A stretch of 64,000 nucleotides of DNA, from positions 4,796 to 68,795 of the forward strand of contig CACYHO010000004.1 in NCBI GenBank assembly GCA_902774285.1, read 5' to 3'. Positions 1 through 64,000 of this stretch are shown piece by piece. The notes below the pieces were generated by a model. The model worked only from the letters and a program-made list of their open reading frames with translations. It was not told the origin of the DNA and did not search any database. How positions within the stretch are numbered: position 1 is the first letter of the stretch; every line of letters starts with the position of its first letter. The DNA is from an uncultured Pseudomonadota bacterium. Its GTDB lineage: Bacteria > Pseudomonadota > Alphaproteobacteria > Rs-D84. The position numbers and the translations under genes are program-made.

Positions 1-159
1 CAAGTCCTGACGAAAAACCAGGACGCTTTCATAATAAGCCATTTTATTTCCTTTGGTTTATACAGCCGACAAGCCCATCTTGCCAGCAGGAACATCCCCC
101 ATTATGAAGATTTTTTATAAAAAAGCAAGTATTTTTATACATATATTATATATATAGTG

Positions 160-189
160 TTGACATACCCGTAAAAATTTTACTAAGAT
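160..189 (+). promoter_or_regulatory. Candidate sigma70-type promoter for the MotA-like gene (TTGACA ... TAAGAT)
   Basis: TTGACA at 160-165 and TAAGAT at 184-189 with an 18-nt spacer, about 25 nt upstream of the ATG at 215. The -10 matches consensus at only 4 of 6 positions. Confidence 0.3.
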
Positions 190-214
190 TTGTATAACGA
201 GAGATAAAATACAT

Positions 215-1360
215 ATGAAACGATTTCACAGAAATCTTAATATTATGTCTATGTTCACCGCGGTTTTGCTGGTGTTTGGGCTGATTTTTTGGCGCACAAT
301 TTTCAATATCGCAATAACAAATGTCTTTTTGAACGGCGTTATTATCGGCACAACTTTGTTCGGTATTGGGCTTTGTTTTGTGAATATTTTCAAATTGGTT
401 CCTGAATATAATTGGCTGCATGCTTATTTCGCTGGTCGCGCTGATTATGGTTATACGCCGAATTTATTGCGTCCGGTGTCTATGGCACTGCACAATCGTC
501 ATATTCATATCACAACAAGCACTATGACAGAATTGTTGGATATGGTTGCTGGTCGTATCGAAGACAAACGCGATTCCGTTCGTTATATTACAAATACTTT
601 GATATTCTTGGGATTGTTGGGGACATTTTGGGGATTGATTTTGACGGTTGGCGGATTCGCAGAATTGTTAATCGGTATCGATTTCGAAGATCCAAATGTA
701 TTACAAGTTATGCAAATCGGTATGGCGGGACCATTGTCTGGTATGGCAACCGCATTCACCAGTTCCCTGCTCGGCTTGGCTGGCAGTTTGACTGTCGGGT
801 TCTTGGGATTACAGGTTCAGTTTGCACAAAACGCTGTTTATGAAGAATTGTCTGATTTTATGTCACAATATGTATTGCAAAATCCTGCGACGAATACTGG
901 CATTGTGAAAATTGCAGAAAAAGCACCGGTTAGTGCAAATACTTTTGCAAAGATTGCTGAAATTCATGATGCGTTTGTTGATGCAGATTATGTAGTTCAT
1001 GATTTAATCAGAATTGATGGAAAATATCCTGCACTTGTAGCAATTGGAAACGATGAGAAATTATTCATCGCAACACTTAATAATGATACCGATGTTTTAC
1101 AAAATGTTATGAAACGAATTCAACTTTGCTTTGCAGACACATTGGAAGGTGTAAGCATAGATGCACGGATTTTATACATATCAAACAAAGCTGCAGATTT
1201 GGGAAATCATATTTTGCGTTTTTCAACAACTGATGCGATGCGTAAATATTTGATTGCTCATAAAAACAACAAACCAACAAATAAACAAGATCGCGAAACT
1301 TTCGATGCCTATGCGCAATACATTGGCACCGCAATCGATTATCTGTTTAAGTCTAAATAA
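215..1360 (+). CDS. MotA/TolQ/ExbB-family proton-channel-like membrane protein with a ~160-aa C-terminal soluble extension
   Basis: 381-aa ORF with about four hydrophobic segments. LGLLGTFWGLILTVGGF and GMATAFTSSLLGLAGSLTVGF resemble TM3/TM4 of MotA/ExbB/TolQ channels. A MotB-like gene follows directly. Confidence 0.6.
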   Translation: MKRFHRNLNIMSMFTAVLLVFGLIFWRTIFNIAITNVFLNGVIIGTTLFGIGLCFVNIFKLVPEYNWLHAYFAGRADYGYTPNLLRPVSMALHNRHIHITTSTMTELLDMVAGRIEDKRDSVRYITNTLIFLGLLGTFWGLILTVGGFAELLIGIDFEDPNVLQVMQIGMAGPLSGMATAFTSSLLGLAGSLTVGFLGLQVQFAQNAVYEELSDFMSQYVLQNPATNTGIVKIAEKAPVSANTFAKIAEIHDAFVDADYVVHDLIRIDGKYPALVAIGNDEKLFIATLNNDTDVLQNVMKRIQLCFADTLEGVSIDARILYISNKAADLGNHILRFSTTDAMRKYLIAHKNNKPTNKQDRETFDAYAQYIGTAIDYLFKSK

Positions 1361-1388
1361 AGAAATTAAAAGAGAGAGGGAAAAAACA

Positions 1389-2489
1389 ATGTTAAACATA
1401 AGATACCGTGATAAAACAAATGCTTGGCCTGGGTTCGTAGATTTATTTTCTAACCTGGTTATCATTTTGATATTCTTGCTTATCGTGTTTGTGTTCTTGT
1501 GGACAACGACCAGCGTGTTTAACAAAAATACCGGAGCAAAGAAAGTTGCCGAATTGGAACAAGCAAAACAAGCACAGGCTGAACAAATTGAACAAATGAC
1601 TGCTGATAAACAGGAAGCAGAACAATTATTGTTGGCCGCGCGTGATGCATTGGAAAGTCAAGAAGGTCAAATCGCAAATCAGATGAACCTTGCCAATGCG
1701 TATGAAGATCAAATTGCGAATTTGACTGCGCAACAAGAGCAATTGGCAGAACAAATTGCTGCTTTGAACGAACAATTGCAATTGGCAACAAACGCCAAAG
1801 AAGAAATGGCGCGCATGGAATCTGAACGTCACGAAATACAAGATGAAATGGCAGAAAAACAATCTGAATTGAATGCGCGCATTGCCGAATTGGAAGCACA
1901 ATTAGATGCAGCGGAAAAACGTGCGGCGGAACAAGAAGCCGAATATACACAAATGTCGAATCGTTTGAACAAAGCATTGGCTGAAAAAGTTGCTGAATTA
2001 AACGCAAAAGTTGCTGAATTGAATTCTCTTGAACAATATCAATCTGAATTTTATAAACAAGTCAAAATGGCACTTGGTGATCGCACAACAATCAAACAAG
2101 ATGGCGACAGATTTATCGTATCTTCTGATATTTTGTTTGACAGTGGCTCTTATAAAATATCACCAAAAGGTAAATCTCAGTTAAAATTATTGGCGAATGT
2201 CATCAAAGATTTTGAAAACAAAATTCCATCTGATATTGATTGGATAATTCGTGTTGATGGCCATACTGATAATAAACCTGTATTGCCAGGTACATACGCT
2301 TATTCAAACAATATGCAATTGTCCCTGCTTCGTGCAACAGCAGTTGTAAACGAATTGGTCAAAGACGGCGTGTCAAAACGCAGATTGATTCCATCTGGAT
2401 TTGGGGAAATGCATCCGGCGGCTTTGGGACATGACAAAGCGACATTACAAAAGAATCGCCGTATAGAATTACAATTAACCAACAAATAA
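1389..2489 (+). CDS. MotB/OmpA-like peptidoglycan-binding protein with a long Q/E/A-rich coiled coil
   Basis: ATG at 1389 preceded by GAGAGGGAA. N-terminal WPGFVDLFSNLVIILIFLLIV resembles the MotB TM segment with its Asp. About 190 aa are heptad-like (AELEQAKQAQAEQIEQ...). The C-terminus is OmpA-like (DGHTDNKP, LSLLRATAV, NRRIELQL). The ORF-track start at 1254 overlaps the upstream gene and was rejected. Confidence 0.7.
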   Translation: MLNIRYRDKTNAWPGFVDLFSNLVIILIFLLIVFVFLWTTTSVFNKNTGAKKVAELEQAKQAQAEQIEQMTADKQEAEQLLLAARDALESQEGQIANQMNLANAYEDQIANLTAQQEQLAEQIAALNEQLQLATNAKEEMARMESERHEIQDEMAEKQSELNARIAELEAQLDAAEKRAAEQEAEYTQMSNRLNKALAEKVAELNAKVAELNSLEQYQSEFYKQVKMALGDRTTIKQDGDRFIVSSDILFDSGSYKISPKGKSQLKLLANVIKDFENKIPSDIDWIIRVDGHTDNKPVLPGTYAYSNNMQLSLLRATAVVNELVKDGVSKRRLIPSGFGEMHPAALGHDKATLQKNRRIELQLTNK

Positions 2490-2491
2490 CA

Positions 2492-2516
2492 AACGCCCGT
2501 TTGGGCGTTTTTTTTT
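2492..2516. terminator. Bidirectional rho-independent terminator hairpin
   Basis: ACGCCC-gttt-GGGCGT stem-loop flanked by an A-run and a T-run, between convergent genes. Confidence 0.7.
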
Positions 2517-3339
2517 ATCGTGTCAAAGTTTTCAAATTTAAATCGCGAATTAACTGCCCTGCTTCGTCAAAATGACGCCCAATATTTTTTGTTTCGTGTG
2601 CATCGTCACTTATTATCACCGGCACATTGTTTTCCGCAGCCATTTTCAAAATTCTATTCGAAGGATAAGGTTCATAACAAAACGAACGATAAAACGAAGT
2701 ATTTATTTCAATACCAATCTTTGATTTTGCTGCGGCTTCTATGGCCCGTTGTTCAAATTCGACCCATTGTTCTTCAACACCAAGTCCAACTTTCTTTGGC
2801 AAATCAAGATGCGCCATCCACGTGAACAACCCAGAAGCGGCAGCCCGCGCAATATTTTCCCAATATTTTTGAATTAAGATTTTTTGTGTTTGTTCGTCTG
2901 CGTTTTTCCAATCATGCGAATTAAGTAATGTTCCATTATAAGAAACAAAATGCGCCGAACCAATTATATAATCAGGTTGTAAAATATTTATCGCCATTTC
3001 AAATCTTTCACGCCAACCATTGTAATCGAAAAAGTCTGCTTCCATTCCGCGCAAAATTTTCATATCAGGATTTTGTTCCCTTAACATTTCAATTTCATGA
3101 TAGTGCGGAACAAAACGCAACAACGCTTCATCAAACGAAGAAGAATAAATATTACTGTATCCACCATGCACAGAAAATGGGTACATTTTTGTATATTTAA
3201 TTATTGGATTAACAATAAAATGATTAGAAACACCAATCGTCTTGAAACCCAAATCGCGCGCACGATTAACCATTGATTGAACAGAATCGCGTCCATCAAA
3301 TCCAACAGTATGCGTATGAAGAGTATAATCTTGAATCAT
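2515..3339 (-). CDS. PHP-domain phosphoesterase (histidinol-phosphatase-like family)
   Basis: The start MIQDYTLHTHT carries an HxH motif. Later His/Asp strings (SNHF, GSAHF, AHLD, SDDAH) fit the PHP fold. The ORF-track start at 3483 overlaps tRNA-Pro, so the ATG at 3339 was chosen. Confidence 0.65.
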   Translation of the reverse strand: MIQDYTLHTHTVGFDGRDSVQSMVNRARDLGFKTIGVSNHFIVNPIIKYTKMYPFSVHGGYSNIYSSSFDEALLRFVPHYHEIEMLREQNPDMKILRGMEADFFDYNGWRERFEMAINILQPDYIIGSAHFVSYNGTLLNSHDWKNADEQTQKILIQKYWENIARAAASGLFTWMAHLDLPKKVGLGVEEQWVEFEQRAIEAAAKSKIGIEINTSFYRSFCYEPYPSNRILKMAAENNVPVIISDDAHETKNIGRHFDEAGQLIRDLNLKTLTR

Positions 3340-3400
3340 AGCGGCTATGATAAAACCTTTACGTGATAAATCAAGAAAATGTGATATACAAAAAATATAT

Positions 3401-3428
3401 TTGCATTTTGAAAAAATAAGTATATAAT
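3401..3428 (+). promoter_or_regulatory. Promoter of tRNA-Pro (TTGCAT-16-TATAAT)
   Basis: TTGCAT at 3401-3406 and TATAAT at 3423-3428 with a 16-nt spacer. The -10 ends 12 nt upstream of the tRNA 5' end. Confidence 0.55.
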
Positions 3429-3440
3429 AACTTTCGTTTT

Positions 3441-3517
3441 CGGGGTGTAGCTCAGTCTGGTAGAGTACTTGGTTTGGGACCAAGGTGTCGAAGGTTCGAA
3501 TCCTTTCGCCCCGACCA
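3441..3517 (+). tRNA. tRNA-Pro (anticodon UGG), CCA encoded
   Basis: Hand-folded cloverleaf. Acceptor CGGGGTG/CGCCCCG, D-arm GCTCAGTCTGGTAGAGT, anticodon stem CTTGG/CCAAG with loop TTTGGGA, T-arm GAAGG-TTCGAAT-CCTTT, 3' ACCA. Confidence 0.93.
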
Positions 3518-3532
3518 GATTAAATAAAAAAG

Positions 3533-3555
3533 ACCGCCATGTGCGGTATTTTTTA
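3533..3555 (+). terminator. Terminator hairpin after tRNA-Pro
   Basis: ACCGC-catgt-GCGGT followed by ATTTTTT. Confidence 0.6.
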
Positions 3556-3572
3556 TTTAACCTTTTTGGTTC

Positions 3573-3715
3573 GTCGGGACGAAAGGATGCGCCAGAGCGC
3601 AGCGCATGGCGTATACGAAGACGAACAATTAACAACCATTCAAAAACGGATATGTTTAATAGAGTTTTTGTTTATGGTTGGTTTATTGTTTGTCGAGGAG
3701 GAATCGCCCCGACCA
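3573..3715. repeat. tRNA-end-bracketed element, copy 1 (113-bp conserved core at 3585-3697)
   Basis: The core has 3 mismatches to 31364-31476. The left flank 3573-3587 is the reverse complement of the tRNA-Pro 3' end 3501-3515 (14/15). The right flank 3705-3715 is a direct copy of tRNA-Pro 3507-3517 (11/11). Confidence 0.85.
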
Positions 3716-3759
3716 CGAAATTCAAACCACCACTTTTGTGGTGGTTTTAATTTTGTGTT

Positions 3760-3966
3760 GGGCGAAAAGGATTTTTAGAACATTCGGGAAGAAGGTTCGA
3801 CCCGCCGGCGAAAGGCAGACGGAAGTATGCCGGTGAGCATAGCGAATGAGCCAAGGGAGTGAAGCGAAGCGGAACAATCCTTTCGCCCTACTTTTTTATT
3901 ATTGTGTATCGAGGCAGGAATCGACCCGACCACGAAATTCAAAACCGCCACTAAGGGCGGTTTTTT
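3760..3966. repeat. Variant or degenerate second unit carrying further tRNA-Pro 3'-end fragments
   Basis: 3760-3772 is roughly an inverted copy of ATCCTTTCGCCC. 3876-3888 is a direct 13/13 copy of tRNA-Pro 3499-3511. 3906-3966 repeats the right end of copy 1 (GTCGAGGnGGAATCGnCCCGACCACGAAATTCAAA plus a terminator hairpin with compensatory stem changes). Confidence 0.7.
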
Positions 3967-3989
3967 GTTTGTATTCCTATATCTTCGCT

Positions 3990-4043
3990 GAGTTCGAGAG
4001 TTATGTTTTTCAAAAATGCTATTTTTAGCCTATTTGCGAACTT
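3990..4043. repeat. Hairpin module A (GAGTTCGAGAG ... GCGAACTT)
   Basis: About 54-bp unit, similar to 4490-4542 and 31550-31602. AGTTCG/CGAACT arms surround a T-rich loop of about 35 nt. Confidence 0.7.
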
Positions 4044-4051
4044 TTACAAAC

Positions 4052-4079
4052 TTGACAAATGCAGATAGTGTCCTATAAT
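4052..4079 (+). promoter_or_regulatory. Near-consensus sigma70 promoter (TTGACA-16-TATAAT)
   Basis: TTGACA at 4052-4057 and TATAAT at 4074-4079, 24 nt upstream of the ATG at 4103. Confidence 0.65.
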
Positions 4080-4102
4080 AAGTGTACAAAAAAAGGTTCA
4101 AT

Positions 4103-4426
4103 ATGGTAAAAAACAAAATGAACAATTTATTGGTTTGTGGTAAAAGAGCTGTTTTGTTGGCAATGTTTGCTGCTATGCCTTTGTCAAATATAAACGCAGT
4201 TAACGAACAACCTTCTGATACTATAACCAAACAGACAGAAACAACGAAGAAATTGACAGAATCTGAAATCAAACGCGGAACAATTTCTGCATGTGGGGTT
4301 ATGATTTTTTTGTTCATAGGTATCGCAGTTTACTTTTATATATGGGATAAAGAAACAGGACCATACAAAAAAAATAAATCTTATAAAAATCTGACTATAG
4401 AAAGATTAAAAAAACGAATTCGTTAA
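4103..4426 (+). CDS. Small exported, membrane-anchored protein (hypothetical)
   Basis: 107 aa from the ATG at 4103. N-terminal signal-like LLVCGKRAVLLAMFAAMPLSNINA and C-terminal TM segment GVMIFLFIGIAVYFYIW. It has its own strong promoter and a downstream terminator hairpin (4441-4465). Preferred over the antisense ORF 4030-4317. Confidence 0.55.
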   Translation: MVKNKMNNLLVCGKRAVLLAMFAAMPLSNINAVNEQPSDTITKQTETTKKLTESEIKRGTISACGVMIFLFIGIAVYFYIWDKETGPYKKNKSYKNLTIERLKKRIR

Positions 4427-4489
4427 AGGTCGTTAAACCAAAACCGCCACATCAGGCGGTTTTTCTTTTGTTTTCTAATACTTACACCA

Positions 4490-4542
4490 AGTTCGAGAGT
4501 TGTGTTTTTGGAAAGTGCTGTTTTTAGCCCATTTTCGAACTC
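4490..4542. repeat. Hairpin module B
   Basis: AGTTCGAGAGTTGTGTTTTTGGAAAGTGCTGTTTTTAGCCCATTTTCGAACTC, closely similar to module A. Confidence 0.7.
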
Positions 4543-5316
4543 TTACAAACACTCTTCCATAGAATAAGTTTTTCTGCCTACATATATTGTATTATTTTGC
4601 ACCTTTAAAAACACAGGTTCGTATTCAAATTCGCCGACATATGTTAAATCTTGTGTATTTTCTGTACTTTTGGTAAAAAGTATACTGCTGTCACCCATAT
4701 TAATTTCAGCAATATCTTCAAAAACCAGTATATTTTTTGCTTTAACAAATTTATTGTCTATTGTGCATCTTACATTTGAAATTTTATATAGTGCTTTATC
4801 ACATACATAAAAACCACGCACTGTTTTGATTAATTTGTATAACTTAGATTGGCAAGTATTTGGACAATTATACATACAATCTCGTTTGTTTTGATCCTCT
4901 ATATTCTTTTTTTGCATTCTTTTAGCCATTTCAGAAGAATAAGTTTTATTTTCATCAAAAACATGATTTTGATAATGTTCTACATTTGTCCAATCAGATA
5001 AAACCTTGTAATTATCTATTTCTTTAATTTTACAAAAACAATGCGGGCCTGTTTTATTACTATTTTCACTAAATTCTTCCGTATCCAAACACAAAGCATG
5101 GCCAATAACATTCTGGTCATACGATGTTTTGTTTCTTAATTTCCATTCGGTACCGTTTAGACCTTCCATCTTCTCTGTCTTAAGTGCCTCATTATACATA
5201 CTATAACCAATTTGATTGTCTTTAATCGGAACAAATTTTTCATCATCTTGGCATTCTGTAGCAAATACAACAGTACAAAAAAGCAACAATGTGAAAAATA
5301 GTAAGATTTGCTTCAT
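4543..5316 (-). CDS. Secreted cysteine-containing protein (hypothetical)
   Basis: 257 aa with signal peptide MKQILLFFTLLLFCTVVFA and multiple Cys. No motif I recognise. The stop codon abuts hairpin module B. Confidence 0.55.
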   Translation of the reverse strand: MKQILLFFTLLLFCTVVFATECQDDEKFVPIKDNQIGYSMYNEALKTEKMEGLNGTEWKLRNKTSYDQNVIGHALCLDTEEFSENSNKTGPHCFCKIKEIDNYKVLSDWTNVEHYQNHVFDENKTYSSEMAKRMQKKNIEDQNKRDCMYNCPNTCQSKLYKLIKTVRGFYVCDKALYKISNVRCTIDNKFVKAKNILVFEDIAEINMGDSSILFTKSTENTQDLTYVGEFEYEPVFLKVQNNTIYVGRKTYSMEECL

Positions 5317-5411
5317 GATAATTTCTTTTTAATCGGATGTATTATATCATACAAAAACAATATTTAATAGTTTTTTCACTTCTTTAATCTCTCTTCCAAT
5401 CGTAAAAAACC

Positions 5412-5439
5412 TTGCAGTTGGCAAAATCAAGTCTATAAT
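5412..5439 (+). promoter_or_regulatory. Candidate promoter of rfbC (TTGCAG-16-TATAAT)
   Basis: TTGCAG at 5412-5417 and TATAAT at 5434-5439. Confidence 0.5.
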
Positions 5440-5467
5440 ATTGGCAATATACAAAAGGATAAACATA

Positions 5468-6085
5468 ATGCCTATTACAAAAGTAATAACACCAACAAAA
5501 GACACTCCTGATGTCCGTATGTCCACAGATAAAATCGAAGGCCTTTTTATTATCGAATTGAAAGAATTCGGTGACGAACGCGGTTCTTTCAAAGAGACAT
5601 TTAACGAAAAAGAATTTATCGAAAAAGGCATTATTAACCCAAAGCAACCGTTTATCCAAGACAATATGTCCAGATCTGTACGTGGTGTTTTACGTGGTTT
5701 GCATATGCAAAGAAACCCTTTTAGTCAATCAAAATTAGTCAGCGTTATCGAAGGTTGCGTTTGGGATATCGCAGTAGATGTTCGCCCAGGTTCGAAAACT
5801 TACGGAAAATGGGTGGCTGTAAAATTATCACGTGAAAACAATCGTGCTTTTTATATTCCACGCGAATTTTTACATGGATTTATTGTGGTAAGCGAAACAG
5901 CGATATTTGCCTACAAATGTGACAATCCTTACCACCCTGCTTCCGAAGTCAGCGTAAGATATGATGATCCGCAAATTAACATAAATTGGGAAGAAATAAG
6001 TGGTATAATCGCGAAAGAAATCATCACATCTGAAAAAGATGCGAAAGCAATCTTATTAAAAGACTTATATCAAAAAACGAGATAA
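5468..6085 (+). CDS. rfbC: dTDP-4-dehydrorhamnose 3,5-epimerase
   Basis: EFGDERGSF, RGLHMQ and the YKCDNPY(H)P region are typical of RmlC cupins. ATG at 5468 follows AAAAGGA. Confidence 0.85.
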   Translation: MPITKVITPTKDTPDVRMSTDKIEGLFIIELKEFGDERGSFKETFNEKEFIEKGIINPKQPFIQDNMSRSVRGVLRGLHMQRNPFSQSKLVSVIEGCVWDIAVDVRPGSKTYGKWVAVKLSRENNRAFYIPREFLHGFIVVSETAIFAYKCDNPYHPASEVSVRYDDPQININWEEISGIIAKEIITSEKDAKAILLKDLYQKTR

Positions 6086-6087
6086 AA

Positions 6088-6510
6088 ATGTCAGATAATA
6101 AATCAGTTAAAGTCGGTGTCGGTGTTTGGCTTTATAATCATAATGGCCAGATTTTGCTTGGCAAAAGACTTTCAAAACACGGAACAGGAACTTGGGCACC
6201 GCCGGGGGGCAAATTAGAATATGGCGAAACGCCTGAACAATGCGCATCACGCGAACTATTTGAAGAAACTGGTGTAAAAATCCCAGCTGATAAAATCGAA
6301 ATATTTAAAACCACAAATGACTTTTTCAAAGATAGTGGCGAACATTATATCACTATCCATTGCCGTGCGTTTTATCGTGATGGAACAGCCTATCTCATAG
6401 AAGTAAAAGAACCAGACAAATGTGAAACTTGGAATTGGTTCAGCACACATAAAATGCCGTCTCCTTTGTTTTTACCTGTCGTAAACGCATTAAAGCAAAA
6501 ATCTTTGTAA
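6088..6510 (+). CDS. NUDIX hydrolase
   Basis: Nudix box GGKLEYGETPEQCASRELFEETG. Confidence 0.85.
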   Translation: MSDNKSVKVGVGVWLYNHNGQILLGKRLSKHGTGTWAPPGGKLEYGETPEQCASRELFEETGVKIPADKIEIFKTTNDFFKDSGEHYITIHCRAFYRDGTAYLIEVKEPDKCETWNWFSTHKMPSPLFLPVVNALKQKSL

Positions 6511-6555
6511 AAAATATGCTTGTATAAAAGTGCGAAAAAAACTACAATAAGTAGT

Positions 6556-7449
6556 ATGAAGAAAGGATTTTTCATTTTTATTGCAAGTGTGATGTTTGTT
6601 TCAACTGCTATGGCGGTGAATAATTATATGCCAAACAAATTTAATACTGTTAATTCGCATGATAATGTTTATCCATATGTGTTGAATAACACCAAAACAA
6701 TAACAAATGCTAAAAACATATCTGACACGACCGCGCGACGCGCCGTTATCCCGCGTTCCAAAGCTGTGCGCAATGTTACAACCACCACCACACAACCACG
6801 ACGTGTTGTTCAGCGTTCTAATACAACTGCACGTGTTGCAACAAGTGCGACACCTGTACGTAATGTGAACGCCAATCGTAATGTAAGTGCTCGTTCTGCA
6901 TCACCTGTTCGTGCAAATACAATAATAAACACAACTAATTACACAACGTCAGAAAGGCCATCGTCACAACGTTGTATGGCAGATTACAAAGAATGTATGG
7001 AAGGATACTGCAAACGTGAAGATACTGCATATAACCGTTGTTATTGCAGTGCAAAATTGGCACAAATCGATGCAAAATATCAAAATAAAATCGATGAATT
7101 GATTCAACAAATTGTTCGTCTGCAATACAGCAATTCTGCAACAAGCGACGAAATCAAAGAATATTGGGATCAAACAGTTGGTGTTTATACCGGTGATAAT
7201 CCATGGGTAAATATTGATAATGCATTAAATATTGAATGGGCTGATACACAAAGCAGAATTCGTGGTCAGAATGCCTTTAATACGGGACATCAATATTGCA
7301 CACAACATTTGCGCGCATGTTATTATATGGCGTCAAATCTGCGCGATGCATATAAATCTGAAATTGCACGCGATTGCGAAGCTTATGAAAAAAGTTTGCA
7401 AAAAATACAAGATGCAGCAGAAAGCGTAATAGAGGGTTATAATGATTAA
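6556..7449 (+). CDS. Secreted cysteine-rich protein, short member of the CxxxYxxCM family
   Basis: Signal peptide MKKGFFIFIASVMFVSTAMA, then an S/T/R/N-rich segment with repeated (A/P)VRN. Signature CMADYKECMEGYCKREDTAYNRCYCS is encoded at 6973-7049. Confidence 0.7.
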   Translation: MKKGFFIFIASVMFVSTAMAVNNYMPNKFNTVNSHDNVYPYVLNNTKTITNAKNISDTTARRAVIPRSKAVRNVTTTTTQPRRVVQRSNTTARVATSATPVRNVNANRNVSARSASPVRANTIINTTNYTTSERPSSQRCMADYKECMEGYCKREDTAYNRCYCSAKLAQIDAKYQNKIDELIQQIVRLQYSNSATSDEIKEYWDQTVGVYTGDNPWVNIDNALNIEWADTQSRIRGQNAFNTGHQYCTQHLRACYYMASNLRDAYKSEIARDCEAYEKSLQKIQDAAESVIEGYND

Positions 7450-8284
7450 ATTTCTTGGTGTCGAATACAGTCGCGGCGCAACAGCAAAAATTATTAATGG
7501 GGGGCCTGCATTGGCACCACGCACAGTGCAAAAAATGTTTCCGGATGCAGATTGGACTATTATTTCCCCAGATCCAATAAGCGATGAAGATTGTATGGCT
7601 GACCGATTTGGCGATTCGTTTAATATGCATAAAAAAATATATCCAAACACACCAACCGAAAAACATATTTTTATTGGTGGCGATCACAGCGTAAATTTCT
7701 CGCATTTTGCAGCTATTGCTGATCAACATTCAAACGAAGATTTATGTCTGGTTTATTTTGATGCACACTTGGATATTCATACACCACAATCTTCAAAAGC
7801 AGAAGCATCTGGTGCACCACACGGAACGAATGTCCGACATTTATTAGGCGAAGGTGATGAACGCTGGTTGTCATTACCAAAAAATAAACCTGTGTTAAAA
7901 CCTGAAAATCTATTTTATTTTGGATCACGTTCTTTTGAGCCTTCTGAAATAAAATATGTAAAAGAAAACAATATCTTTTATCGCACACCTGCACAATTAC
8001 AAACTAAAGAAGATTGGGATAACGCGTTCGCACAGGTTCGTAACCGCATAGGCAATAAAAAATTTGTTATATCTTTTGATTTTGACGGTATCGATGAAAA
8101 ATATTTTAAGGACGTTTGGGTTCCCGAATCGAACGGCCTGTCTTTGGATTTTGCAAAATATTTTGTGGAACAATTTTCAGATGCAATTAATTTCGAATTT
8201 GTTGAATGGGCCGTATCTGGCGATAAACAATCTGCGGATATTGTTCGTGAATTGATTGGTATTGTCGTTAATTGTTATCGATAA
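7442..8284 (+). CDS. Arginase-fold ureohydrolase (arginase/agmatinase/formiminoglutamase family)
   Basis: Metal-site motifs GGDHSVNF, FDAHLDIHT and SFDFDGID. The start overlaps the upstream stop by 8 nt. Confidence 0.8.
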   Translation: MIKFLGVEYSRGATAKIINGGPALAPRTVQKMFPDADWTIISPDPISDEDCMADRFGDSFNMHKKIYPNTPTEKHIFIGGDHSVNFSHFAAIADQHSNEDLCLVYFDAHLDIHTPQSSKAEASGAPHGTNVRHLLGEGDERWLSLPKNKPVLKPENLFYFGSRSFEPSEIKYVKENNIFYRTPAQLQTKEDWDNAFAQVRNRIGNKKFVISFDFDGIDEKYFKDVWVPESNGLSLDFAKYFVEQFSDAINFEFVEWAVSGDKQSADIVRELIGIVVNCYR

Positions 8285-8294
8285 TTTTTTACTT

Positions 8295-8795
8295 TCATCG
8301 CATAATTTTACCACAATAAGATTCATATAAAGAGAAAATTGTTGATTTGTGTTCTTTCCACAAATCGATATCTATTTGAAAATTTTTATATCTATCACGA
8401 TTTGCACAATATTCCTTTACAGCCAGATCATACATTTCATCAAGATTTTGTTTTTCCATTATTTTAATTTTAGGTGCACCACACTGATAAAAACCTTCTT
8501 CGTCTTTGCATCTTGCTTTTTTTACATTACCAAACGGTTCTATTCTATATATTTGAGTCTTAAATGCATATTTAGATAATTTATCATACCACAGCATAGT
8601 ATCAAAAGCACCTTCTGAAAAATGAAAACAAGATTTATGTATCATTATTTTTTTGTTATTTGATTTTTGCGTGTTTTTATATGGTGCAGTAAACACTGTG
8701 CCGCAAGGTATGTCAAAAATGTTTGTATCAGTGTGATACAAATATGTAAAAAAAGACCATTCTGTCACTATCTTATAATACATTATTATTACCAT
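8295..8795 (-). CDS. Hypothetical protein
   Basis: 166-aa ORF with no recognised motif. Alternative start at 8783 (MYYKIV). Neither start has a clear SD sequence. Confidence 0.45.
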   Translation of the reverse strand: MVIIMYYKIVTEWSFFTYLYHTDTNIFDIPCGTVFTAPYKNTQKSNNKKIMIHKSCFHFSEGAFDTMLWYDKLSKYAFKTQIYRIEPFGNVKKARCKDEEGFYQCGAPKIKIMEKQNLDEMYDLAVKEYCANRDRYKNFQIDIDLWKEHKSTIFSLYESYCGKIMR

Positions 8796-8832
8796 TTATA
8801 CAGTTATACTATATAGACAAAAACTACTATTG

Positions 8833-9021
8833 TCAACAATTAATTTCACATTTTAAGTTGTGCGCGTAAATATTGCGGGCTAAATCATCACTGATTTGTT
8901 CCCAATCGTTTGCGCGCCCATATATAATTTCGCAATCGCACATATTTTTATTCAACGATTGTGTATTTGTCGCGCAAGATGCCACGAATATCAGCCACAC
9001 CAGTTTTATAAACTTTTTCAT
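8833..9021 (-). CDS. Small lipoprotein (hypothetical)
   Basis: 62 aa with signal plus lipobox-like FVASC. AAAGGA lies 7 nt upstream of the ATG. The start lies inside the 3' end of the upstream ORF in another frame. Confidence 0.5.
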   Translation of the reverse strand: MKKFIKLVWLIFVASCATNTQSLNKNMCDCEIIYGRANDWEQISDDLARNIYAHNLKCEINC

Positions 9022-9175
9022 TTATTATCCTTTGTTGTTTATTGTTTATTTCTGTTTCTTTTATTTGTTCTTGGAAAGTTTGTATTTTACATTTTGAATT
9101 ACCAACACTTTGTCCATAAAAATAAAAAACGGTGCACATGGCACCAATCGCAATTACGATATATAACTTTATCAT
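8948..9175 (-). CDS. Small N-terminally membrane-anchored protein (hypothetical)
   Basis: 75 aa. A strong SD (AAGGTGG) lies 6 nt upstream of the ATG. TM segment LYIVIAIGAMCTVFYFYG is followed by a charged helix-like tail. Confidence 0.55.
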   Translation of the reverse strand: MIKLYIVIAIGAMCTVFYFYGQSVGNSKCKIQTFQEQIKETEINNKQQRIINEKVYKTGVADIRGILRDKYTIVE

Positions 9176-9190
9176 ATTAAGCCACCTTAT

Positions 9191-9213
9191 AAAAAAACCG
9201 CCAAATTGGCGGC
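9191..9213 (-). terminator. Terminator downstream of rho
   Basis: CCGCC-aaatt-GGCGG followed by a T-run on the minus strand. Confidence 0.65.
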
Positions 9214-9218
9214 TTTAT

Positions 9219-10487
9219 TTATTGATTCATTGAATTAAAGAAATCTTCATTGGTCTTGGTCAATCTTAATTTATCCAACAAGAATTCCATTGCTTCCAAT
9301 GTTCCCATCGGATTAATTATACGACGCAAAACATACATCTTGGAAAGAGTATCTTTTGAAACCAACAAATCTTCTTTACGTGTACCAGATTTTGTAATAT
9401 CGATTGCAGGATATACACGTTTATCTGATAATTTACGATCCAAAATAATTTCGCTGTTACCTGTTCCTTTGAATTCTTCGAAAACAACTTCATCCATCTT
9501 TGAACCAGTATCAATCAAGGCCGTTGCGATGATAGTCAAAGAACCGCCACCTTCGATATTACGCGCGGCACCAAAGAAACGCTTTGGACGTTGCAATGCA
9601 TATGCATCAACACCACCGGTTAACACTTTACCACTTGATGGGACAACCGTATTATAAGCACGTCCTAAACGTGTAATAGAATCAAGCAAGATAACAACAT
9701 CTTGACCTGCTTCAACCAAACGTTTTGCTTTTTCGATAACCATTTCAGCAACCTGGATATGACGTGTAGCAGGTTCATCAAAAGTTGATGAAATAACTTC
9801 GCCCCGAACACTGCGTTGCATATCTGTCACTTCTTCTGGGCGTTCATCAATCAAAAGCACTATCAATTTAACATCTGGATAATTGGTAGCGATTGAATGT
9901 GCAATATTTTGCAACATAACTGTTTTACCAGTTCTTGGTGGCGCAACAATCAATGAACGTTGTCCCTTACCAGTTGGTGAAATCAAATCGATAACACGTG
10001 CGGATAAATTGCGTCCTTTGTCTGTATCATTCACGACTTCCATTTGCAATTTTTCATCTGGATACAAAGGTGTCATATCATCAAAAGAAATACGATGACG
10101 TAATTTTTCGGGATCTTCACCGTTAACACGTTCTATTGTTTCCAATGCAAAATAACGTTCAGATTCATTTTGTGGAGCCTGAATTTGACCTTCGACATAA
10201 TCACCTGTTTTTAAGCCATACTTTTTAATTAAATTTGGTGACACATACAAATCATCTGGTCCAGCCAAATAATTGCTTTCCGGAGCACGCAAGAATCCGA
10301 AACCATCTGGCATACGTTCCAAAACACCATCACCAATCAAAACAATTGATTTATCGGCAGCATAAACACGCATAACCGCAAAACGCAATTGTTGAACATT
10401 CAATTGAGAAGGATTTTCAATCCCCATATCTTCAGCCATCTTCAACAATTGTTGAGGAGACTTTGTCTTTAATTCATTTACATGCAT
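9219..10487 (-). CDS. rho: Transcription termination factor Rho
   Basis: N-terminal [25 protein letters not shown], Walker A PPRTGKT, and full-length similarity to Rho throughout. Confidence 0.96.
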
Positions 10488-10621
10488 GAAAAAACCTTTT
10501 TGTGGAAATCGCAAACGAAGAATTTCGTTGCTTTGATGGGTTAATTATAGAGAAAAATCGTAAAAAAGTCAAGAAAAAAGCGGCCCTGTAATCACAACGA
10601 CCGCAAAAAAACAATCAAAAA

Positions 10622-10792
10622 CTAAGCTGTGTGTTCGCTGTGTTCAGAGATGCCTTTTGCACCCAATTTTGCCAGACTTTCGTTTAATTTTTGTCTGATA
10701 TCAATCTTTTTCTGCGCGGCTTCCATACCAGCTTTTACACCCGCAGTTTTTGCGTTTGCTATACCTTTCTTCCAAGAGTCTTTCATAGCCAT
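10622..10792 (-). CDS. Small basic hypothetical protein (56 aa)
   Basis: Found by hand; it falls below the ORF-track cutoff. Sequence MAMKDSWKKGIANAKTAGVKAGMEAAQKKIDIRQKLNESLAKLGAKGISEHSEHTA, with AAAGG upstream. The opposite-strand ORFs here are low-complexity. Confidence 0.35.
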   Translation of the reverse strand: MAMKDSWKKGIANAKTAGVKAGMEAAQKKIDIRQKLNESLAKLGAKGISEHSEHTA

Positions 10793-10919
10793 TTTTATAC
10801 CTTTTGCGCTTTATCTCTCTATCATTTACGAATATACTATACTAAAAAATATTTTTTGTCAAGTATATTTGTCAATATTTTTAGAATTCTATTTCCGTTT
10901 TAATTTTCATCATTATCCC

Positions 10920-12296
10920 CTATCGTTCGCATTCCGAACATTCATCTGTTTCTGAATATTCTTCAACAACAATTGGTGCCGGTTGTTGTGGTTCTGTATA
11001 ATGAACTTCTTTAACAACACGAACACGACGATTTTCGGCATTTGGTGTATTATCTGGTGTTGGAATCTTTAAATCTTCTTCACCAGCAGAAACTGCGATA
11101 ATTTGAGAAGACGGGATTCCGTACTCAATCAACATCTTTTGCACTGCTTCGGCACGACGACCACCCAATGCATAGTTATAAGAAGTTGATCCTGCTGTAT
11201 CAGTATGACCAACAACGGAAACTTTTACATTCTTGTTAGCCTGAGTTGTGGCAGCCAACTTTCTTATCAAATCATCATATTCAGGTTTGATTTTAGATTT
11301 ATCGAAATCAAATCTGACTTCAAAGATTTCTTCCATAACACGTTGCTTTGGTTCCAATGGAATCTGTTGAACTTTGATAACGGTTTTATCAGACGACGGT
11401 TTACCCATTTCATCCAAACGTGCATTAATTGCAGCCAATTCGGCACGCATAGTCATCATCATTTCAACAAATTCATCTCTTGTTACAAAATCACCTTCGG
11501 GCATCTCTGTTCCGTTTATAACATCATCGCCTTCGGTTGCACTTTCATCACCGCCATAAATATTTTGATTAATTACCATAGGTGGCACAGGCACAGGTTG
11601 AACCAAATTACCAGGGATATTTACGTTATTAACAATAACAACACCTTCGCGAGAGCGAGAAACACCGGCCATAGCATTTAAACGACGAGTTTCTGGATAA
11701 TATTGTTCTTCTGTTTTTGGTGTTAAATTTTCAGATTTAACATGTGTTGGTCCAATCACTTTGCCACTTGCACAATCTTTCAGTGTACGCAAAGATGCCT
11801 GAAAACGTGATTTACATTCTTGAGCCGTTGCATTTTGACCACTGGCCGCAGCAGATATCCAACAATCAAATTTTGCCTGGGCTTCTGCAGCAAGTTGTGG
11901 TTGCATTTGTGCAGCATCATCTTTCAATTCTTCTATTAAATCATTATATGCTGTATAAATTTCAAATCTTTCGCTTTCGTTTCTGATTTTCCAATTATCC
12001 AATGTTTCAGGAAAAGGTGTTTCGCCAGAAAATGCACCTATTGATTTTTGTGCAAATAATTCTGCGATATCAGGGTAACCACTGGTTCTTGCATTATAAA
12101 TAGCAAAAGAACGATAATTCATTGCCAATTGATTTAAAAAGGAATCTTGATGTGGTGCGGCATTTACATTCAAACTTTCAACATATTCTACCGCCGGCAT
12201 GTCGTATTCTGCGACATCATTTTCGGTTCCAACACAACCAGCAACAGCAATACATGCAACCAAAGATAAAGTTGACATATAGTATTTATTTTTCAT
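10920..12296 (-). CDS. OmpA-family lipoprotein
   Basis: Signal plus lipobox LVACIAVAGC. C-terminal OmpA-like domain (VVGHTDTAGSTSYNYALGGRRAEAV, NRRVRV). Confidence 0.8.
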   Translation of the reverse strand: MKNKYYMSTLSLVACIAVAGCVGTENDVAEYDMPAVEYVESLNVNAAPHQDSFLNQLAMNYRSFAIYNARTSGYPDIAELFAQKSIGAFSGETPFPETLDNWKIRNESERFEIYTAYNDLIEELKDDAAQMQPQLAAEAQAKFDCWISAAASGQNATAQECKSRFQASLRTLKDCASGKVIGPTHVKSENLTPKTEEQYYPETRRLNAMAGVSRSREGVVIVNNVNIPGNLVQPVPVPPMVINQNIYGGDESATEGDDVINGTEMPEGDFVTRDEFVEMMMTMRAELAAINARLDEMGKPSSDKTVIKVQQIPLEPKQRVMEEIFEVRFDFDKSKIKPEYDDLIRKLAATTQANKNVKVSVVGHTDTAGSTSYNYALGGRRAEAVQKMLIEYGIPSSQIIAVSAGEEDLKIPTPDNTPNAENRRVRVVKEVHYTEPQQPAPIVVEEYSETDECSECER

Positions 12297-12407
12297 AATA
12301 ATTCCCTTTCCTTCGTTTATTATCGTATTAATTATACATTTTTTTGAAAATCTAGTAAAGAGAAAAAGCACACAAAAGTGTGCTTTTTAACAAAAAAATA
12401 ATATGCA

Positions 12408-13193
12408 TTATTTATCCAACATCGAACCAAGTGATGGTAACACCGATGTGGCCATCGATTTTATATCACTACTGCCCCCCATAGCAGACACAGCGCTCAA
12501 CACAGAAGATGTTCCAGCAGCACCAGAAGATTGTCCAACACTGCCCAAAGTTTGTGTCACAAAACCACCCAGCAATTCGCGCTTTGCGGCTTTAAGCTTT
12601 GTATCAGAACAACGATTTGCTTTTTCTTTTAACTTTCCAATTTTTTTCGCTTCTGCCCTGGTATAGTCATCATCAGAAAACGGTATTTTTGCGAAAACAT
12701 CATATATATTTGATACAGTCGTACATTTTTTACTGTTGCCATCTTCACATTTTGATGTAGAACTGGCTTTTGGAAAACCTTGCCAAACAGTATCTTTATC
12801 TGCGTCACTGTGGAAAGTATCAAAGCATGCTTCATCTTTATCCGCATTATTTATACATGTGCTGTAACCATCTTCCCACTTTTTACCCAAACCGCTTTGC
12901 GCAGATTCTGCAGTAACCTCACCAAGTTTAGCCCATTCTTTGACCAAATCATTAACCGTGTTTAATTCATCAGATGTTGGTGCACAATCCGCACTTAATT
13001 GTTGTTGCCGTGCGTTCAGTGTCTGAACACTGCTGACCAACCCAATAACCGTAGGTAATAAACTGGTTGCAGATTCAACCTTGTCAGCTTTCTTTGTGGC
13101 AACAGGCGCTGCCTTTTTTATATTAATAGCAGCCTGTGATACAGAAATCACAGCAAACGTGGCCATAAAGAAGATGGACAATATCTTTTTCAT
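12408..13193 (-). CDS. Secreted protein with an S/G-rich C-terminus (hypothetical)
   Basis: 261 aa. Signal MKKILSIFFMATFAVISVSQA, scattered Cys, and C-terminal GSVGQSSGAAGTSSVLSAVSAMGGSS. A terminator hairpin lies at 12368-12388. Confidence 0.55.
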   Translation of the reverse strand: MKKILSIFFMATFAVISVSQAAINIKKAAPVATKKADKVESATSLLPTVIGLVSSVQTLNARQQQLSADCAPTSDELNTVNDLVKEWAKLGEVTAESAQSGLGKKWEDGYSTCINNADKDEACFDTFHSDADKDTVWQGFPKASSTSKCEDGNSKKCTTVSNIYDVFAKIPFSDDDYTRAEAKKIGKLKEKANRCSDTKLKAAKRELLGGFVTQTLGSVGQSSGAAGTSSVLSAVSAMGGSSDIKSMATSVLPSLGSMLDK

Positions 13194-13278
13194 CTCTCTC
13201 TGTGTTATTATATCATAAAAAAAAGATTATATAAATATAAAAATTGCATTTTTATTTATAAATCGCTAAACTGTTATC

Positions 13279-13758
13279 ATGCAACAAAATCAACGCAATT
13301 TTATAATTATATCAAAACACAAAAGACTTACCCGTCTTTGGCAATTCTTTTTCACCGGATGGGGATTGGTTATGGTTGCAGTATTGGTTGCAGCATCACT
13401 TTTAACAAAACAAATTTTATGGACACCGATAAGTGCAATCAATATGCACGATGTTGTAACAAACCAATTTAAAATGACTAACGCTTCTTTTGTTGGAACA
13501 GATAAAGACGGAAATCCTTTTAAGATATACGCAAAAAGTGGTCGCAAAGAATACAATAAACCAGATATTATTTTTCTTGAAAAACCGTCCGGCAACATAG
13601 TTCGTGTTACAGACAATAAAAAAATAACGGATAAAATTTCTGCATCCAGCGGTCAATTCAATCTTAAAACAAAAGAATTATCATTAACAGGACATGTCCG
13701 TGTTGATTCCAGCACTGGCGATAAAATTTTAACAGACGAAATGGTGGTACAATTATGA
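13279..13758 (+). CDS. lptC: LPS export protein LptC-like
   Basis: N-terminal TM anchor plus a beta-jellyroll-like sequence (FKMTNASFVGTDKDGNPFKIYAKSG ... LSLTGHVRV). Sits immediately upstream of lptB with a 4-nt overlap. Confidence 0.65.
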   Translation: MQQNQRNFIIISKHKRLTRLWQFFFTGWGLVMVAVLVAASLLTKQILWTPISAINMHDVVTNQFKMTNASFVGTDKDGNPFKIYAKSGRKEYNKPDIIFLEKPSGNIVRVTDNKKITDKISASSGQFNLKTKELSLTGHVRVDSSTGDKILTDEMVVQL

Positions 13759-14486
13759 TAAAAAAATCAGTATTACGGGTTGAACATTTATCAAAAAGTT
13801 ATGGCAAACGCGTGGTATTACGCGACATATCGTTGATTGCTAACCAAGGTGAATCTGTTGGGCTTTTGGGACCAAACGGTGCAGGAAAAACCACCGCGTT
13901 TTATTGTATCACAGGTCAGTTGGCGGCATCCAGCGGTCAAATATTTTTGAATTCCCAAGATATTACTCATTTACCTTTTTATCAACGGTCACGTTTGCAT
14001 ATTGGATACCTGCCCCAAGAAAACAGTGTGTTCCGTGGACTTTCCGTAGAAGACAACATTATGGCTGTTTTGGAAATTGTTGAACCGAATCGTGAAAAGC
14101 GCGAAGAAAAATTAAATGCATTGCTTGATGAATTTTCAATCGCATTTTTACGCAAAAGTCCAGCAACAGCATTGTCTGGTGGCGAACGTCGTCGTGTTGA
14201 AATTGCGCGCGCGTTGGCAAATGATCCTAAATTTATCTTACTGGACGAACCTTTTGCCGGAATTGACCCAATCGCAGTAAATGAAATTCGTGAATTAGTA
14301 TCACAATTAAAACATCGTGGACTTGGTGTTATTATTACCGACCACAATGTTCGTGAAACTTTGGGAATCACAGATCGCAGTTATGTTTTGCATGACGGAA
14401 TGATTTTGAAACACGGAACTACCGATGAAATCGTCCAAGACGAAATGGTTAAAAAAGTTTATTTGGGCGAAAATTTCACTATGTAA
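13755..14486 (+). CDS. lptB: LPS export ABC transporter ATPase LptB
   Basis: Walker A GPNGAGKTT, signature LSGGERRRVEIAR, Walker B ILLDEP. The YLPQE and FRGLSVEDN strings are typical of LptB. Confidence 0.9.
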   Translation: MIKKSVLRVEHLSKSYGKRVVLRDISLIANQGESVGLLGPNGAGKTTAFYCITGQLAASSGQIFLNSQDITHLPFYQRSRLHIGYLPQENSVFRGLSVEDNIMAVLEIVEPNREKREEKLNALLDEFSIAFLRKSPATALSGGERRRVEIARALANDPKFILLDEPFAGIDPIAVNEIRELVSQLKHRGLGVIITDHNVRETLGITDRSYVLHDGMILKHGTTDEIVQDEMVKKVYLGENFTM

Positions 14487-14510
14487 TTTTAATTGAAAGG
14501 ATGGATGAAT

Positions 14511-15773
14511 ATGTTTGCTATAGACAAGATTTATGCGCGTCAAATTATGGATTCACGTGGCAACCCAACTGTTGAATGTGATGTATGGTTAAGTGGCGGC
14601 GCCTTTGGTCGCGCTTCGGTTCCATCGGGGGCTTCTACCGGTTCTTTTGAAGCATTGGAATTACGCGATGGCGATAAATCATATATGGGAAAATCTGTTT
14701 TCAAAGCAGTTAAAAATGTAAATGAAATTATCGCACCCGCCCTGCGCGGTATGGATGCATTAAAACAATCTGACATTGATAATAAAATGTTAGAAATGGA
14801 CGGCACACCTAACAAAGAAAAATTTGGTGCAAATGCAATTTTGTCTGTGTCTTTGGCGGTTGCACATGCAGCAGCGAACGCACAACAAATACCGCTTTAT
14901 AAACATATCGCAAATATATTTGGAAATCAGAATCCAGACACTTTACCACGTCCAATGATGAATATTGTAAATGGTGGCGCACATGCAGATAACGGATTAG
15001 ATGCACAAGAATTTATGATTATTCCAAATGGCGCGAAAAATGAAATCGAAGCGATTCGTATGGGGTCTGAAATTTTTCATAATTTAAAATCTATTTTGAA
15101 AAAATCACATCATTCAACTAATGTTGGTGACGAAGGTGGATTTGCACCAAACTTTGATACATGCGAACAAGCACTGGATACAATTGTTGATGCCATCAAA
15201 ACAGCCGGTTATGTTCCAGGACAAGATGTATCAATTGGTTTAGATGTTGCGTCTTCTGAATTTTACAAAGATGGCGTTTACCATTTTGAAGGATCAGAAA
15301 AAACAGCTGACCAAATGATTGAATTTTACAGTGAATTAATTTCTAAATATCCTGTAATTTCTATCGAAGATGGTTTGGCAGAAGAAGATTGGGATAATTG
15401 GAAAAAATTGACAGCAAAAATCGGAAACAAATGCCAATTGGTCGGCGATGATTTATTTGTCACAAATCCGATTCGTTTGAAAAAAGGTATTGAAAATAAT
15501 TGTGCGAATGCAATACTTATCAAAGTAAACCAGATTGGTTCTTTGACAGAAACTTTGACAGCGATAAAAATGGCTCAGGACGCAAATTATGGCGTAATCA
15601 TTTCCCATCGCAGTGGCGAAACAGAAGACACAACTATTGCTGATTTAGCCGTCGCAACAAATGCAGGACAAATAAAAACAGGTTCTATGTCACGAACAGA
15701 TCGTATGGCAAAATACAACCAATTAATTCGTATTGCCGAAGAATTGGGAAACAAAGCAAAATATGGAATATGA
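14511..15773 (+). CDS. eno: Enolase
   Basis: [31 protein letters not shown] and [24 protein letters not shown] lies upstream of the ATG at 14511. Confidence 0.97.
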
Positions 15774-15980
15774 ATGATATCTTTGAATGGGATTTTATTA
15801 GTTTTGAAATATATTATTGCCGCAATAATTTTTGTTGGTATTGTATTAATACCTGCATATCTGGCGGCTGCAAATGGTCGTTCTAAATATGATTCTATGC
15901 GTGCACGCATGGGATCATTGATGTTTGGTTGGTCATTTTTGGGTTGGCTTTTTGCTTTGTTTATCGCATCAAAAAAATAA
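15774..15980 (+). CDS. Small membrane protein, superinfection-immunity (Imm_superinfect)-like family
   Basis: 68 aa with two TM segments. GWSFLGWLFALFIA resembles the family's GW(T/S)xxGWxxAL signature. Confidence 0.55.
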   Translation: MISLNGILLVLKYIIAAIIFVGIVLIPAYLAAANGRSKYDSMRARMGSLMFGWSFLGWLFALFIASKK

Positions 15981-15983
15981 AAA

Positions 15984-16004
15984 ACGCCAAATTGGCGTTT
16001 TTTA
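15984..16004. terminator. Bidirectional terminator hairpin
   Basis: ACGCC-aaatt-GGCGT flanked by an A-run and a T-run. Confidence 0.65.
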
Positions 16005-17327
16005 TTTTTTATTTATTGTTTCATCACCATTTAAACGAATAATTTGTTCTGGATTATCTTGTAATGATTTTATTGTTGAATCTATCAAGGCCTTGCGTTC
16101 CATAAATGTTTTCTTGTTTGCCGCATCCAAATTATCTATCGCCGGCAATTTCACAGTCATAGGATTTACATGAACACCATTTTTGATAACTTCATAATGT
16201 AAGTGTGGACCAGTGGACACACCTGTTGATCCGGAATATCCGATAATTTGTCCCTGACGCACAACTGTTCCTACATTTACGCCTTTGGCAAATTTAGACA
16301 TATGTGCATAAAGGGTTTCGAATGTTCCATTGTGTCTTATCTTTACAAAATTACCATGGCCACGATTATAACTGCGTGCGATAACGCGTCCAGAACCAGC
16401 CGCTGGAATTGGCGTTCCTGTTGGTGCACGGAAATCTACACCTTTGTGTGCACGGGTAAACCCAAGCACAGGATGTTTACGCGCACCAGAAAACTTTGAT
16501 GTAATTTTCGCATTATTTATCGGTGTTCTTTTCAAAGATTTAATCGCACCATTACCATTTTCATCATAATATCCAGAATGTCCATCTGGTTTTACATAAC
16601 GATACATTTGAACATTGCCACGCAACGCATCAAAAGATACCGCCAATATATGTCCGTTGTCCACTTTTTTATCTGAAGCAAAATTTTCTTCGTACAAAAC
16701 ATAGAATTTTTGACCGGCACGAATGTCACGTTCAAAGTCCATTTCAAATGCCAATAAATCATACACATCTAATATAATACCTTCTGGAATACCTGCTTCC
16801 AATGCGGAAAGATAAAAACTGCTGCCCTGGGCAATTTCACCTTGCTTATAAGAAATACGTGTATCGCGTTCAATTTCTATTTTTTGACATTGCCAGGTGT
16901 CAGGTGTTCCGCAATCAATTTCTATTCTGTTCCATGGACCATTTTCAATTATAATTTTTGATATCGGCGCATTTTCATCAGCACGAACAAAATCAATTTT
17001 ATCGCGTCCGGCACGCAGTGTTGTGAAATCTGCATCTTTTTTCAGATTCTTTGATATTGTATCAATATCGCGCATTGAAAAACCATTGTTGCCCAAAATC
17101 TTGGAAAGTGTATCCCCAGATTTAACCTCTACAATCGTGTGGTTTTCATGTGAAAATACGGCTTCACGTGCAGGTCTGTAAAAACAAAACATACCTGCAG
17201 CAACAATAACCATACATATTGCGATATATAAAACAACACGGGACAATATATTAACATCGCCCAGCTTTTTACAAGATTTTACCAATCTGGCAGTCATCTT
17301 TTTCATAATAATTTTTGCTTTTGACAT
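16002..17327 (-). CDS. M23-family peptidoglycan endopeptidase with an N-terminal membrane anchor and LysM/OapA-like segment
   Basis: HKGVDFRAP, YAHMSKF and GSTGVSTGPHLHYEV (LytM metal site), plus VKSGDTLSKIL. The start is ambiguous (17327 or 17306). Confidence 0.85.
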   Translation of the reverse strand: MSKAKIIMKKMTARLVKSCKKLGDVNILSRVVLYIAICMVIVAAGMFCFYRPAREAVFSHENHTIVEVKSGDTLSKILGNNGFSMRDIDTISKNLKKDADFTTLRAGRDKIDFVRADENAPISKIIIENGPWNRIEIDCGTPDTWQCQKIEIERDTRISYKQGEIAQGSSFYLSALEAGIPEGIILDVYDLLAFEMDFERDIRAGQKFYVLYEENFASDKKVDNGHILAVSFDALRGNVQMYRYVKPDGHSGYYDENGNGAIKSLKRTPINNAKITSKFSGARKHPVLGFTRAHKGVDFRAPTGTPIPAAGSGRVIARSYNRGHGNFVKIRHNGTFETLYAHMSKFAKGVNVGTVVRQGQIIGYSGSTGVSTGPHLHYEVIKNGVHVNPMTVKLPAIDNLDAANKKTFMERKALIDSTIKSLQDNPEQIIRLNGDETINKK

Positions 17328-17330
17328 AGG

Positions 17331-18116
17331 ATGCATTATAATAAAAATATGAATATAAATCAAGCATTCGCAATTTTAGAAAAATCTGGTGACGCACGTG
17401 CGGCCCGAATTATAACAACTAAGTACCCAAAAATTTCTTGGGCACGGACGATTTATTATGCGCATTTATTAAAACGCGGAATGCCTGTGGCAAAAATAAT
17501 TCATTCAAAATGGTTCTATGGTTTGGAATTTTATACCAACAAACATACACTTGATCCACGCCCGGATACCGAAACATTGGTTGAAGCGGTTATCAAAGAT
17601 TGTGATACAAATGAAAAACGCTCTATTTTGGATATGGGGACTGGGACGGGTTGTATAATATGCGCACTTTGTAAAAATATTCCTGACACGTTTGGGGTTG
17701 CGATTGATAAATCAAAATCCGCATTACGTGTTGCAAAAAGAAACATAAAAAAATTACAACTGGATAAACAAATCAAAGCAAAACACGCAAATTTTGCAAC
17801 TTTTAAATCAGATGAAAAATTCAATATTATTGTTTCAAATCCCCCTTATATAAAATACGGTGATGCACACGTTAATATTGGCGCACAATTTGATCCACGA
17901 ATCGCACTGTATGCAAAAAATAACGGCTTATACGCATACGAACAGATTGCAAAAAACGCTAAAAGATTATTAAAAAGCGACGGTAAAATATATCTGGAAA
18001 TTGGTGTTGGGCAATCAAATCAAATTATAAAAATATTTAAATTCTATGGTTGGAATTTTGAACGCGTTGAACCAGATTTATCTGGTATCAATCGTGTATT
18101 AGTATTTAGCCTTTGA
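17331..18116 (+). CDS. prmC: Release-factor glutamine N5-methyltransferase PrmC/HemK
   Basis: SAM motif DMGTGTGCI and NPPY motif (VSNPPYI). The start is ambiguous (17331 or 17349). Confidence 0.8.
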   Translation: MHYNKNMNINQAFAILEKSGDARAARIITTKYPKISWARTIYYAHLLKRGMPVAKIIHSKWFYGLEFYTNKHTLDPRPDTETLVEAVIKDCDTNEKRSILDMGTGTGCIICALCKNIPDTFGVAIDKSKSALRVAKRNIKKLQLDKQIKAKHANFATFKSDEKFNIIVSNPPYIKYGDAHVNIGAQFDPRIALYAKNNGLYAYEQIAKNAKRLLKSDGKIYLEIGVGQSNQIIKIFKFYGWNFERVEPDLSGINRVLVFSL

Positions 18117-18753
18117 AATACGGATTGTGTTTTTTTAACCATTCGATAGTTGTGTCCATACCATGTCCATGGACAACATAAGTTTCATCATCCAAATCTA
18201 TATCATATAAATTCCGAATCGATTGATGTAATTGTTCATGATCACCACCAGGGAAATCGCAACGACCATGGCTGTCCGCAAATAAAGTATCACCCGTTAA
18301 TAAAATTTTATATTGTGGGAAATAAAACATTAAACCACCGGGAGTATGTCCCGGGCTTTCCATTATTTCCATCTTTATACCCGGCAATATCTCAATTGTT
18401 CCAGCCGATAAATTGAGTGGCTTTTTATAATTATCATGAATATGTGGAATTCCAAACATATCTAATAATTCGTTGCCCCACCCGATTAAATAATTATCAT
18501 TTGCATTTAAAAACCAATCTATATTAAAAGCGCGAACGAGTGCTGGTGCAGCAGATATATGATCAGGATGGCCATGCGTTGAATATATCGCACGCAATTT
18601 TAATCCACGTTCCAATAAAACCTTTTCCCAATCTGCTGCTTTACCCCACGCATCAAAAATAACAGCGTCCGTTCCAACACTTACCAATAATGAATTTGTA
18701 TTCACTGGTGGTAAATGTAGGACTTCAAATTTTACTTCATTATTTTTTTGCAT
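18106..18753 (-). CDS. MBL-fold metallo-hydrolase (glyoxalase II-like)
   Basis: HxHxDH motif (STHGHPDHISAAP), followed later by SPGHTPGG. Confidence 0.8.
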   Translation of the reverse strand: MQKNNEVKFEVLHLPPVNTNSLLVSVGTDAVIFDAWGKAADWEKVLLERGLKLRAIYSTHGHPDHISAAPALVRAFNIDWFLNANDNYLIGWGNELLDMFGIPHIHDNYKKPLNLSAGTIEILPGIKMEIMESPGHTPGGLMFYFPQYKILLTGDTLFADSHGRCDFPGGDHEQLHQSIRNLYDIDLDDETYVVHGHGMDTTIEWLKKHNPYFKG

Positions 18754-20665
18754 TTGATTTTTTTACTGTTTTTGTTGTTTTCTTTTTAACAGAAACTTTT
18801 TTGCCAGACACGATTCCAATAATTTCTTCACCAGACAATGTCTCTTTGTCCAACAAAGCTTTCGCAATTTTTTCAACGGTTGTTTTATTTTTAGAAACCA
18901 AATTTTTGGCATCTTTGTATGCGTTTTCTATCCAAACACGAATTTCAGCATCAACTGCTTCCGCTGTTTTTTCAGATGCATTTTCCAGCGCAATTCTTTG
19001 TCCGAAAGTATTTGCCTGGTTAACTGCAACCATACCAATTTTATCAGACAAACCCGCCATGGTAATAGAACGACGCGCAAGACGCGTTGCCATTTCTATA
19101 TCAGATGCAGCACCGGTTGTGATTTTATTTTTACCAAAAAATATTTCTTCTGCGGCACGGCCGGCCAAATCAATCGCTAAATTTGCACGAACTTCTTCCA
19201 ATGTCATTGATACTTTGTCATCAATTGGCAAATGTTGCACCATACCAAGTGCCTGACCACGTGGTATAATTGTAGCCTTGTGAATTGGATCAGTAACATC
19301 CTTGTAATGCACACTTACAAATGCATGCCCTGCTTCGTGATATGCAGTTAATTTTGTATCTTCTGGACGAATCTTGCGGTTCTTTTTTGGGCCCATCAAG
19401 ATTTTATCACGTGCTTCTTCTATATCGTTTTGTTCAACAACTTTGTGTCCAACACGAACTGCATGAAGCGCAGCTTCATTTAACAGATTTTCTAAATCAG
19501 CACCACTGAATCCTGTTGTTCCACGCGCGACATCCATCAATGATACGTGTTCACCAATTTTGAATTTTTTTGCATGCAAATCTAATATATCATGACGTCC
19601 TTCCAAATTTGGCAAATCAATATTTATCTGTCTGTCAAAACGACCTGGACGCAACAAAGCCTTGTCTAACATATCCGGACGATTCGTTGCAGCGATAACT
19701 ATAATGCCTGTATCATTTGAAAAACCATCCATTTCAATCAACAATTGATTAAGTGTTTGTTCGCGATCATTATCATTAAGCGAATGTTTGCTACGGCTTT
19801 GTCCAATCGCATCGATTTCATCAATAAATAAAATACATGGTGCATTACGTTTGGCCAATTCAAAAATTTCTTTTATCTTCGCAACACCCAAACCGACAAT
19901 AATTCCAGAAAAATCACTGCCCGATGTGGCAAAGAACGGGACATTTGCTTCACCAGCAACTGCACGGGCAAGTAATGTTTTACCTGTACCCGGTTCACCA
20001 GACAATAGAATACCACGTGGCACACGCGCACCAAGAGCTTTGAATTTATCTTTATTTTTCAAGAATTCTACAACTTCCATTAATTCTTGTTTTTCAGAAT
20101 CAATCCCGGCAACATCTTTGAATGTTGTTTTTGTTTTACCTGTTGTGATTTTGGTTGGGTTTTGACCGATTAAACTGCGTGTGATACCACCGCCACCATT
20201 TCCGCCACGCATAATACGCAATAACCAAATAAGGAATAAAGCGCTGACCAAAATTGGCAACCATTTTGCAACGCCGTCCCACATTGAATCACGATTATTA
20301 ATGGAAACAACCGCGCCATTTTTAGATATTTTTTCCAATAATTCCGGATTATAAGTGATTGTTGCACGGTATGGTGTCCCATCTTTCAAAACGCCTGTTG
20401 CAATATCATCTTTGTTGATATCCATTGTTTTAATATCATTTGCACGACGCAACACATCAGAAAAAGACAATTCAATTGGTTTTTTTACTTGCGCGTTATC
20501 TTTGACAAGTGTATTACCAACATTGCCGACAAATATTATGCGCGCAATCAATGCGATAAACAATACAGCAAACGCAATTAAATAAAATTTAGAACCATCT
20601 TTCTTTTTAAATATGTCTTTTTTCATGTCTTTTCCTAAAACTTGTTCGTTTTCCTTCTGGGACAA
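18740..20665 (-). CDS. ftsH: ATP-dependent zinc metalloprotease FtsH
   Basis: Walker A GEPGTGKT, SRH region, zinc motif HEAGHA. Full-length FtsH architecture with two N-terminal TM segments. Confidence 0.97.
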   Translation of the reverse strand: MSQKENEQVLGKDMKKDIFKKKDGSKFYLIAFAVLFIALIARIIFVGNVGNTLVKDNAQVKKPIELSFSDVLRRANDIKTMDINKDDIATGVLKDGTPYRATITYNPELLEKISKNGAVVSINNRDSMWDGVAKWLPILVSALFLIWLLRIMRGGNGGGGITRSLIGQNPTKITTGKTKTTFKDVAGIDSEKQELMEVVEFLKNKDKFKALGARVPRGILLSGEPGTGKTLLARAVAGEANVPFFATSGSDFSGIIVGLGVAKIKEIFELAKRNAPCILFIDEIDAIGQSRSKHSLNDNDREQTLNQLLIEMDGFSNDTGIIVIAATNRPDMLDKALLRPGRFDRQINIDLPNLEGRHDILDLHAKKFKIGEHVSLMDVARGTTGFSGADLENLLNEAALHAVRVGHKVVEQNDIEEARDKILMGPKKNRKIRPEDTKLTAYHEAGHAFVSVHYKDVTDPIHKATIIPRGQALGMVQHLPIDDKVSMTLEEVRANLAIDLAGRAAEEIFFGKNKITTGAASDIEMATRLARRSITMAGLSDKIGMVAVNQANTFGQRIALENASEKTAEAVDAEIRVWIENAYKDAKNLVSKNKTTVEKIAKALLDKETLSGEEIIGIVSGKKVSVKKKTTKTVKKSNAKK

Positions 20666-21578
20666 TCAAAATTCTGTCGTTTAATCTGCGAATTGTGCAA
20701 TGCCCCAATGTAAATTTACAATCAGCACCTAATTTAGATAGTGCCGTTTGTAAAGAATTCAAGCGTACCGGATAAATATCCCCACCTATCTTTTGAATCA
20801 AAGTTCCCAAGAACTTTAATCTAATTTCTTCTGCTTCGTCAAACAAAAAAGACGACACAAATAACGCGCCCCACGAACGAATAACCATTTCCACACGTGA
20901 TTCTATATATTTATCCATCCATTCGCGTGTTCGTGATAAATTTTGAATTGCCAATAAAAGTCGTGCATCACTTATTCCCAAATCATCATTTAGTAAATGT
21001 CTGTTTTTGCGAATTTTAACACGCGTATAGTGTTCATCACTGTTCATAGAATCTACAAAATATTTAATATTATTGTCATCACAATATTGTTTGATTTCAC
21101 TGCGCGACACATCAAGAAGTGGTCGCAAAATCTTTATACCGTTTCTTTCTGATTCTGGCATCATAGCAGCCAGACCATATAAACCACTGCCCCGTGAAAG
21201 ATTCATTAAAAATGTTTCTATTTGATCATCGCTTTGATGTGCAGTTAAAAGATATTCAATATTATTTTCGCGACAGAAATCTGTCATCATTTTATATCGT
21301 GCTTCTCTGGCGGTGGCTTCCAGACCATTTTCCGGTTTATCTTCATCCCAATAAAAAATTTCACATGGAATATTTAATTGATTACAAGTGTCTTTGACAT
21401 ACTTTGTTTCAATATCCGCTTCTGGTCGTAATTGATGATTTACATGCAAACAAACAACATTTGCACCAATATTATGCAACCAATAAAGCAAACACATAGA
21501 ATCAACGCCACCACTGACCGCCACAGCCATTTTGGCATCCTTGTATTTAGCAATAAAATCCGCAAACTTTTGATTCAT
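20607..21578 (-). CDS. tilS: tRNA(Ile)-lysidine synthase TilS
   Basis: PP-loop SGGVDS. Conserved position upstream of ftsH. Confidence 0.88.
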   Translation of the reverse strand: MNQKFADFIAKYKDAKMAVAVSGGVDSMCLLYWLHNIGANVVCLHVNHQLRPEADIETKYVKDTCNQLNIPCEIFYWDEDKPENGLEATAREARYKMMTDFCRENNIEYLLTAHQSDDQIETFLMNLSRGSGLYGLAAMMPESERNGIKILRPLLDVSRSEIKQYCDDNNIKYFVDSMNSDEHYTRVKIRKNRHLLNDDLGISDARLLLAIQNLSRTREWMDKYIESRVEMVIRSWGALFVSSFLFDEAEEIRLKFLGTLIQKIGGDIYPVRLNSLQTALSKLGADCKFTLGHCTIRRLNDRILIVPEGKRTSFRKRHEKRHI

Positions 21579-21627
21579 AACAGACTTATTTTATGGTATA
21601 ATTTCGAAAAATAAAGGAAAAAGAAAT

Positions 21628-22194
21628 ATGAACGAAAAAATAAAATCTGTGGCTGTTTATTGTGGCCATCAATTTGGAAACAACCCAGAATATGCACGCG
21701 ACGCACGAAAAGTTGGCGAATTATTGGCGCGCAATAAAATCACCCTTGTTTTTGGTGGTGGTAATGTGGGTTTGATGGGTGCAGTATCCAGTGCGGCCCT
21801 TGAAAACGGTGGTAATGTAATCGGGATATCGACAACACACGTTATGTCCTTGCAAGAACCCGCCCACAAAGGACTGGACGTAAAAGTCGTAGATGGGCTA
21901 TCCACGCGCAAAGAAGAAATGTTCGATTTATCAGATGCTTTTGTTATTTTACCGGGTGGGATTGGAACTCTTGATGAAATGACAGATATTATGACCAAGC
22001 AACAAGTCGGAGAATCTCATAAACCAATATATATGATGAATACTGCTAAATATTGGGAAATTTTCGGTCAAGTTATGACACATATGCAGAACGAAGGCTT
22101 TATGCCAAATTCAGAAATATTCAATTTACATGTTGTTAACTCACCAGAAGAACTTATTAAAAGACTAGTCGATGGCAAAGACCTTGTCGCGTGA
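21628..22194 (+). CDS. LOG-family (TIGR00730) nucleotide phosphoribohydrolase
   Basis: GGGNVGLMG and PGGIGTLDE motifs. Confidence 0.85.
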   Translation: MNEKIKSVAVYCGHQFGNNPEYARDARKVGELLARNKITLVFGGGNVGLMGAVSSAALENGGNVIGISTTHVMSLQEPAHKGLDVKVVDGLSTRKEEMFDLSDAFVILPGGIGTLDEMTDIMTKQQVGESHKPIYMMNTAKYWEIFGQVMTHMQNEGFMPNSEIFNLHVVNSPEELIKRLVDGKDLVA

Positions 22195-22398
22195 AGTTTG
22201 ACCTTTTAATATTTTGATTTTTGATTTTGGGACATCCAAATATTCGGATAACAATTCAACAACGGCTGAATTTGCACGTCCATTTTCGGGTGCAACAGTC
22301 GTGTAAACACGCAAAACACCATCGTTTTCAACGACTTTATTTTGTTTTGCGTGTGGTGTTACACGAACATTAAAAATCTTCGACAAATCTTTCATCAC
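22165..22398 (-). CDS. DUF167/YggU-family protein
   Basis: 77 aa. VTPHAKQNKV ... GRANSAVVELL pattern typical of YggU. Confidence 0.7.
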   Translation of the reverse strand: MMKDLSKIFNVRVTPHAKQNKVVENDGVLRVYTTVAPENGRANSAVVELLSEYLDVPKSKIKILKGQTSRDKVFAID

Positions 22399-22717
22399 TC
22401 ATTATATGAATGTGGAAATGCATCACAGATTGACCTGCGCCACGACCTGTATTTGCAACTGTTCTGAAATTATCGCGCAACCCAAGTTTTTCAACTGTAT
22501 TACGAACCCCGCTCCAAAAAGCCATTTGAAAATCTGCCGGTGCATTTTGTGTAAAATCAAAGATATCAGTATATTCCCCACGTGGGATTACCAATACATG
22601 AACTTTTGCCCTTGGTGCAACATCATAAAAAGCCAACACATTATCATCACTGTAAACAGTTTTATTTGGAATTTCTCCGCGTAAAATTTTTGCGAAAACA
22701 TTATCTTTGTTATACAT
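22370..22717 (-). CDS. HIT-family (HinT-like) nucleotide hydrolase
   Basis: Histidine triad HFHIHI. N-terminal FAKILRGEIP. Confidence 0.88.
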   Translation of the reverse strand: MYNKDNVFAKILRGEIPNKTVYSDDNVLAFYDVAPRAKVHVLVIPRGEYTDIFDFTQNAPADFQMAFWSGVRNTVEKLGLRDNFRTVANTGRGAGQSVMHFHIHIMSDERFVEDF

Positions 22718-22719
22718 CT

Positions 22720-23070
22720 TTAACGTCCTTTTTGTTGTTGTGATTGGTGTTGTTTTAACAATGGAATATAAGTTTTTTGATAATTACCAATTTTAAGTGT
22801 ATCAAATGTTAAAGTATCTGACGTTATAACCGTCGCCCCGTCTTTAACATGTGAAAACATAGTATCTTTTTTCATTTGTTCTAATTTGATAGCATCCATT
22901 TCCAATCTAATTTTAGAACGTTTTAATTCTTCGCCCGCAATCGCACATAACATAATCAAAAGAAATGTTATCAAGCACCCATTCAAAGGTGAAATTTGAA
23001 CTTCTGTTTTTCTTTCGACATGTTCATTTTGGTTATTATGGTTATTACTACTTACTTTACTCATAAACAC
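22720..23070 (-). CDS. Hypothetical membrane-anchored protein
   Basis: 116 aa with a single TM segment (CLITFLLIMLCAIAG). No recognised motif. Confidence 0.45.
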   Translation of the reverse strand: MFMSKVSSNNHNNQNEHVERKTEVQISPLNGCLITFLLIMLCAIAGEELKRSKIRLEMDAIKLEQMKKDTMFSHVKDGATVITSDTLTFDTLKIGNYQKTYIPLLKQHQSQQQKGR

Positions 23071-23123
23071 TACCCTTTCTTTATATTCATAAACTGTACA
23101 TCAAATATATATAAAATCAAGGA

Positions 23124-23151
23124 CTTGAAATACTAATTTTTTGCACTATAT
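23124..23151 (+). promoter_or_regulatory. Sigma32-like heat-shock promoter upstream of groES
   Basis: CTTGAAA at 23124-23130, 13-nt spacer, then CACTATAT at 23144-23151 (compare CTTGAAA-N13-15-CCCCATNT). No CIRCE inverted repeat was seen. Confidence 0.5.
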
Positions 23152-23177
23152 TTGACGCATAGCAAAGGAGTTTTTTA

Positions 23178-23462
23178 ATGTTTAAACCATTGCACAATTA
23201 TATTTTATTAGAAAGAATAGAAGAAGAAAATAAAACAGCCGGTGGAATTATTATACCGGATAATGCGAAAGAAAAACCTTCCCGCGGACGCGTAATTGCG
23301 ACTGGTGATGGTATATATGAAAACGGTCAAAAAGTACCTGTATCCGTCAAAAAAGATGATGTTGTATTGTTTGCTAAATGGGCATCATCTGCTAATGAAG
23401 TCAAAATTGACGGTAAAGATTATGTTTTAATCAAAGAATCTGACATACTTGGAATTTTATAA
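23178..23462 (+). CDS. groES: Co-chaperonin GroES
   Basis: 94 aa with the GGIIIPD mobile loop region. Immediately upstream of groEL. Confidence 0.97.
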
Positions 23463-23474
23463 AAGGAATAAACA

Positions 23475-25091
23475 ATGGCAAAAGATATTGTTTTTAATAC
23501 TGACAAACTGGCGGCGGGAGTTGATAAATTGGCGAACGCTGTAAAAATTACTATGGGCCCAAAGGGTCGCACAGTTGTTATTGAACGCGCTTATGGTGCA
23601 CCTGTTGCAACCAAAGACGGCGTAACAGTTGCAAAAGAAGTTTCTTTAAAAGATAATGCCGAAAATATCGGCGCAAAGATGATTCAAGAAGTTGCAAAAC
23701 GCGCTGGTGATAGTGCCGGTGACGGAACAACAACAGCAACAGTATTGGCACAAAACCTTTTCAAAGAAGGACGTCGTGTTATTGCTGCCGGTATGAATCC
23801 AATGGATGTTAAACGCGGTATTGATATTGCAGTTGAAGCCGTAGTTGCGGATATTGAAAAACATGCGCGCCCAGTCAAAGATTCATCTGAAATTGCGCAA
23901 GTTGCAACAATTTCTGCAAACAGCGATTCTGATATTGGCCAAAAAATTGCTGACGCCATGGAAAAAGTCGGCAAAGAAGGTGTTATCACTGTTCAAGAAG
24001 CAAAAGGCCTGGACACAGAAATCGATGTGGTCGAAGGTATGCAATTCGATCAAGGCTTCATGTCACCCTATTTCGTCACAAACAGCGAAAAAATGTTGGC
24101 CGAATTGGAAAATGCCGCAATCTTGGTTTCTGAAAAGAAAATCACAGGCTTGCAAGCATTGCTTCCTATTTTAGAGCCAATAGCTCAATCTGGTCGCCCA
24201 TTATTAATTATCGCAGAAGATGTTGAATCTGAAGCTTTGGCAACATTGGTTTTGAATCGTTTGCGTGGTGGATTGAAAGTTTGCGCTGTAAAGGCACCTG
24301 GCTTTGGCGACCGTCGTAAAGAAATGCTGAAAGATATCGCAATTGTAACTGGTGCAACAGTTATTTCCGATGATATGGGTATGACTTTTGAAAACATCAA
24401 TCAATCAGTGTTGGGTTCTGCAAAGCGCGTCGTTGTTTCCAAAGATAAAACATTATTGGTTAACGGCAGTGGCGACAGCGAAATGATAAAAGCGCGCGCT
24501 GATGAAATCCGCAAAGCATTGAAAGATACAACCAGCGATTATGATCGTGAAAAATTAGCCGAAAGATTGGCAAAATTGGTTGGCGGTGTTGCTGTTATCC
24601 ATGTTGGTGGAATGACAGAAGTTGAAGTTAAAGAAAAGAAAGACCGCGTCGATGACGCATTGGCTGCTACACGTGCTGCCGTTGCCGAAGGCATTGTTGC
24701 CGGTGGCGGTGTCGCTTTAGTTCGTGCTGTTGAATCTTTAAAAGGTTTAACCGGTGCAAACACAGATCAAAATGTTGGTATCGACATTGTCCGTCGTGCA
24801 ATCATTACGCCATGTATGCAGATTGCAGAAAATGCAGGCGTATCTGGTGAAATCGTTGTCGGTAAAATCATGGAAAACAAAGATTATAATTTCGGATATA
24901 ATGCCCAAACAGGTGAATATGTTGATATGATGAAATCTGGAATTATCGATCCGGCCAAGGTTGTAAAGACAGCAATTCAAGCAGCTGCATCAACCGCAGG
25001 TGTATTGCTTACAACTGGCGCAGTAATGTCTGAAATTCCAGAAGAAAAATCAAGCAGCCCTGCAACACCGGGTATGCCTGGAATGATGTAA
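23475..25091 (+). CDS. groEL: Chaperonin GroEL
   Basis: Full-length GroEL ([12 protein letters not shown]) with the C-terminal GMPGMM tail. Confidence 0.98.
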
Positions 25092-25100
25092 AAAATAAAA

Positions 25101-25125
25101 ACCACCCTTTTGGGTGGTTTTTTTT
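25101..25125. terminator. Bidirectional terminator hairpin after groEL
   Basis: ACCACCC-tttt-GGGTGGT followed by a T-run. Confidence 0.7.
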
Positions 25126-25846
25126 ATTTTACTTTTTCAAATGCACGTAATAATTGCTTTTTATAAAAATCAGACATGACGCGTTTTTTCTCATTTGTCC
25201 AAATTTTTATTTCTTTATCTGGTGTTCGGATTGCAACAGCATCAATTTCACCTTCGTATGTCACATAAACAAATATTGGCTGATGGACACATTGTCTTAC
25301 CAATGTTTTATCATAATCTACACAAATCTTTGCACGCATTCCGCCCAAAAGCGTTTTGAATACCGGTACAACCCCAACCATATTTTGTGATATTTTTTTT
25401 GCCAGACAACGATTATCCGTGGTTTGATATCCGCAATTTTCATAAAAACTTACCGCACCATTCAACGATACAACAGACATATTTGGCACAATCAAATTTG
25501 CCGCACGTTCACTTTGGACAAGCAATTTTTTACCAATACCCATACCGTTATATTGCGGATTCACATATAAATTACGCAAATACATTGTTGATTTATCTTC
25601 GCGATACCCGGTTACAAAACCAACCATAATTTTGTCATCATACGCGGCAAACGCAAAATTATATTTTTCATGTTTCCAATCATCCATATGCCCCTTGAAT
25701 ATGCGATTTCTGTCAGAATCATCAGTACGATATCCATATTTTACCGTATCACACAACATTTCCAGACGTGTAAAATCAGACCAGATTTTTGGATTCGCCA
25801 TCTGGTCAAAGATTGGTACAATTCTGATATCTTGGTTTGTTTGCAT
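25124..25846 (-). CDS. GNAT-family N-acetyltransferase with a C-terminal extension
   Basis: Acetyl-CoA motif region LYVNPQYNGMGIGKKLL. Confidence 0.65.
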   Translation of the reverse strand: MQTNQDIRIVPIFDQMANPKIWSDFTRLEMLCDTVKYGYRTDDSDRNRIFKGHMDDWKHEKYNFAFAAYDDKIMVGFVTGYREDKSTMYLRNLYVNPQYNGMGIGKKLLVQSERAANLIVPNMSVVSLNGAVSFYENCGYQTTDNRCLAKKISQNMVGVVPVFKTLLGGMRAKICVDYDKTLVRQCVHQPIFVYVTYEGEIDAVAIRTPDKEIKIWTNEKKRVMSDFYKKQLLRAFEKVK

Positions 25847-25948
25847 ACTTACACCCCCAACACTTTAAATATAGTATAAAAAATAATTTTGTCAATACAT
25901 ATGCTTAAAATTTGCAAACCGCCCTTTTTATTGATAGAATTAAAGATT

Positions 25949-26707
25949 ATGTACAAGTTTTTTAGAAAAATTTGGAAAGGTTTTTGGGAACCAGTTTTAC
26001 ATAACGACATTATCCAATGGATTGTCGTTGGATTACTGGCTGGGTTGACTTGGTTTATATTCCTGACTTCGCGCCATAAATTTACAAACACAAAATCATT
26101 AAAGAATTATCGCAAAAAGCCTGTGGTATTCGTGTTCTTTCATGGTCGTTGTGCAATGTTGTCCCCTGTTGTTGCATCAGCACGAATAAAATCTTATTGT
26201 GTTGCATCGCGTCACAAAGACGGGCGAATGATGGCACGTTTACAAAGATTATTTGGATTACGCGCAATTTATGGTTCGACATCCGATGGTGCAGTCGCTG
26301 TGTTAAAGCAAGGTGTCCGTATAATGAAAGATGAAAATGTTTCAATGTGCGTTCCAGTTGACGGACCATCTGGTCCATCATTACGTTTACAAGATGGCGC
26401 ACTTTATTTTGCACGCATGACAGGCGCACCAATTGTACCGGTATGTTTTTCATGTTCGCGCCCTATTTATATGGACAGATGGGATAAATTTATGATTCCA
26501 AAATTATTTGGAACAATATCTTGCTGGATTGGCAAACCAATATATATAGATTCAAAATTACGCGGTGAAGAATTCGAACAAAAACGCAAAGAAATTGAAG
26601 ATTTGATGATAAAACAATTACGTAAATTGGATAAAGATTTTAATTTACCAGAAATAGAAATTGATCTTAATGCCACAGATTATAAAAAACATTTGCGTGG
26701 CAAATAA
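25949..26707 (+). CDS. DUF374-type lysophospholipid acyltransferase-like protein
   Basis: FFHGR ... ASRHKDGRMMARL ... VPVDGPSGP ... GAPIVPV pattern typical of DUF374. ATG at 25949 chosen (MYKFFRKIW). Confidence 0.65.
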   Translation: MYKFFRKIWKGFWEPVLHNDIIQWIVVGLLAGLTWFIFLTSRHKFTNTKSLKNYRKKPVVFVFFHGRCAMLSPVVASARIKSYCVASRHKDGRMMARLQRLFGLRAIYGSTSDGAVAVLKQGVRIMKDENVSMCVPVDGPSGPSLRLQDGALYFARMTGAPIVPVCFSCSRPIYMDRWDKFMIPKLFGTISCWIGKPIYIDSKLRGEEFEQKRKEIEDLMIKQLRKLDKDFNLPEIEIDLNATDYKKHLRGK

Positions 26708-26726
26708 AAATAACTTAAACAAAAAA

Positions 26727-26749
26727 GGGTCGATTAATTCGACCCTTTT
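26727..26749. terminator. Bidirectional terminator hairpin
   Basis: GGGTCGA-ttaat-TCGACCC flanked by an A-run and a T-run. Confidence 0.7.
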
Positions 26750-26769
26750 TCTTTTCGCTTTTTTTCAGA

Positions 26770-29700
26770 TTAGAAGTTTGTTCTGAATTTCAACATACCT
26801 GTTTGAGATGTGTAATCTTCACGAACATCTATATCGTAATTTGCAGATACTTCCAAATTACCATATTGTACACCCAAACCGATACCGAATTCACCACCAA
26901 CGCGGTTCAAACGTTCACCATCTAATGTGTAAGCATTTACACCAGGCATTGTGACTGTTGCCACGTTTTTATCGGACATCAAGTCATATTTGATACCAGC
27001 ATTTAATTGTGGGACAAACGTTGTATGTTTATTTGCAACAACTTTGAATGTGTATTTAGCACCCAATATACCTGTCAGATAATCTGCATCATCCATATGA
27101 GTTTTTACACCATATGAATTTGCATAATCATCAGCTGTTACATGCATATAACGCAACCCCAATTCAGGTGTTATACCATTCTTGAAATCATACCCTGTTG
27201 CCAATGACCCACCGAAAGAATCAACACTGTAATCACCAAATACCATAGTATTATCAACAACAGTTCCTTTTTCGGAATAATCAGATGAAGTATAATTTGC
27301 GATGGCATTCAAATACCATTGTGCTGGTTTATATTGACCGTATACGAATACAGTGTTTGAATCAACTTCTGTATCACGTGCAGATCCATTGATATCTGAA
27401 TGAGCATAAGAATAACCAGCACCAATTGTCCAATGTTTATTCAAAGTTCCATCTAAACCAAGTGCGATTCCGCGTGTATAACCGCTGAACGCGTCGTTTT
27501 GTTTAGATTTGTTGAACAATCCTTGGGCCCAAACACCACCAGAAGTTAATTTAACATCACCACCGTTACGGCCGACTCTCATAGGTTTTGCCATACGAGT
27601 TGAAGCTAAGTTGACAACTGTGTTTTGAACAGATGAAGCGACAGATTGTGTAACAGATTCTTTTTCAGGATGTATTGCTTTTGTTGCATGTTCAACTTCT
27701 GCTTTGGCAGCAGGATTTGTATCGATTTGCGCCAATTTGTCTTGCAATTTTACAGACAAATCTTTCATCTGTTGTGATGAAGAATTCGAAGCAGAATCTA
27801 TAACATTGGAAATAACCGCCGCAGATTCAACGGCAATACCGTTTTCTGATGCGATATTTTCGACGGCTTTCGTTTCAGCGGTCACATATCCACCATTCCA
27901 AGTTAAATCAAAAAGTTTACTATTGGTAAACGCTACACCTGTATCTGCATTGGTGACATTCCAAACACCACGTATAGCATCAAGTTCTGTTGTACCACCA
28001 AATACATGGTATGTTCCGGTCTCTGCCATCGTCAAAGTTAATGTACCATTGCTGCCATTAAATGTTTGCGCAATAATTTGTGCTACAGATTCATCTGAAT
28101 CAATATCATCAACCTTTGTATTCAGCGTCGCGGTCATTTCACCATTTAATGTAATTATATTCTGGGCAATTGACGTAGAATTCAAATTCAATTTTGCACC
28201 AGAATCAATTGTCAAATGACCTGTACCTGTAATACCACCATCAACTGTTGTTGTTCCAGATGTAATATTCAAAGCACCAAGATTATGGATATCATTTGCT
28301 ACATTACCAGCTTTGTTATTGCGGAATGTATGAGTTCCAACCAAATTCACTTCACCAGTCGCTTCATTATAAATCGCACCAGCATTTGCAGCTGTGTTGC
28401 CAATAAATGAAGAACTGCCGTTCAGGTTCACAAGGCCTTTGTTATAAATAGTTCCACTGCCTGCAGATGTATTATTTCTGACAATCAAACCAGAACCAAA
28501 TGTGATGTCACTGCCACCGTTATAGATTGCGGTTCCAGTATTATCAGAAACAAGGGCACCCTTACCTATCGTTACAGTATCGTCGCCGTATAATCTAAGC
28601 GCGGCACCACCAGTAGCACTAGTGACTGTATTGCTAATAAATTTTGCATTGTCACCTATTGTAATTGTTGAATTACCGGCACCAGTACTTGATGTTCTTA
28701 TTGATGCCGCTTTTTCAGATGTATTACCTCTAAATTCAACATTGTTACCAATAGTAACATTATTTGAGTTGAATAAATATAAATTACCAAAAGGTGAATA
28801 GTTGTTTGTAAACTTAACATTGTTACCAATACCGATAGTTCTAGTTACACCTGTACCTTCAGAATAAATCGCAGCACCCATTTCAGAACCACCCGATGAA
28901 ACATCCAGGTCTCCTGGTTTTATAAACGCAGAATTATTATTGAATGTTACATTACTACCAATATTTAAATTACCATAATTCGCGATAGCGCCACCTTCTA
29001 CGTTCGCATAGTTTCCATCAAAACTTGATCCATCGCTTATAGTTAATGCGCCACTGTTGTATATAGCACCACCATGTAAAGCAGTATTATTTTCGAAATC
29101 CCCACCAACTGTTAAAGTCCCGGTGTTAAATATGGCACCACCCTTACCGTTAGTGTAAGTAGCCGCTGTTTCCGATACCGGAGTGTATGTTCCGTTTGCC
29201 TTATTATTGCTGAATTTTGTAGTACCATTTACATTGACTATACCTTCGTTATAAATTGCACCACCATTTTGTGTTGCTGTGTTACCAATGAAATTCGTAC
29301 CAGCCAAATACATACTACCATTCTGGGTCCCATTTGCATGGTTGTAAATTGCGCCACCATTTGCAGCACTGTTGCCTTCGTTTTCACCGGTACCACCAAA
29401 TGTTGCATCACTTACATAAACAGAACCTTCACGTCCGACACTGTTATAGAAATTATTATCTATCGCACCACCGGTTGTTGCTGCCGAATTACCTTTGAAT
29501 GTTGTACCAGTAATATCCAATGTTGCATTAGTGTTAGTACCTTGTGTTATTTTACGTGTTGCGATTGCACCACCGACCTCATCTGATGTGTTGTTGATGA
29601 AACTGCCACCTGTAAAGGATGTCACAGAGTCAGAACCCAAGAATATTGTTCCGCCATCTTCTTCGCCAAATGTTTCATTACCCGTGAATGTCCCATTTGT

Positions 29701-31098
29701 AACAGACATTCTATCAAAGTTCGCAATCGCAGCCCCAGAACGTGCACGATTTCCGTTAAATGTAGAACCAGAAATTGTTATATAGCTTAAACCTGGTGTT
29801 TTAAGCATACCATAAACGGCACCACCAACATCCGCTTCGTTGCCAGTAAATGTCGAACCAGTGATTGTCATTTCTGCGGTATCGCCATAAACAGTGAGTG
29901 TTGAAAGCGCACCACCAAGCCCCCAACCACTGTCCGTTGTAAGTGCAGTGTTATTTCTAAATGTCGAATCAGTGATCGTCAAATTGCCCGCCGATGCAAT
30001 TGCACCGCCGACACCTTCTTTCTTATAAGTTGAAGAATCTGCTACAACTGGAACTAACACAGAATTGCCAATGAATGTTGAATCAGTAATGGTTGCCCTT
30101 CCTTTGTTATAAATCGCACCACCGCTTTTCGCAGTGTTAGCTGAAGTATCACCAAATGTTGCATTGCTTAAAGACAATGTACCTTCGTTATAGACAGCGC
30201 CACCATTTGCATCTGCAGTATTGCCATTGAAAGAATATGTACCATTGGTCATATTTACTGTTGCGTTTCTTCCATTACGCGCAATGTTGTAAATTGCACC
30301 ACCGTGAATATCAGCATGGTTACTTTCAAGTCTTGTAGTACCGTTGATTGTTAATGTTGCATCACCATCATAATCAACCGCACGGTTCATAATTGCACCA
30401 CCATTGGTTTTTGAAGAATTGCTTATAAACCAATTGTTACCATATGTTCTACCAATAACCATATCAGCATCGATTGGGTTTTGGTTTTCTGCAGTTGATC
30501 CTTCTATTTCATAAGATTGGTTTGCAACTGCACCACCACCAGTTTTATATAATCTGCCTTCCTCAACCGTTGCATTCATGTGGTTACTCATAAATGAATT
30601 CAGATTGGTAGCCAAAAAAGAAACCGAACCACCAGTTGAAAAAACAGCACCACCACTTGCACTGGTTGCACTTGATAACACCTGATTACCCATAAAACTA
30701 ATAGTATTAGATTCTAATAAAACTTTATCAGAAGAGCCGTGTTCGGTACCATGACCGTATGATTGGTCTTTGAAATACAAACCCGCACCATGCGATGTAG
30801 ATTTATTCCCAGAGAAAGTCAAAGTTCCACCTGTGCTGTAAATAGAACCGCCACCATTAACAGTCAAAGCACCATAATCAGATGTTAAATAATTAAATGT
30901 TGTATTGCCTTCTATTGTCAGTGAGTCCCCGTTTGGCAAAGTATATGGTTCTTCAACATTACCTGAAATATGTACTTCGCTAGCCATCACAGGCATGGTA
31001 ATCAAACCCAATGCGATTGCATTACATAAAATACCATGACGCAGAACAGCGCGATACGCCGCGGTTAATTCTTTTAATGTGGTTTTGGATTGTTTCAT
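26770..31098 (-). CDS. Type Va autotransporter with a polymorphic-membrane-protein (Pmp)-type repeat passenger
   Basis: 1442 aa. Extended signal region MKQSKTTLKELTAAYRAVLRHGILCNAIALGLITMPVMA. More than a dozen GGA[IV]xN and FxxN repeats. The C-terminal beta-barrel ends in ...LKFRTNF. Confidence 0.88.
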   Translation of the reverse strand: MKQSKTTLKELTAAYRAVLRHGILCNAIALGLITMPVMASEVHISGNVEEPYTLPNGDSLTIEGNTTFNYLTSDYGALTVNGGGSIYSTGGTLTFSGNKSTSHGAGLYFKDQSYGHGTEHGSSDKVLLESNTISFMGNQVLSSATSASGGAVFSTGGSVSFLATNLNSFMSNHMNATVEEGRLYKTGGGAVANQSYEIEGSTAENQNPIDADMVIGRTYGNNWFISNSSKTNGGAIMNRAVDYDGDATLTINGTTRLESNHADIHGGAIYNIARNGRNATVNMTNGTYSFNGNTADANGGAVYNEGTLSLSNATFGDTSANTAKSGGAIYNKGRATITDSTFIGNSVLVPVVADSSTYKKEGVGGAIASAGNLTITDSTFRNNTALTTDSGWGLGGALSTLTVYGDTAEMTITGSTFTGNEADVGGAVYGMLKTPGLSYITISGSTFNGNRARSGAAIANFDRMSVTNGTFTGNETFGEEDGGTIFLGSDSVTSFTGGSFINNTSDEVGGAIATRKITQGTNTNATLDITGTTFKGNSAATTGGAIDNNFYNSVGREGSVYVSDATFGGTGENEGNSAANGGAIYNHANGTQNGSMYLAGTNFIGNTATQNGGAIYNEGIVNVNGTTKFSNNKANGTYTPVSETAATYTNGKGGAIFNTGTLTVGGDFENNTALHGGAIYNSGALTISDGSSFDGNYANVEGGAIANYGNLNIGSNVTFNNNSAFIKPGDLDVSSGGSEMGAAIYSEGTGVTRTIGIGNNVKFTNNYSPFGNLYLFNSNNVTIGNNVEFRGNTSEKAASIRTSSTGAGNSTITIGDNAKFISNTVTSATGGAALRLYGDDTVTIGKGALVSDNTGTAIYNGGSDITFGSGLIVRNNTSAGSGTIYNKGLVNLNGSSSFIGNTAANAGAIYNEATGEVNLVGTHTFRNNKAGNVANDIHNLGALNITSGTTTVDGGITGTGHLTIDSGAKLNLNSTSIAQNIITLNGEMTATLNTKVDDIDSDESVAQIIAQTFNGSNGTLTLTMAETGTYHVFGGTTELDAIRGVWNVTNADTGVAFTNSKLFDLTWNGGYVTAETKAVENIASENGIAVESAAVISNVIDSASNSSSQQMKDLSVKLQDKLAQIDTNPAAKAEVEHATKAIHPEKESVTQSVASSVQNTVVNLASTRMAKPMRVGRNGGDVKLTSGGVWAQGLFNKSKQNDAFSGYTRGIALGLDGTLNKHWTIGAGYSYAHSDINGSARDTEVDSNTVFVYGQYKPAQWYLNAIANYTSSDYSEKGTVVDNTMVFGDYSVDSFGGSLATGYDFKNGITPELGLRYMHVTADDYANSYGVKTHMDDADYLTGILGAKYTFKVVANKHTTFVPQLNAGIKYDLMSDKNVATVTMPGVNAYTLDGERLNRVGGEFGIGLGVQYGNLEVSANYDIDVREDYTSQTGMLKFRTNF

Positions 31099-31197
31099 AA
31101 GCGCTCTCCTTTCTTATTAATAATAAGCGTAGAACACCAAACAAAATACTGCAAGTTTTTTTATTGGGAATAAACACGCACACAAAAAAATATTTAA

Positions 31198-31225
31198 TTG
31201 AAAAACGAAATATTATATATATAAT
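31198..31225 (+). promoter_or_regulatory. Promoter of tRNA-Gln (TTGAAA-16-TATAAT)
   Basis: TTGAAA at 31198-31203 and TATAAT at 31220-31225. The -10 ends 14 nt upstream of the tRNA 5' end. Confidence 0.5.
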
Positions 31226-31239
31226 AATGAAAGTTTTTC

Positions 31240-31313
31240 TGGGGCATAGTTTAATGGTAGAACATCGGACTCTGACTCCGCTAGTGTTGGTTCGAATCCA
31301 GCTGCCCCAACCA
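31240..31313 (+). tRNA. tRNA-Gln (anticodon CUG), CCA encoded
   Basis: Hand-folded. Acceptor TGGGGCA/TGCCCCA with the U1-A72 pair typical of bacterial tRNA-Gln. Anticodon loop CTCTGAC, T-arm GTTGG-TTCGAAT-CCAGC, 3' ACCA. Confidence 0.88.
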
Positions 31314-31354
31314 AGATAAAATCAAAATGCCCTTGTGGCATTTTTATTTTATCC

Positions 31355-31495
31355 GAGGCAGCTGGATGCGCCAGAGCGCAGTGCATGGCATATACGAAGA
31401 CGAACAATTAACAACCATTCAAAAACGGATATGTTTAATAGAGTTTTTGTTTATGGTTGGTTTATTGTTTGTCGAAGACGCAGCTGCCCCAACCA
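31355..31495. repeat. tRNA-end-bracketed element, copy 2 (113-bp core at 31364-31476)
   Basis: The core has 3 mismatches to 3585-3697. The left flank 31355-31366 is the reverse complement of tRNA-Gln 31297-31308 (11/12). The right flank 31481-31495 is a direct 15/15 copy of tRNA-Gln 31299-31313. Confidence 0.85.
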
Positions 31496-31549
31496 CAGTT
31501 AACAAAATGCTCTTCGTGGCATTTTTTGTTTGGAATACAAGTTTTTGGC

Positions 31550-31602
31550 GAGTTCGAAAGTTTGTTCTTGAATTTTTATGTCGTTATTAACACTTTCGAA
31601 CT
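31550..31602. repeat. Hairpin module C
   Basis: Perfect 11-bp arms AGTTCGAAAGT (31551-31561) and ACTTTCGAACT (31592-31602). Same family as modules A and B near tRNA-Pro. Confidence 0.7.
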
Positions 31603-31687
31603 ACTAATAAATCACTAAAAACATTCGAACCAAGTAAAACATTTCAAAACCAACCTAAAACCGCTTTAAATATTTTATTTGTCTATC

Positions 31688-31711
31688 TTGGTTGGGGTGT
31701 GCGGGCGAAAC
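31688..31711. repeat. Left arm of a perfect 24-bp inverted repeat
   Basis: TTGGTTGGGGTGTGCGGGCGAAAC is the exact reverse complement of 33142-33165. It is GC-rich relative to its surroundings. Confidence 0.9.
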
Positions 31712-31717
31712 TTAAAA

Positions 31718-32881
31718 CTACTGTTGTAATTTTTTTATCAATTCAACAGGATTAACCAATACACATTTTGCTTTTTCGCTATAATAACCAGTTTCTAATC
31801 CTACCTTGAAGAATTCTTCTGGTGTAACACTTGGCTTTGCTTGTTTCGCCAGAACATATAATCCTGCTTCAAAAGGTTTCATCCAAGACCAACCACCATT
31901 TGCATAATGGACATAATCATTAATACCATTTGGAGCAGCAGTTGTTCTATGATCCATTGGGAAGCATAATGTATTTTGTTGCGCTTCTATTGGCATATTT
32001 CTACCAGATTGCCAATTCGTTTGTTTATAAGATTCAAAATTATCTGGGTCTTGCGATACTAATCTATAAACACCGTTATCATTAAATCCATATTCTTTAC
32101 CAATGCTTGTTGTTGTTACAAAAATACCAGCTTGTTTTGCTTTTTCTAATGCAACATTCCATATTTCTGGGTCACGAGACCAATCAGGAGCAGCAGACAC
32201 AGACACAACAACAATCTTTTCATTTTCTGGTAATGTTTTATTGATTTCTATTATTTTTTCCAATGCAGAAGCATTATATTTGGAAGTTCTGCTTTTGACT
32301 TCATCATTTTGAAATTGTCCATCGGTTAAATCAGCAGCAAAATAATATAGTTTTGCTTTTGGTGCAACACCAACCGTTTTTCCAACAGCTATTGAAGATA
32401 CGGCAGAACCATGCATTTCACCTTCATTGTTCATATGTTTTTCATTTAAAAATTCCTCATAATAAACAAGATTGTCATTATATTCATCATGTGGTGATAA
32501 TGGTTGGTCTATGATAGCCATTGACATGCCAGACCCATCAATCCCCATTTCGTGTAATTTACGAACATTTAAACCAGGATTTTTATGTTTTTCCATTATA
32601 GAATATGAATTAAAATCCACGGGCATTTTTGAAATATCTGTTGGAAATCTTGTTCCATTATCAAATGTAATTTGTTCTGCATTATATTGTGACAAGTTTT
32701 TATTTGCACAGTTTGTAGATCTGATATCTAAATCTTGTGTTCCTTCGGAAAGAGTCGGTTCTTTATTTTGCATAAAAGAATAATTAGCATAAGGTGCCAG
32801 TTTAGAAATCACCTTATTATCATATGCATATGCACCACAGCAAATAAACATAGATATTACTAAACAACATGGATTTTTCAT
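31718..32881 (-). CDS. Secreted subtilisin-like (S8) serine peptidase-like protein
   Basis: Signal MKNPCCLVISMFICCGAYA. Triad-like strings in D-H-S order: MAIIDQP, EMHGSAVSSIAVG, and GGWSWMKPFEAG (compare GTSMAAPHVAG). Confidence 0.6.
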   Translation of the reverse strand: MKNPCCLVISMFICCGAYAYDNKVISKLAPYANYSFMQNKEPTLSEGTQDLDIRSTNCANKNLSQYNAEQITFDNGTRFPTDISKMPVDFNSYSIMEKHKNPGLNVRKLHEMGIDGSGMSMAIIDQPLSPHDEYNDNLVYYEEFLNEKHMNNEGEMHGSAVSSIAVGKTVGVAPKAKLYYFAADLTDGQFQNDEVKSRTSKYNASALEKIIEINKTLPENEKIVVVSVSAAPDWSRDPEIWNVALEKAKQAGIFVTTTSIGKEYGFNDNGVYRLVSQDPDNFESYKQTNWQSGRNMPIEAQQNTLCFPMDHRTTAAPNGINDYVHYANGGWSWMKPFEAGLYVLAKQAKPSVTPEEFFKVGLETGYYSEKAKCVLVNPVELIKKLQQ

Positions 32882-33084
32882 TTCCTTTTTCCTTTTTTTA
32901 CATTTCTTAATTTATAGTCTATAATCGCACAAGCATATCCCAGACCCAGAAACATAAATTCAATAATCCAAACATAAAAAGTACTCAATAAATTGTGTCC
33001 TATAAAATAATCAGTTATTTCGAAAGCAATAGCTAATAGAAAAGCCCATCCAAACCAAATTAAAAATTTTTGCTTTTTATTCAT
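32878..33084 (-). CDS. Small two-TM membrane protein (hypothetical)
   Basis: 68 aa. Overlaps the downstream S8-like gene start by 4 nt, which suggests an operon. Confidence 0.5.
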   Translation of the reverse strand: MNKKQKFLIWFGWAFLLAIAFEITDYFIGHNLLSTFYVWIIEFMFLGLGYACAIIDYKLRNVKKGKRK

Positions 33085-33141
33085 TTTTTCTCTTCATATT
33101 TGTGGGTATTATATCACAAAAACGGCACAATAACAACTCGC

Positions 33142-33165
33142 GTTTCGCCCGCACACCCCAACCAA
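33142..33165. repeat. Right arm of the perfect 24-bp inverted repeat
   Basis: GTTTCGCCCGCACACCCCAACCAA. Its outer 10 nt, CCCCAACCAA, are identical to the tRNA-Gln 3' end plus one base (31305-31314). Confidence 0.9.
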
Positions 33166-33184
33166 ATTTCCCTGATTTCTCAGA

Positions 33185-33910
33185 CTATTTAAACAATTTC
33201 AAATTATAAAAGTTTGTATGTTCGGCGTTTGGAATTAATTTTATATCCGATTCGTTTGCCCATGTTTTTGCCAATTCATACGGAACAATGTCATCGCGTT
33301 CACCAACAAAATGAATTTGTTTTACATTTGGCAAAGTTTCCATGTTTAACGATTCACTTAAATCAGCATCGCCAAAATATTTTGTCCATTTTTTATGGTT
33401 CAAAACACCAGCAACAGTTATCCATTTATCAACCTTTAATTTTGGATTCTGTTCGATTATCAATCCAGAAATCATTGCCCCACCCGAATATCCAATCAAA
33501 GTTATTTTTCTATTTCCAGCAATTTGTTTTATTGCCATCGATTCGGCATCTATGATTTTTTGTGAAAAGCGTCCTGTTGTCCAATCCGATTCGTTGCACG
33601 AATCATTTTCTATAAACTGACATGGACGCGCCATATAAACCACATTTTCAAAATTATCACGCGCTGCCAAATCACGAACAAAAGTTCCGCGTGGTGTTGG
33701 GTCGCTGTTTGGTTGGCCGTATGCGTTAAATGCGTTGCCGTCACCTTCGATATATATATGTATGTTATTATTGTTTGGATTATTTATTTTTTGCCATGTG
33801 GCAATTTCATAATGTTCTGTTTTGATTGGGGTATACGTAAAGTCATCTGGCACTTTCCAACCCTGCCCCGCGCAACCAAATAACAATAAAACTAACAATA
33901 ATTTTTTCAT
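33185..33910 (-). CDS. Alpha/beta-hydrolase lipoprotein
   Basis: Signal plus lipobox LLLFGCA. Nucleophile elbow GYSGGA. Late Asp/His candidates (GERDDIVP, NAEHTNF). Confidence 0.65.
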   Translation of the reverse strand: MKKLLLVLLLFGCAGQGWKVPDDFTYTPIKTEHYEIATWQKINNPNNNNIHIYIEGDGNAFNAYGQPNSDPTPRGTFVRDLAARDNFENVVYMARPCQFIENDSCNESDWTTGRFSQKIIDAESMAIKQIAGNRKITLIGYSGGAMISGLIIEQNPKLKVDKWITVAGVLNHKKWTKYFGDADLSESLNMETLPNVKQIHFVGERDDIVPYELAKTWANESDIKLIPNAEHTNFYNLKLFK

Positions 33911-34014
33911 ACCATTATATTTACATTTTTATAAATTTTGGTCAATGGTTCCTGGAAAAGAAATTTTTTTGTGATATAATTTCGCCAAAATAAAACTAAC
34001 CAAAAGGAATAATT

Positions 34015-35253
34015 ATGAAAATTAAACCATTTGCAGGTGTTCGTCCACCAAAAGAAATCGCCAACGAAGTTGCTTCACGTCCTTATGATGTTTTGAATTC
34101 TGTGGAAGCAAAAGCGGAAGCCGGTGAAAAATCTTTATTGCATATTATCAAACCAGAAATTGATTTTGATCCGATTGCCGATGAACACGAACAAAAAACT
34201 TATGACAAAGCGGTTGAAAACTTCAAACTATGGCAAGAACGTGGTTGGTTAAAGCAAGATGAAAAAGAAATGTATTATATCTATGCGCAAACCATGGATG
34301 GACGCACTCAATATGGTCTGGTTGCCGCTGCTAATGTTGATGATTATATGACAAACAAAATCAAAAAACATGAATTGACCCGCAAAGACAAAGAAGACGA
34401 TCGTATGATTCATGTTCGCATTCAAAACGCAAATTTGGAACCTGTGTTTTTTGCTTACCCAGATGTTGATGAAATGAATAAATTGGTTTCTGATTGGATT
34501 GCAACACACGAACCAGAATATGATTATGTCGCCGAAGACGGTTTTGGCCACACTTTCTGGAAAATCGATGATGATTCTGTCAATGCACATATCACTGAAA
34601 TATTTGCAAATGTTCCTGCGTTCTATGTTGCAGATGGACACCACAGAACAGCGGCTGCTGCACGTGTCGGATTGGAAAAGAAAGAACAAAATCCAAATCA
34701 CACCGGAAACGAAGAATACAATTATTTCCTGGCGGTGATATTCCCAGAATCACAATTAAAAGTTATCGATTACAACCGCGTGGTAAAAGATTTGAACGGT
34801 TTATCTGAATCTGAATTTTTGAACAAATTGTCTGAATCTTTCGATGTTGTTGAAATGGGTGCCGATATATATCATCCAAATAAATTACATAACTTTGCAA
34901 TGTATCTGGGTGGCAAATGGTATTCATTAACCGCTAAACCAGGCACATATAACGACAACGATCCAATCGGGGTTTTGGATGTGACAGTATTATCTAATTT
35001 GGTATTTGATAAAATATTAAACCTGGGCGATTTACGTACATCAAAACGCATTGATTTTGTTGGCGGAATTCGCGGCCTGGGTGAATTACAAAAACGCGTA
35101 GACAGTGGTGAAATGGCTGTGGCATTTGCCCTGTTCCCAGTTACTATGCGTCAAATTATTGACATTGCAGATACTGGCAATATTATGCCACCAAAGACAA
35201 CTTGGTTTGAACCAAAGTTACGCAGTGGTTTGGTAATTCATAAATTATCATAA
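34015..35253 (+). CDS. DUF1015-family protein
   Basis: MKIKPFAGVRPPKE ... RPYDVL ... FYVADGHHR ... TWFEPKLRSGL pattern characteristic of DUF1015. Confidence 0.8.
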   Translation: MKIKPFAGVRPPKEIANEVASRPYDVLNSVEAKAEAGEKSLLHIIKPEIDFDPIADEHEQKTYDKAVENFKLWQERGWLKQDEKEMYYIYAQTMDGRTQYGLVAAANVDDYMTNKIKKHELTRKDKEDDRMIHVRIQNANLEPVFFAYPDVDEMNKLVSDWIATHEPEYDYVAEDGFGHTFWKIDDDSVNAHITEIFANVPAFYVADGHHRTAAAARVGLEKKEQNPNHTGNEEYNYFLAVIFPESQLKVIDYNRVVKDLNGLSESEFLNKLSESFDVVEMGADIYHPNKLHNFAMYLGGKWYSLTAKPGTYNDNDPIGVLDVTVLSNLVFDKILNLGDLRTSKRIDFVGGIRGLGELQKRVDSGEMAVAFALFPVTMRQIIDIADTGNIMPPKTTWFEPKLRSGLVIHKLS

Positions 35254-35260
35254 AAAAAAC

Positions 35261-35287
35261 ACCGCCCAATTGGGCGGTCTTTTTTTA
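35261..35287. terminator. Bidirectional terminator hairpin
   Basis: ACCGCCC-aatt-GGGCGGT flanked by an A-run and a T-run. Confidence 0.7.
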
Positions 35288-35297
35288 TTCATTTTTA

Positions 35298-35741
35298 TTA
35301 AAATGGAATATCATCTGCAATATCTTCGATATTAACTTCTTCGTGTGAAGCAGCCGCAGGTGCAGATTCAGACGTACCGTCTACCGCTTTAGCACCAGAC
35401 AAAATAACCATCTGACCAGAATATGGATTCAAAACAACTTCCGTTGTGAAAGTATCAACACCCTGTTGGTTTTGCCATTTACGTGTGCGAAGCGCACCTT
35501 CCAGATACAATTTTGTACCCTTTTGCAACATACGTTCTGCGACATCAACCAAAGATGGATTGAAAATCACAACACGATGCCATTCTGTTTGTTCCTTTTG
35601 TTCGCCTGTTTGTCTGTCACGCCATCTGTCAGATGTTGCAAGTGAAAAAGTTACAACTTTTTGACCAGACTGCATTGTGCGAACCTGAGGTTCTTGACCG
35701 ATATTACCAACTAATATTACTTTGTTTATACTTCCTGCCAT
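35298..35741 (-). CDS. ssb: Single-stranded DNA-binding protein
   Basis: N-terminal OB fold (INKVILVGNIGQEPQVR, TEWHRVVIF). Acidic tail ends in DDIPF. Confidence 0.96.
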   Translation of the reverse strand: MAGSINKVILVGNIGQEPQVRTMQSGQKVVTFSLATSDRWRDRQTGEQKEQTEWHRVVIFNPSLVDVAERMLQKGTKLYLEGALRTRKWQNQQGVDTFTTEVVLNPYSGQMVILSGAKAVDGTSESAPAAASHEEVNIEDIADDIPF

Positions 35742-35834
35742 ATTCGTTTCCTTTGTTTAATCTGTAATTTAATGATTGCGGAAAAAATCTATAAATACAA
35801 GAAAAAAACGCGCCATACAAAATGGCGCGCAAAA

Positions 35835-36401
35835 TTATTCTTCGTCCGATTCGTCCGACTCAATTTCTTCGTCTTCATCAACAGCATTCAAATCGATTTC
35901 TTTTGGCACACCTAAAATATCTTCGATTTTTTCGGATGCAGCATCTAAATCCATCTTGTGCAAAACCGCAAATTCTTGTGCCATTCTTTCAAGCGCACGC
36001 AAATATAGTTGACGCGCAGAAAATGTCATCGTATCGGCGGCACTGCGACGTTGTAAATCACGAACAACTTCAGCCAATTTCATTGGGTCACCAGAATTGA
36101 TGTTTTCTTCATACTGAGCCGCGCGACGCGCCCAAATCATACGCTTTGCACCTGCTTTACCTTTTGCAGAAGCAATCGCTTCATCCAATTTTTTGGCACT
36201 GCTTAATGGACGCAAACCAGATAATTCAGCACGATCAACCGGGACACGCAAAGTCATATGATTTCTTTCGAAATCAATAACCATCATTTTAATTTTTTGA
36301 TCGCCGATTGTTTGTTCTTCGACACGCAATAATTTACCAACACCCTGGGTTGGGTAAACAACATATTGGCCTGACTTAAAATCTAATTTTTTAGTTGGCA
36401 T
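35835..36401 (-). CDS. carD: CarD/CdnL-family transcriptional regulator
   Basis: FKSGQYVVYPTQGVGKLLRVEEQ ... MTLRVPVDR, plus an acidic C-terminal tail. Confidence 0.88.
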   Translation of the reverse strand: MPTKKLDFKSGQYVVYPTQGVGKLLRVEEQTIGDQKIKMMVIDFERNHMTLRVPVDRAELSGLRPLSSAKKLDEAIASAKGKAGAKRMIWARRAAQYEENINSGDPMKLAEVVRDLQRRSAADTMTFSARQLYLRALERMAQEFAVLHKMDLDAASEKIEDILGVPKEIDLNAVDEDEEIESDESDEE

Positions 36402-36904
36402 TTTTTACACACCTTTGCGTTTGCCATTCCCTCTGACAAGGCTATTATAACACAAAATTGTGAAAAAACAATTATTTGGACAAAAAGGCCCGCCGGTGAA
36501 AAACGACCAATATTGTTAAACATTTCTTCCAGCGCATTTAATTCGATTGCCGCTGGGATTTCTGTTTCGCCATCCGCCATTTTGACATCTTTCAAATCAT
36601 CATCATGCAAAATCTTTGTTTTTGTCACGCGACCATTCTTAACCCATGCCAAAAGCACGGTTTTATCATCATAAGTCTTTGGAAACGGGCCACGCATATT
36701 TTCTTCAGCACTATAGTATACCCAAACTTCATCACCATATATTGTCCGTGTTTGTGGGTCGCCTATTTCATCTTGTAATTGCGCGGTTGTCTTTATATTT
36801 GCAACTTTTGTTTCCAAATCACTTGGGAAAACATACCCACGATGTTTTGTTTGAAAAGTGCACGCAGCCAATCCCAACATTAATAAAACAAATAATTTTT
36901 TCAT
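36383..36904 (-). CDS. bamE: Outer-membrane assembly lipoprotein BamE (SmpA/OmlA)
   Basis: Lipobox LGLAACT and HRGYVFPSDLETKV ... DEIGDPQ pattern. ATG at 36904 chosen. The 3' end overlaps the carD start by 19 nt. Confidence 0.7.
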   Translation of the reverse strand: MKKLFVLLMLGLAACTFQTKHRGYVFPSDLETKVANIKTTAQLQDEIGDPQTRTIYGDEVWVYYSAEENMRGPFPKTYDDKTVLLAWVKNGRVTKTKILHDDDLKDVKMADGETEIPAAIELNALEEMFNNIGRFSPAGLFVQIIVFSQFCVIIALSEGMANAKVCKKCQLKN

Positions 36905-36905
36905 C

Positions 36906-39900
36906 TTACCCTTCCCCGTTGTCTTTATTTTTTTGAACAGCGAAATTCGCAATATGTTGCTTTAATTCTGTTTTATATAAATTGTTCGCTTTGGCTTCTT
37001 CGACCAATTTATCAAAATTAGGATTTACAGAACGCGCCAATGCAAATCGTGTTTCAGATTTCATAAATTCTTCCAGCGGGAACGGTGTTGTCACTTTTGA
37101 ATCCAAAGTCAAAGGATTCAAACCGTTTTCAATATTCGCAGGATTAAATCTGTATAATGGCCATGCACCTGTATTCACCAAATTGATTTGATGTTCGACG
37201 CCATTTTGCAATGCAAATCCATGTGCAATACATGGTGCATACGCTAAAATAATTGATGGGCCATTGAACGCTTCTGCTTCGCGGAATGCACGCACAGCCT
37301 GGGCCTGATTAACCCCAATTGCAATCTGTGCAACATATGCGCCCGACATCATCGCAATTAAACCTAAATCTTTCTTTGCGTGTTCTTTACCACCAATCGC
37401 AAACTTCATAGACGCCCCAAATGGCGTAGATTTAGATTGTTGACCACCTGTATTTGAATATCCTTCGGTGTCAAGCACCAATATATTTACATTTTCCCCA
37501 CTGTGTAAAATATGATCGACACCACCATATCCAATATCATAAGCCCAACCGTCACCACCAACAATCCATACAGATTTATCAACAATTGCATCCAACAAAC
37601 TTTCCGCATATCTTGCACGTGGATTATCGATATTTGACAATTGAACACGCAAACTGTTTTGCAATTCACGTTGGTTTTCTGTCCCAGTTGTATTCATAAT
37701 CTGTTCAACATTTTCGAATCCAAGTTCAAACAGAACACTGCGTAATGCAGATTTTCTTTGATTCAAGGCAATACGCATACCCAAACCATATTCTGCATTA
37801 TCTTCAAATAAAGAATTAGACCATGCCGGACCACGTCCATCCTTGTCCTTGCACCATGGTGTAGTTGGCAAATTTCCACCATAAATTGAAGAACACCCTG
37901 TTGCATTGGCAACAACCATTTTATCACCAAACAAATGCGCCATTAAACGAACATATGGTGTTTCCCCACATCCAGCGCACGCACCAGGAAATTCAAAATA
38001 ATGTGGCAACAATTCAACATGCTTTGGAATATTCAAATTTAATTTTTGTTTATCAATATCTGGTATATTCAATGCGGCATCAAAAGTTTTTTGGTTTTTT
38101 ATACCTTCGGCCATTGGTACCAATGATAAAGCCCCAACAGGACAATTCTTCATACACAAACCACAACCTGTACAATCTGATGGCGAAATGTTCAAAGTAT
38201 AAAATAAACCAGCACCCAATTCTGGCGTTTTCATTTGAACAACTGTTATGCCATTTGCGCGTGCGGCCGCCATTTCTTTTTCACCCATGACTTTGATACG
38301 AATTGCACCATGTGGGCAAAGCATAGAACATTTTCCACATTGTATACATTTATCCAGATCGCACACCGCAACACGTGTAGCCAAAGCACGTTTTTCATAT
38401 TTTGATGTTCCAACAGGATATTGACCACCACCAAATGTTCCATCTATTTTAAATCTGGATACAGGTATTTCATCACCACGACCAGCCGCCATTTCACCCA
38501 AAGTTCCCGCAATTTCAGAAGGTGTATTCGCTGTCATAGCAGGTATAAAATCTGGTGCTAATTCTGAAACACTGGATGGCAAATTGTATTTTTTCAAATA
38601 AGATTCTGCTTTATCAACAGCCGCCCAATTTGCATGAACAACATCCATACCTTTCTTTTTATAAGTTTTTTCAATTGCAACCTTGGCCGCATCTTTTGCT
38701 GTATCAGGGCTTATAACTTTTGTTAAGTTAAAGAAATTCAACATAATAAATGTGTTGATTCGATTACCCAACCCCAATTCATTTGCCGCCGCATTAGCAT
38801 CCAAGAAATAAACATTTGCACGCATACGAATCAAATGTTCTTGTGCGTCGCGTGGTAAATTCACAAATGCTTCATCTGGTGTCATAGAAGTATTTATCAT
38901 AACTGTTCCACCAGCACGCAAAGATGAAAATACATCAAACCTTTGTGCAATCATAAAATTAGAAACACATATAAAATCTGCACTGTCTACCAAATATTCA
39001 CTTTTAATTGGTGTTGGTGAAAAACGTATATGCGATTGTGTTATACCACCAGATTTTTTAGAATCATAAACAGCATAAGATTGCGGATATAATTCAGAAT
39101 TTTCACCAACTATTTTTACAATATTTTTAACCGCACCAACTGTTCCGTCACTGCCAATACCATAAAGTATCGCGGTTTGTACATCTGGGTTTTCTATTGT
39201 GAAAGTCTTATCAGTATTCAATGATAAATGTGTTAAATCATCATCAATGCCAACTGTGAAATTATGATGTAATTCACCACGCATCATGTATTCAACAATA
39301 GCCTTTACATCACGCGGTTTAAATTCTTTAGACCCCAAACCATATCTTCCACCAAATACCTTTATCTTTGAATCTACAATACTGCGAACATTTTGGTAAA
39401 GAGGTTCTCCGATTGAGCCAGCCTCTTTCGTTCTGTCCAACACTGCAATTTGTTCGACACTTTCTGGCAAAGCTTTCAAGAAGGCATCAACAGGGAAAGG
39501 ATTAAATAAATGAACACGAATCAAACCAACACCGCGTGGTAAATATGGCAAAGTTTCTTCTATTGTTTCACAACTTGATCCCATAGAAACAATTACATAT
39601 TTTGCATCTTTATCACCAACATAATCAACAACACCATATTTACGACCAGTAAGACGAGCAAATTTTTCCATTTCTTCTGTAACAATTTGTGGCAACGCAT
39701 CATATAAAGGATTCGCTGCTTCGCGTCCTTGGAAATAAACATCCGGGTTTTGTGCGGTTCCACGAATTGTTGGATTATCAGGCGACATACCATGCTTACG
39801 ATTTTTTACAACCAATTCATCTGGTAACATTTCGCGTAAAACATCATCATCTATTCTTTCCAATGCAGATTCTTCGTGACTGGTTCTGAATCCATCAAAG

Positions 39901-40403
39901 AAATGTAAAAAAGGAACGCGACTTCTTAAAGTTGCAGCATGTGCGATTGCCGCCATATCATGTGCCGATTGAACATTATGTGATGACAACAACGCAAAGC
40001 CCGTATTACGCACAGCCATAACATCACCATGATCACCGAAGATAGATAATGCATGTGTGGCCAAAGCGCGTGCCGCAACATGCATAACAAAAGGTGTCTG
40101 TTCGCCCGCGATTTTATACATATTTGGAATCATTAATAATAAACCCTGGGACGCAGTAAAAGTTGTTGCCAAAGCACCCATTTGCAATGCACCGTGCAAA
40201 GCCCCCGCCGCGCCTGCTTCCGATTGCATTTCGATTATTTGCGGTGTTGCACCCCAAATATTTTTCTTATGCTGAAACGCCCATTCATCAGACAATTCAC
40301 CCATAGTACTGCTTGGGGTAATCGGATAAATCGCTGCACAATCAACACAACGATACGCAACATCTGCAGCAGCCCAATTTCCATCAACAATAAACTTTGA
40401 CAT
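36906..40403 (-). CDS. nifJ: Pyruvate:ferredoxin (flavodoxin) oxidoreductase, single-polypeptide type
   Basis: 1165 aa. Two ferredoxin-type clusters (CIQCGKCSMLCPHGA and CTGCGLCMKNCPVGA). TPP domain GGDGWAYDIGYGG. N-terminal MSKFIVDGNWAAADVAY. Confidence 0.95.
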   Translation of the reverse strand: MSKFIVDGNWAAADVAYRCVDCAAIYPITPSSTMGELSDEWAFQHKKNIWGATPQIIEMQSEAGAAGALHGALQMGALATTFTASQGLLLMIPNMYKIAGEQTPFVMHVAARALATHALSIFGDHGDVMAVRNTGFALLSSHNVQSAHDMAAIAHAATLRSRVPFLHFFDGFRTSHEESALERIDDDVLREMLPDELVVKNRKHGMSPDNPTIRGTAQNPDVYFQGREAANPLYDALPQIVTEEMEKFARLTGRKYGVVDYVGDKDAKYVIVSMGSSCETIEETLPYLPRGVGLIRVHLFNPFPVDAFLKALPESVEQIAVLDRTKEAGSIGEPLYQNVRSIVDSKIKVFGGRYGLGSKEFKPRDVKAIVEYMMRGELHHNFTVGIDDDLTHLSLNTDKTFTIENPDVQTAILYGIGSDGTVGAVKNIVKIVGENSELYPQSYAVYDSKKSGGITQSHIRFSPTPIKSEYLVDSADFICVSNFMIAQRFDVFSSLRAGGTVMINTSMTPDEAFVNLPRDAQEHLIRMRANVYFLDANAAANELGLGNRINTFIMLNFFNLTKVISPDTAKDAAKVAIEKTYKKKGMDVVHANWAAVDKAESYLKKYNLPSSVSELAPDFIPAMTANTPSEIAGTLGEMAAGRGDEIPVSRFKIDGTFGGGQYPVGTSKYEKRALATRVAVCDLDKCIQCGKCSMLCPHGAIRIKVMGEKEMAAARANGITVVQMKTPELGAGLFYTLNISPSDCTGCGLCMKNCPVGALSLVPMAEGIKNQKTFDAALNIPDIDKQKLNLNIPKHVELLPHYFEFPGACAGCGETPYVRLMAHLFGDKMVVANATGCSSIYGGNLPTTPWCKDKDGRGPAWSNSLFEDNAEYGLGMRIALNQRKSALRSVLFELGFENVEQIMNTTGTENQRELQNSLRVQLSNIDNPRARYAESLLDAIVDKSVWIVGGDGWAYDIGYGGVDHILHSGENVNILVLDTEGYSNTGGQQSKSTPFGASMKFAIGGKEHAKKDLGLIAMMSGAYVAQIAIGVNQAQAVRAFREAEAFNGPSIILAYAPCIAHGFALQNGVEHQINLVNTGAWPLYRFNPANIENGLNPLTLDSKVTTPFPLEEFMKSETRFALARSVNPNFDKLVEEAKANNLYKTELKQHIANFAVQKNKDNGEG

Positions 40404-40559
40404 TTGTACCCTTCCCTGAATTTTAAAAAATATATTTATGTGTATGAAAGATATTAGTGCTTTTGCACAATTAAGGCAAGATGATATTTTATAAAAAACA
40501 TTGACAAATTATAGATTTTGTATTAAATATATACACATAATATAATAAGAGGATGAAAA

Positions 40560-41051
40560 ATGTCTAGAACGAATACCGATAATTTTGGTGATTTTTTGTT
40601 GGTAATGATAGTGGTAGTAATACCTCTTTTATATGTTAGCATATCCCCTATCGTCGATAGCAAAAAATACGCCAGGAAGCAAACTGAAATCGCATCGAAT
40701 TTTGCACACTATAACGCGGTAAATTCTGTTGATACAATAAATTTTGACGGCACACCAATTGATGTAAAGGCCGCACGTAAAGATTCTGCAACAGCCATTA
40801 AACAAATGCGCAAAGCCACACGTCGTTTTCATAAAGATGACTGTTTCGACTATTTTAATGATTCTCCTAAACTCATTGTTTCATATGATCCGACAGATAC
40901 AGCAAAAACAAATCCACATTACAGCTGGACAAAATGGCATTTAAATATAGATAAGGCGATGGAAGATTCGACTTTTGCTGCATCTTACAACAGATATTAC
41001 AAAGCAATTCAACAACTTGAAATCGCACGCCGACACGGCAAGATAAAATAA
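40560..41051 (+). CDS. Membrane-anchored hypothetical protein, tandem paralog 1
   Basis: 163 aa with N-terminal TM segment (FLLVMIVVVIPLLYV). Shares with the next gene the blocks DTINF/YxD..ID.K.ARKDS, INKAM.DS.FA..YN.Y and AI.QLEIARR. Confidence 0.6.
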   Translation: MSRTNTDNFGDFLLVMIVVVIPLLYVSISPIVDSKKYARKQTEIASNFAHYNAVNSVDTINFDGTPIDVKAARKDSATAIKQMRKATRRFHKDDCFDYFNDSPKLIVSYDPTDTAKTNPHYSWTKWHLNIDKAMEDSTFAASYNRYYKAIQQLEIARRHGKIK

Positions 41052-41269
41052 CAAAAGGCACAAAAAATGAGAAGTATTTTTGATTGTTTTGCAAATCTTG
41101 ATAGCGAAGAAAAATTTGGAACAATTATGTGTGGTGACAATTATTTCCAGCAAAGTAATTGATGAAAACAACCAAGAAAAATACATTATCAATCGATATT
41201 TAAACAAATATTGACAATTATAAATTTTTGTATTATGTTTTGAACACTATAAAATAAAAGGATGAAACT

Positions 41270-41821
41270 ATGAGTTATTCAAGAGATGACGAATCAGGTG
41301 AAACATTGGGTTGTTTAGTATTTGCCGCAATCATAGTTATTCCTGCGACAATATGGGCTTTAATAGGTGATGGCGAAAAACAGATTAAACGTGACGCGCA
41401 AACAAAACCAGTATTAACGAAAGCACACGAACAAGCAGTTGCTGCTGTTGACACAATAAATTACAATGATGTTATAATTGATACAAAAAATGCGCGCAAA
41501 GATTCTGTACGCACAACAAAACAAATGTATAAAATTATGGATATCATATATGAAAACAAAACAAAACGCTTTTTTGATTATGTCCAAGATTCTATTCCTA
41601 TAAAATCAAATTATAGCAGAACAATAAATACATACGTTGATTCTGTTAGCCATGATACAGTTCGTGTTGTGTGGTCTCGTCACAAAACAATAAGCGGAGC
41701 ATCCCCAAAATTTAATATAAATAAAGCAATGAATGATTCCGCATTTGCCACAACATATAATCAGTATTGCGAAGCGATTAAACAATTGGAAATTGCACGT
41801 CGTCAACAAAATGTAAAATAA
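41270..41821 (+). CDS. Membrane-anchored hypothetical protein, tandem paralog 2
   Basis: 183 aa. Same architecture and conserved blocks as 40560-41051. Confidence 0.6.
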   Translation: MSYSRDDESGETLGCLVFAAIIVIPATIWALIGDGEKQIKRDAQTKPVLTKAHEQAVAAVDTINYNDVIIDTKNARKDSVRTTKQMYKIMDIIYENKTKRFFDYVQDSIPIKSNYSRTINTYVDSVSHDTVRVVWSRHKTISGASPKFNINKAMNDSAFATTYNQYCEAIKQLEIARRQQNVK

Positions 41822-41845
41822 AAAAACTGGGTAAAAACCCAGTTT

Positions 41846-43312
41846 TTATTTTTTTGATTTTTTATCAGAATCTTTCTTTTCTGATTTTTCAGATTTGACT
41901 TCTTCTTTGGTTTCGACTTCTTCTTCGACTTTTTCGATGTTCTTTTTGCCAATCTTTGACAAAGCACGAACCATATCCATCGCACGTTGTAATTGATAAT
42001 CGCGCGCATCTTTTTCTTCATCAGTCAAACTTAAATAATCTTCTTCGTCTTCATCTTCGTCATCTGACTTTTTAGATTTCTTGGAATCTTTTTTCTTTGA
42101 TTTGTCTTTTTTAGACGACGCATCGTTTTTCAAAGAATTATTGAAAGTCGCTTCTGTGAACAAAGATTCTTTCTTTTCTAATGTTTCAACTTTACTTTGC
42201 AAAACTTCGATATCTGGCGTAATACCTTCATTTTGAATTGAACGACCACTTGGCGTGTAATAACGTGCGATTGTTATATGTATTGCAGAACCATCACCCA
42301 GAGGTTTTTGTTGTTGCACAGATCCTTTACCAAAACTTTGCGATCCCATCACAATTGCACGTCCATTATCTTGCAATGCACCCGCAACAATTTCAGATGC
42401 AGATGCAGAACCATGATTTATCAAAACAACGACAGGTTTGCCATTTATCAAATCACCAGGTTTTGCAAACACTCTTTCAATATCTGCTTTTTCTTTACCA
42501 CGTGTTGATACAATTTCGCCGTCGTCCAAAAACGCATCAGACATTTCAATTGCAGCTGTCAAATACCCCCCAGGGTTGTTGCGCAAATCAAGAACATAGC
42601 CAGCAACATTTTTCTTTTCCAAATCTTTCAACGCATCCTTTAATTCTTTTGTTGTTGTTGCACCAAAATCTGAAACACGTAAATAACCAATCTTTGGCAA
42701 TTTATCATCGTCTTCAGCAGCAGCATCCGATTTTTCACTGAACTTTATAGATTTCACTTTGATAATTGCACGCTTAAGCGTCATTACTTTTGGTTCATTA
42801 CCATCATGAACGACTGTCAATTTAACTGTTGTTCCTGGTTTACCTTTCATCTTTTTAACAGCCTGATTCAGATTCATATCAAAGACCTGTTCACCATCAA
42901 TATGGGTTATGTAATCGCCTGCTTCGATGCCGGCCTTTGCCGCAGGCGTATCATCAATTGGCGAAATAACACGAATTGCGCCCTTGTCACTGGTTATCTG
43001 AATGCCAAGACCGCCAAATTCACCATGTGACTTATCATTAAATTCTTTAAAATCTTCCGAAGACAAATATGAAGAATGCGGATCTAATGCCCCCAACATA
43101 CCATTCATTGCGCCTTCTAACATCTTGCGTTCATCGGCTTCTTCTACAAATTTATCACGCGCAGTTTCAAACACCAGCGCCAGTTTTTTCAATTCACTGT
43201 AAATCTGTTCATCCGTCAAATGCACAACAGGTTCATCTTTCTTTTCTTTTTTTGGTGCTGCATCGCAGACAAACGGCGTTAAAAGTGCCAAAACTAACAA
43301 AAATTTCTTCAT
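41846..43312 (-). CDS. ctpA: Carboxy-terminal processing (S41) peptidase with a K/E/D-rich tail
   Basis: PDZ region (GIEAGDYITHIDG). S41 catalytic region (NHGSASASEIVAGALQD ... SFGKGSVQ). ATG at 43312 gives signal MKKFLLVLALLTPFVCDA. Confidence 0.9.
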   Translation of the reverse strand: MKKFLLVLALLTPFVCDAAPKKEKKDEPVVHLTDEQIYSELKKLALVFETARDKFVEEADERKMLEGAMNGMLGALDPHSSYLSSEDFKEFNDKSHGEFGGLGIQITSDKGAIRVISPIDDTPAAKAGIEAGDYITHIDGEQVFDMNLNQAVKKMKGKPGTTVKLTVVHDGNEPKVMTLKRAIIKVKSIKFSEKSDAAAEDDDKLPKIGYLRVSDFGATTTKELKDALKDLEKKNVAGYVLDLRNNPGGYLTAAIEMSDAFLDDGEIVSTRGKEKADIERVFAKPGDLINGKPVVVLINHGSASASEIVAGALQDNGRAIVMGSQSFGKGSVQQQKPLGDGSAIHITIARYYTPSGRSIQNEGITPDIEVLQSKVETLEKKESLFTEATFNNSLKNDASSKKDKSKKKDSKKSKKSDDEDEDEEDYLSLTDEEKDARDYQLQRAMDMVRALSKIGKKNIEKVEEEVETKEEVKSEKSEKKDSDKKSKK

Positions 43313-43460
43313 TGAAAAATCCCTTTCTTTCAAAGCATAGCATAATAAAAATCAAAACTTTGTGCAACACGATTTTTATATAAAATTTTAGAAATTAAAT
43401 TATTGACAAATCGATTATTTGTATTATATTTATATAAAAATAACACCTAAGGTGCAGAAA

Positions 43461-44213
43461 ATGACGAAAAACAAAATAAAAACCTATTCTTCAAAGGTTT
43501 TGTCTGTTCAAGAATCTGTTGAAGAAAACAAAGCGATTATTACCAGATGCATTTCTGGGTCTAATATCAAAAGATTGAACAACATAAATTGGTTGCGTCA
43601 CGAAATTGCATGGAACGAACCACAAGTTTTGTTTTGGATGCCAAAAAACGAACAAGCACCATATTTTGATTACAGTTGCACCAAGGGTTTAGGCGACGCA
43701 TACGATTACATTCTTGATCCCGAACATCAAAAAGAAATAACAAAAACAACCATATGTGATGTTCACTGGTTAATCGCACATGACACACATATTTTGCCAG
43801 GGCAATATAGAACAGCTCCAAAAATTTTGGAAATAACTGTGAACGGTGGCCGACTTCATACACCCGACCCATCACTTATCCCACAATTGTTGGACAATGT
43901 TTTTTATGAATACAAACACAGCACAAAACCAGATCCTTTGCGCGCATTTGATTTACACTATAATCTTATTATGGTTCACCCATTTGATGACTATAACAAA
44001 CGCACATCAAGAATGATTATGAATTTGGCTTTGTTACAATGCGGATATCGTCCAATCGTATTTAACCGTAAAACAGATAAAGAAGGTTATCGCAAGGCAT
44101 TATCTGCAATGGCTAACGGAGATGCTAAATCTTATTACAGATATATGTACAATACGATGAAAGCTTCTCAGGATCAGATCATAACCCAATTAAGAAGTTC
44201 AAATATTAAATAA
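43461..44213 (+). CDS. Fic/DOC-family protein with a degenerate active-site motif
   Basis: HPFDDYNKRTSR occupies the position of HxFx(D/E)GNGRxxR. ATG at 43461 follows TAAGGTG. Confidence 0.7.
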   Translation: MTKNKIKTYSSKVLSVQESVEENKAIITRCISGSNIKRLNNINWLRHEIAWNEPQVLFWMPKNEQAPYFDYSCTKGLGDAYDYILDPEHQKEITKTTICDVHWLIAHDTHILPGQYRTAPKILEITVNGGRLHTPDPSLIPQLLDNVFYEYKHSTKPDPLRAFDLHYNLIMVHPFDDYNKRTSRMIMNLALLQCGYRPIVFNRKTDKEGYRKALSAMANGDAKSYYRYMYNTMKASQDQIITQLRSSNIK

Positions 44214-44220
44214 AACACAA

Positions 44221-44245
44221 ACGCCCCGATGGGCGTTTTATTTTT
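44221..44245 (+). terminator. Terminator after the Fic gene
   Basis: ACGCCC-cgat-GGGCGT followed by a T-run. Confidence 0.65.
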
Positions 44246-44294
44246 GCAAAATCCACGATTTACATTTTTTTCTTGTTTTGATAGAATATAAACG

Positions 44295-45377
44295 ATGATA
44301 AAAAACAAATTTATTTTGTGTGGTATTTGTTTATGTTATGGCGCCATGCCAGCATTTGGCGCAAATACAGAATTAACTAAAATTCAAAATCAAATAAAAC
44401 AAACAGAAATTCAAAATAAAAAAATCGAACAGCAATTACAAACATCCAATAAAGATGTGGAAAAAACAAAAAAACAATTGGTCAAAGCCGCTGACAAAGT
44501 CAGCAATCTTGAAGAACAACGCGGTGCATTGATAAAACGCATCACAGAATTAGACAAACAACGCGATAAAATTAATATCGAATTGGCACAAAGTCATAAT
44601 GGAATAACAGACGCTACTGCCAGCATGTTATTTATTGCGTCAAATCCTAATTTCGATGCACAAACGATGCACGATTATGTTTTGACATCTGTTATGTTAT
44701 CTGCTGTATCTGAAAAATTTGATGATCAAATAATGGATGCGACACAAAAATTAAAAGAATTAGACAAGATCCATGAAAGTCGAACAATCGAAAAAGAAAA
44801 ATTAGATCGCAGTGCAAAAAAATACACCAACGAAAAAAAAGAATTGGATAAATTATTAAAAACACGTTCTGCACAAAATGAAAAATTAAAAAACCAACAA
44901 ATCGCTCTACAAGATAAATTAAAACAATTATCGGCACGTGCTAAAAATATTTCTGAATTATCTGCAGGGGTTGGTTCTTCCGAAATGTCCAGCGATGCTA
45001 AATTTTCAAAACGCAAATTAAATGTCCCTGTGCGTGGAAAACTGGTTGTAAGGTATGGAGAAAAAACTGCACTTGGCCTTAAATCAGATGGATGGCGCAT
45101 ACGTACACGTGGCAATGCATTAGTTATGGCACCAGCCGATGGAACCGTTAAATTTGCGGACAGTTTCCGTGGTTTTGGCAAAGTGGTTATCATGTCCCAC
45201 AAAAACGGTTATAACACTGTTATGACAAACATGGGATCAATCGATGCAATTGTTGGACAAGAAGTTTTGGCAGGCGAACCTGTTGGTCGTATGAATGAAA
45301 ATCGTCCAGAAATGTATTTGGAAGTTCGCCGTGGCGATAAATCTGTTGACCCTGCCCGTTTATTTAATGAACCTTAG
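44295..45377 (+). CDS. EnvC-like murein hydrolase activator (coiled coil plus degenerate LytM domain)
   Basis: Signal peptide, a long K/Q/E coiled coil, and a C-terminal M23-like fold lacking the HxxxD/HxH metal ligands (GFGKVVIMSHKNGYNTVMTNMG). Confidence 0.75.
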   Translation: MIKNKFILCGICLCYGAMPAFGANTELTKIQNQIKQTEIQNKKIEQQLQTSNKDVEKTKKQLVKAADKVSNLEEQRGALIKRITELDKQRDKINIELAQSHNGITDATASMLFIASNPNFDAQTMHDYVLTSVMLSAVSEKFDDQIMDATQKLKELDKIHESRTIEKEKLDRSAKKYTNEKKELDKLLKTRSAQNEKLKNQQIALQDKLKQLSARAKNISELSAGVGSSEMSSDAKFSKRKLNVPVRGKLVVRYGEKTALGLKSDGWRIRTRGNALVMAPADGTVKFADSFRGFGKVVIMSHKNGYNTVMTNMGSIDAIVGQEVLAGEPVGRMNENRPEMYLEVRRGDKSVDPARLFNEP

Positions 45378-46345
45378 AATTCAAAACGCAAACCAACATT
45401 TACCGTGGTATAAATCATATTATCAGCACTGAACCAATCCCTGTGCGCAGAACCATCACTGTTTGCTATTGTCCATGTAGTTTTTGGGATATACATGAAA
45501 CGCGCGCCTAAATCAACAAACGTATATTCGTTTATTCCATATGATGCGCCAATCATTCCTAACAAAGCAAAATTATTTGATGTTGGATATTTCTCTGCAT
45601 CCGTAGGATTATCAAAAACCAATATACCATTTACAAGTGTCCCATAATTATTCAAATCACTATCTTGAGACAAATCACCAAATATATCAGTTAATTTAAC
45701 CGTCGTCTTAGACATCGCATATCCCGCACCAACACCAATATAAGGGATAAAAGTATTCAAAGGTTTCTTCGTTCCTTCAAAGAAATCATATACAGCCGCA
45801 ACAGATATAACATCAGTGGTAAGTGTTGATTGTACGCCACTGCTGTAAACATGTGCGCGCGTACCAGATGTTAAATTAATCTCGCCTTCGAACAAAGGTA
45901 TCCTATCATAAGTTATTTCAGAAACATGATCAAACGCAGCTTGAAGACGCCACTGCGGATGATAAGGAAGTGAAAAACCGATATAACCACCAGCTGCAAA
46001 TGCTGTTTTTGACAGATTCTTTGCAGCAGGTATTTCAGATACATCACCAATACCAATATAATTATAGTCCGCGCGTTGCGTTGAATCGAGCATACTGTAA
46101 GCAGTACCAGAAATTACAATACCAGACGAAGAATTGGCATAATAATCTGTTTGCACACTGCCCATGTCATTTTTAATTTTGCCGTTTACAAAACTGATAC
46201 CACCATAACCACCGATAACAAATCTGGATCCATCGTCATTATAATAGCCATCTTTAATGTAATAACCATTATATTGCCACCCAGCAAAAGCCGGTATAGC
46301 CGATACACAACAGGCAAACAAAAATAAAATTTTGTGCAATTTCAT
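45374..46345 (-). CDS. Outer-membrane beta-barrel protein (porin-like)
   Basis: Signal MKLHKILFLFACCVSAIPAFA. Alternating-hydrophobicity strands. C-terminal ...VNVGLRFEF. Confidence 0.7.
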   Translation of the reverse strand: MKLHKILFLFACCVSAIPAFAGWQYNGYYIKDGYYNDDGSRFVIGGYGGISFVNGKIKNDMGSVQTDYYANSSSGIVISGTAYSMLDSTQRADYNYIGIGDVSEIPAAKNLSKTAFAAGGYIGFSLPYHPQWRLQAAFDHVSEITYDRIPLFEGEINLTSGTRAHVYSSGVQSTLTTDVISVAAVYDFFEGTKKPLNTFIPYIGVGAGYAMSKTTVKLTDIFGDLSQDSDLNNYGTLVNGILVFDNPTDAEKYPTSNNFALLGMIGASYGINEYTFVDLGARFMYIPKTTWTIANSDGSAHRDWFSADNMIYTTVNVGLRFEF

Positions 46346-46401
46346 TATGGATTTAATTATATCATAAAAACAACATTAAAAAAAGAACAAAGCAATAAAA
46401 A

Positions 46402-46417
46402 ATGCCCAAATGGGCAT
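46402..46417. terminator. Terminator hairpin downstream of the BOF gene
   Basis: ATGCCC-aaat-GGGCAT flanked by an A-run and a T-run. Confidence 0.55.
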
Positions 46418-46419
46418 TT

Positions 46420-46773
46420 TTATTTTACAATAGATTCAACATCTACTTCTGTGTAATTTGGCCCTTTGTCGACATTGCCATATACGGTTACAATATCGTC
46501 AACACGAACAGTATTTCCATTCCAGTCTTCTTCGTCTATTTCCAACATAATTGTCCCGGAACCATCTTCAAAAACAAAAATGTTATTACCCATATTTTTT
46601 GTGATACGACCGCGCATAACAACAGGTGTATCATCTGGTAAAGACACAACTTCTGTTACTGTCCAAACGGCTGGTTGATTATTCATATTGCCATTCGTAT
46701 TTTTACCAGGTCCTGCAAAGGCACCACAAATTGGCATTATTGCAAGCAACGCCAAAACAGATATTTTTTTCAT
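46420..46773 (-). CDS. Periplasmic bacterial OB-fold (YgiW/BOF) protein
   Basis: 117 aa with a signal peptide. PVVMRGRITKNMGNNIFVFEDGSGTIMLEIDEEDW pattern typical of the YgiW family. Confidence 0.75.
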   Translation of the reverse strand: MKKISVLALLAIMPICGAFAGPGKNTNGNMNNQPAVWTVTEVVSLPDDTPVVMRGRITKNMGNNIFVFEDGSGTIMLEIDEEDWNGNTVRVDDIVTVYGNVDKGPNYTEVDVESIVK

Positions 46774-46860
46774 GATTTTTCTCCATTTGTTATTTTGTTT
46801 TCCATAATAGAATTATAGCAAATGGACAGATAAAAATATCTAGGAACGATTTACCAAATT

Positions 46861-46885
46861 AAAACCGCCCTTTTTAGGGCGGTTT
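46861..46885 (-). terminator. Terminator downstream of the 821-aa Cys-rich protein gene
   Basis: ACCGCCC-ttttta-GGGCGGT with a T-run on the minus strand. Confidence 0.65.
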
Positions 46886-46889
46886 GTCA

Positions 46890-49355
46890 TTACATTTTTA
46901 TATCTTCACAGAAAGGTTCGCTTTCTTTCACACTACAATCACTTTCAGATCTGAAATACTTTGTCATATTTTTGCACGACGTTGTTACAGTAGTTGTGCA
47001 AATATGGCAAGTTCTGGTAGCCTTATCAAATGTGGCACGGCTTTCTTTTGTGAAACCAGAATTTTTAGATGTTCTGCCACGATAAGTAAATGTATCAGCA
47101 CCCTCTTGTATCTTGCCCAAACCACCAGATAACAATGTCTTTGTTGATAAACCTGTTCCTACATCATAAGATATAGCAAAAGGCGCGGTCAACGGAGACT
47201 GTTCTGAAATTTTGTTCAAATTGAACGAAGTATTACCCATATCACCTAATTTTTGACACATAAATTGGGCTATTTCAGCAGATGCGTTATGAGCCGCCTC
47301 TTCTATCGCAGTCGATACTTTTTTGTTATAATTATCTTGTGCTTTGCGTAAAGCAGCCATGGCAATCATAACACGATACTGATTCAACAAGTTTGGAAAA
47401 CGCGCAACAGTCGAATTATCATAGCTACCCTTGCCATTTATTTGTGATAAATCACGTCCATTAATACAATATTGTATTTGTTGATCAGATTCTATCAAAG
47501 ATATCACTCTGTTTATAGTTCCCGCAACATTCTTCAATTCCTCTTCAATAGAAGCTATTATACCTTCTGCATTTGGAACATCGCTATTGTTCTTTTTGGC
47601 TTCCCTGATATAATCTTGAACACCAATTTCACCTGGTGCTAAAACTTTACCACCGTCAGTAACAGAACCAGATGCATCGCCCATTTTAATGGAACCGAAA
47701 GATATCATACCGGTCACACGATATACAGTTCCGTCTTTTTGTGATTTCACAGAACTTGTACCAATAAAATTATCGGCAGCAAACGAATTACAATCGGTTG
47801 TCGATCCACACAATTCAACCATTTTTTGTTCTGCTAAATTCTGACAATTTTCAAGAGCTTTATTATCAATGTTCAAATACAATCCCATCAACATTGAATC
47901 CAAATCAGACATTTTGAAATCTGGATTTGCTTGTTTGCATACCACTAATTTATCAAGTGGACAAATGTCATGGATATAATTGAAATCCATACCTATACAA
48001 TTTTCGAAATTCTTGCCACATCTGTCTTCTGATGTAAAACATTCTTTAACTTCTTGTGTACAAGCATCTACACGCATTGCCGCCAATTTAGACACTACAT
48101 AATCCCAAATTTGAGGTTCCATTCTTTCACAAGGGTCAATCTGAATCTTACAGAAAGAGCGTGCCATATCTGGTCGTGCAAGACATGCATCCATTGTTGC
48201 TTCGCCTTTGCCAACAATATCATCTTTACACGCCTTTTGAATACAATTCGAAATATCAGACAAACATGATTGACGTTTTTGTGATTCTATATTAGATTCA
48301 GCCAAACGAATTGTTGGTGCAGCTTCACGTAAGAAATCATTCCAAACGTAATCACGAACAGCGACACAACTGTCCAAAACCTTTTCACAAATGAAACGTT
48401 TTGATTCCAATATACCCATTGTCGATGCAGTTATATCGTATGTATTAACGGTTTCAACTTTTGTGCCTGCAACACTTGTTGCTGTATTATTTTGCATATT
48501 TTCCGATGCGATAGTGAACACACAATTTCCCCAATCAGAACCACAAGCGTCCGAACTCATCATACATTTTTTATATTCAACCATGCATGTTCCACGATCA
48601 TATTTATTTGATTCTTCCAGACTGTCTTTCAAAGCACCACGAACAGCAGCTTTTGCTTTTGCCAATATAGAATCTGCTTCCTGTTTCTTTTGGGCTATAC
48701 TATTCGCTAAACCCTTACAATCAGAAATAATTTGACGAGAATACATTTGAGTTAACAAAGTCATATCTTTTGAACAAGAATCAGGCATTTGCTCTTTACA
48801 CAATTGATGCGCAGCAGAATACAATTGTCTGCCAACCTTATCAGACAAATCTATTTCAGCCCATTCATCATCATATTCTTCTTCGTCTTCCGTATCATAA
48901 ATCGAAGTCCACTCTATTTTATTTTTTGGTTTTTCACCCGCTTTTACAATAGATCCATCTTCATTATAAATACGTTCACCACCATTAAATATAATATCGG
49001 CATTACCACCAGCTTGGATTCTTTCTACTTCTTCTGTTCCAATACGTTCCGCTTCTACTAATATTTTTTTAATAGATTCCAACTGTTCGTCATATTTAGC
49101 CGCATCATCACTGCACATACATGTGCCGCCATTTTCATTATCAGCGATACAAAATTGATCCATACAGCCAAAATATCTGTTATAACAATCTTCATCAAAA
49201 ACACCTGTTGCTTCAACTTTGGCACGAACTTTTGTACCTGCTTGAATAGCAGATTGTTTTTTTACTTTGGTTTTAGTTGCAGCAATAGAATCCATTGGCA
49301 ACACTGCTAACGAAGCAAAACCAAACAACAAACCAATTTTGAACAACTTTTTCAT
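46890..49355 (-). CDS. Giant secreted cysteine-rich protein, CxxxYxxCM family (821 aa)
   Basis: Signal MKKLFKIGLLFGFASLAVLPMDSIA. Signature CYNRYFGCMDQFCIADNENGGTCMCS. Blocks shared with the 718-aa paralog: NKYDRGTCMVEYKKC, LDSCVAVRDYVWNDF, RTCHIC, and C-terminal CEDIKM. Confidence 0.8.
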   Translation of the reverse strand: MKKLFKIGLLFGFASLAVLPMDSIAATKTKVKKQSAIQAGTKVRAKVEATGVFDEDCYNRYFGCMDQFCIADNENGGTCMCSDDAAKYDEQLESIKKILVEAERIGTEEVERIQAGGNADIIFNGGERIYNEDGSIVKAGEKPKNKIEWTSIYDTEDEEEYDDEWAEIDLSDKVGRQLYSAAHQLCKEQMPDSCSKDMTLLTQMYSRQIISDCKGLANSIAQKKQEADSILAKAKAAVRGALKDSLEESNKYDRGTCMVEYKKCMMSSDACGSDWGNCVFTIASENMQNNTATSVAGTKVETVNTYDITASTMGILESKRFICEKVLDSCVAVRDYVWNDFLREAAPTIRLAESNIESQKRQSCLSDISNCIQKACKDDIVGKGEATMDACLARPDMARSFCKIQIDPCERMEPQIWDYVVSKLAAMRVDACTQEVKECFTSEDRCGKNFENCIGMDFNYIHDICPLDKLVVCKQANPDFKMSDLDSMLMGLYLNIDNKALENCQNLAEQKMVELCGSTTDCNSFAADNFIGTSSVKSQKDGTVYRVTGMISFGSIKMGDASGSVTDGGKVLAPGEIGVQDYIREAKKNNSDVPNAEGIIASIEEELKNVAGTINRVISLIESDQQIQYCINGRDLSQINGKGSYDNSTVARFPNLLNQYRVMIAMAALRKAQDNYNKKVSTAIEEAAHNASAEIAQFMCQKLGDMGNTSFNLNKISEQSPLTAPFAISYDVGTGLSTKTLLSGGLGKIQEGADTFTYRGRTSKNSGFTKESRATFDKATRTCHICTTTVTTSCKNMTKYFRSESDCSVKESEPFCEDIKM

Positions 49356-49369
49356 TTTTTCTCTCTTTT

Positions 49370-51526
49370 TTACATATTTATGTCTTCACAAGATTCGATT
49401 TCTTGACAGAATTCTTTTTTACCACCAGATGCAGCACCAAGAACACCTGCACCAACAGCACCAACCAAACCACCAATGGCCGTGCCCCATCCTGCATTTA
49501 TCATTGTTCCTGTTGCAGCCCCCGCAGACAAACCACCAGCAGCAGCTTTCAAAGCAGATGTTGCTTTATCTTCTCCACCTTCTTCACAAACTTGTTGCAA
49601 ACGACAAACGTGACAATTACGCAAATTCGGTTCAAAAGATACACTCTTTATATAACTATAATTTGTCTTGGAATCATCCGCCTTTTCAGCTTTATATGTC
49701 TTCAAACAAATTTGTTCTGCTTCTTTTAATTCTTTTTTACGTGCCAATTCAGCAATCTTGGTATCTAATTCACGCAAATTACGATTTTCTGCTGCCATTT
49801 TTGCCAACAATTTCGCAGTATTAAACACACTTACCCCCAAAGCATTCTTATTTTTAACTTTTTTAGAAGCATCACCACTTTGAGAATCCGAACATGCTGC
49901 CACTGTTTTATCTTGTTCAAATTGCTTAAAGAAATCTTCAACAGAGGCATCAGAATTTGCAACAACCGTTTTACGCAAATTAGCCAAACCTTCTTCCGTA
50001 TCAGGCAAATCGATTAAAGACTGAACTGTTGAATCTATTGGCAAACAGGCCATATCTGTGCCACAAACTTTACCAAGTTGTTCGCCAAAATAATTGATAC
50101 AACCTTGCATCATTTGATAATCCATTTGCAAAAGCGCAGACTGAACTATTATGTCATACTGTGTTGCACCTTTACATGATGGGAACATATCTTGCGGACA
50201 AAGTGCTGCTATTTCATATGGTTTTTTACCAACACATTCTGGTTTAGTAAAATCAACACCACATTTATCTTGTAAACATTTATCGATTTCATTTTCGCAG
50301 AATTTGGTTCTTAAATACCCCAACTTGTCATTCACAACAGCTTGGAACCCAGGGATTTTTGCATCACATTCTGTAATAATTGGACATATACCGGCTGCAA
50401 CATTAACATTTGTTAAACATTCTGCATTTGTTGATGTAGAACAACTGTCTTCCAAACAAAATTGCGTTTTCGCAAGACACGTTGCACGTTCGTTCTTATC
50501 TGCATATTTTGCAGCCTCTGCCAGTACACTTTCAGATTCTGCTTTCCAATCTTTTACAACATAATCACGAACAGCCATACATTGATCTAAAATATTTTCA
50601 CATGCATTAGAACGACGTTGTAATAGTTTTGCATCTAAACAATTTTCAAAGTTTGCACCACAACCGCCCTTGTCCGCTATACAGGAACGATAAGCCAACA
50701 AACATTCGCCACGATTATATTTGTTTGTTGTACCCAACATTTCAAGACGCGCCTTGCGAACCGCAGATTCTGCAACGCGTTTATTAGATTCTGCATTTGC
50801 CTTTTGATCGGCCAAATACGCGTCATAATTTTTACAATCTTGCGTTATCATTCTGGAATACAACATCGATTCCATTTCAGATTTGCTGCCACAGGCATCC
50901 AATTCTGCCTGACAATATTTGACAGCCATATCATACAAACCTGATCCTAAAACAACATCTTCACCTACATCTTCATCGTCTTCATTTTCTCCGTCACTAA
51001 GCCATGCTAAAAAGTTTGTACTAGACACTTTGGTACTTGTGTTATTATCCGCAAAAACCAATCTGGCTTTGGCACCTAACTGTTCGCGTTCAACACCTTC
51101 TGTATATAACTTATCAGCTTCTGCCTGAATGGCTAACACCGCATTAATTTTACTTTTTGCATATTCTATATTATCAGAGCAAGCACAGCGTTCACCTTGA
51201 CTTTCATCCAACAAACAAAAACTATCCATACATTCACGATACGCATCACGACAATCACTGTTCCCTTCAACGACAGCAAGCGATGTAGTAGATGTTTTTT
51301 TTGCGGCAGATTCACCAGATTTCACACCTTCTGCAGAAGTCGATATAATGCCAGATTTTACCCCTTGTTCAAAGGCTTCTTGAACATCAATTTCTGTAAC
51401 TATCGCCCTTGTACCAGCTTGTGATACACGCCCCATACCAATACGAGCAGAAGAATCACCACGCGAAGCACCGAACGCAACTGAAGGTATAACCAATAAT
51501 ATTGGTAAAAAGTTTATCATTTTCAT
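49370..51526 (-). CDS. Giant secreted cysteine-rich protein, CxxxYxxCM family (718 aa), with a C-terminal glycine-zipper segment
   Basis: Signal MKMINFLPILLVIPSVAFG. Signature CRDAYRECMDSFCLLDESQGERCACS. Blocks NKYNRGECLLAYRSC, LDQCMAVRDYVVKDW and RNCHVC. Gly-zipper AAAGGLSAGAATGTMINAGWGTAIGGLVGAVGAGVLGAASGG. C-terminal CEDINM. A 14-nt gap with GAGAG precedes the downstream paralog. Confidence 0.8.
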   Translation of the reverse strand: MKMINFLPILLVIPSVAFGASRGDSSARIGMGRVSQAGTRAIVTEIDVQEAFEQGVKSGIISTSAEGVKSGESAAKKTSTTSLAVVEGNSDCRDAYRECMDSFCLLDESQGERCACSDNIEYAKSKINAVLAIQAEADKLYTEGVEREQLGAKARLVFADNNTSTKVSSTNFLAWLSDGENEDDEDVGEDVVLGSGLYDMAVKYCQAELDACGSKSEMESMLYSRMITQDCKNYDAYLADQKANAESNKRVAESAVRKARLEMLGTTNKYNRGECLLAYRSCIADKGGCGANFENCLDAKLLQRRSNACENILDQCMAVRDYVVKDWKAESESVLAEAAKYADKNERATCLAKTQFCLEDSCSTSTNAECLTNVNVAAGICPIITECDAKIPGFQAVVNDKLGYLRTKFCENEIDKCLQDKCGVDFTKPECVGKKPYEIAALCPQDMFPSCKGATQYDIIVQSALLQMDYQMMQGCINYFGEQLGKVCGTDMACLPIDSTVQSLIDLPDTEEGLANLRKTVVANSDASVEDFFKQFEQDKTVAACSDSQSGDASKKVKNKNALGVSVFNTAKLLAKMAAENRNLRELDTKIAELARKKELKEAEQICLKTYKAEKADDSKTNYSYIKSVSFEPNLRNCHVCRLQQVCEEGGEDKATSALKAAAGGLSAGAATGTMINAGWGTAIGGLVGAVGAGVLGAASGGKKEFCQEIESCEDINM

Positions 51527-51598
51527 GCGAGCTCATCCTACATTTTTATATTATTTTATCAAAAAATACATTACCTTGCAAGCAGATATAAAAATTTC

Positions 51599-51627
51599 TT
51601 GCAATTTTATTTTGCTGTTAATATTAT
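51599..51627 (+). promoter_or_regulatory. Candidate infA promoter (TTGCAA-17-TATTAT)
   Basis: TTGCAA at 51599-51604 and TATTAT at 51622-51627. Confidence 0.45.
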
Positions 51628-51657
51628 AAAAGGGTTAAAAAAATGAGGTTTTTATTT

Positions 51658-51909
51658 ATGGCAAAAGATGATGTAATTGTTTTTTCTGGAACCGTTGAAG
51701 AAAGATTGCCAAACACTATGTTTCGCGTTCGTCTTGAAAACGGTCATATGATATTGGCAACAGTTTGTGGAAAAATGCGTAAAGCGCGTATTTGGGTTAA
51801 CGTTGGTGAAAAAGTCCATGTTGAAATGACACCTTACGATTTGGACAAAGGTAGAATTACTTTTGTAGAACGCACACACTCGACGCCAGAAGGTGCACCA
51901 AATCATTAA
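51658..51909 (+). CDS. infA: Translation initiation factor IF-1 with a short C-terminal extension
   Basis: [69 protein letters not shown] is canonical IF-1. An extra tail, [14 protein letters not shown], follows. Confidence 0.93.
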
Positions 51910-51918
51910 AAATAAAAA

Positions 51919-51941
51919 ATCCACTTTTTGTGGATTTTTTT
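51919..51941 (+). terminator. Terminator after infA
   Basis: ATCCAC-ttttt-GTGGAT followed by a T-run. Confidence 0.65.
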
Positions 51942-52011
51942 ATTTCTTTTTTATGTAAAATACCCTTGCTTAAAATATCTTATTTTTGTTATTATTATTA
52001 AAAAGCATAGG

Positions 52012-54339
52012 ATGAGAAAGTTTTGTCTTGTTTTGTTCGGTTTATTTTTGTGCATTGACTGTGTCAATGCTGCTGTTCGCACACAAAACATTTCAACACA
52101 ATCGACCTCCAGACAATCAAGAACAAAAACTGATAACACCGTAAATCATTCTTTGTCTTCTCGAAATGTCGCAACACAAGATACGACAAGAAAAACAACA
52201 TCAAGGGCCACATCAAAAAAAGTTGTTACAGGTCGTACGGGTACAGGATCAACAAAACGAATTGTTACGCCTGTTTCTCAAAAAACATCGCGTAACACGC
52301 GCGCTGCAACGACAGTAAAGACCAGAACTTTTGGAACAAATTATAATTCTTGTCGTGATGCTTATTTTACATGCATGGATCAATTTTGCGCAACGCAAAA
52401 TGAAGATTATCGCAGATGTGTTTGTTCTTCAAAATTGAAAGATATTCAAAACCAAGAAAAATTGTTATCACAAACATCTGACAGCTTGAAAGATTTCCAA
52501 GATTTAAATATAAATATGATTTCAAAAACTTCGAAAGAAGTTAAAGCAATGTTATCTGCATCCGAAGGTGAAACAGAGATAAAGAAAGATAAATCAGAAA
52601 GTGCAAATACACTAAAAAGCATATCTGGTGTTCTTAGTAATACAAAATCAACATCTATTTCAAACCAAGGTAAACTAGATATTGTTGGTGATATAAAATC
52701 AGTTTGGTCCACAACAGATTTAATTGGTGGCGCCGATATCGCAAATCTTACCGGCGAAGCATTATTTAATGCCGTACACACACAATGTTCTGAATTGGTC
52801 GCGCAAAGTTGTGGTGCGTCAGATTTAAAAATGGTTGCTTCTGCATATGGTATGTATATTGAAAATGATTGTTCATTACTTGAAACAAACATTAAAAACA
52901 AAAAGACCAGCGCAAATGCCGCCATACGTGGAACACGTCACAATATGCAAGACGCTCGTCTTGAAAATTATAATGTTCACAATTCTGTGAATATGACCGA
53001 TTGTATTGCAAATGTTAGAAAAGACATCACTGCAAACACGGCATGCGGTGAAAAATATATTCATTGTTTAGATTTTTCTGGTAAGTATTTAAACTCAACG
53101 AGTGGGGCACCGATATATACACCAGAATTTTATCAAATAGAAAATCAAATATCATTGTCTGGTGATGTTTTAAAAAATTCACAAAACGTGAACTTCTTAA
53201 ACATGCTTAACAAGAAACGACATTTTGCAACAAAAAGCCTTGATGCGTGTCGCGACAATGCAGACGATGTATGGGATGAATTTTTAAGACAAGCACTTGT
53301 AGAAATATATCAAGGACAACAAGAACGCGTAAAAACAGTTAAAAACGAATGCCTGCAGGTTGTCAATGATTGCTATTTGAAACAATCTGATCAACTAAAA
53401 AGCTTTTCTGATACAGATGGAAAAATTAGTCTTGGGGAAATACTAGAATTATCAGAAGAAATGTGTGCAGATAAATTAAACACTTGCAGCAACCTGTACG
53501 GTGGTGGCGATACAGGATTTGAGTTATTAATTGCAACAATGACAGGCATCACAAATGCAACCATAGAACAAACATGTCCCGATATGTTGGCGACATTTGC
53601 CAAAAACATTTGTTCTGTAACAAGTGGCAAAGATACTATGCATTCTTATCCGTATGGTTGCAGAAAATATGCGCCAGGAGAAGCACGTTATGCGCGCATT
53701 AACTTGTGTAACAAAACACTGGTCAATCCATTCTCTAAAACAAATATTCTTCTTACTAACGTAAATGTACAAGATTCTGTATCTGACTATCTCACAATTT
53801 GTGAAGCAGAACGTGCCAGCAATCATTTACATAAAGTTTATATCAGTTGCAAATATGGAAAATATTTGTTCGCACAACAAAACGGTTGTGATTTGTCCAA
53901 TCCTATTACTTGTTATGCATCAAACAATAACGCAACAAGATGTGAAGATTGTCCTTCCACAGCGATATGCCCTGGTGGAAAATCAAAACCTATCAGCAAA
54001 GATGCAGAATTATATAATTCATGTGGTCAATATTATGTTGGCAGTCTTTATCAACAATTGGCCAGATATGCAATTCAAAATTGCAAACGACCATCTGACA
54101 CATCCTATACTGTATCAGAAACATTACTGACTGATATTGATAATGTTATGGTCCAAATACGCACACAAATGTCAACAGAACTTGCAAAAGAATGTGAAAA
54201 CCAATCTGGCACTTGGGTTGACGTTCCTTGGGAAGACAACAATAACGATGGATTACACGATACAACGAATGATTCGTTATTAAATAATTTCTATACAACG
54301 ACAGGCACCAACGCATTGTGGGGTTATTGTAAACCATAA
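52012..54339 (+). CDS. Giant secreted cysteine-rich protein, CxxxYxxCM family (775 aa)
   Basis: Signal MRKFCLVLFGLFLCIDCVNA, then an S/T/R-rich segment. Signature CRDAYFTCMDQFCATQNEDYRRCVCS. Block LDACRDNADDVWDEFLRQA is related to the AVRDYVWNDFLRE block of the paralogs. Confidence 0.8.
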   Translation: MRKFCLVLFGLFLCIDCVNAAVRTQNISTQSTSRQSRTKTDNTVNHSLSSRNVATQDTTRKTTSRATSKKVVTGRTGTGSTKRIVTPVSQKTSRNTRAATTVKTRTFGTNYNSCRDAYFTCMDQFCATQNEDYRRCVCSSKLKDIQNQEKLLSQTSDSLKDFQDLNINMISKTSKEVKAMLSASEGETEIKKDKSESANTLKSISGVLSNTKSTSISNQGKLDIVGDIKSVWSTTDLIGGADIANLTGEALFNAVHTQCSELVAQSCGASDLKMVASAYGMYIENDCSLLETNIKNKKTSANAAIRGTRHNMQDARLENYNVHNSVNMTDCIANVRKDITANTACGEKYIHCLDFSGKYLNSTSGAPIYTPEFYQIENQISLSGDVLKNSQNVNFLNMLNKKRHFATKSLDACRDNADDVWDEFLRQALVEIYQGQQERVKTVKNECLQVVNDCYLKQSDQLKSFSDTDGKISLGEILELSEEMCADKLNTCSNLYGGGDTGFELLIATMTGITNATIEQTCPDMLATFAKNICSVTSGKDTMHSYPYGCRKYAPGEARYARINLCNKTLVNPFSKTNILLTNVNVQDSVSDYLTICEAERASNHLHKVYISCKYGKYLFAQQNGCDLSNPITCYASNNNATRCEDCPSTAICPGGKSKPISKDAELYNSCGQYYVGSLYQQLARYAIQNCKRPSDTSYTVSETLLTDIDNVMVQIRTQMSTELAKECENQSGTWVDVPWEDNNNDGLHDTTNDSLLNNFYTTTGTNALWGYCKP

Positions 54340-54343
54340 AAAA

Positions 54344-54369
54344 ACGATAAATAAAATTTATCGTTTTTT
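54344..54369. terminator. Bidirectional terminator hairpin
   Basis: ACGATAAAT-aaa-ATTTATCGT flanked by an A-run and a T-run. Confidence 0.65.
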
Positions 54370-54380
54370 ATTTCTTTTTG

Positions 54381-55643
54381 TTAAGCTGCTTTTTTGTTCT
54401 CTGCATATATCTCAACAGCATCTTTCTTTCCGTTTACAACATCTGCATCGATAACAATTTCTTGCAAATCTTTTTTATCTGGTGCTTCAAACATTGGTTT
54501 TAACAAAATCTTTTCCAATATCGAACGCAAACCACGTGCACCAGTTTTTCTTTCAATTGCCATTTTAGCAATCGCAGTCAAACCATCTTTGGTGATATTT
54601 AATTTAATACCATCCATTTCCAACATAGCAGCATATTGTTTCACAATAGCGTTCTTTGGTTCTGTTAAAATTTTAACCAAAGCTTTTTCATCCAATGGCT
54701 GCAAAGTTGTAATAATTGGCAAACGTCCTATCAATTCTGGGATTATACCAAAACGGACCAAATCGCTTGATTGAACATCACCCAATAAATCTTTTTCTTC
54801 GCGTTCTTTTTTATCAACAACAGTTGCACCAAATCCGATACCTGCACGCGCAGATGTGCGCGATGCGATAATTTTATTCAAACCATCAAATGCGCCACCA
54901 CAAATAAACAAGATTTTACTTGTATCCAACTGCACTGTTGTTTCACCAGGATGTTTACGACCACCACCACTGGCTGGCACATTTGCGACAGTTCCTTCGA
55001 TTAATTTTAACAAAGCTTGTTGAACACCTTCACCAGATACATCACGTGTTAATGATGGGTTTTCAGATTTACGTGAAATTTTATCTATTTCATCAATATA
55101 AATTATTCCACGTTGTGCACGTTCAACATCAAAATTGGCGTTTTGTAATAAACGTGTTAATACAGATTCAACATCGTCCCCAACATAACCCGCTTCTGTC
55201 AAAGTTGTTGCATCAGCAATCGCAAATGGCACATCCAAAACACGCGCCAAAGTTTGTGCGAACAATGTTTTCCCAGTTCCCGTTGAACCAATCATTAAAA
55301 TGTTAGATTTCTGTATTTCAACATTTGATGCGACAGATGCCCCATTACGTTTATAATGATTATACACAGCAACAGACAATGTTCTTTTTGCATCGTCTTG
55401 ACCAATGACATATTCATTCAAGAATTTATAAATTTCTGATGGTGTAGGTAATGATGAAGATTCATGTTTGACCTGGGCCTTTTTATCATCAGCCATAATA
55501 TCATTACATAAATTTATACATTCATCACAAATGCATACATCTTTACCACTGACTAATTTTTTTACTTCATACACAGACTTGCCACAGAAACTACAAAATT
55601 GCTGTGCTTTATCTTGTGTATTTGTTTTTTTATCGTCGCTCAT
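54381..55643 (-). CDS. clpX: ATP-dependent Clp protease ATP-binding subunit ClpX
   Basis: N-terminal zinc-binding CSFCGK ... CICDEC, Walker A GSTGTGKT, full-length ClpX similarity. Confidence 0.97.
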
Positions 55644-55667
55644 TTTTATAAACCTTGAATATAAAAA

Positions 55668-56249
55668 TTATTTTCTGATTAAAATATCGTCAATCAAACC
55701 GAATTTCTTGGCACCTGCTGCATCCATCCAGTTATCACGTTCCATAGCTTCAAAAACTTCTTTTTCCTTACGTCCAGTAAAATCAGCCATTTGTTTAATA
55801 ATCATTTGTTTTACACGTTGTGTTTCACGTAAAGATATTTCCATATCTGTAACTTGACCTTGTGTTCCGGAACTTGGTTGATGAATCATTATTTCTGTAT
55901 TTGGTAAAACGAAACGTTTTCCTTTTGCACCAGCGGCCAACAACACAGATCCCATAGACGCAACCAACCCCATACCAATTGTAGACACATTAGGTTTGAT
56001 ATATTGCATTGTATCCATAATTGCCCAACCAGCAGTTACGTCCCCCCCTGGCGTATTAATATACAAAGAAATATCTGCATTTGGATTTTCAGATTCCAAA
56101 AATAACAACTGCGCAACAATGGTATTTGCCATCGCAGAATCGATTGGTCCAGAAACCATAACAATACGATCACGCAAAAGACGTGAATAAATATCAAAAG
56201 AACGTTCACCCTTTGGAGATTCTTCTATAACAATTGGAACTAAAGACAT
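55668..56249 (-). CDS. clpP: ATP-dependent Clp protease proteolytic subunit ClpP
   Basis: SLVPIVIEESPKGERSFDIYSRLL, catalytic-Ser region GLVASMGS, and IMIHQP. Confidence 0.97.
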   Translation of the reverse strand: MSLVPIVIEESPKGERSFDIYSRLLRDRIVMVSGPIDSAMANTIVAQLLFLESENPNADISLYINTPGGDVTAGWAIMDTMQYIKPNVSTIGMGLVASMGSVLLAAGAKGKRFVLPNTEIMIHQPSSGTQGQVTDMEISLRETQRVKQMIIKQMADFTGRKEKEVFEAMERDNWMDAAGAKKFGLIDDILIRK

Positions 56250-56359
56250 AATAAATCCTCTTTTTTACACTAGATTATATCACAATATAACCCGATTCGC
56301 TAATTTTATAACAAATAAATAAGGAAAAAATCCAGATTTTCAAGATGGAAGAAAAAATC

Positions 56360-56620
56360 TTACAAAAATTCTTTTTCTTGAACATCAGGTGGGACAAAAG
56401 TCAATGCAACGTCCGATTTGTGTTTGATATGTTCCAAATAATCAATTGATTGATTCAAATTAATAATAGCCATATTTAATTCTTTTTTTACATCACCTGA
56501 AACATTATTTATATTTTCAATCACTTTCTTAGCAATCAAAACAGTATCATTGGCTTCAGCGATTGTTTCCGAAATACTAAGTTGTTTTGTTGTAAAAGTC
56601 CCTGACTTTACATATTTCAT
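56360..56620 (-). CDS. Hypothetical protein (86 aa)
   Basis: ORF only. Helical-looking sequence with no recognised motif. Confidence 0.4.
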   Translation of the reverse strand: MKYVKSGTFTTKQLSISETIAEANDTVLIAKKVIENINNVSGDVKKELNMAIINLNQSIDYLEHIKHKSDVALTFVPPDVQEKEFL

Positions 56621-56634
56621 ATTGTGTCCTTTTA

Positions 56635-57801
56635 TTAATTTTCAAGCGCTATAATTCCTGGCAAACTTTTACCTTCTATAAATTCAAGGAATGCACCGCC
56701 ACCTGTTGAAACATAACTGATATCATTCAAAACATTACATATATCCAATACTGCAACTGTATCTCCGCCACCGACAATGCTTTCCAGATGTCCCTCTTTG
56801 GTATATTGTGCCAGCGCACGCGCAAATTCAAACGAAGCCCTGCCCCATCTTTCACCAAACTCGGTTACACCAAACGGCCCATTCCAAATAACAGTTTTAG
56901 CTTCTTTTAATAATTCTTTATTTCGTGCAATTGTTTTATCCCCATCGTCCATTATTATATCGTCATCTTTGATTTTATCGGCATCACGATTTTCGCGTTT
57001 TGCATTTTTATCAAATTCTTTGCCGACACCTTTATCAAGCGGTAAAAATAATTCACAATTATTTTCTTTTGCAGTTGCCATTATATCTTTGACCGTATCA
57101 ACCATATCTTTTTCACAAAGTGAATCACCCACGGGTAATCCCAGCGCATAATTAAATGTTGTTCCCATTGCACCACCGACAACCATTTTATCTGCAATTT
57201 TTACAATCTGTTTCAATACATCTATTTTGGTTGAAACCTTGCCACCACCAACATATGCAACCAATTGTCTTTGTGGATTATTTAATAACTTGGTTAAATT
57301 TGTTATTTCTTTTTCCAATAACAGTCCCGCAAAGGCAGGCAAATATTTTGTTATACCAACCACACTTGCAGCGCTGCGATGAGAAACAGCGAAAGCATCA
57401 TTAACATATATATCAAAACCTGTTGCTAATTTTTGTGCGAAAGAATCTTCATTTTCTTCTTCGCCAATATGAAAACGCAAATTTTCCAATAAAACAACAT
57501 CGCCATCTTTCATATTTGGCAAAAAGTCTTTATCCAAACAATCTTCAATAAAAGGTATATTCATATATTCTGCAATTGATCGCAGAGATAATTCAGGATT
57601 TTTTTTACCCTTTGGTCGTCCAAGATGCGAACAAATAACAACACGCGCACCATGTTCCGTTAAATATTTTATTGTTGGTATGGACGCATCTATTCTAAAA
57701 GAATCTGTTATTTCACCATCGACAATTTGAACATTAAAATCATCACGCAATAAAACATACTTTGAATGAACATCAATATCACGAACATTACGAATTTGCA
57801 T
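56635..57801 (-). CDS. pgk: Phosphoglycerate kinase
   Basis: RDDFNV ... SHLGRPKG ... VNDAFAVSHR ... TGGGAFLEF motifs. Confidence 0.96.
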   Translation of the reverse strand: MQIRNVRDIDVHSKYVLLRDDFNVQIVDGEITDSFRIDASIPTIKYLTEHGARVVICSHLGRPKGKKNPELSLRSIAEYMNIPFIEDCLDKDFLPNMKDGDVVLLENLRFHIGEEENEDSFAQKLATGFDIYVNDAFAVSHRSAASVVGITKYLPAFAGLLLEKEITNLTKLLNNPQRQLVAYVGGGKVSTKIDVLKQIVKIADKMVVGGAMGTTFNYALGLPVGDSLCEKDMVDTVKDIMATAKENNCELFLPLDKGVGKEFDKNAKRENRDADKIKDDDIIMDDGDKTIARNKELLKEAKTVIWNGPFGVTEFGERWGRASFEFARALAQYTKEGHLESIVGGGDTVAVLDICNVLNDISYVSTGGGAFLEFIEGKSLPGIIALEN

Positions 57802-58414
57802 TTTTTTCTATCCTTTCTTTAACCGGACGATAAGTCTTTCTATAATGTTCATTTATACCATATTTATCGATTGCTTGCAAATGTTGTTGTGTTGGATAGC
57901 CAGCATTCTTTTCCCATTCATATTGTGGATATTTTTTTGCAAGTTCATTCATTATTCTATCACGTGTGACTTTCGCAATAACAGATGCCGCTGCTATTGA
58001 TAAAGATTTTGCATCTCCTTTGACAACAGGTTCACCCGTTAATCCCTTTGGCATTTTATTACCATCAATTAAACAATATCCCACTTCACAACCCAGTTTG
58101 CTTACCGCGCGCTTCATCGCTGTTAATGATGCTTGTAAAATATTCATTTCATCTATTTCTTGTGCACTGCATTCTGCAACAGCCCAAACAATATCAGGAT
58201 TATTTGTTATCCAATCATAAGCGATATTTCTTTGCTTTTCACTCATCTGTTTGGAATCGCTTATAAGTGGCATATCATCAAAATTATATTTCTTGAAAAC
58301 AACAGCACCCGCAACAACAGGTCCACACAACGGTCCACGCCCTGCTTCATCAACACCGGCAATTATCTTATGTCCGCAATTTTGTTCAATTGAAAAATCT
58401 GGAACACTTCGCAT
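57788..58414 (-). CDS. rnhB: Ribonuclease HII
   Basis: GVDEAGRGPLCGPVVA ... DSKQMSEKQR ... ASVIAKVTRD. Confidence 0.94.
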   Translation of the reverse strand: MRSVPDFSIEQNCGHKIIAGVDEAGRGPLCGPVVAGAVVFKKYNFDDMPLISDSKQMSEKQRNIAYDWITNNPDIVWAVAECSAQEIDEMNILQASLTAMKRAVSKLGCEVGYCLIDGNKMPKGLTGEPVVKGDAKSLSIAAASVIAKVTRDRIMNELAKKYPQYEWEKNAGYPTQQHLQAIDKYGINEHYRKTYRPVKERIEKNANS

Positions 58415-58420
58415 AATTTT

Positions 58421-60145
58421 TTACAAAGACATTTTATTTAATTTGTTATTTATAACGTATTCATCTTCGCTGTTGTAATAAGGCCAATTACCGTCAGCCA
58501 AATCTTTTAATGCGGTAAGCGGTTGATTTAAACGCGCACGATAAAGCCATAAATTAGACATAACACGTTTAATATAATTACGCGTTTCGTATGCCGGAAA
58601 ACTTTCTATATACAACAATGGATCAGATGTAGAAAAACTTTTTTCAAATTTAACCAAATTACCCATGCCCGCATTATACGCAACCAACATTTTTATAATA
58701 TTATTTTGAATTAATTGGTGTTGTAATAAATCTACAATGTATTGTTGTCCCAAAAACATATTGTGTTCCGGATTAGACATATCAATATCAGACATTTTAA
58801 CATCATTCTTTCGTGCAACACGTTTTGCAGTACTTGGCATAAGTTGCATAACACCATTAGCCCCAGCCCCAGATTTAGCATTTGTTTTAAAACCGCTTTC
58901 TTGTTTTGTTATCGCCAAAAGCAATGCACGATCAATGGACCACCCCCCCAACGGTTCCCAATTTGGTAATGGGTATTGTGCAGAATAAATAATATCGTCA
59001 TTTATTTCTAACACACCCCTGTCACGCATAACCCCGGATACCAAAATTGATACACTGGGTAATCCATACAAAGCCGCAACTGCATTAATTGCATGTAATA
59101 ATTTATCTGAAGACTTCGCTGTTACCAAATATTTAAGATATTGTTCCGCCCTGGCTTTACGACCAACCTGTAATAAAGCCAACGCTTTTTTACCATATTT
59201 ATCTTCACGCAGTATAATAATATCTTCATCTGAACATTCTTGATCAAAAAATTCATATTCTGGTTCATTACCCAACATAGTAGATGCCAGCGCACCATAA
59301 AAAGACATAGGATATGCAGCTGCTATCTTCCAATATTTTTTGGCAGATGCCCTGTCCCCATTTATGTCAGCACTGCGACCGGCCCAAAAAGCCGCTTCTG
59401 TTTTACGCGCATTGTTTATTTGCGTTAAATCTAAAATTTGTGAAAAATATTTTTGTGCTTCACTATATTTTTGTTCTTTGAAATAAAGCAATCCCATCGT
59501 CCATAAACCATATTCAGATTTTGCGTCTGATGAAACAAACCCCCATTTTTTTGCTAATTCATATTCACCATTTGTGTAATATAAAAAAGACAAACGACCT
59601 GCAAGACGTCCATAATCAGATTCAGAAATTTTTGATTTAAAAGATTTTGTTTCCAAAATATTGCGTGCATTTTTTGAAGAACCTGTTCTTATTGCACGTT
59701 TAAATTTATCTATCTTTTTTGTTGTTTTGTCATTATAAGTTTTAACAGTCCAAGTTTCAGATTGTGCTGTTTCAATATATTCCTTACCTGTAATAATATG
59801 CGGAACAACCGGTTTACGTACAGATGCTTGTTTTATTTTTGCGATTTTGGATAATCTTTCTGCGCCTGGCATATCATAGTATTTATTCATCCAAGACTGT
59901 AATTCCGCCCCACGCGTATGATAGGTTTTCGAAGTGTATCTTTGATACAAAACTTCATTCATTAAAGATTTATCTGTTAATTTAGCTTCTATTTTCTTTG
60001 CGCTGTCTATTTTTTCTTTATCTTGCAACATAAATATCTGGGCATAAAGCGCGGCATTATCTTCTGATAATATATCTACAGATTCCAACGCAAACACTGG
60101 ACACAAGAAAAATATCGCCATAAAAATGCTTAATATTTTTTTCAT
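58421..60145 (-). CDS. slt: Soluble lytic murein transglycosylase (Slt70-like)
   Basis: Signal peptide, a superhelical N-terminal region, and the SLT catalytic motif (KQESGFKTNAKSGAGANGVMQLMP ... AYNAG). Confidence 0.88.
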   Translation of the reverse strand: MKKILSIFMAIFFLCPVFALESVDILSEDNAALYAQIFMLQDKEKIDSAKKIEAKLTDKSLMNEVLYQRYTSKTYHTRGAELQSWMNKYYDMPGAERLSKIAKIKQASVRKPVVPHIITGKEYIETAQSETWTVKTYNDKTTKKIDKFKRAIRTGSSKNARNILETKSFKSKISESDYGRLAGRLSFLYYTNGEYELAKKWGFVSSDAKSEYGLWTMGLLYFKEQKYSEAQKYFSQILDLTQINNARKTEAAFWAGRSADINGDRASAKKYWKIAAAYPMSFYGALASTMLGNEPEYEFFDQECSDEDIIILREDKYGKKALALLQVGRKARAEQYLKYLVTAKSSDKLLHAINAVAALYGLPSVSILVSGVMRDRGVLEINDDIIYSAQYPLPNWEPLGGWSIDRALLLAITKQESGFKTNAKSGAGANGVMQLMPSTAKRVARKNDVKMSDIDMSNPEHNMFLGQQYIVDLLQHQLIQNNIIKMLVAYNAGMGNLVKFEKSFSTSDPLLYIESFPAYETRNYIKRVMSNLWLYRARLNQPLTALKDLADGNWPYYNSEDEYVINNKLNKMSL

Positions 60146-60148
60146 AAT

Positions 60149-60655
60149 TTAAAACAGCGATGTCTTTGGTTTTGGCAATTCACATACGATTGCATCTTCA
60201 TCTGCTTCTGGGATTTGACTAATAATTTTCTTGAAATCAGCCACCTTGGAAAATTTACGATAAACAGAAACAAATCTTATAAACGCGATTGGATCAAGAT
60301 TCAACAAAGAATCACTTACCATTTGTCCAACCATTGCACTGGTTACCATATCGTCTTCTGATTCTGTTTCAAGACGACGTTGAATGGATGCGACAAGGCG
60401 TTCGATTTGTTCATCGCGAACATCACGATTACGACAAGCCAATTTTATACTGCGATACAATTTGTCGCGATCAAAAGGTTCCAATTTACCATTGTTTTTA
60501 CGAACAACCAAATCGCGCATTTGAATACGTTCAACCGTAGTGAATTTTGCACCGCATTGATTACACACACGACGACGACGAATAATAGCGTCTTCAATAT
60601 CTGGACGTGAATCTGCCACACGGCTATCAGTAGAATTACAATATGGACATCTCAT
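60149..60655 (-). CDS. nrdR: Transcriptional repressor NrdR
   Basis: MRCPYCNS ... CNQCGAKFTTVE zinc ribbon plus an ATP-cone. Confidence 0.95.
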   Translation of the reverse strand: MRCPYCNSTDSRVADSRPDIEDAIIRRRRVCNQCGAKFTTVERIQMRDLVVRKNNGKLEPFDRDKLYRSIKLACRNRDVRDEQIERLVASIQRRLETESEDDMVTSAMVGQMVSDSLLNLDPIAFIRFVSVYRKFSKVADFKKIISQIPEADEDAIVCELPKPKTSLF

Positions 60656-60841
60656 AGTTCTTTAAGATTAGAAAAAATTCATTGATAAGTAAAGCAGAAT
60701 TTATCGTAAAAAAATTGCTTTTTTATAAAAATCAAGTGTTTTTTTTTCAAACCGATTCGCTTGATGCTTTTTTATAGGTCGAAAATATGGTAAAATATAA
60801 CAAAGGTCAGGACCCACAAAGTCCAGAAAACGAGAGAGAAA

Positions 60842-61942
60842 ATGCAAAAATACCTGAACAAAATTTTGTGCGGTGATTGTATTGATATAATGCGCAAAAT
60901 TCCAGATGCATCTGTTGATGCGGTTTTTGCTGATTCCCCATATAATTTACAATTGGGAGAAAAGACTCTTTATCGCCCTGAAGACCAAACCGCAGCACGC
61001 GCGGTGCGTGATAATTGGGATGCGTTTGAATCTAATGAACAGTATGATGAATTTACACGTCAATGGATGCGCGAATGTAAACGCATATTAAAACCAGATG
61101 GTGCAATGTGGGTTATTGGATCGTACCATAATATATTCCGTGTTGGTTCCATTTTACAAGATATGGGATTTTGGATTTTGAATGATATTGTTTGGGTTAA
61201 AACAAATCCAATGCCTAATTTCCGCGGAACACGTTTTACAAATGCACATGAAACTTTGATTTGGGCTACACCCACCAAGACGGGCAAATACACATTTAAT
61301 TATGAAACCATGAAGAAATTAAATGGCGGAAAACAAATGCGTTCTGATTGGGATATAAATATTTGTTTGGGTGAAGAACGTGTCAAAGACGAAAATGGAA
61401 AAAGTTTACATAACACACAAAAACCAATGGATTTATTGCGTCGCGTTATTTTGGCTTCTACCAAGGCTGGCGATATTATATTGGATCCATTTGTTGGTTC
61501 TGGAACAACAGCTGCTGTTGCCAAAGAATTGGGGCGTCAATTTATCGGCATAGATCGCGAAGAATCTTATGTCAAAGCGGCACGCGAACGTGTAAATAAT
61601 ATAACACCAATTGATTTATCTGATATTGAAGTATCTGCACCGAAACGCGATGCAATCAAGGTTGGATTCCGCGAATTAATTGATGCAGGATTGCTTTATG
61701 TTGGACAAACGTTGGTTGGCCCACGCGGTGATCGTGTAATGATCACACACGACGGACAATTGATGCATACGTTGTACGGCAAAGCATCAATTCATGTTAT
61801 GGCTGCACGTATTCAACACAGTGTAAGTTTTAATGGATGGGATTATTGGTCCGCACAAAAACAAGACGGCACATTGGTTCCAATTGATGAATTACGTAAA
61901 TATATTCGTGATATAAAACAAAACATCAAAAAAGCAGCGTAA
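60842..61942 (+). CDS. ccrM: CcrM-type (beta-class) N6-adenine DNA methyltransferase
   Basis: Near-collinear with the CcrM sequence as I remember it. Examples: ILCGDCIDIMRKIP, WVIGSYHNIFRVG, FWILNDIVWVKTNPMPNFRGTRF(T)NAHETLIWA, QMRSDW, HNTQKP, DPFVGSGTT. The catalytic tetrad reads DSPY rather than DPPY. Confidence 0.92.
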   Translation: MQKYLNKILCGDCIDIMRKIPDASVDAVFADSPYNLQLGEKTLYRPEDQTAARAVRDNWDAFESNEQYDEFTRQWMRECKRILKPDGAMWVIGSYHNIFRVGSILQDMGFWILNDIVWVKTNPMPNFRGTRFTNAHETLIWATPTKTGKYTFNYETMKKLNGGKQMRSDWDINICLGEERVKDENGKSLHNTQKPMDLLRRVILASTKAGDIILDPFVGSGTTAAVAKELGRQFIGIDREESYVKAARERVNNITPIDLSDIEVSAPKRDAIKVGFRELIDAGLLYVGQTLVGPRGDRVMITHDGQLMHTLYGKASIHVMAARIQHSVSFNGWDYWSAQKQDGTLVPIDELRKYIRDIKQNIKKAA

Positions 61943-62508
61943 TGAATATCGAACAATTTTTTGAACAATTTTTCAAAAAAGATTTTATTTCTGAATACAA
62001 CCATTCTAATTACATAAACCAAATAAATGGCAAACAATATTTTCATATGGATTGCAGCGGTTTTGTATATTGGTGTTTGATGCAAATGGGATATACCAGG
62101 GCATTGACGGAACTTAGAATATTTTTACGTCAAAATTCATTTATAAAAATAAACAGATTCTATTGCAAAGATTTTTCTTTTATTTATCAACACAAACAAG
62201 ACTTTAAATATTGGAATTTTTTAACAAGCCCCTTGCCAAATTGTATTTTGATTGTTTTGTTTCCCGATGGAAATGGGCATTGTATGTTTGTCAAAGAAAT
62301 CATAAATATGGATAATAATAAAATGCGTTTACGTGTGATTGATTCAACACATTACGCACATAAAAATGATACCCGTATTGATAACACCGGTATTGGTATT
62401 GGCGAAATTGAAATCAGTTTTAAAAACGGAAATTATGTTTATGATTCTTGTAATAAATCATTACCGACAAGAAACGCAGAAATATATTTTGTATCACCAA
62501 TAAAATAA
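61942..62508 (+). CDS. NlpC/P60-like (papain-fold) protein without a signal peptide
   Basis: HMDCSGFVYWCL (candidate catalytic Cys) and GNGHCMFV (candidate His). The ATG overlaps the ccrM stop (TAATG). Confidence 0.5.
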   Translation: MNIEQFFEQFFKKDFISEYNHSNYINQINGKQYFHMDCSGFVYWCLMQMGYTRALTELRIFLRQNSFIKINRFYCKDFSFIYQHKQDFKYWNFLTSPLPNCILIVLFPDGNGHCMFVKEIINMDNNKMRLRVIDSTHYAHKNDTRIDNTGIGIGEIEISFKNGNYVYDSCNKSLPTRNAEIYFVSPIK

Positions 62509-62512
62509 AAAA

Positions 62513-62540
62513 ACACCGAATTAAATCGGTGTTTCTTTTT
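62513..62540. terminator. Bidirectional terminator hairpin
   Basis: ACACCGA-attaaa-TCGGTGT flanked by an A-run and a T-run. Confidence 0.65.
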
Positions 62541-62556
62541 ATTAATTATCTGTAAA

Positions 62557-64000
62557 TTACCAGATTCCATGTGATGTCATCAGGGCATCATCTGCTATAC
62601 AAATGGTTCCAGAAAGCTTACATGCAGATGGGATCAATGTATATTTACCAGATCTGTCTTTAAGGTTAATTTGAACCTTTGGACAATCCATTAATTTGCT
62701 GTTGAATTGTGAACATGCTTGTTCCCAAGACGCTTTATCAACAACAGCAGATGTTGGGGATACCGCATCTGGCAAATGCAAATTCCATTTTACATAGAAA
62801 TCTTTCAAAGAATCTATGGTGTGTGCTTTACCCAAAGCAACAGAATTCAAACCATCACCAACTTTACATGTAATGTTGCTTTTTTCAACAAATGCTGTAA
62901 TAGCAGTTGCGATACCACCAGCCGCAGCACCAGTTGCCGCACCGATAGCAACGCCTTTACCAATTTCTTTACCTTTATCTAATTTAACATTTATACCAAC
63001 ACCTTTATCCAATCGGCTTAATACAGACTGCATAACTCTTAAATCACCTTTGATTGTTTTATCATCTACACACGCATCTGTACCTTCACACAAAGGACTG
63101 TCTTCCCCGCCTTTTACAAGAACTTTATCCAAAGCTTTGAAAGAACAATTATTGATATATTCTATAGTTTTCTCTTTATTCGTTAACTGCAAATCACGAC
63201 TTGCGATTTCTTGTTCATTGCATATAAATTTACCATCGATTTTAAGTTCGCTAACAATTTGTTCTCTTTCCTGTGCAGTCAAACGATTTTCACAATAATC
63301 GAGTGCATGTTCATACATTTGAACTTTTGAATATAAATCAAGAACCTTTTCACAATCCGCAGAACCAAAATTATCAAAATTGATAGAGTCGTCATAATTT
63401 GATATAACTTCATCTTCGTGCATTATACTTCTAATATAATGTCCCATTTTTTCTACATATTTTGAATCGTTACAAGCTTCTTGTTTTTTCTTGTAAGCAC
63501 CTGCCCCGGCGGCTGCACCGATAGCACCACCAAGAACGGCACCACCAGGTACTGCGATAACAGCGGCAGTCTTGGTATCATTTAACAAAGAATTGAAATC
63601 AAACAAATCTTTGCTACAAGTAAATGTAGAGCCCGCTTTTTCCCAAACTTCTGCAGGGTTATCATTACCCACGGCCCCAAACAACCAACTGTTTGTAATT
63701 AATTTATCTTTGTTATACGCAGCAACACGAATTAAACATTCTGCTTTGGCTGCATCCCAACGTGCATAATGGCCACGATTTCCATCATATCCAACAGTAT
63801 TAACTTCAACACCTTGTGGTTTGTTTTTTGACAAAGTTCCATTCATTGCTTCGTTATAAGCACCAACTTTATTATTGTATTCTGTATTAACTTTGTCAGT
63901 ATCAGAAACGGCCGCAAATGAAGAACCATAAGTATTTCTGTCTAATAATAAACAAGTGTTTTCAGCCTGATTTGGGGTTAAACCTGTTTTACGCAAAACA
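62557..64000 (-). CDS. Large cysteine-rich protein with two glycine-zipper segments (partial; N-terminus beyond the window)
   Basis: The ORF is open to the window edge. The first residue in the ORF track is a TTG 4 nt from the edge, and no signal peptide is visible. Segments GGAVLGGAIGAAAGAGA and GKGVAIGAATGAAAGGIATAITA. Many Cys. Confidence 0.6.
   Translation of the reverse strand, partial: VLRKTGLTPNQAENTCLLLDRNTYGSSFAAVSDTDKVNTEYNNKVGAYNEAMNGTLSKNKPQGVEVNTVGYDGNRGHYARWDAAKAECLIRVAAYNKDKLITNSWLFGAVGNDNPAEVWEKAGSTFTCSKDLFDFNSLLNDTKTAAVIAVPGGAVLGGAIGAAAGAGAYKKKQEACNDSKYVEKMGHYIRSIMHEDEVISNYDDSINFDNFGSADCEKVLDLYSKVQMYEHALDYCENRLTAQEREQIVSELKIDGKFICNEQEIASRDLQLTNKEKTIEYINNCSFKALDKVLVKGGEDSPLCEGTDACVDDKTIKGDLRVMQSVLSRLDKGVGINVKLDKGKEIGKGVAIGAATGAAAGGIATAITAFVEKSNITCKVGDGLNSVALGKAHTIDSLKDFYVKWNLHLPDAVSPTSAVVDKASWEQACSQFNSKLMDCPKVQINLKDRSGKYTLIPSACKLSGTICIADDALMTSHGIW

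Follow-up and report, generated by a model that had tools for sequence, protein, structure and literature searches.

Trailing the tRNA-Pro and tRNA-Gln genes in this stretch of DNA (64 kb, hereafter the window) are two copies of a small, folded, non-coding module, the conserved body of which is a 113-bp core. Its closing stem comes from the 3′ end of the neighboring tRNA gene. A tRNA-trailing module of this kind is previously undescribed; our full-text search of the literature returned no description of such an element. Around 140 further copies turned up in rumen and gut Alphaproteobacteria through a genome scan and a metagenome scan, and we consider the module to be mobile, structured and mobilized in trans, a reading we put at about 80%. 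The first-pass annotation of this DNA had offered three explanations for the core: a miniature non-autonomous element mobilized in trans, a foldable attC-like recombination site, or a structured RNA whose stem mimics or pairs with the tRNA. The first is supported by empty sites, arrays, long repeats, conservation of the core and its occurrence at no fewer than 11 tRNA species; the third, at the level of a structured nucleic acid, by covariation in the fold. The second is unsupported as a matter of family membership, the module having no R/L boxes and a closing stem that is tRNA-specific, with no IntI seen; as a mechanism, a hairpin folded for recombination is still a live rival.

Two copies in one window

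tRNA-Pro(TGG) lies at 3441–3517 and tRNA-Gln(CTG) at 31240–31313, both on the + strand and both called by ARAGORN and Rfam. The 113-nt cores that follow them (3585–3697 and 31364–31476) differ at just three positions, as had been noted: 3603 (C/T), 3611 (G/A) and 3697 (G/A). In a covariance-model search without filters, the window contains exactly two full copies, scoring 139.5 and 126.9 bits on the + strand; the − strand scores 20 bits. The flanks are locus-specific, as first described, each matching the 3′ strand of its own tRNA, the left one in inverted and the right one in direct orientation. At tRNA-Pro, the left flank (GTCGGGACGAAAGGA, 3573–3587) agrees with the reverse complement of the tRNA 3′ strand at 14 of 15 positions and the right flank (CGCCCCGACCA, 3705–3715) is identical to the final 11 nt of the gene (11/11). 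At tRNA-Gln, the inverted match on the left (GAGGCAGCTGGA, 31355–31366) is 11/12 and the direct copy of the tRNA 3′ end on the right (31481–31495) 15/15. When the tRNA-to-core region was shuffled at both loci, an equally good inverted match appeared in none of 2000 shuffles.

We call the inverted flank X′ and the direct one X. In full, the module runs terminator hairpin, X′, core, X, starting directly behind the CCA of the tRNA gene and always in the orientation of the tRNA. X′ is the reverse complement of the preceding tRNA from position ~59 to 72–76 and always ends GGAT, and X copies the tRNA's final 7–19 nt, mostly ending in CCA. The core strings together a hairpin (P2), the junction AATACG, a long hairpin (P3) and a purine-rich tail.

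At the tRNA-Pro locus, where every part lies on the + strand, the source of both flanks is the last 18 nt of the gene (ATCCTTTCGCCCCGACCA, 3500–3517). Next comes a terminator module, T1 (3518–3566), with a bidirectional hairpin at 3533–3547 flanked by A and T tracts and scored on both strands. T1 is part of the inserted module and not the native terminator; the same T1–X′ combination occurs at four other loci. X′ itself (TGGTTCGTCGGGACGAAAGGAT, 3567–3588) is an inverted copy of tRNA-Pro from ~59 to 76, ending in GGAT. P2 (3589–3612) is a short GC hairpin with a CGCCA/TGGCG lower stem, a GA/A internal loop and a GCG/CGC tip. It is followed by the conserved junction J2/3, (A)ATACG (3613–3619), which is a recombination joint between P2 and P3 variants, and by P3 (3620–3694), a long hairpin, GACGAACAAT...ATTGTTTGTC, with the invariant apical AAAAACGG...GAGTTTTT (variant A). 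In the purine-rich 3′ tail (GAGGAGGAAT, 3695–3704), (A/G)AGG is conserved and the remainder depends on the tRNA. X (3705–3715) supplies the 3′ strand of the closing stem, P1, and its CCA is the end of the module.

T2 (3716–3755, hairpin 3724–3747) begins the next, older module, and an identical T2 sits immediately after tRNA-Pro at four other loci. This second module behind tRNA-Pro (3760–3932, + strand) is composite and has relatives at two loci. It opens with an inverted tRNA-Pro 3′ half (GGGCGAAAAGGATT...), continues with a direct copy of the T-arm 5′ half (..GAAGGTTCGA) and an insert of ~85 nt at T-loop position 58/59 followed by AATCCTTTCGCCC, then has a remnant of a variant-B P3 3′ strand (TTATTGTGTATCGAGG) and closes with X (CGACCCGACCA, 3922–3932). 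Its fold is not significant (z −1.4). Last comes T3 (3933–3975, hairpin 3941–3964), the native terminator of the locus. Its family provides the distal-most terminator at three other loci and the sole terminator in an empty site, L110.

The Gln unit is likewise on the + strand. Its terminator module (31314–31354, hairpin 31324–31344), which precedes a Gln-type unit at one other locus too, leads into X′ (GAGGCAGCTGGAT, 31355–31367), the core and its tail (31368–31480, with P2 at 31368–31391, J2/3, and P3 at 31399–31473), X (CAGCTGCCCCAACCA, 31481–31495) and a further terminator (31496–31535). Both units had been described as sitting between terminator-like hairpins, the one after each unit resembling the one directly after its tRNA. 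Hairpins were scored at 3533–3547, 3724–3747, 3941–3964 and 31324–31344, and the one after the Gln unit went uncalled by the scan. The resemblance holds at Gln (78% over 73 nt) but not at Pro, where T1 and T2 come from different families.

The window had also been said to contain no integrase or transposase, and a Pfam scan of 20 window proteins shows neither. Neither in these nor in the inspected clusters of open reading frames from related loci did we see a recombinase (a cognate tyrosine or serine integrase included), a transposase, a reverse transcriptase or an autonomous IS with shared ends. Clustering over 130 loci and the Pfam scan returned only housekeeping and envelope genes. The search spanned 64 kb of a 267-kb contig and up to 14 kb per related locus, the loci totaling 743 kb. 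An empty allele of the window's own loci was not found, the flanking protein having matched only the source contig. The same window carries a 1.4-kb gene-carrying segment between perfect 24-nt inverted repeats ending ..CCCCAACCAA.

A fold closed by neighboring tRNA sequence

Pairing between X′ (5′ strand) and X (3′ strand) forms P1, which closes a three-way junction. Across 51 copies, 96.8% of P2 and P3 positions are paired, and compensatory changes occur in 13 of the 28 pairs. Covariation scores 0.366, compared with 0.145 in shuffles (none of 500 reaches 0.366) and at most 0.074 when pairing partners are slid. P2 comes as GGTCA/TGACC, GGTGC/GCACC and GTGTGC/GCACAC, its tips varying in length with insertions of up to ~90 nt, and P3 variants A, B and C all retain pairing. 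The P1 duplex has a median energy of −15.2 kcal/mol, compared with −8.1 for mismatched partners. The base of the stem consists of tRNA sequence (GTCGGGACG/CGCCCCGAC and GGCAGCTG/CAGCTGCC are examples) and has no common box. The + strand folds at −55 kcal/mol and the − strand at −47; G·U cells number 37 and A·C cells 15, with 27 of the 37 G·U cells coming from a single pair. The element measures 113–250 nt. It matches no RNA family in Rfam 15, where only tRNAs pass at gathering and permissive thresholds and all else scores 25 bits or less against thresholds of 41–100. We saw no promoter of its own, good scores falling only at tRNA promoters.

X′ has an alternative partner, the 3′ strand of the tRNA itself, lying across the terminator (at Pro, 3500–3517 across T1). 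Positions 59–76 of the tRNA, the terminator and X′ then make one hairpin, of −39.9 kcal/mol (z −8.3) at Pro; the long hairpin at Gln (31296–31367) is −33.8 kcal/mol (z −8.3). The first-pass annotation had compared the flanks with terminal inverted repeats. The inverted flank is not an isolated repeat of that kind but the outer arm of a long palindrome centered on the terminator loop, and the terminator ahead of it belongs to the inserted module, which corrects the original framing.

Of 73 copies, 42 have an X that finishes at CCA. The pairing of X′ extends over the CCA itself in 11 copies, so that no free tRNA-like end is preserved, and truncation ahead of the CCA is common; the copies at Gln(TTG) and Tyr stop short and run into ATTCCAGAG. 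The features expected of a tRNA-like, aminoacylatable mimic with a free CCA are not kept, and we rejected that identity.

Copies in other genomes

The element is carried by 10 GTDB species and at 120 metagenome loci and is so far restricted to one clade of rumen and gut Alphaproteobacteria (Candidatus Enterousia and UBA1218-type MAGs). Viral contigs gave no match to the conserved pattern, and we rejected a phage origin. The tRNAs that precede copies comprise at least 11 species: Glu, Gln (two anticodons), Pro, Tyr, His, Arg, Ser (three anticodons) and Gly. All 101 tRNA-linked copies lie downstream of their tRNA and on its strand, with none upstream. Two that seemed to lie on the opposite strand are explained by a convergent tRNA encoded there, to which they belong. 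With no flipped copy among the 101, the element is not an inverton. The caveat originally attached to these units, that they are not simple attL/attR scars, was right.

Do the flanks always match the adjacent tRNA? They do so at 11 or more tRNA species. Exceptions include L040, whose X′ is the complement of another species' tRNA-Arg allele; L071, where G-type flanks stand next to an A-type tRNA-Glu; and some copies at non-tRNA terminators, which have no X′. Off-target copies are preceded by look-alikes of the cognate tRNA's last 8–10 nt (..CACAACCA, ..CCCTGCCA).

Empty sites exist for tRNA-Pro and tRNA-Gln(TTG), in L110 and L055, and a given locus can be occupied in one genome and empty in another. 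At four loci, modules are stacked beside the tRNA in arrays. The core is 97% identical to those of L004 and L007, where the syntenic proteins are only 55–73% identical to the window's; a core so much better conserved than the neighboring genes points to mobility. A minority of copies are flanked by long direct repeats: 80 nt (L068), 51 nt (L040), 48 nt (L038 and L043) and 39 nt (L080). These repeats are perfect or have one mismatch, each includes a terminator, and two are at non-tRNA sites.

Junctions fall at short shared motifs, namely GGAT/ATCC, AATACG and AGG. tRNA-Glu has two ATCC motifs and two classes of X′, one ending at each, the second at position 45. Duplications within arrays run exactly up to the AATACG region. 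P2 and P3 types are found in all combinations, and 'L' forms with a full 5′ domain exist alongside 'S' forms in which the domain is absent and X′ stands in its place. The complement of the element's 3′ end adjoins the T-tract of a terminator on the opposite strand. At tRNA-Pro, the inserted module has its own terminator and the sole direct repeat is X (10–15 nt), an arrangement that resembles site-specific integration as much as target-primed copying. A simple target-site duplication for all copies fails at this locus, the terminators on either side coming from different families and the native one being distal.

Possible routes of movement and known systems

The route we favor, at a little under even odds, is that of a SINE-like element moved in trans by way of a folded + strand copy, probably RNA, with snap-back across the palindromic terminator. 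The element would be non-autonomous, and an enzyme whose gene lies elsewhere would copy and paste it by way of this folded, single-stranded form. Most likely the intermediate would be an RNA that starts at the tRNA promoter, runs on into the module and is trimmed at both CCA ends, which would make the element a SINE-like retroposon. New joints would form by template switching at microhomologies: GGAT/ATCC on the 5′ side, AATACG inside resident copies and AGG on the 3′ side. Snap-back would make or refresh the inverted flank: a 3′ end located on the palindromic terminator would fold over and use the tRNA 3′ strand as its template. Primary insertions would duplicate 39–80 bp, terminator included, and established modules would then spread among related genomes at the same tRNA. 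The G·U bias and the co-orientation with the tRNA are indirect hints of RNA; DNA hairpins also tolerate G·T, so the intermediate could be single-stranded DNA. The terminator standing between tRNA and core counts against RNA read-through. Since some copies (L040 and L071) carry an X′ that was not freshly made from the tRNA beside it, snap-back is not required at each insertion.

More tentative, and to our minds possible though doubtful, is the complete version, a bacterial SINE-like retroposon in which a trailer RNA is cut at its two CCA ends by tRNA processing, reverse-transcribed in trans and has its 5′ arm rewritten. The product would be pasted behind terminators, and rewriting of the 18-nt arm by snap-back would re-target the element to whichever tRNA gene precedes it. 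If true, the element would be a mobile RNA that reprograms itself by taking its targeting arm from the target, without counterpart among described bacterial elements. The SINEs and TPRT retroposons of eukaryotes are similarly short, non-coding and structured, depend on an enzyme in trans and have 5′-shortened forms, microhomology joints, mosaic family members and target duplications of variable length (here 39, 48, 48, 51 and 80 nt, not in all copies). The module differs in being bacterial, without an A-tail and targeted to terminators and tRNA 3′ ends; its snap-back would yield an inverted target copy, and its RNA intermediate is presumptive. We know of no partner reverse transcriptase for a bacterial module of this sort.

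Should the module itself be confirmed, whatever its route, it would represent a new means by which a tiny non-coding element colonizes genomes, with tRNA gene ends and terminators as safe harbors. Since the stem that closes it comes from the target, a single 113-nt body can serve many targets. Confirmation would also point to an enzyme that acts in trans in an uncultured lineage of the gut and rumen, account for the mosaics of terminators and tRNA-end copies in the intergenic regions behind these genomes' tRNA genes (mosaics that also mislead annotation and assembly), and provide a defined, testable system, ~200 nt long and with clear rules for its junctions, in which to study bacterial integration by template switching, snap-back or folded hairpins. 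A homing arm re-specified from its target would be relevant to programmable insertion.

Site-specific integration of DNA through a folded hairpin strikes us as rather unlikely. The module would be excised as a small circle of X, terminator, X′ and core, its single-stranded X/X′ stem would recreate the duplex of the tRNA gene end, and a recombinase, host or trans-acting, would catalyze strand exchange with that gene. Homology in X would confer the specificity, which could thus be re-set. CTX phage (XerCD at dif) and integron cassettes (attC) use a folded single-strand strategy of this type. The module's span from the tRNA's CCA to its own, with X the only repeat at tRNA-Pro, sits well with such a reaction, yet the perfect 39–80 nt repeats of unique sequence in L068 and L038 are unlike the products of conservative recombination. 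New modules seem to have been added beside the tRNA, displacing older ones and the native terminator outward, and orientation is strict, but junction positions vary and lie at microhomologies. Flanks able to travel with the element (L040, L071), a highly stable X–terminator–X′ hairpin and off-target copies behind tRNA-end look-alikes of 8–10 nt would all suit; on the other hand, near-identical cores would need at least 11 different tRNA sequences, conserved attC-type or dif-type boxes are missing, and a recombinase is absent from the scanned window proteins and inspected clusters.

In CTX phage, IMEX and attC, inverted target-like arms could likewise fold into a mimic of the chromosomal site, with a hairpin body and strand-specific pairing. 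The module's target is the end of a tRNA gene, not dif or attI, its arms are re-specified per target, and it has no conserved XerCD or R/L boxes. As an integron attC it lacks the R″/L″ and L′/R′ boxes (RYYYAAC ... GTTRRRY), no intI was seen, and the 'cassettes' between stems would be terminators only. tRNA-targeting integrative elements and CIMEs share with it insertion at the tRNA 3′ end, an intact tRNA, a direct repeat on the far side and tandem accretion. X is repeated 11/11 at Pro and 15/15 at Gln in just this way, and the empty site L110 has no module. The module parts company with them in its ~200-bp size without an integrase, in the extra inverted target copy that forms a hairpin and in the 39–80 bp duplications of unique sequence at some copies. 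Near-identical cores at no fewer than 11 tRNA species, with flanks matching each, also depart from the rule of one attP per tRNA.

Could the module be a functional tRNA-trailer RNA and no parasite? We think this improbable as a whole, although function and mobility are not mutually exclusive. The 5′ arm would be able to tie up the T-stem of the preceding tRNA and its acceptor 3′ strand. The module would alternate between a hairpin with the tRNA and a closed three-way junction and would spread through gene transfer and homologous recombination at conserved tRNA flanks. Such an RNA might tune tRNA 3′ maturation or termination or be an acceptor-stem decoy. A fold backed by covariation, P3 and junction sequences very highly conserved across species, and two strong, mutually exclusive pairings of X′ are what one would hope to see, as are the strict co-orientation downstream of a tRNA and the want of a separate promoter. 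But many copies lack CCA or most of X (the truncated Gln(TTG) and Tyr copies), some sit at non-tRNA terminators without X′, and selfish repeats typically show just such arrays, decayed copies and empty sites.

Decayed scars of larger integrative elements, CIME-like fusions of attL and attR arms after deletion of the island genes, are very improbable: the tRNA 3′ end is directly repeated on both sides of the unit, and the window does hold a 1.4-kb gene-carrying segment bracketed by 24-nt perfect inverted repeats, but the ~140 copies are a compact 113-nt body with covarying helices and no remnants of element genes, the same core occurs at 11 or more tRNA species, no integrase was seen among the proteins checked, and a deletion scar would neither keep P2/P3 pairing nor yield P2 tips of variable length.

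Other known elements resemble the module in part. Group IIC introns insert just downstream of intrinsic terminator hairpins and have internal complementarity to the upstream flank (like EBS/IBS), whereas the module is 113–250 nt against >400 nt, has no domain V/VI, leaves target duplications and has no intron match in Rfam; a group II intron is ruled out. Bacterial MITEs and palindromic repeats (Correia, RUP, ERIC/IRU, REP/BIME and Rickettsia RPE, reviewed in PMC2229807 and PMC3184786) are also small, non-autonomous, multi-copy, foldable and intergenic; the module differs in a closing stem borrowed from its target and in strict polarity to tRNA genes. It is not a classical MITE, its outer inverted arms being tRNA-specific, its own ends (GGAT.. 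and ..AAGG) not being mutual inverted repeats, and its repeats being 7–19 nt (X) or 39–80 nt with a terminator rather than a short duplication of fixed length. An IS200/IS605-type PATE is excluded by left neighbors that vary (GGAT, TTCGA, GCCA, CAAA, AGAA) and by the long direct repeats.

Retron msr-msd RNA has a similar outline, with an inverted-repeat closing stem, one or more short hairpins and one long one. The module is multi-copy, its closing stem is locus-specific, it has no Rfam match, and it adjoins no reverse transcriptase or effector; what lies downstream is terminators, further modules and unrelated genes. A retrovirus-like primer-binding site, in which X′ would be an 18-nt complement of tRNA positions 59–76 with a stop at m1A58, was also rejected. 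The palindrome continues through the terminator, the second class of tRNA-Glu X′ ends at position 45 at the second ATCC, and the apparent mismatch opposite position 58 stems from P2-stem variants; tRNA-primed cDNA would invert the core in each cycle, and orientation runs 101 to 0.

Tandem inversion duplications reportedly arise in Salmonella by snap-back at quasi-palindromes, in work from the Roth laboratory. They share with the module a short segment that reads direct, inverted, direct, and junctions at natural palindromes (here, the terminator and the T arm). The module departs from them in having a conserved foreign core at the second junction and in recurring at many loci and in many species.

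Two module copies and their alternative folds

The window carries exactly two full copies of the element, as judged by a covariance model run with filters off. One lies behind tRNA-Pro(TGG) (3441-3517, + strand) and the other behind tRNA-Gln(CTG) (31240-31313, + strand); their + strand scores are 139.5 and 126.9 bits, compared with 20 bits on the − strand. The first-pass annotation had described two nearly identical cores, each flanked on the left by an inverted and on the right by a direct copy of its own tRNA's 3' end, and both parts of that description held. The 113-nt cores, at 3585-3697 (Pro) and 31364-31476 (Gln), differ only at 3603, 3611 and 3697. The Pro left flank, GTCGGGACGAAAGGA, is an inverted copy of the tRNA-Pro 3' strand (14/15 positions), and the right flank, CGCCCCGACCA, is the final 11 nt of that tRNA. 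At the Gln locus the inverted match is 11/12 and the direct match 15/15. None of 2000 shuffles equalled the inverted matches. We refer to the inverted flank as X' and the direct flank as X.

The fold of either unit is a three-way junction (-55.1 and -52.2 kcal/mol, z ~ -5.8). The locus-specific flanks X' and X are the strands of its outer stem, P1. Within P1 lie a short GC hairpin (P2), the conserved junction (A)ATACG that follows it, a 75-nt hairpin (P3) with an invariant apex, AAAAACGG...GAGTTTTT, and the purine-rich tail that forms the core's 3' end. X' also has a second strong partner. With the terminator and the last 18 nt of the tRNA it makes a single long hairpin (-39.9 kcal/mol for Pro, -33.8 kcal/mol for Gln; z -8.3 for both). 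Since X' pairs with the tRNA 3' end across the terminator, the inverted flank forms the outer arm of a palindrome whose centre is the terminator loop. The two pairings are mutually exclusive, spanning 3500-3588 (tRNA) or 3573-3715 (X) at Pro and 31296-31367 or 31355-31495 at Gln; in a read-through transcript they would serve as a conformational switch competing with tRNA folding.

Relatives, junctions and the constrained strand

A 21-mer from P3, searched in one genome per species, found ten loci, each in a different uncultured alphaproteobacterium of the rumen or the horse or human gut (Candidatus Enterousia, UBA1218 and similar). A second pattern, tolerant of stem variation, had zero matches in viral contigs and at least 120 loci in metagenomes. 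Among the 142 pattern matches listed, the nearest upstream same-strand tRNA is Glu(TTC) in 29, Gln(TTG) in 18, Pro(TGG) in 13, Tyr in eight, His and Arg(ACG) in six each, Ser(GGA) in five, Gln(CTG) and Ser(CGA) in three each, and Ser(TGA) and Gly(TCC) in one each; 31 have no tRNA nearby and 18 lie at a contig edge. At least two of the matches without a tRNA (L120 and L126) are chance occurrences of the AT-rich pattern within coding sequence. All 101 tRNA-linked copies listed lie downstream on the tRNA's strand and none upstream, two seeming opposite-strand copies belonging to a convergent tRNA. On the left, all of these copies carry the reverse complement of tRNA positions ~59 to 68-76; on the right stands a direct copy from position 62-66 onward, which reaches CCA in 42/73 copies.

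The joints follow simple rules. X' always ends in GGAT, which complements the ATCC of the T loop and T stem (positions 59-62). The X' sequences of tRNA-Glu, which has ATCC twice (45-48 and 59-62), fall into two classes according to the motif at which they end. The 3' joint of some Glu copies falls at AGG, common to the element tail and to the tRNA (..CAAGGCGAG). In the short form, which is the window type, X' stands immediately 5' of P2; long forms add a 5' domain, for example AACAAGTAGATTT-hairpin-AAATCGTTACGG or CTATGAGTAAGCG..., and at non-tRNA sites they are without X'. Read on the opposite strand, a terminator T-tract is followed directly by the complement of the element's 3' end. Every combination of P2 and P3 types is found. 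Long forms with two kinds of extra 5' domain occur at the related loci L068, L038, L094, L048, L014 and L122, and some modules consist of a 5' domain and P2 without P3 (e.g. L117). The family amounts to a kit of exchangeable RNA-like domains.

Covariation, proposed in the first-pass annotation as a check, supports the fold. In 51 copies aligned with MAFFT, with structure not used as a guide, P2 and P3 are paired at 96.8%, and 13/28 pairs show compensatory double changes. Compensatory variants of P2 include CGCCA/TGGCG, GGTCA/TGACC and GGTGC/GCACC, insertions at its tip range from 0 to ~90 nt, and P3 exists in three sequence variants (A, B and C) that all keep their pairing. The covariation score is 0.366 against 0.145 in shuffles (0/500 as high), and slid partners give at most 0.074. 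P1 is formed in most copies, with a median duplex energy of -15.2 kcal/mol compared with -8.1 kcal/mol for the wrong partner. G.U cells outnumber A.C cells (37 vs 15) and folding is stronger for the + strand than the − strand, so the + strand is the one under constraint; it is the sense strand of the tRNA. No Rfam family matches the element. The element is a structured single strand.

Gain, loss and possible routes of copying

Cross-species comparison provides empty sites. At L110 nothing but the native terminator separates tRNA-Pro from the next intergenic element, and at L055 tRNA-Gln(TTG) likewise stands without a module. At occupied tRNA-Pro loci the native terminator family is always distal-most, with one or two modules, each ordered terminator, X', core, X, between it and the tRNA. 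The module therefore carries its own terminator; it begins immediately after the tRNA CCA and ends at a CCA of its own. Arrays occur in L002, L052, L062 and L081; neighbours can be identical over as many as 111 nt (X, terminator, X', P2) but differ in P3 type, and the duplicated stretch stops at the AATACG junction. Certain copies stand between direct repeats of unique sequence, perfect or with a single mismatch, each with a terminator in it. The repeat measures 80 nt in L068, where it spans the terminator and ~35 nt from the end of an outer-membrane protein gene; it is 51 nt in L040, 48 nt in both L038 and L043, and 39 nt in L080. The window core is 97% identical to that of L004 or L007, with syntenic MotA-like, OmpA-like and PHP proteins at 55-73%; the core is much more strongly conserved than what surrounds it. 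The matching of left flank to tRNA seen at the two window loci extends through the tRNA-linked copies listed, with another allele's type in two: X' of L040 complements the tRNA-Arg allele of L043, not L040's own tRNA, and L071 has an A-type tRNA-Glu beside G-type X' and X. Flanks can travel along with the element. Gln-type and Glu-type copies also sit behind mere look-alikes of the final 8-10 nt of tRNA-Gln and tRNA-Glu.

The module is non-coding, folded and trans-dependent, is gained and lost behind tRNA genes, is polar to tRNA transcription and has microhomology joints. We put the probability that it is a mobile structured module at about 80%. In Pfam scans of 20 window proteins no gene for a reverse transcriptase, integrase, transposase or HUH enzyme was found, nor were these classes seen by eye among the larger ORF clusters (~590 ORFs of at least 150 aa, from 743 kb of loci plus the window).

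How might such a module be copied? We infer a single-stranded intermediate of + sense. RNA is favoured because the module runs in the direction of the tRNA promoter and shows none of its own, both its boundaries are CCA ends, at which tRNA 3' processing would be expected to cut, G.U pairs are in excess, 5'-shortened forms and mosaics resemble copy-choice products, and target duplications vary in length. If a 3' end lying on the palindromic terminator snapped back, a polymerase extending it would copy the preceding sequence and so make the inverted flank; return to the element template at GGAT would explain the fixed X' junction. This combination of RNA and snap-back is tentative, at somewhat less than even odds. 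Its main rival, itself unlikely, is conservative recombination of a folded hairpin by a recombinase, the X/X' stem mimicking the tRNA gene end; it suits the tRNA-Pro comparisons well but fits poorly with the long duplications and the many tRNA specificities. A real role in the cell, as a switch in the tRNA trailer, would agree with both pairings of X' but is hard to reconcile with truncated copies, arrays and non-tRNA copies, and we consider it improbable, although trailer function and mobility could coexist. That these are scars of larger islands is very improbable.

The element shares traits with several known systems: the direct repeat of the tRNA end and accretion with tRNA-targeting integrative elements, folded arms with CTX/IMEX elements and attC, variable duplications and trans mobilisation with SINEs, terminator targeting and an internal complement of the upstream flank with group IIC introns, small size and foldability with MITEs and RPE, and the fold outline with retron RNAs. 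For each of these families that was open to testing, at least one defining feature is missing here. We file the element among small non-autonomous mobile elements. That it belongs to a new category altogether, as a bacterial retroposon that rewrites its targeting arm from the target, is on the doubtful side.

Neighbouring repeats, terminators and genes

Behind the first Pro module lies a second, composite one (3760-3932). It comprises an inverted tRNA-Pro 3' half, a direct T-arm 5' half, an ~85-nt unrelated insert, a 3'-strand remnant of variant-B P3 and a further X. The insert sits exactly at T-loop 58/59 (..GGTTCGA / insert / AATCCTTTCGCCC), and related T-loop inserts occur in L080 and L121; in copies of the tRNA 3' half, position 58/59 seems to be a further insertion hotspot, one used by another element family.

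Downstream of the Gln unit a perfect 24-nt inverted repeat, TTGGTTGGGGTGTGCGGGCGAAAC (31688-31711 and 33142-33165, 1.4 kb between), encloses a secreted S8-type peptidase (31718-32881, − strand) and a 68-aa membrane protein. Its outer ends mimic the tRNA-Gln 3' end (..CCCCAACCAA), and the segment's right end recurs immediately 5' of Gln-type modules in L053, L079 and L096. Like the module, the segment has an inverted target copy, then cargo, then a direct copy, but here the cargo consists of genes. Another repeat family, ..TTCC(A/T)ATA.CTTC..GAGTTCGA(G/A)AGTT ... CGAACT.. (3940-4051, 4439-4550 and ~31550-31602), stands behind the last terminator of each tRNA locus and is present at most related loci as well; in the window, one copy stops just short of a consensus promoter, TTGACA-16-TATAAT (4052-4079). 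At many Gln(TTG) and Tyr loci the distal part of X is replaced by sequence beginning ATTCCAGAG. A weak promoter-like site on the + strand of P3, TTAACA-16-TATGTT (9/12; 3629-3656 and 31408-31435), is conserved only because the core is, and is probably chance.

The terminators behind tRNA genes, in the window (3518-3566, 3716-3755 and 3933-3975) and at related loci, belong to a few recurring families (GATTAAATAAAAAAGACC.., GAAAATTCAAACC..GGTTTTAATTTT, AAATAAACAAATCGGG.. and AGATAAAATCAAAATGCC..). Since these recur behind different tRNAs in differing orders, terminators appear to be shuffled together with modules. The window also encodes a Fic/DOC-domain protein (43461-44213) and a RAMA-domain N6/N4 DNA methyltransferase (60842-61942), neither linked to the element. 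Immediately upstream of the tRNA-Gln promoter is a 1442-aa repeat-rich protein (26770-31098, − strand) that, judged by its sequence, looks like an autotransporter with polymorphic-membrane-protein-type repeats; the internal DNA repeats of its gene are the repeat families D2 and D5.

Follow-up and report, generated by a model that had tools for sequence, protein, structure and literature searches.

A cysteine-rich, probably Sec-exported protein family of uncultured gut Alphaproteobacteria, with a possible structural role in the cell envelope

The window analysed here, a 64-kb stretch of DNA from Ca. Enterousia (order Rs-D84), encodes four cysteine-rich proteins which, judging from sequence comparisons, define a protein family undescribed in the databases searched. 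The family is probably a core, uncharacterised component of the Ca. Enterousia cell envelope, as all relatives examined keep the four genes. An envelope role is, we infer, the best reading of the family; the retention, in a reduced genome, of three paralogues of 700–800 aa along with a fourth, short one, with invariant cysteines and in a fixed order, indicates that it is important.

Ca. Enterousia and Rs-D84 bacteria are uncultured gut Alphaproteobacteria with genomes below 1 Mb, found widely in the guts of ruminants, horses, chickens and humans. Their cell biology is almost unstudied: the family is a concrete handle on how the envelope is built or protected, or on how a partner is contacted, and its proteins may provide antibodies, metaproteomic markers and recombinant structures.

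The family members are named A (821 aa), B (718 aa), C (775 aa) and D (297 aa). The four ORFs are found where the initial annotation had placed them, "giant", the word it used, being an overstatement for proteins of 700–800 aa. Their positions, along with those of two neighbouring genes, are as follows.

46420..46773, minus strand: BOF gene (periplasmic OB-fold, PF04076; Pfam match 2.3e-23), 116 nt downstream of A
46890..49355, minus strand: gene A, ORF of 821 aa
49370..51526, minus strand: gene B, ORF of 718 aa, 14 nt upstream of A
51643..51909, plus strand: infA (IF-1; Pfam eIF-1a), between the divergent B-A and C units
52012..54339, plus strand: gene C, 775 aa when read from the ATG at 52012; the enclosing TTG ORF has 803 aa
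6556..7449, plus strand: gene D, ORF of 297 aa, minimal family member

In A, a signal peptide is followed by a short Lys-rich linker, an 8-Cys N-module, a helical Cys-rich core, a mixed middle region and a C-terminal beta domain ending in CEDIKM; the mature protein contains 36 Cys. C features a signal peptide with a conserved LFLC...VNAA, a polycationic, S/T/R/N-rich, disordered linker of about 88 aa and the Cys-rich helical N-terminal region common to the family; its C-terminal half, ending in WGYCK, is unrelated to A and B. D contains a signal peptide, a basic linker and the 8-Cys N-module only.

The signature C-x6-C-x4-C-x9-C-x-C is found once in each of the four proteins and, in a six-frame translation of the window, nowhere else. 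All four strings initially quoted are present verbatim.

49110..49187, minus strand: signature in A (CYNRYFGCMDQFCIADNENGGTCMCS)
51176..51253, minus strand: signature in B (CRDAYRECMDSFCLLDESQGERCACS)
52351..52428, plus strand: signature in C (CRDAYFTCMDQFCATQNEDYRRCVCS)
6973..7050, plus strand: signature in D (CMADYKECMEGYCKREDTAYNRCYCS)

The strict pattern did not occur in any of 200 shuffles; for the cysteine-only pattern the mean was 0.005 per shuffle, as compared with the four observed. By BLASTP, A is related to B at 2e-51 (27% identity over about 500 aa) and to C at 8e-22, B to C at 3e-11 and D to C at 3e-9. When the D profile was compared by HHalign with the N-terminal module of A, B and C, a probability of 98.5% was obtained (E=2.3e-14), with all 8 Cys of D in register with the module (residues 45–236 of A). 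The collinear blocks first reported as a sign of paralogy (NKYxRGxC..., LDxCxAVRDYV, R[TN]CH[IV]C and CEDIxM) are visible in the translations. By these scores A, B, C and D are true paralogues, and the paralogous family proposed at the outset is borne out. Three other Cys-rich exported ORFs of the window (4543–5316, 12408–13193 and 62557–63996) are not family members, when analysed by HMM. An internal duplication of a whole module in A (50–345 versus 350–530) was discarded: hhalign gave a match of 24 columns only (E=0.057), and this marginal self-match covers the C-x6-C-x6-CG-x5-C block.

Full-length orthologues exist for all four genes. Those of A (P0001–P0120) share 66–100% identity; the orthologues of B are P0121–P0240; for D, 11 full-length metagenomic orthologues are available, at 57–74% identity (translated). 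The whole family amounts to about 1,000 clusters at 50% identity. Among the best 150 of 1,006 clusters and the best 80 of at least 567 genome matches, all members with an organism name come from MAGs of uncultured gut Alphaproteobacteria. Decay of the genes, which the initial annotation would have read from a loss of frames and motif in close relatives, is ruled out: both are conserved in hundreds of them, and full-length orthologues with every cysteine intact are found in hundreds of clusters.

The order C<-infA / B->A is kept at every species-representative locus with enough flank, and exactly three motif ORFs are present at 67 of the 83 loci. At 64 of the 80 related loci a BOF homologue is located downstream of A, inside the fetched flank, either directly adjacent or 0.8–3.4 kb further on. 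The divergence of A, B and C appears to follow an envelope-like rate under purifying selection: at deep divergence, identity is 59% for A, 61% for B and 47% for C, as compared with 79% for ClpX and 38% for BOF. The genes sit among chromosomal housekeeping genes, and their GC3 equals that of their neighbours, which argues against a recent foreign origin; no relative of A was found by tblastn in 72,556 plasmids. infA is a housekeeping gene and a syntenic marker, no function shared with A–C being implied. The gene neighbourhood hints only weakly at functional linkage, and is lost in the distant member P0403 (locus L084), where neither infA linkage nor any informative system nearby is found.

The four proteins were then compared with known families and folds. 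Neither hmmscan against all Pfam-A at E<=1 nor the NCBIfam profile search gave a significant match, and none was found among PDB sequences by phmmer and hmmsearch. AF2 models (pLDDT 66 for A; 73.8 for C, with residues 16–105 disordered) predict, for both proteins, mostly long alpha-helices in an elongated architecture. The best Foldseek results against the PDB were E=1.0 (model A, pLDDT 66) and E=1.2 (model C, pLDDT 74); against BFVD, the best was E=0.18, for models of moderate confidence. The initial claim that the signature belongs to no characterised family thus agrees with Pfam, NCBIfam, PDB and Foldseek alike, none of which returned the confident profile or structure match that would have spoken against it. 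The predicted fold, matched to nothing in PDB or BFVD, is probably new; novelty concerns the family and the fold, and a new mechanism is not demonstrated. The nine longest representatives (1013–1166 aa) contain no domain fusion detectable by Pfam; a sub-threshold match to DUF7631 falls on a short CxxC stretch among them and, weakly, also in C.

Among its highest-ranked matches, none of them significant, Foldseek lists colicin Ia, XptA2 and TcaA-TcaB, which are elongated helical toxins. They would agree with exported toxins or effectors: elongated helical proteins, forming pores or delivering a cargo against competitors or host cells. The glycine-rich hairpin of B, putatively membrane-inserting and described below, would suit such a role as well. 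Such an activity is nevertheless highly improbable, since these matches have E >= 1 and TM <= 0.2, immunity genes and secretion systems are absent from the neighbourhood, and the genes belong to the core of the clade, keep their synteny throughout it and are missing from plasmids and phages. PADLOC gave nothing for the family and PHROGs nothing meaningful: a low-complexity glycine match to a tape-measure family (E=0.003) is noise, and a weak DnaB-like match of D was rejected as such.

The proteins A to D are probably exported through Sec by type-I signal peptides, as anticipated by the initial annotation: inspection by eye shows an n-region of basic character, then a hydrophobic core and an AxA site, all of which the orthologues retain. 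In B the signal peptide ends with AFG/AS and lacks a lipobox Cys. C was also considered as a lipoprotein, because of its Cys14, which is 100% conserved, and rejected: position -1 is always Leu, an AxA site follows and no canonical lipobox is present. Between signal peptide and N-module a linker is found; that of C is as follows.

52075..52341, plus strand: polycationic, acid-depleted disordered linker of C (residues ~22–110; pLDDT <50)

In 119 orthologues the C linker has a median net charge of +14 and is composed of T (21%), S (13%) and R (12%), with about 2% D+E.

Linkers of this kind, strongly basic and S/T-rich in both C and D, could attach to anionic glycans, to LPS or to a partner cell's surface, if the proteins were surface-exposed or released adhesins, or mediated partner interaction; a disulfide-stapled helical stalk would then project the linkers outward, in keeping with a partner-dependent lifestyle. 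Partner organisms are predicted to be necessary for Rs-D84 bacteria, and their genomes are predicted to contain many hypothetical membrane proteins, possibly involved in contacts between cells (PMC12306168). The great diversification of the family, with its thousand or so clusters and variable C-terminal halves, and the faster evolution of C relative to A and B, go in the same direction. Yet the linker of A is short and that of B slightly acidic; A, B and C each occur as one copy, in conserved synteny and with conserved length, free of the hypervariability typical of exposed adhesins; and the window already encodes, at 26770–31098, a conventional PMP-type autotransporter adhesin with Chlam_PMP repeats. 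Moreover, Pfam and NCBIfam reveal no beta-barrel, autotransporter, T1SS/RTX or other surface-export signal in A–D: the autotransporter beta-barrel PF03797 is not matched, while the same library scores 1.8e-34 for it in a neighbouring 1442-aa gene, RTX-type and TraN matches are absent from the Pfam results, and all four proteins carry classical N-terminal signal peptides. On balance, adhesins appear somewhat unlikely. The surface layer or adhesins first proposed for the family find no support here: a Sec signal leads to the periplasm only, from where onward transport to the cell surface may still follow. S-layer proteins, besides, are typically poor in cysteine.

A and B have in common 36 collinear Cys, whose spacing lists match one to one; all 36 columns are 100% conserved in A and in B, and 22 are common to the A, B and C groups. 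Exactly 36 Cys are found in 118 of 120 orthologues of A and in 115 of 120 of B, and exactly 8 in 12 of 12 D sequences (the window copy plus 11 orthologues); in the C group the number is mostly odd, 31 or 29. Ordinary exported proteins of the window contain 0–1 Cys. In the family, 23% of all consecutive Cys spacings are C-x6-C. A bias towards even numbers is accepted as a sign that disulfides form (PMC2823432).

Where cysteines vary, they tend to disappear in defined pairs: 794+807 in 9 sequences, 364+409 in 4, 516+522 and 465+473 in 2 each, and also 264+323 and 376+391, co-loss being partly confounded by phylogeny, as some events may be single clades. The pairs agree with the predicted topology (AF2): 794 and 807 of A, for instance, lie opposite each other across a beta-hairpin of the C-terminal block.

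46893..47009, minus strand: C-terminal 5-Cys block of A (CHIC-x7-C-x12-C-x8-CEDIKM), predicted beta-hairpins

Even counts, together with the loss of variable cysteines in specific pairs, point away from free thiols and metal sites and towards disulfides within the molecule, some 18 of them in A and as many in B. A, B and D behave, by even-biased count and pairwise loss, as expected of disulfide-bonded exported proteins, the C group being the exception: its mostly odd count leaves room for one intermolecular bond. The disulfide-stabilised fold initially suggested finds support in these invariant counts and in co-loss, which, in contrast, speak against a crosslinked lattice, favouring mainly intramolecular bonds.

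The gut lumen is a reducing habitat. Respiratory chains are reported lacking in Rs-D84 genomes (PMC12306168), so that the usual DsbB-quinone route of periplasmic oxidation may be missing; neither Dsb nor VKOR genes are found in the 64-kb window. How a strict anaerobe, apparently devoid of quinone-linked respiration, oxidises dozens of periplasmic Cys pairs becomes a testable question. The same setting, reducing and apparently with no respiratory chain to drive DsbB, could suit periplasmic metal-binding or redox proteins. In these the cysteines, those of the CH[IV]C of A and B among them, would serve as ligands of Zn, Fe-S or Cu, or would carry electrons or disulfides, instead of forming structural bonds. 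The number 36 is a multiple of 4 as well, A and B conserve a CxxC that encloses a His, and the C-group counts are mostly odd. This role is improbable. Cysteines are lost two at a time, never in groups of four; their spacing is heptad-like, within helices, instead of the CxxC...CxxC knuckles typical of metal sites; no metal-binding domain is matched in Pfam or NCBIfam; and the signal peptides are of the Sec, not of the Tat type, which makes the export of cofactor-loaded proteins unlikely.

One more feature, the glycine-rich segment to which the initial annotation drew attention, distinguishes B and proves real and strongly conserved.

49409..49585, minus strand: 59-residue glycine-zipper insertion of B (residues ~648–706)

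It is kept in 117 of 120 orthologues, is composed of G/A/S for 59% of its residues and has a mean Kyte-Doolittle hydropathy of 0.97. It is bounded by Cys647 and Cys707, the counterparts of the co-lost C794 and C807 of A, and is a putative disulfide-stapled, membrane-inserting hairpin. Being of GxxxG type and rich in G/A/S, the segment resembles the two-helix, membrane-inserting glycine zipper of the outer-membrane proteins SlyB/Pcp, the Rickettsia 17-kDa antigen and YiaD. In B, however, the zipper is located near the C-terminus, inside a beta-hairpin, flanked by a conserved Cys pair, and no lipobox is present; matches to Pfam and NCBIfam are all sub-threshold (Bacteriocin_IIc, E=0.049; YiaD_Gzip_OmpA, E=0.41, 10 bits, cutoff 175). 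The resemblance to glycine-zipper lipoproteins is functional only.

The reading we favour, quite possible if short of probable, is that A, B and C form a helical scaffold, stapled by disulfides and either periplasmic or tethered to the outer membrane. The family would be a lineage-specific, Sec-exported one of uncultured gut Alphaproteobacteria (order Rs-D84 and relatives), built on a common N-module of about 170 aa with 8 Cys (C-x6-C-x4-C-x9-C-x-C ... C-x6/7-C-x18-C), preceded by a disordered, usually polycationic linker. D would consist of the N-module alone; in A, B and C the module would be extended to an elongated bundle of long alpha-helices (about 50–58 residues, roughly 8 nm), where heptad-spaced cysteines (C-x6-C) may staple neighbouring helices by disulfides within the molecule; D would have 4 of these, C some 15, and A and B some 18 each. 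A and B, built on one and the same 36-Cys framework, would be sister proteins made from a common transcript. The zipper hairpin of B, closed at its base by a disulfide equivalent to C794–C807 of A, may act as a membrane tether, most likely to the inner leaflet of the outer membrane. Together, A, B and C would give the periplasm or outer membrane a rigid structural scaffold, resistant to reduction and to proteases, which would belong to the core of the envelope in these bacteria with reduced genomes. Paralogy, conservation, synteny, the disulfide signature and the lack of any known family or fold are shown by the analysis; where A–C reside, their joining in a complex and their structural role are inferred.

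A bolder version of the scaffold, which we regard as doubtful, is a new kind of envelope skeleton, in which disulfide-stapled helical struts of ~8 nm, anchored by the zipper, set or reinforce the outer-membrane/periplasm architecture throughout the order. If so, A, B and C would require some 50 disulfides in total, made with no respiratory chain, which would imply an unrecognised route of periplasmic oxidation; the family's conserved CH[IV]C motif might take part in it.

Among known systems, the chlamydial complex of OmcB/OmcA and MOMP offers a likeness: exported Cys-rich envelope proteins (4–5% Cys) of a reduced-genome, host- or partner-dependent diderm, PMP-type autotransporters encoded alongside, and an envelope presumably made robust by disulfides. 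The N-terminal region of C and D is basic, as is the N-terminus with which OmcB binds glycosaminoglycans. OmcB, however, is made of beta domains, while long alpha-helices are predicted to prevail in A–D; the chlamydial complex is cross-linked between molecules, whereas the Cys pattern described here indicates mainly intramolecular pairs; and the host is alphaproteobacterial, with peptidoglycan machinery present. Chlamydial cysteine-rich OMP profiles (Chlam_OMP6/DUF11-type) are not matched by A–D in Pfam-A at E<=1 or in NCBIfam. Helicobacter Hcp proteins are also secreted and alpha-helical, with closely spaced cysteine pairs bridging helix pairs; the present proteins are much larger, with different Cys spacing and no regular solenoid of ~36-aa repeats. 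Sel1 (SLR) repeats, accordingly, are not matched in A–D (Pfam-A, E<=1), and self-comparison yields the one marginal 24-column repeat. In the helical hairpins of mitochondrial CHCH domains (twin CxnC; Cx9C/Cx3C), too, two cysteines on one helix face, spaced by whole turns, pair with cysteines of a neighbouring helix: the spacing is Cx6C (heptad) here, in large multi-helix proteins rather than hairpins of 60–100 aa, and no homology to CHCH was detected.

As for transcription, the spacer of 14 nt (49356–49369) between B and A agrees with the initial suggestion of a probable operon. The BOF gene is probably its third gene: no terminator-like site was found between A and BOF, and one follows BOF. 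Gene C, initially described as divergent, is so relative to B and A; infA and C lie in the same direction.

46398..46421, minus strand: terminator-like hairpin, 10-bp stem and T-run, end of the putative B-A-BOF transcription unit
51914..51940, strand unassigned: bidirectional terminator-like hairpin, 11-bp stem, directly 3' of infA

The hairpin that follows infA indicates that C has its own promoter. A promoter scan found 31 sites, against 32.4 expected, and the codon-usage (CAI-like) ranking, intended to reveal high expression, covers a narrow range, 0.55–0.72, in which reference genes are not set apart; neither is informative. Envelope-type genes found near the family include BOF, an F-terminated putative OMP of 323 aa, an EnvC-like M23 peptidase and CtpA.

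Proteins A, B, C and D form an exported, lineage-specific and strongly constrained family, built on an eight-cysteine module and a heptad-spaced cysteine framework. Their reading frames lie exactly where the initial annotation had placed them:

6556-7449, plus strand: D, 297 aa
46398-46421: terminator-like hairpin with a 10-bp stem, after BOF (periplasmic OB-fold protein gene, PF04076)
46890-49355, minus strand: A, 821 aa
49370-51526, minus strand: B, 718 aa, 14 nt upstream of A
51643-51909, plus strand: infA
51914-51940: strong bidirectional hairpin, after infA
52012 (ATG)-54339, plus strand: C, 775 aa

The N-terminal signature, C-x3-Y-x2-C[M][DE]x[FY]C-x9-CxC[S], was sought by a regular-expression scan in all six frames of the window: it occurs once in each of A (49110-49187), B (51176-51253), C (52351-52428) and D (6973-7050), as first reported, and nowhere else. 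The strict pattern is absent from 200 shuffles of the window, where its cysteine-only form occurs 0.005 times per shuffle. Membership of a shared family is borne out by pairwise BLASTP, with values of 2e-51 for A-B (27% over about 500 residues), 8e-22 for A-C, 3e-11 for B-C and 3e-9 for D-C. C had been described as divergent: it is so relative to B-A, but not to infA, which runs in the same direction. The hairpin after infA indicates that C probably has its own promoter. Since no terminator-like site is found between A and BOF, and one follows BOF, the sequence suggests a single B-A-BOF operon. A promoter scan of the window gave results at chance level.

In all groups, conserved type-I signal peptides (basic n-region, hydrophobic core, AxA site) agree with the predicted export signals, and are followed by a low-complexity linker. 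This is short and Lys-rich in A (median 31 aa, net charge +3), slightly acidic in B (about 71 aa) and strongly polycationic in C (about 88 aa, median +14), where it is S/T/N-rich, with about 2% D+E, and disordered in the AlphaFold prediction (residues 16-105, pLDDT<50); in 136 diverse signature-bearing representatives the median net charge of the linker is +8. Within the signal-peptide core of C ('LFLC', in the region of residues 1-22), Cys14 is 100% conserved across orthologues; it is not part of a canonical lipobox, since the -1 residue is always Leu and the AxA site comes after.

D aligns to residues 45-236 of A (HHalign probability 98.5%, E=2.3e-14) and its eight cysteines all match: five belong to the signature, and three correspond to A186, A194 and A213. 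Exactly eight cysteines are present in 12 out of 12 D sequences (the window copy and 11 metagenomic orthologues), and this N-module is the minimal unit of the family. In a 145-sequence alignment, 22 cysteine columns are common to groups A, B and C; A and B feature 36 columns each, all 100% conserved within the group. A and B are sister proteins with a collinear framework, in which the cysteine spacings correspond one to one. They share a C-terminal five-cysteine block: C-H-[IV]-C-x7-C-x12-C-x8-C-E-D-I-x-M in A, C-x2-C-x5-C-x59-C-x5-C in B. Between the third and fourth cysteine, B carries 59 residues (SALKAAAGGLSAGA.AGTM.NAGWGTAIGG.VGAVGAGVLGA.SGGKK.) in place of the 12-residue loop of A. This insertion is the glycine-zipper segment noticed initially: it is kept by 117 of 120 B orthologues, with 59% G/A/S and a median of 13 overlapping GxxxG-type triplets. 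As for C, its C-terminal half shows no relationship to A or B; its last residues are WGYCK. The five-cysteine block opens with a conserved C-H-[IV]-C (CHIC at 46983-47009 in A, CHVC at 49604-49615 in B, both on the minus strand); this His-containing CxxC may have a redox or metal-binding function instead of forming a purely structural pair.

The heptad-spaced cysteine framework behaves like intramolecular disulfides. Disulfides had been proposed, and four independent lines indicate them: parity, pairwise co-loss, topology and contrast with other exported proteins. Of 120 orthologues each, 118 of A and 115 of B have exactly 36 cysteines beyond residue 30; a preference for even numbers is recognised as a mark of exported proteins with disulfide bonds (PMC2823432, which cites Dutton et al. 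2008). In contrast to A, B and D, mature proteins of group C mostly have odd counts (31 or 29), so that one cysteine may be free or intermolecular. Co-loss was scored in a 270-sequence family alignment: otherwise conserved cysteines (numbered as in A) are substituted together at 794+807 (9 sequences), 364+409 (4), 516+522 (2) and 465+473 (2), and also at 264+323 and 376+391, not all events being phylogenetically independent. Single losses are rare. A reading of A-D as metal or redox proteins, with which a C-H-[IV]-C site of that kind would agree, is improbable: losses come in defined pairs, as disulfides predict, and never in groups of four, unlike Cys4 sites. The disulfide pairs so indicated fit the predicted secondary structure: for example, a beta-turn separates 794 from 807, each about six residues away from it, while two adjacent helices carry 364 and 409. 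C-x6-C makes up 23% of all consecutive cysteine spacings, a heptad periodicity which puts both cysteines on the same helix face.

The ordinary exported proteins of the window follow a cysteine-exclusion pattern, from which the 36-cysteine family stands out: the SLT transglycosylase has one cysteine in its mature part, and those listed here have none.

45374-46345: 323-aa putative OMP
46420-46773: BOF
44295-45377: M23 peptidase
41846-43333: CtpA
26770-31098, minus strand: 1442-aa autotransporter, whose autotransporter beta-domain (PF03797, 1.8e-34) is C-terminal and which also has repeats of the Chlamydia polymorphic membrane protein type (Chlam_PMP)

This exclusion bears on the disulfide-forming capacity of the organism; no Dsb or VKOR genes are present within the 64-kb window.

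Proteins 100% identical were found on metagenomic contigs (up to 267 kb). Relatives with an assigned name are 'Candidatus Enterousia' and MAGs labelled as unclassified Alphaproteobacteria or 'Rickettsiales'; their samples are from rumen, horse, chicken, human, mouse and other guts. Enterousia is a member of the uncultured order Rs-D84, with genomes of about 0.75-1.0 Mb, devoid of flagella, TCA cycle and respiratory chains, which suggest a partner-dependent lifestyle (PMC12306168). As respiratory chains are reported absent, any disulfide model for Rs-D84 must name the oxidant. Next to such a lifestyle, a role of A-D as surface adhesins or partner-contact proteins may be considered, and seems rather unlikely.

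Full-length orthologues are in the hundreds for each of A, B and C (1302, 955 and 809 matches), the best 120 of each being 55-100% identical; reading frames and signature are thus kept in relatives, and the decay initially considered is not seen. A scan with one genome per GTDB species yielded at least 567 relatives, and the best 80 of these loci are all from gut MAGs. By tblastn of the window genes, the gene order (C<-infA on one side, B->A on the other) recurs in every related locus with enough flank. Exactly three signature-bearing ORFs are present in 67 of 83 related loci; downstream of A, 64 of 80 have a BOF gene within the fetched flank, not always directly adjacent. At the deepest divergence, identities are 82% for infA, 79% for ClpX, 77% for ClpP, 61% for B, 59% for A, 47% for C and 38% for BOF: A, B and C diverge at envelope-like rates, under clear purifying selection. 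Full-length D orthologues are 57-74% identical, and one shares a 379,726-bp contig with A and B orthologues.

An exhaustive profile search in 1.84 billion cluster representatives retrieved 1,006 clusters at E<=1e-3, of which 530 reach <=1e-30; lengths range from 426 to 1166 aa. The N-terminal signature is present in 136 of the best 150, and for many the identity to A, B or C is no more than 29-45%, which makes this a large and diversified family. All organism-named members come from uncultured gut alphaproteobacterial MAGs. No match was found by tblastn of A against plasmids and phages.

That no characterised family fits, as first stated, is upheld by profile and structure searches. Nothing above noise was obtained for any of A-D with Pfam-A, NCBIfam, PHROGs and PADLOC, nor for nine long relatives with Pfam; the searches were working, since in genes nearby Pfam found the domains of autotransporter, OmpA, BOF and M23 type. 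Beside these results, a reading of A-D as toxins or effectors has very little probability. Phmmer and the family profile found no match among PDB sequences. A-D do not belong to the OmcB, autotransporter, Sel1/Hcp, RTX, TraN or glycine-zipper-lipoprotein families; the chlamydial OmcB complex, of cysteine-rich envelope proteins, is a functional analogue in concept. The AlphaFold2 model of A, from the 145-sequence alignment (pLDDT 66, pTM 0.37), is helical at residues 55-520 (helices up to 58 residues), mixed at 530-720 and beta-sheet at 729-820; that of C (pLDDT 73.8, pTM 0.49, 211 residues at >=90) contains helices 53-56 residues in length (about 8 nm). Foldseek found nothing significant in PDB (best E 1.0 for A, 1.2 for C; TM <= 0.3) or BFVD (best E 0.18). 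A-D resemble nothing among curated families, solved structures and predicted viral structures; database entries are only 'hypothetical protein', and no description of the family turned up in the literature library searched. What is new here is the family, and probably the fold.

For the function of A-D in this uncultured organism, we infer, tentatively, a disulfide-stapled helical envelope scaffold made by A, B and possibly C. After Sec export, the proteins would fold into elongated, disulfide-stapled helical bundles, and the B hairpin would insert into a membrane. SlyB/Pcp-type glycine zippers reside in the inner leaflet of the outer membrane, which, by analogy, may be the target of B. A, and possibly C, would join B in a rigid scaffold, withstanding proteases and reduction, that would strengthen or organise the envelope; basic linkers may touch anionic envelope polymers. 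It is striking that a minimal genome conserves such a cysteine framework, and a concrete biochemical question follows.

The A-C cluster is flanked by ClpP and ClpX on one side and, on the other, by BOF, the 323-aa OMP-like protein (ending ...RFEF), the EnvC-like M23 peptidase, Fic, CtpA and PFOR. With LptC/LptB, a Pal-domain protein, a MotB-like peptidoglycan-binding protein, SLT and the PMP-repeat autotransporter elsewhere, the window encodes a normal diderm envelope. The 1442-aa autotransporter is a classical adhesin candidate in a reduced genome. Further features are:

215-1360, plus strand: multi-TM 381-aa protein, weakly similar to ZorA/MotA-type channels (2e-5; 24 bits, far below the cutoff of 500)
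1254-2489, plus strand: MotB-like OmpA-domain 'peptidoglycan-binding protein', PRK09039-type (6.9e-70, below cutoff), its start overlapped by the preceding ORF
3441-3517, plus strand: tRNA-Pro(TGG)
4543-5316 and 12408-13193, minus strand: two unannotated exported Cys-containing proteins
31240-31313, plus strand: tRNA-Gln(CTG)
40560-41051 and 41270-41821, plus strand: two small paralogues in tandem (163 and 183 aa)
60842-61942, plus strand: CcrM-like N6-adenine DNA methyltransferase
62557-63996, minus strand: cysteine-rich ORF, still open where the window ends (479 aa, 15 Cys)

Together, the first two resemble a stator pair; the organism is reported to be without flagella. Of the two exported proteins, one has 257 aa and 9 Cys after residue 30, the other 261 aa, a G/S-rich tail and 6 Cys; no match to the A-D family profile or to curated families was obtained for either. 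The 163- and 183-aa proteins each have an N-terminal hydrophobic anchor, share the motifs DTIN[FY]... and INKAM.DS.FA..YN.Y..AI.QLEIARR, have no Pfam or NCBIfam match, and adjoin CtpA in near-identical contigs too. The 62557-63996 ORF features two glycine-zipper-like segments (…AVPGGAVLGGAIGAAAGAGAY…, …GKGVAIGAATGAAAGGIATAITAF…); it is excluded from the A-D family by HMM (E=0.69), and may be another Cys-rich membrane-tethered envelope protein. The two tRNAs are the sole Rfam/ARAGORN matches in the 64-kb window. The methyltransferase carries a C-terminal RAMA domain, typical of Alphaproteobacteria, and supports the alphaproteobacterial assignment.
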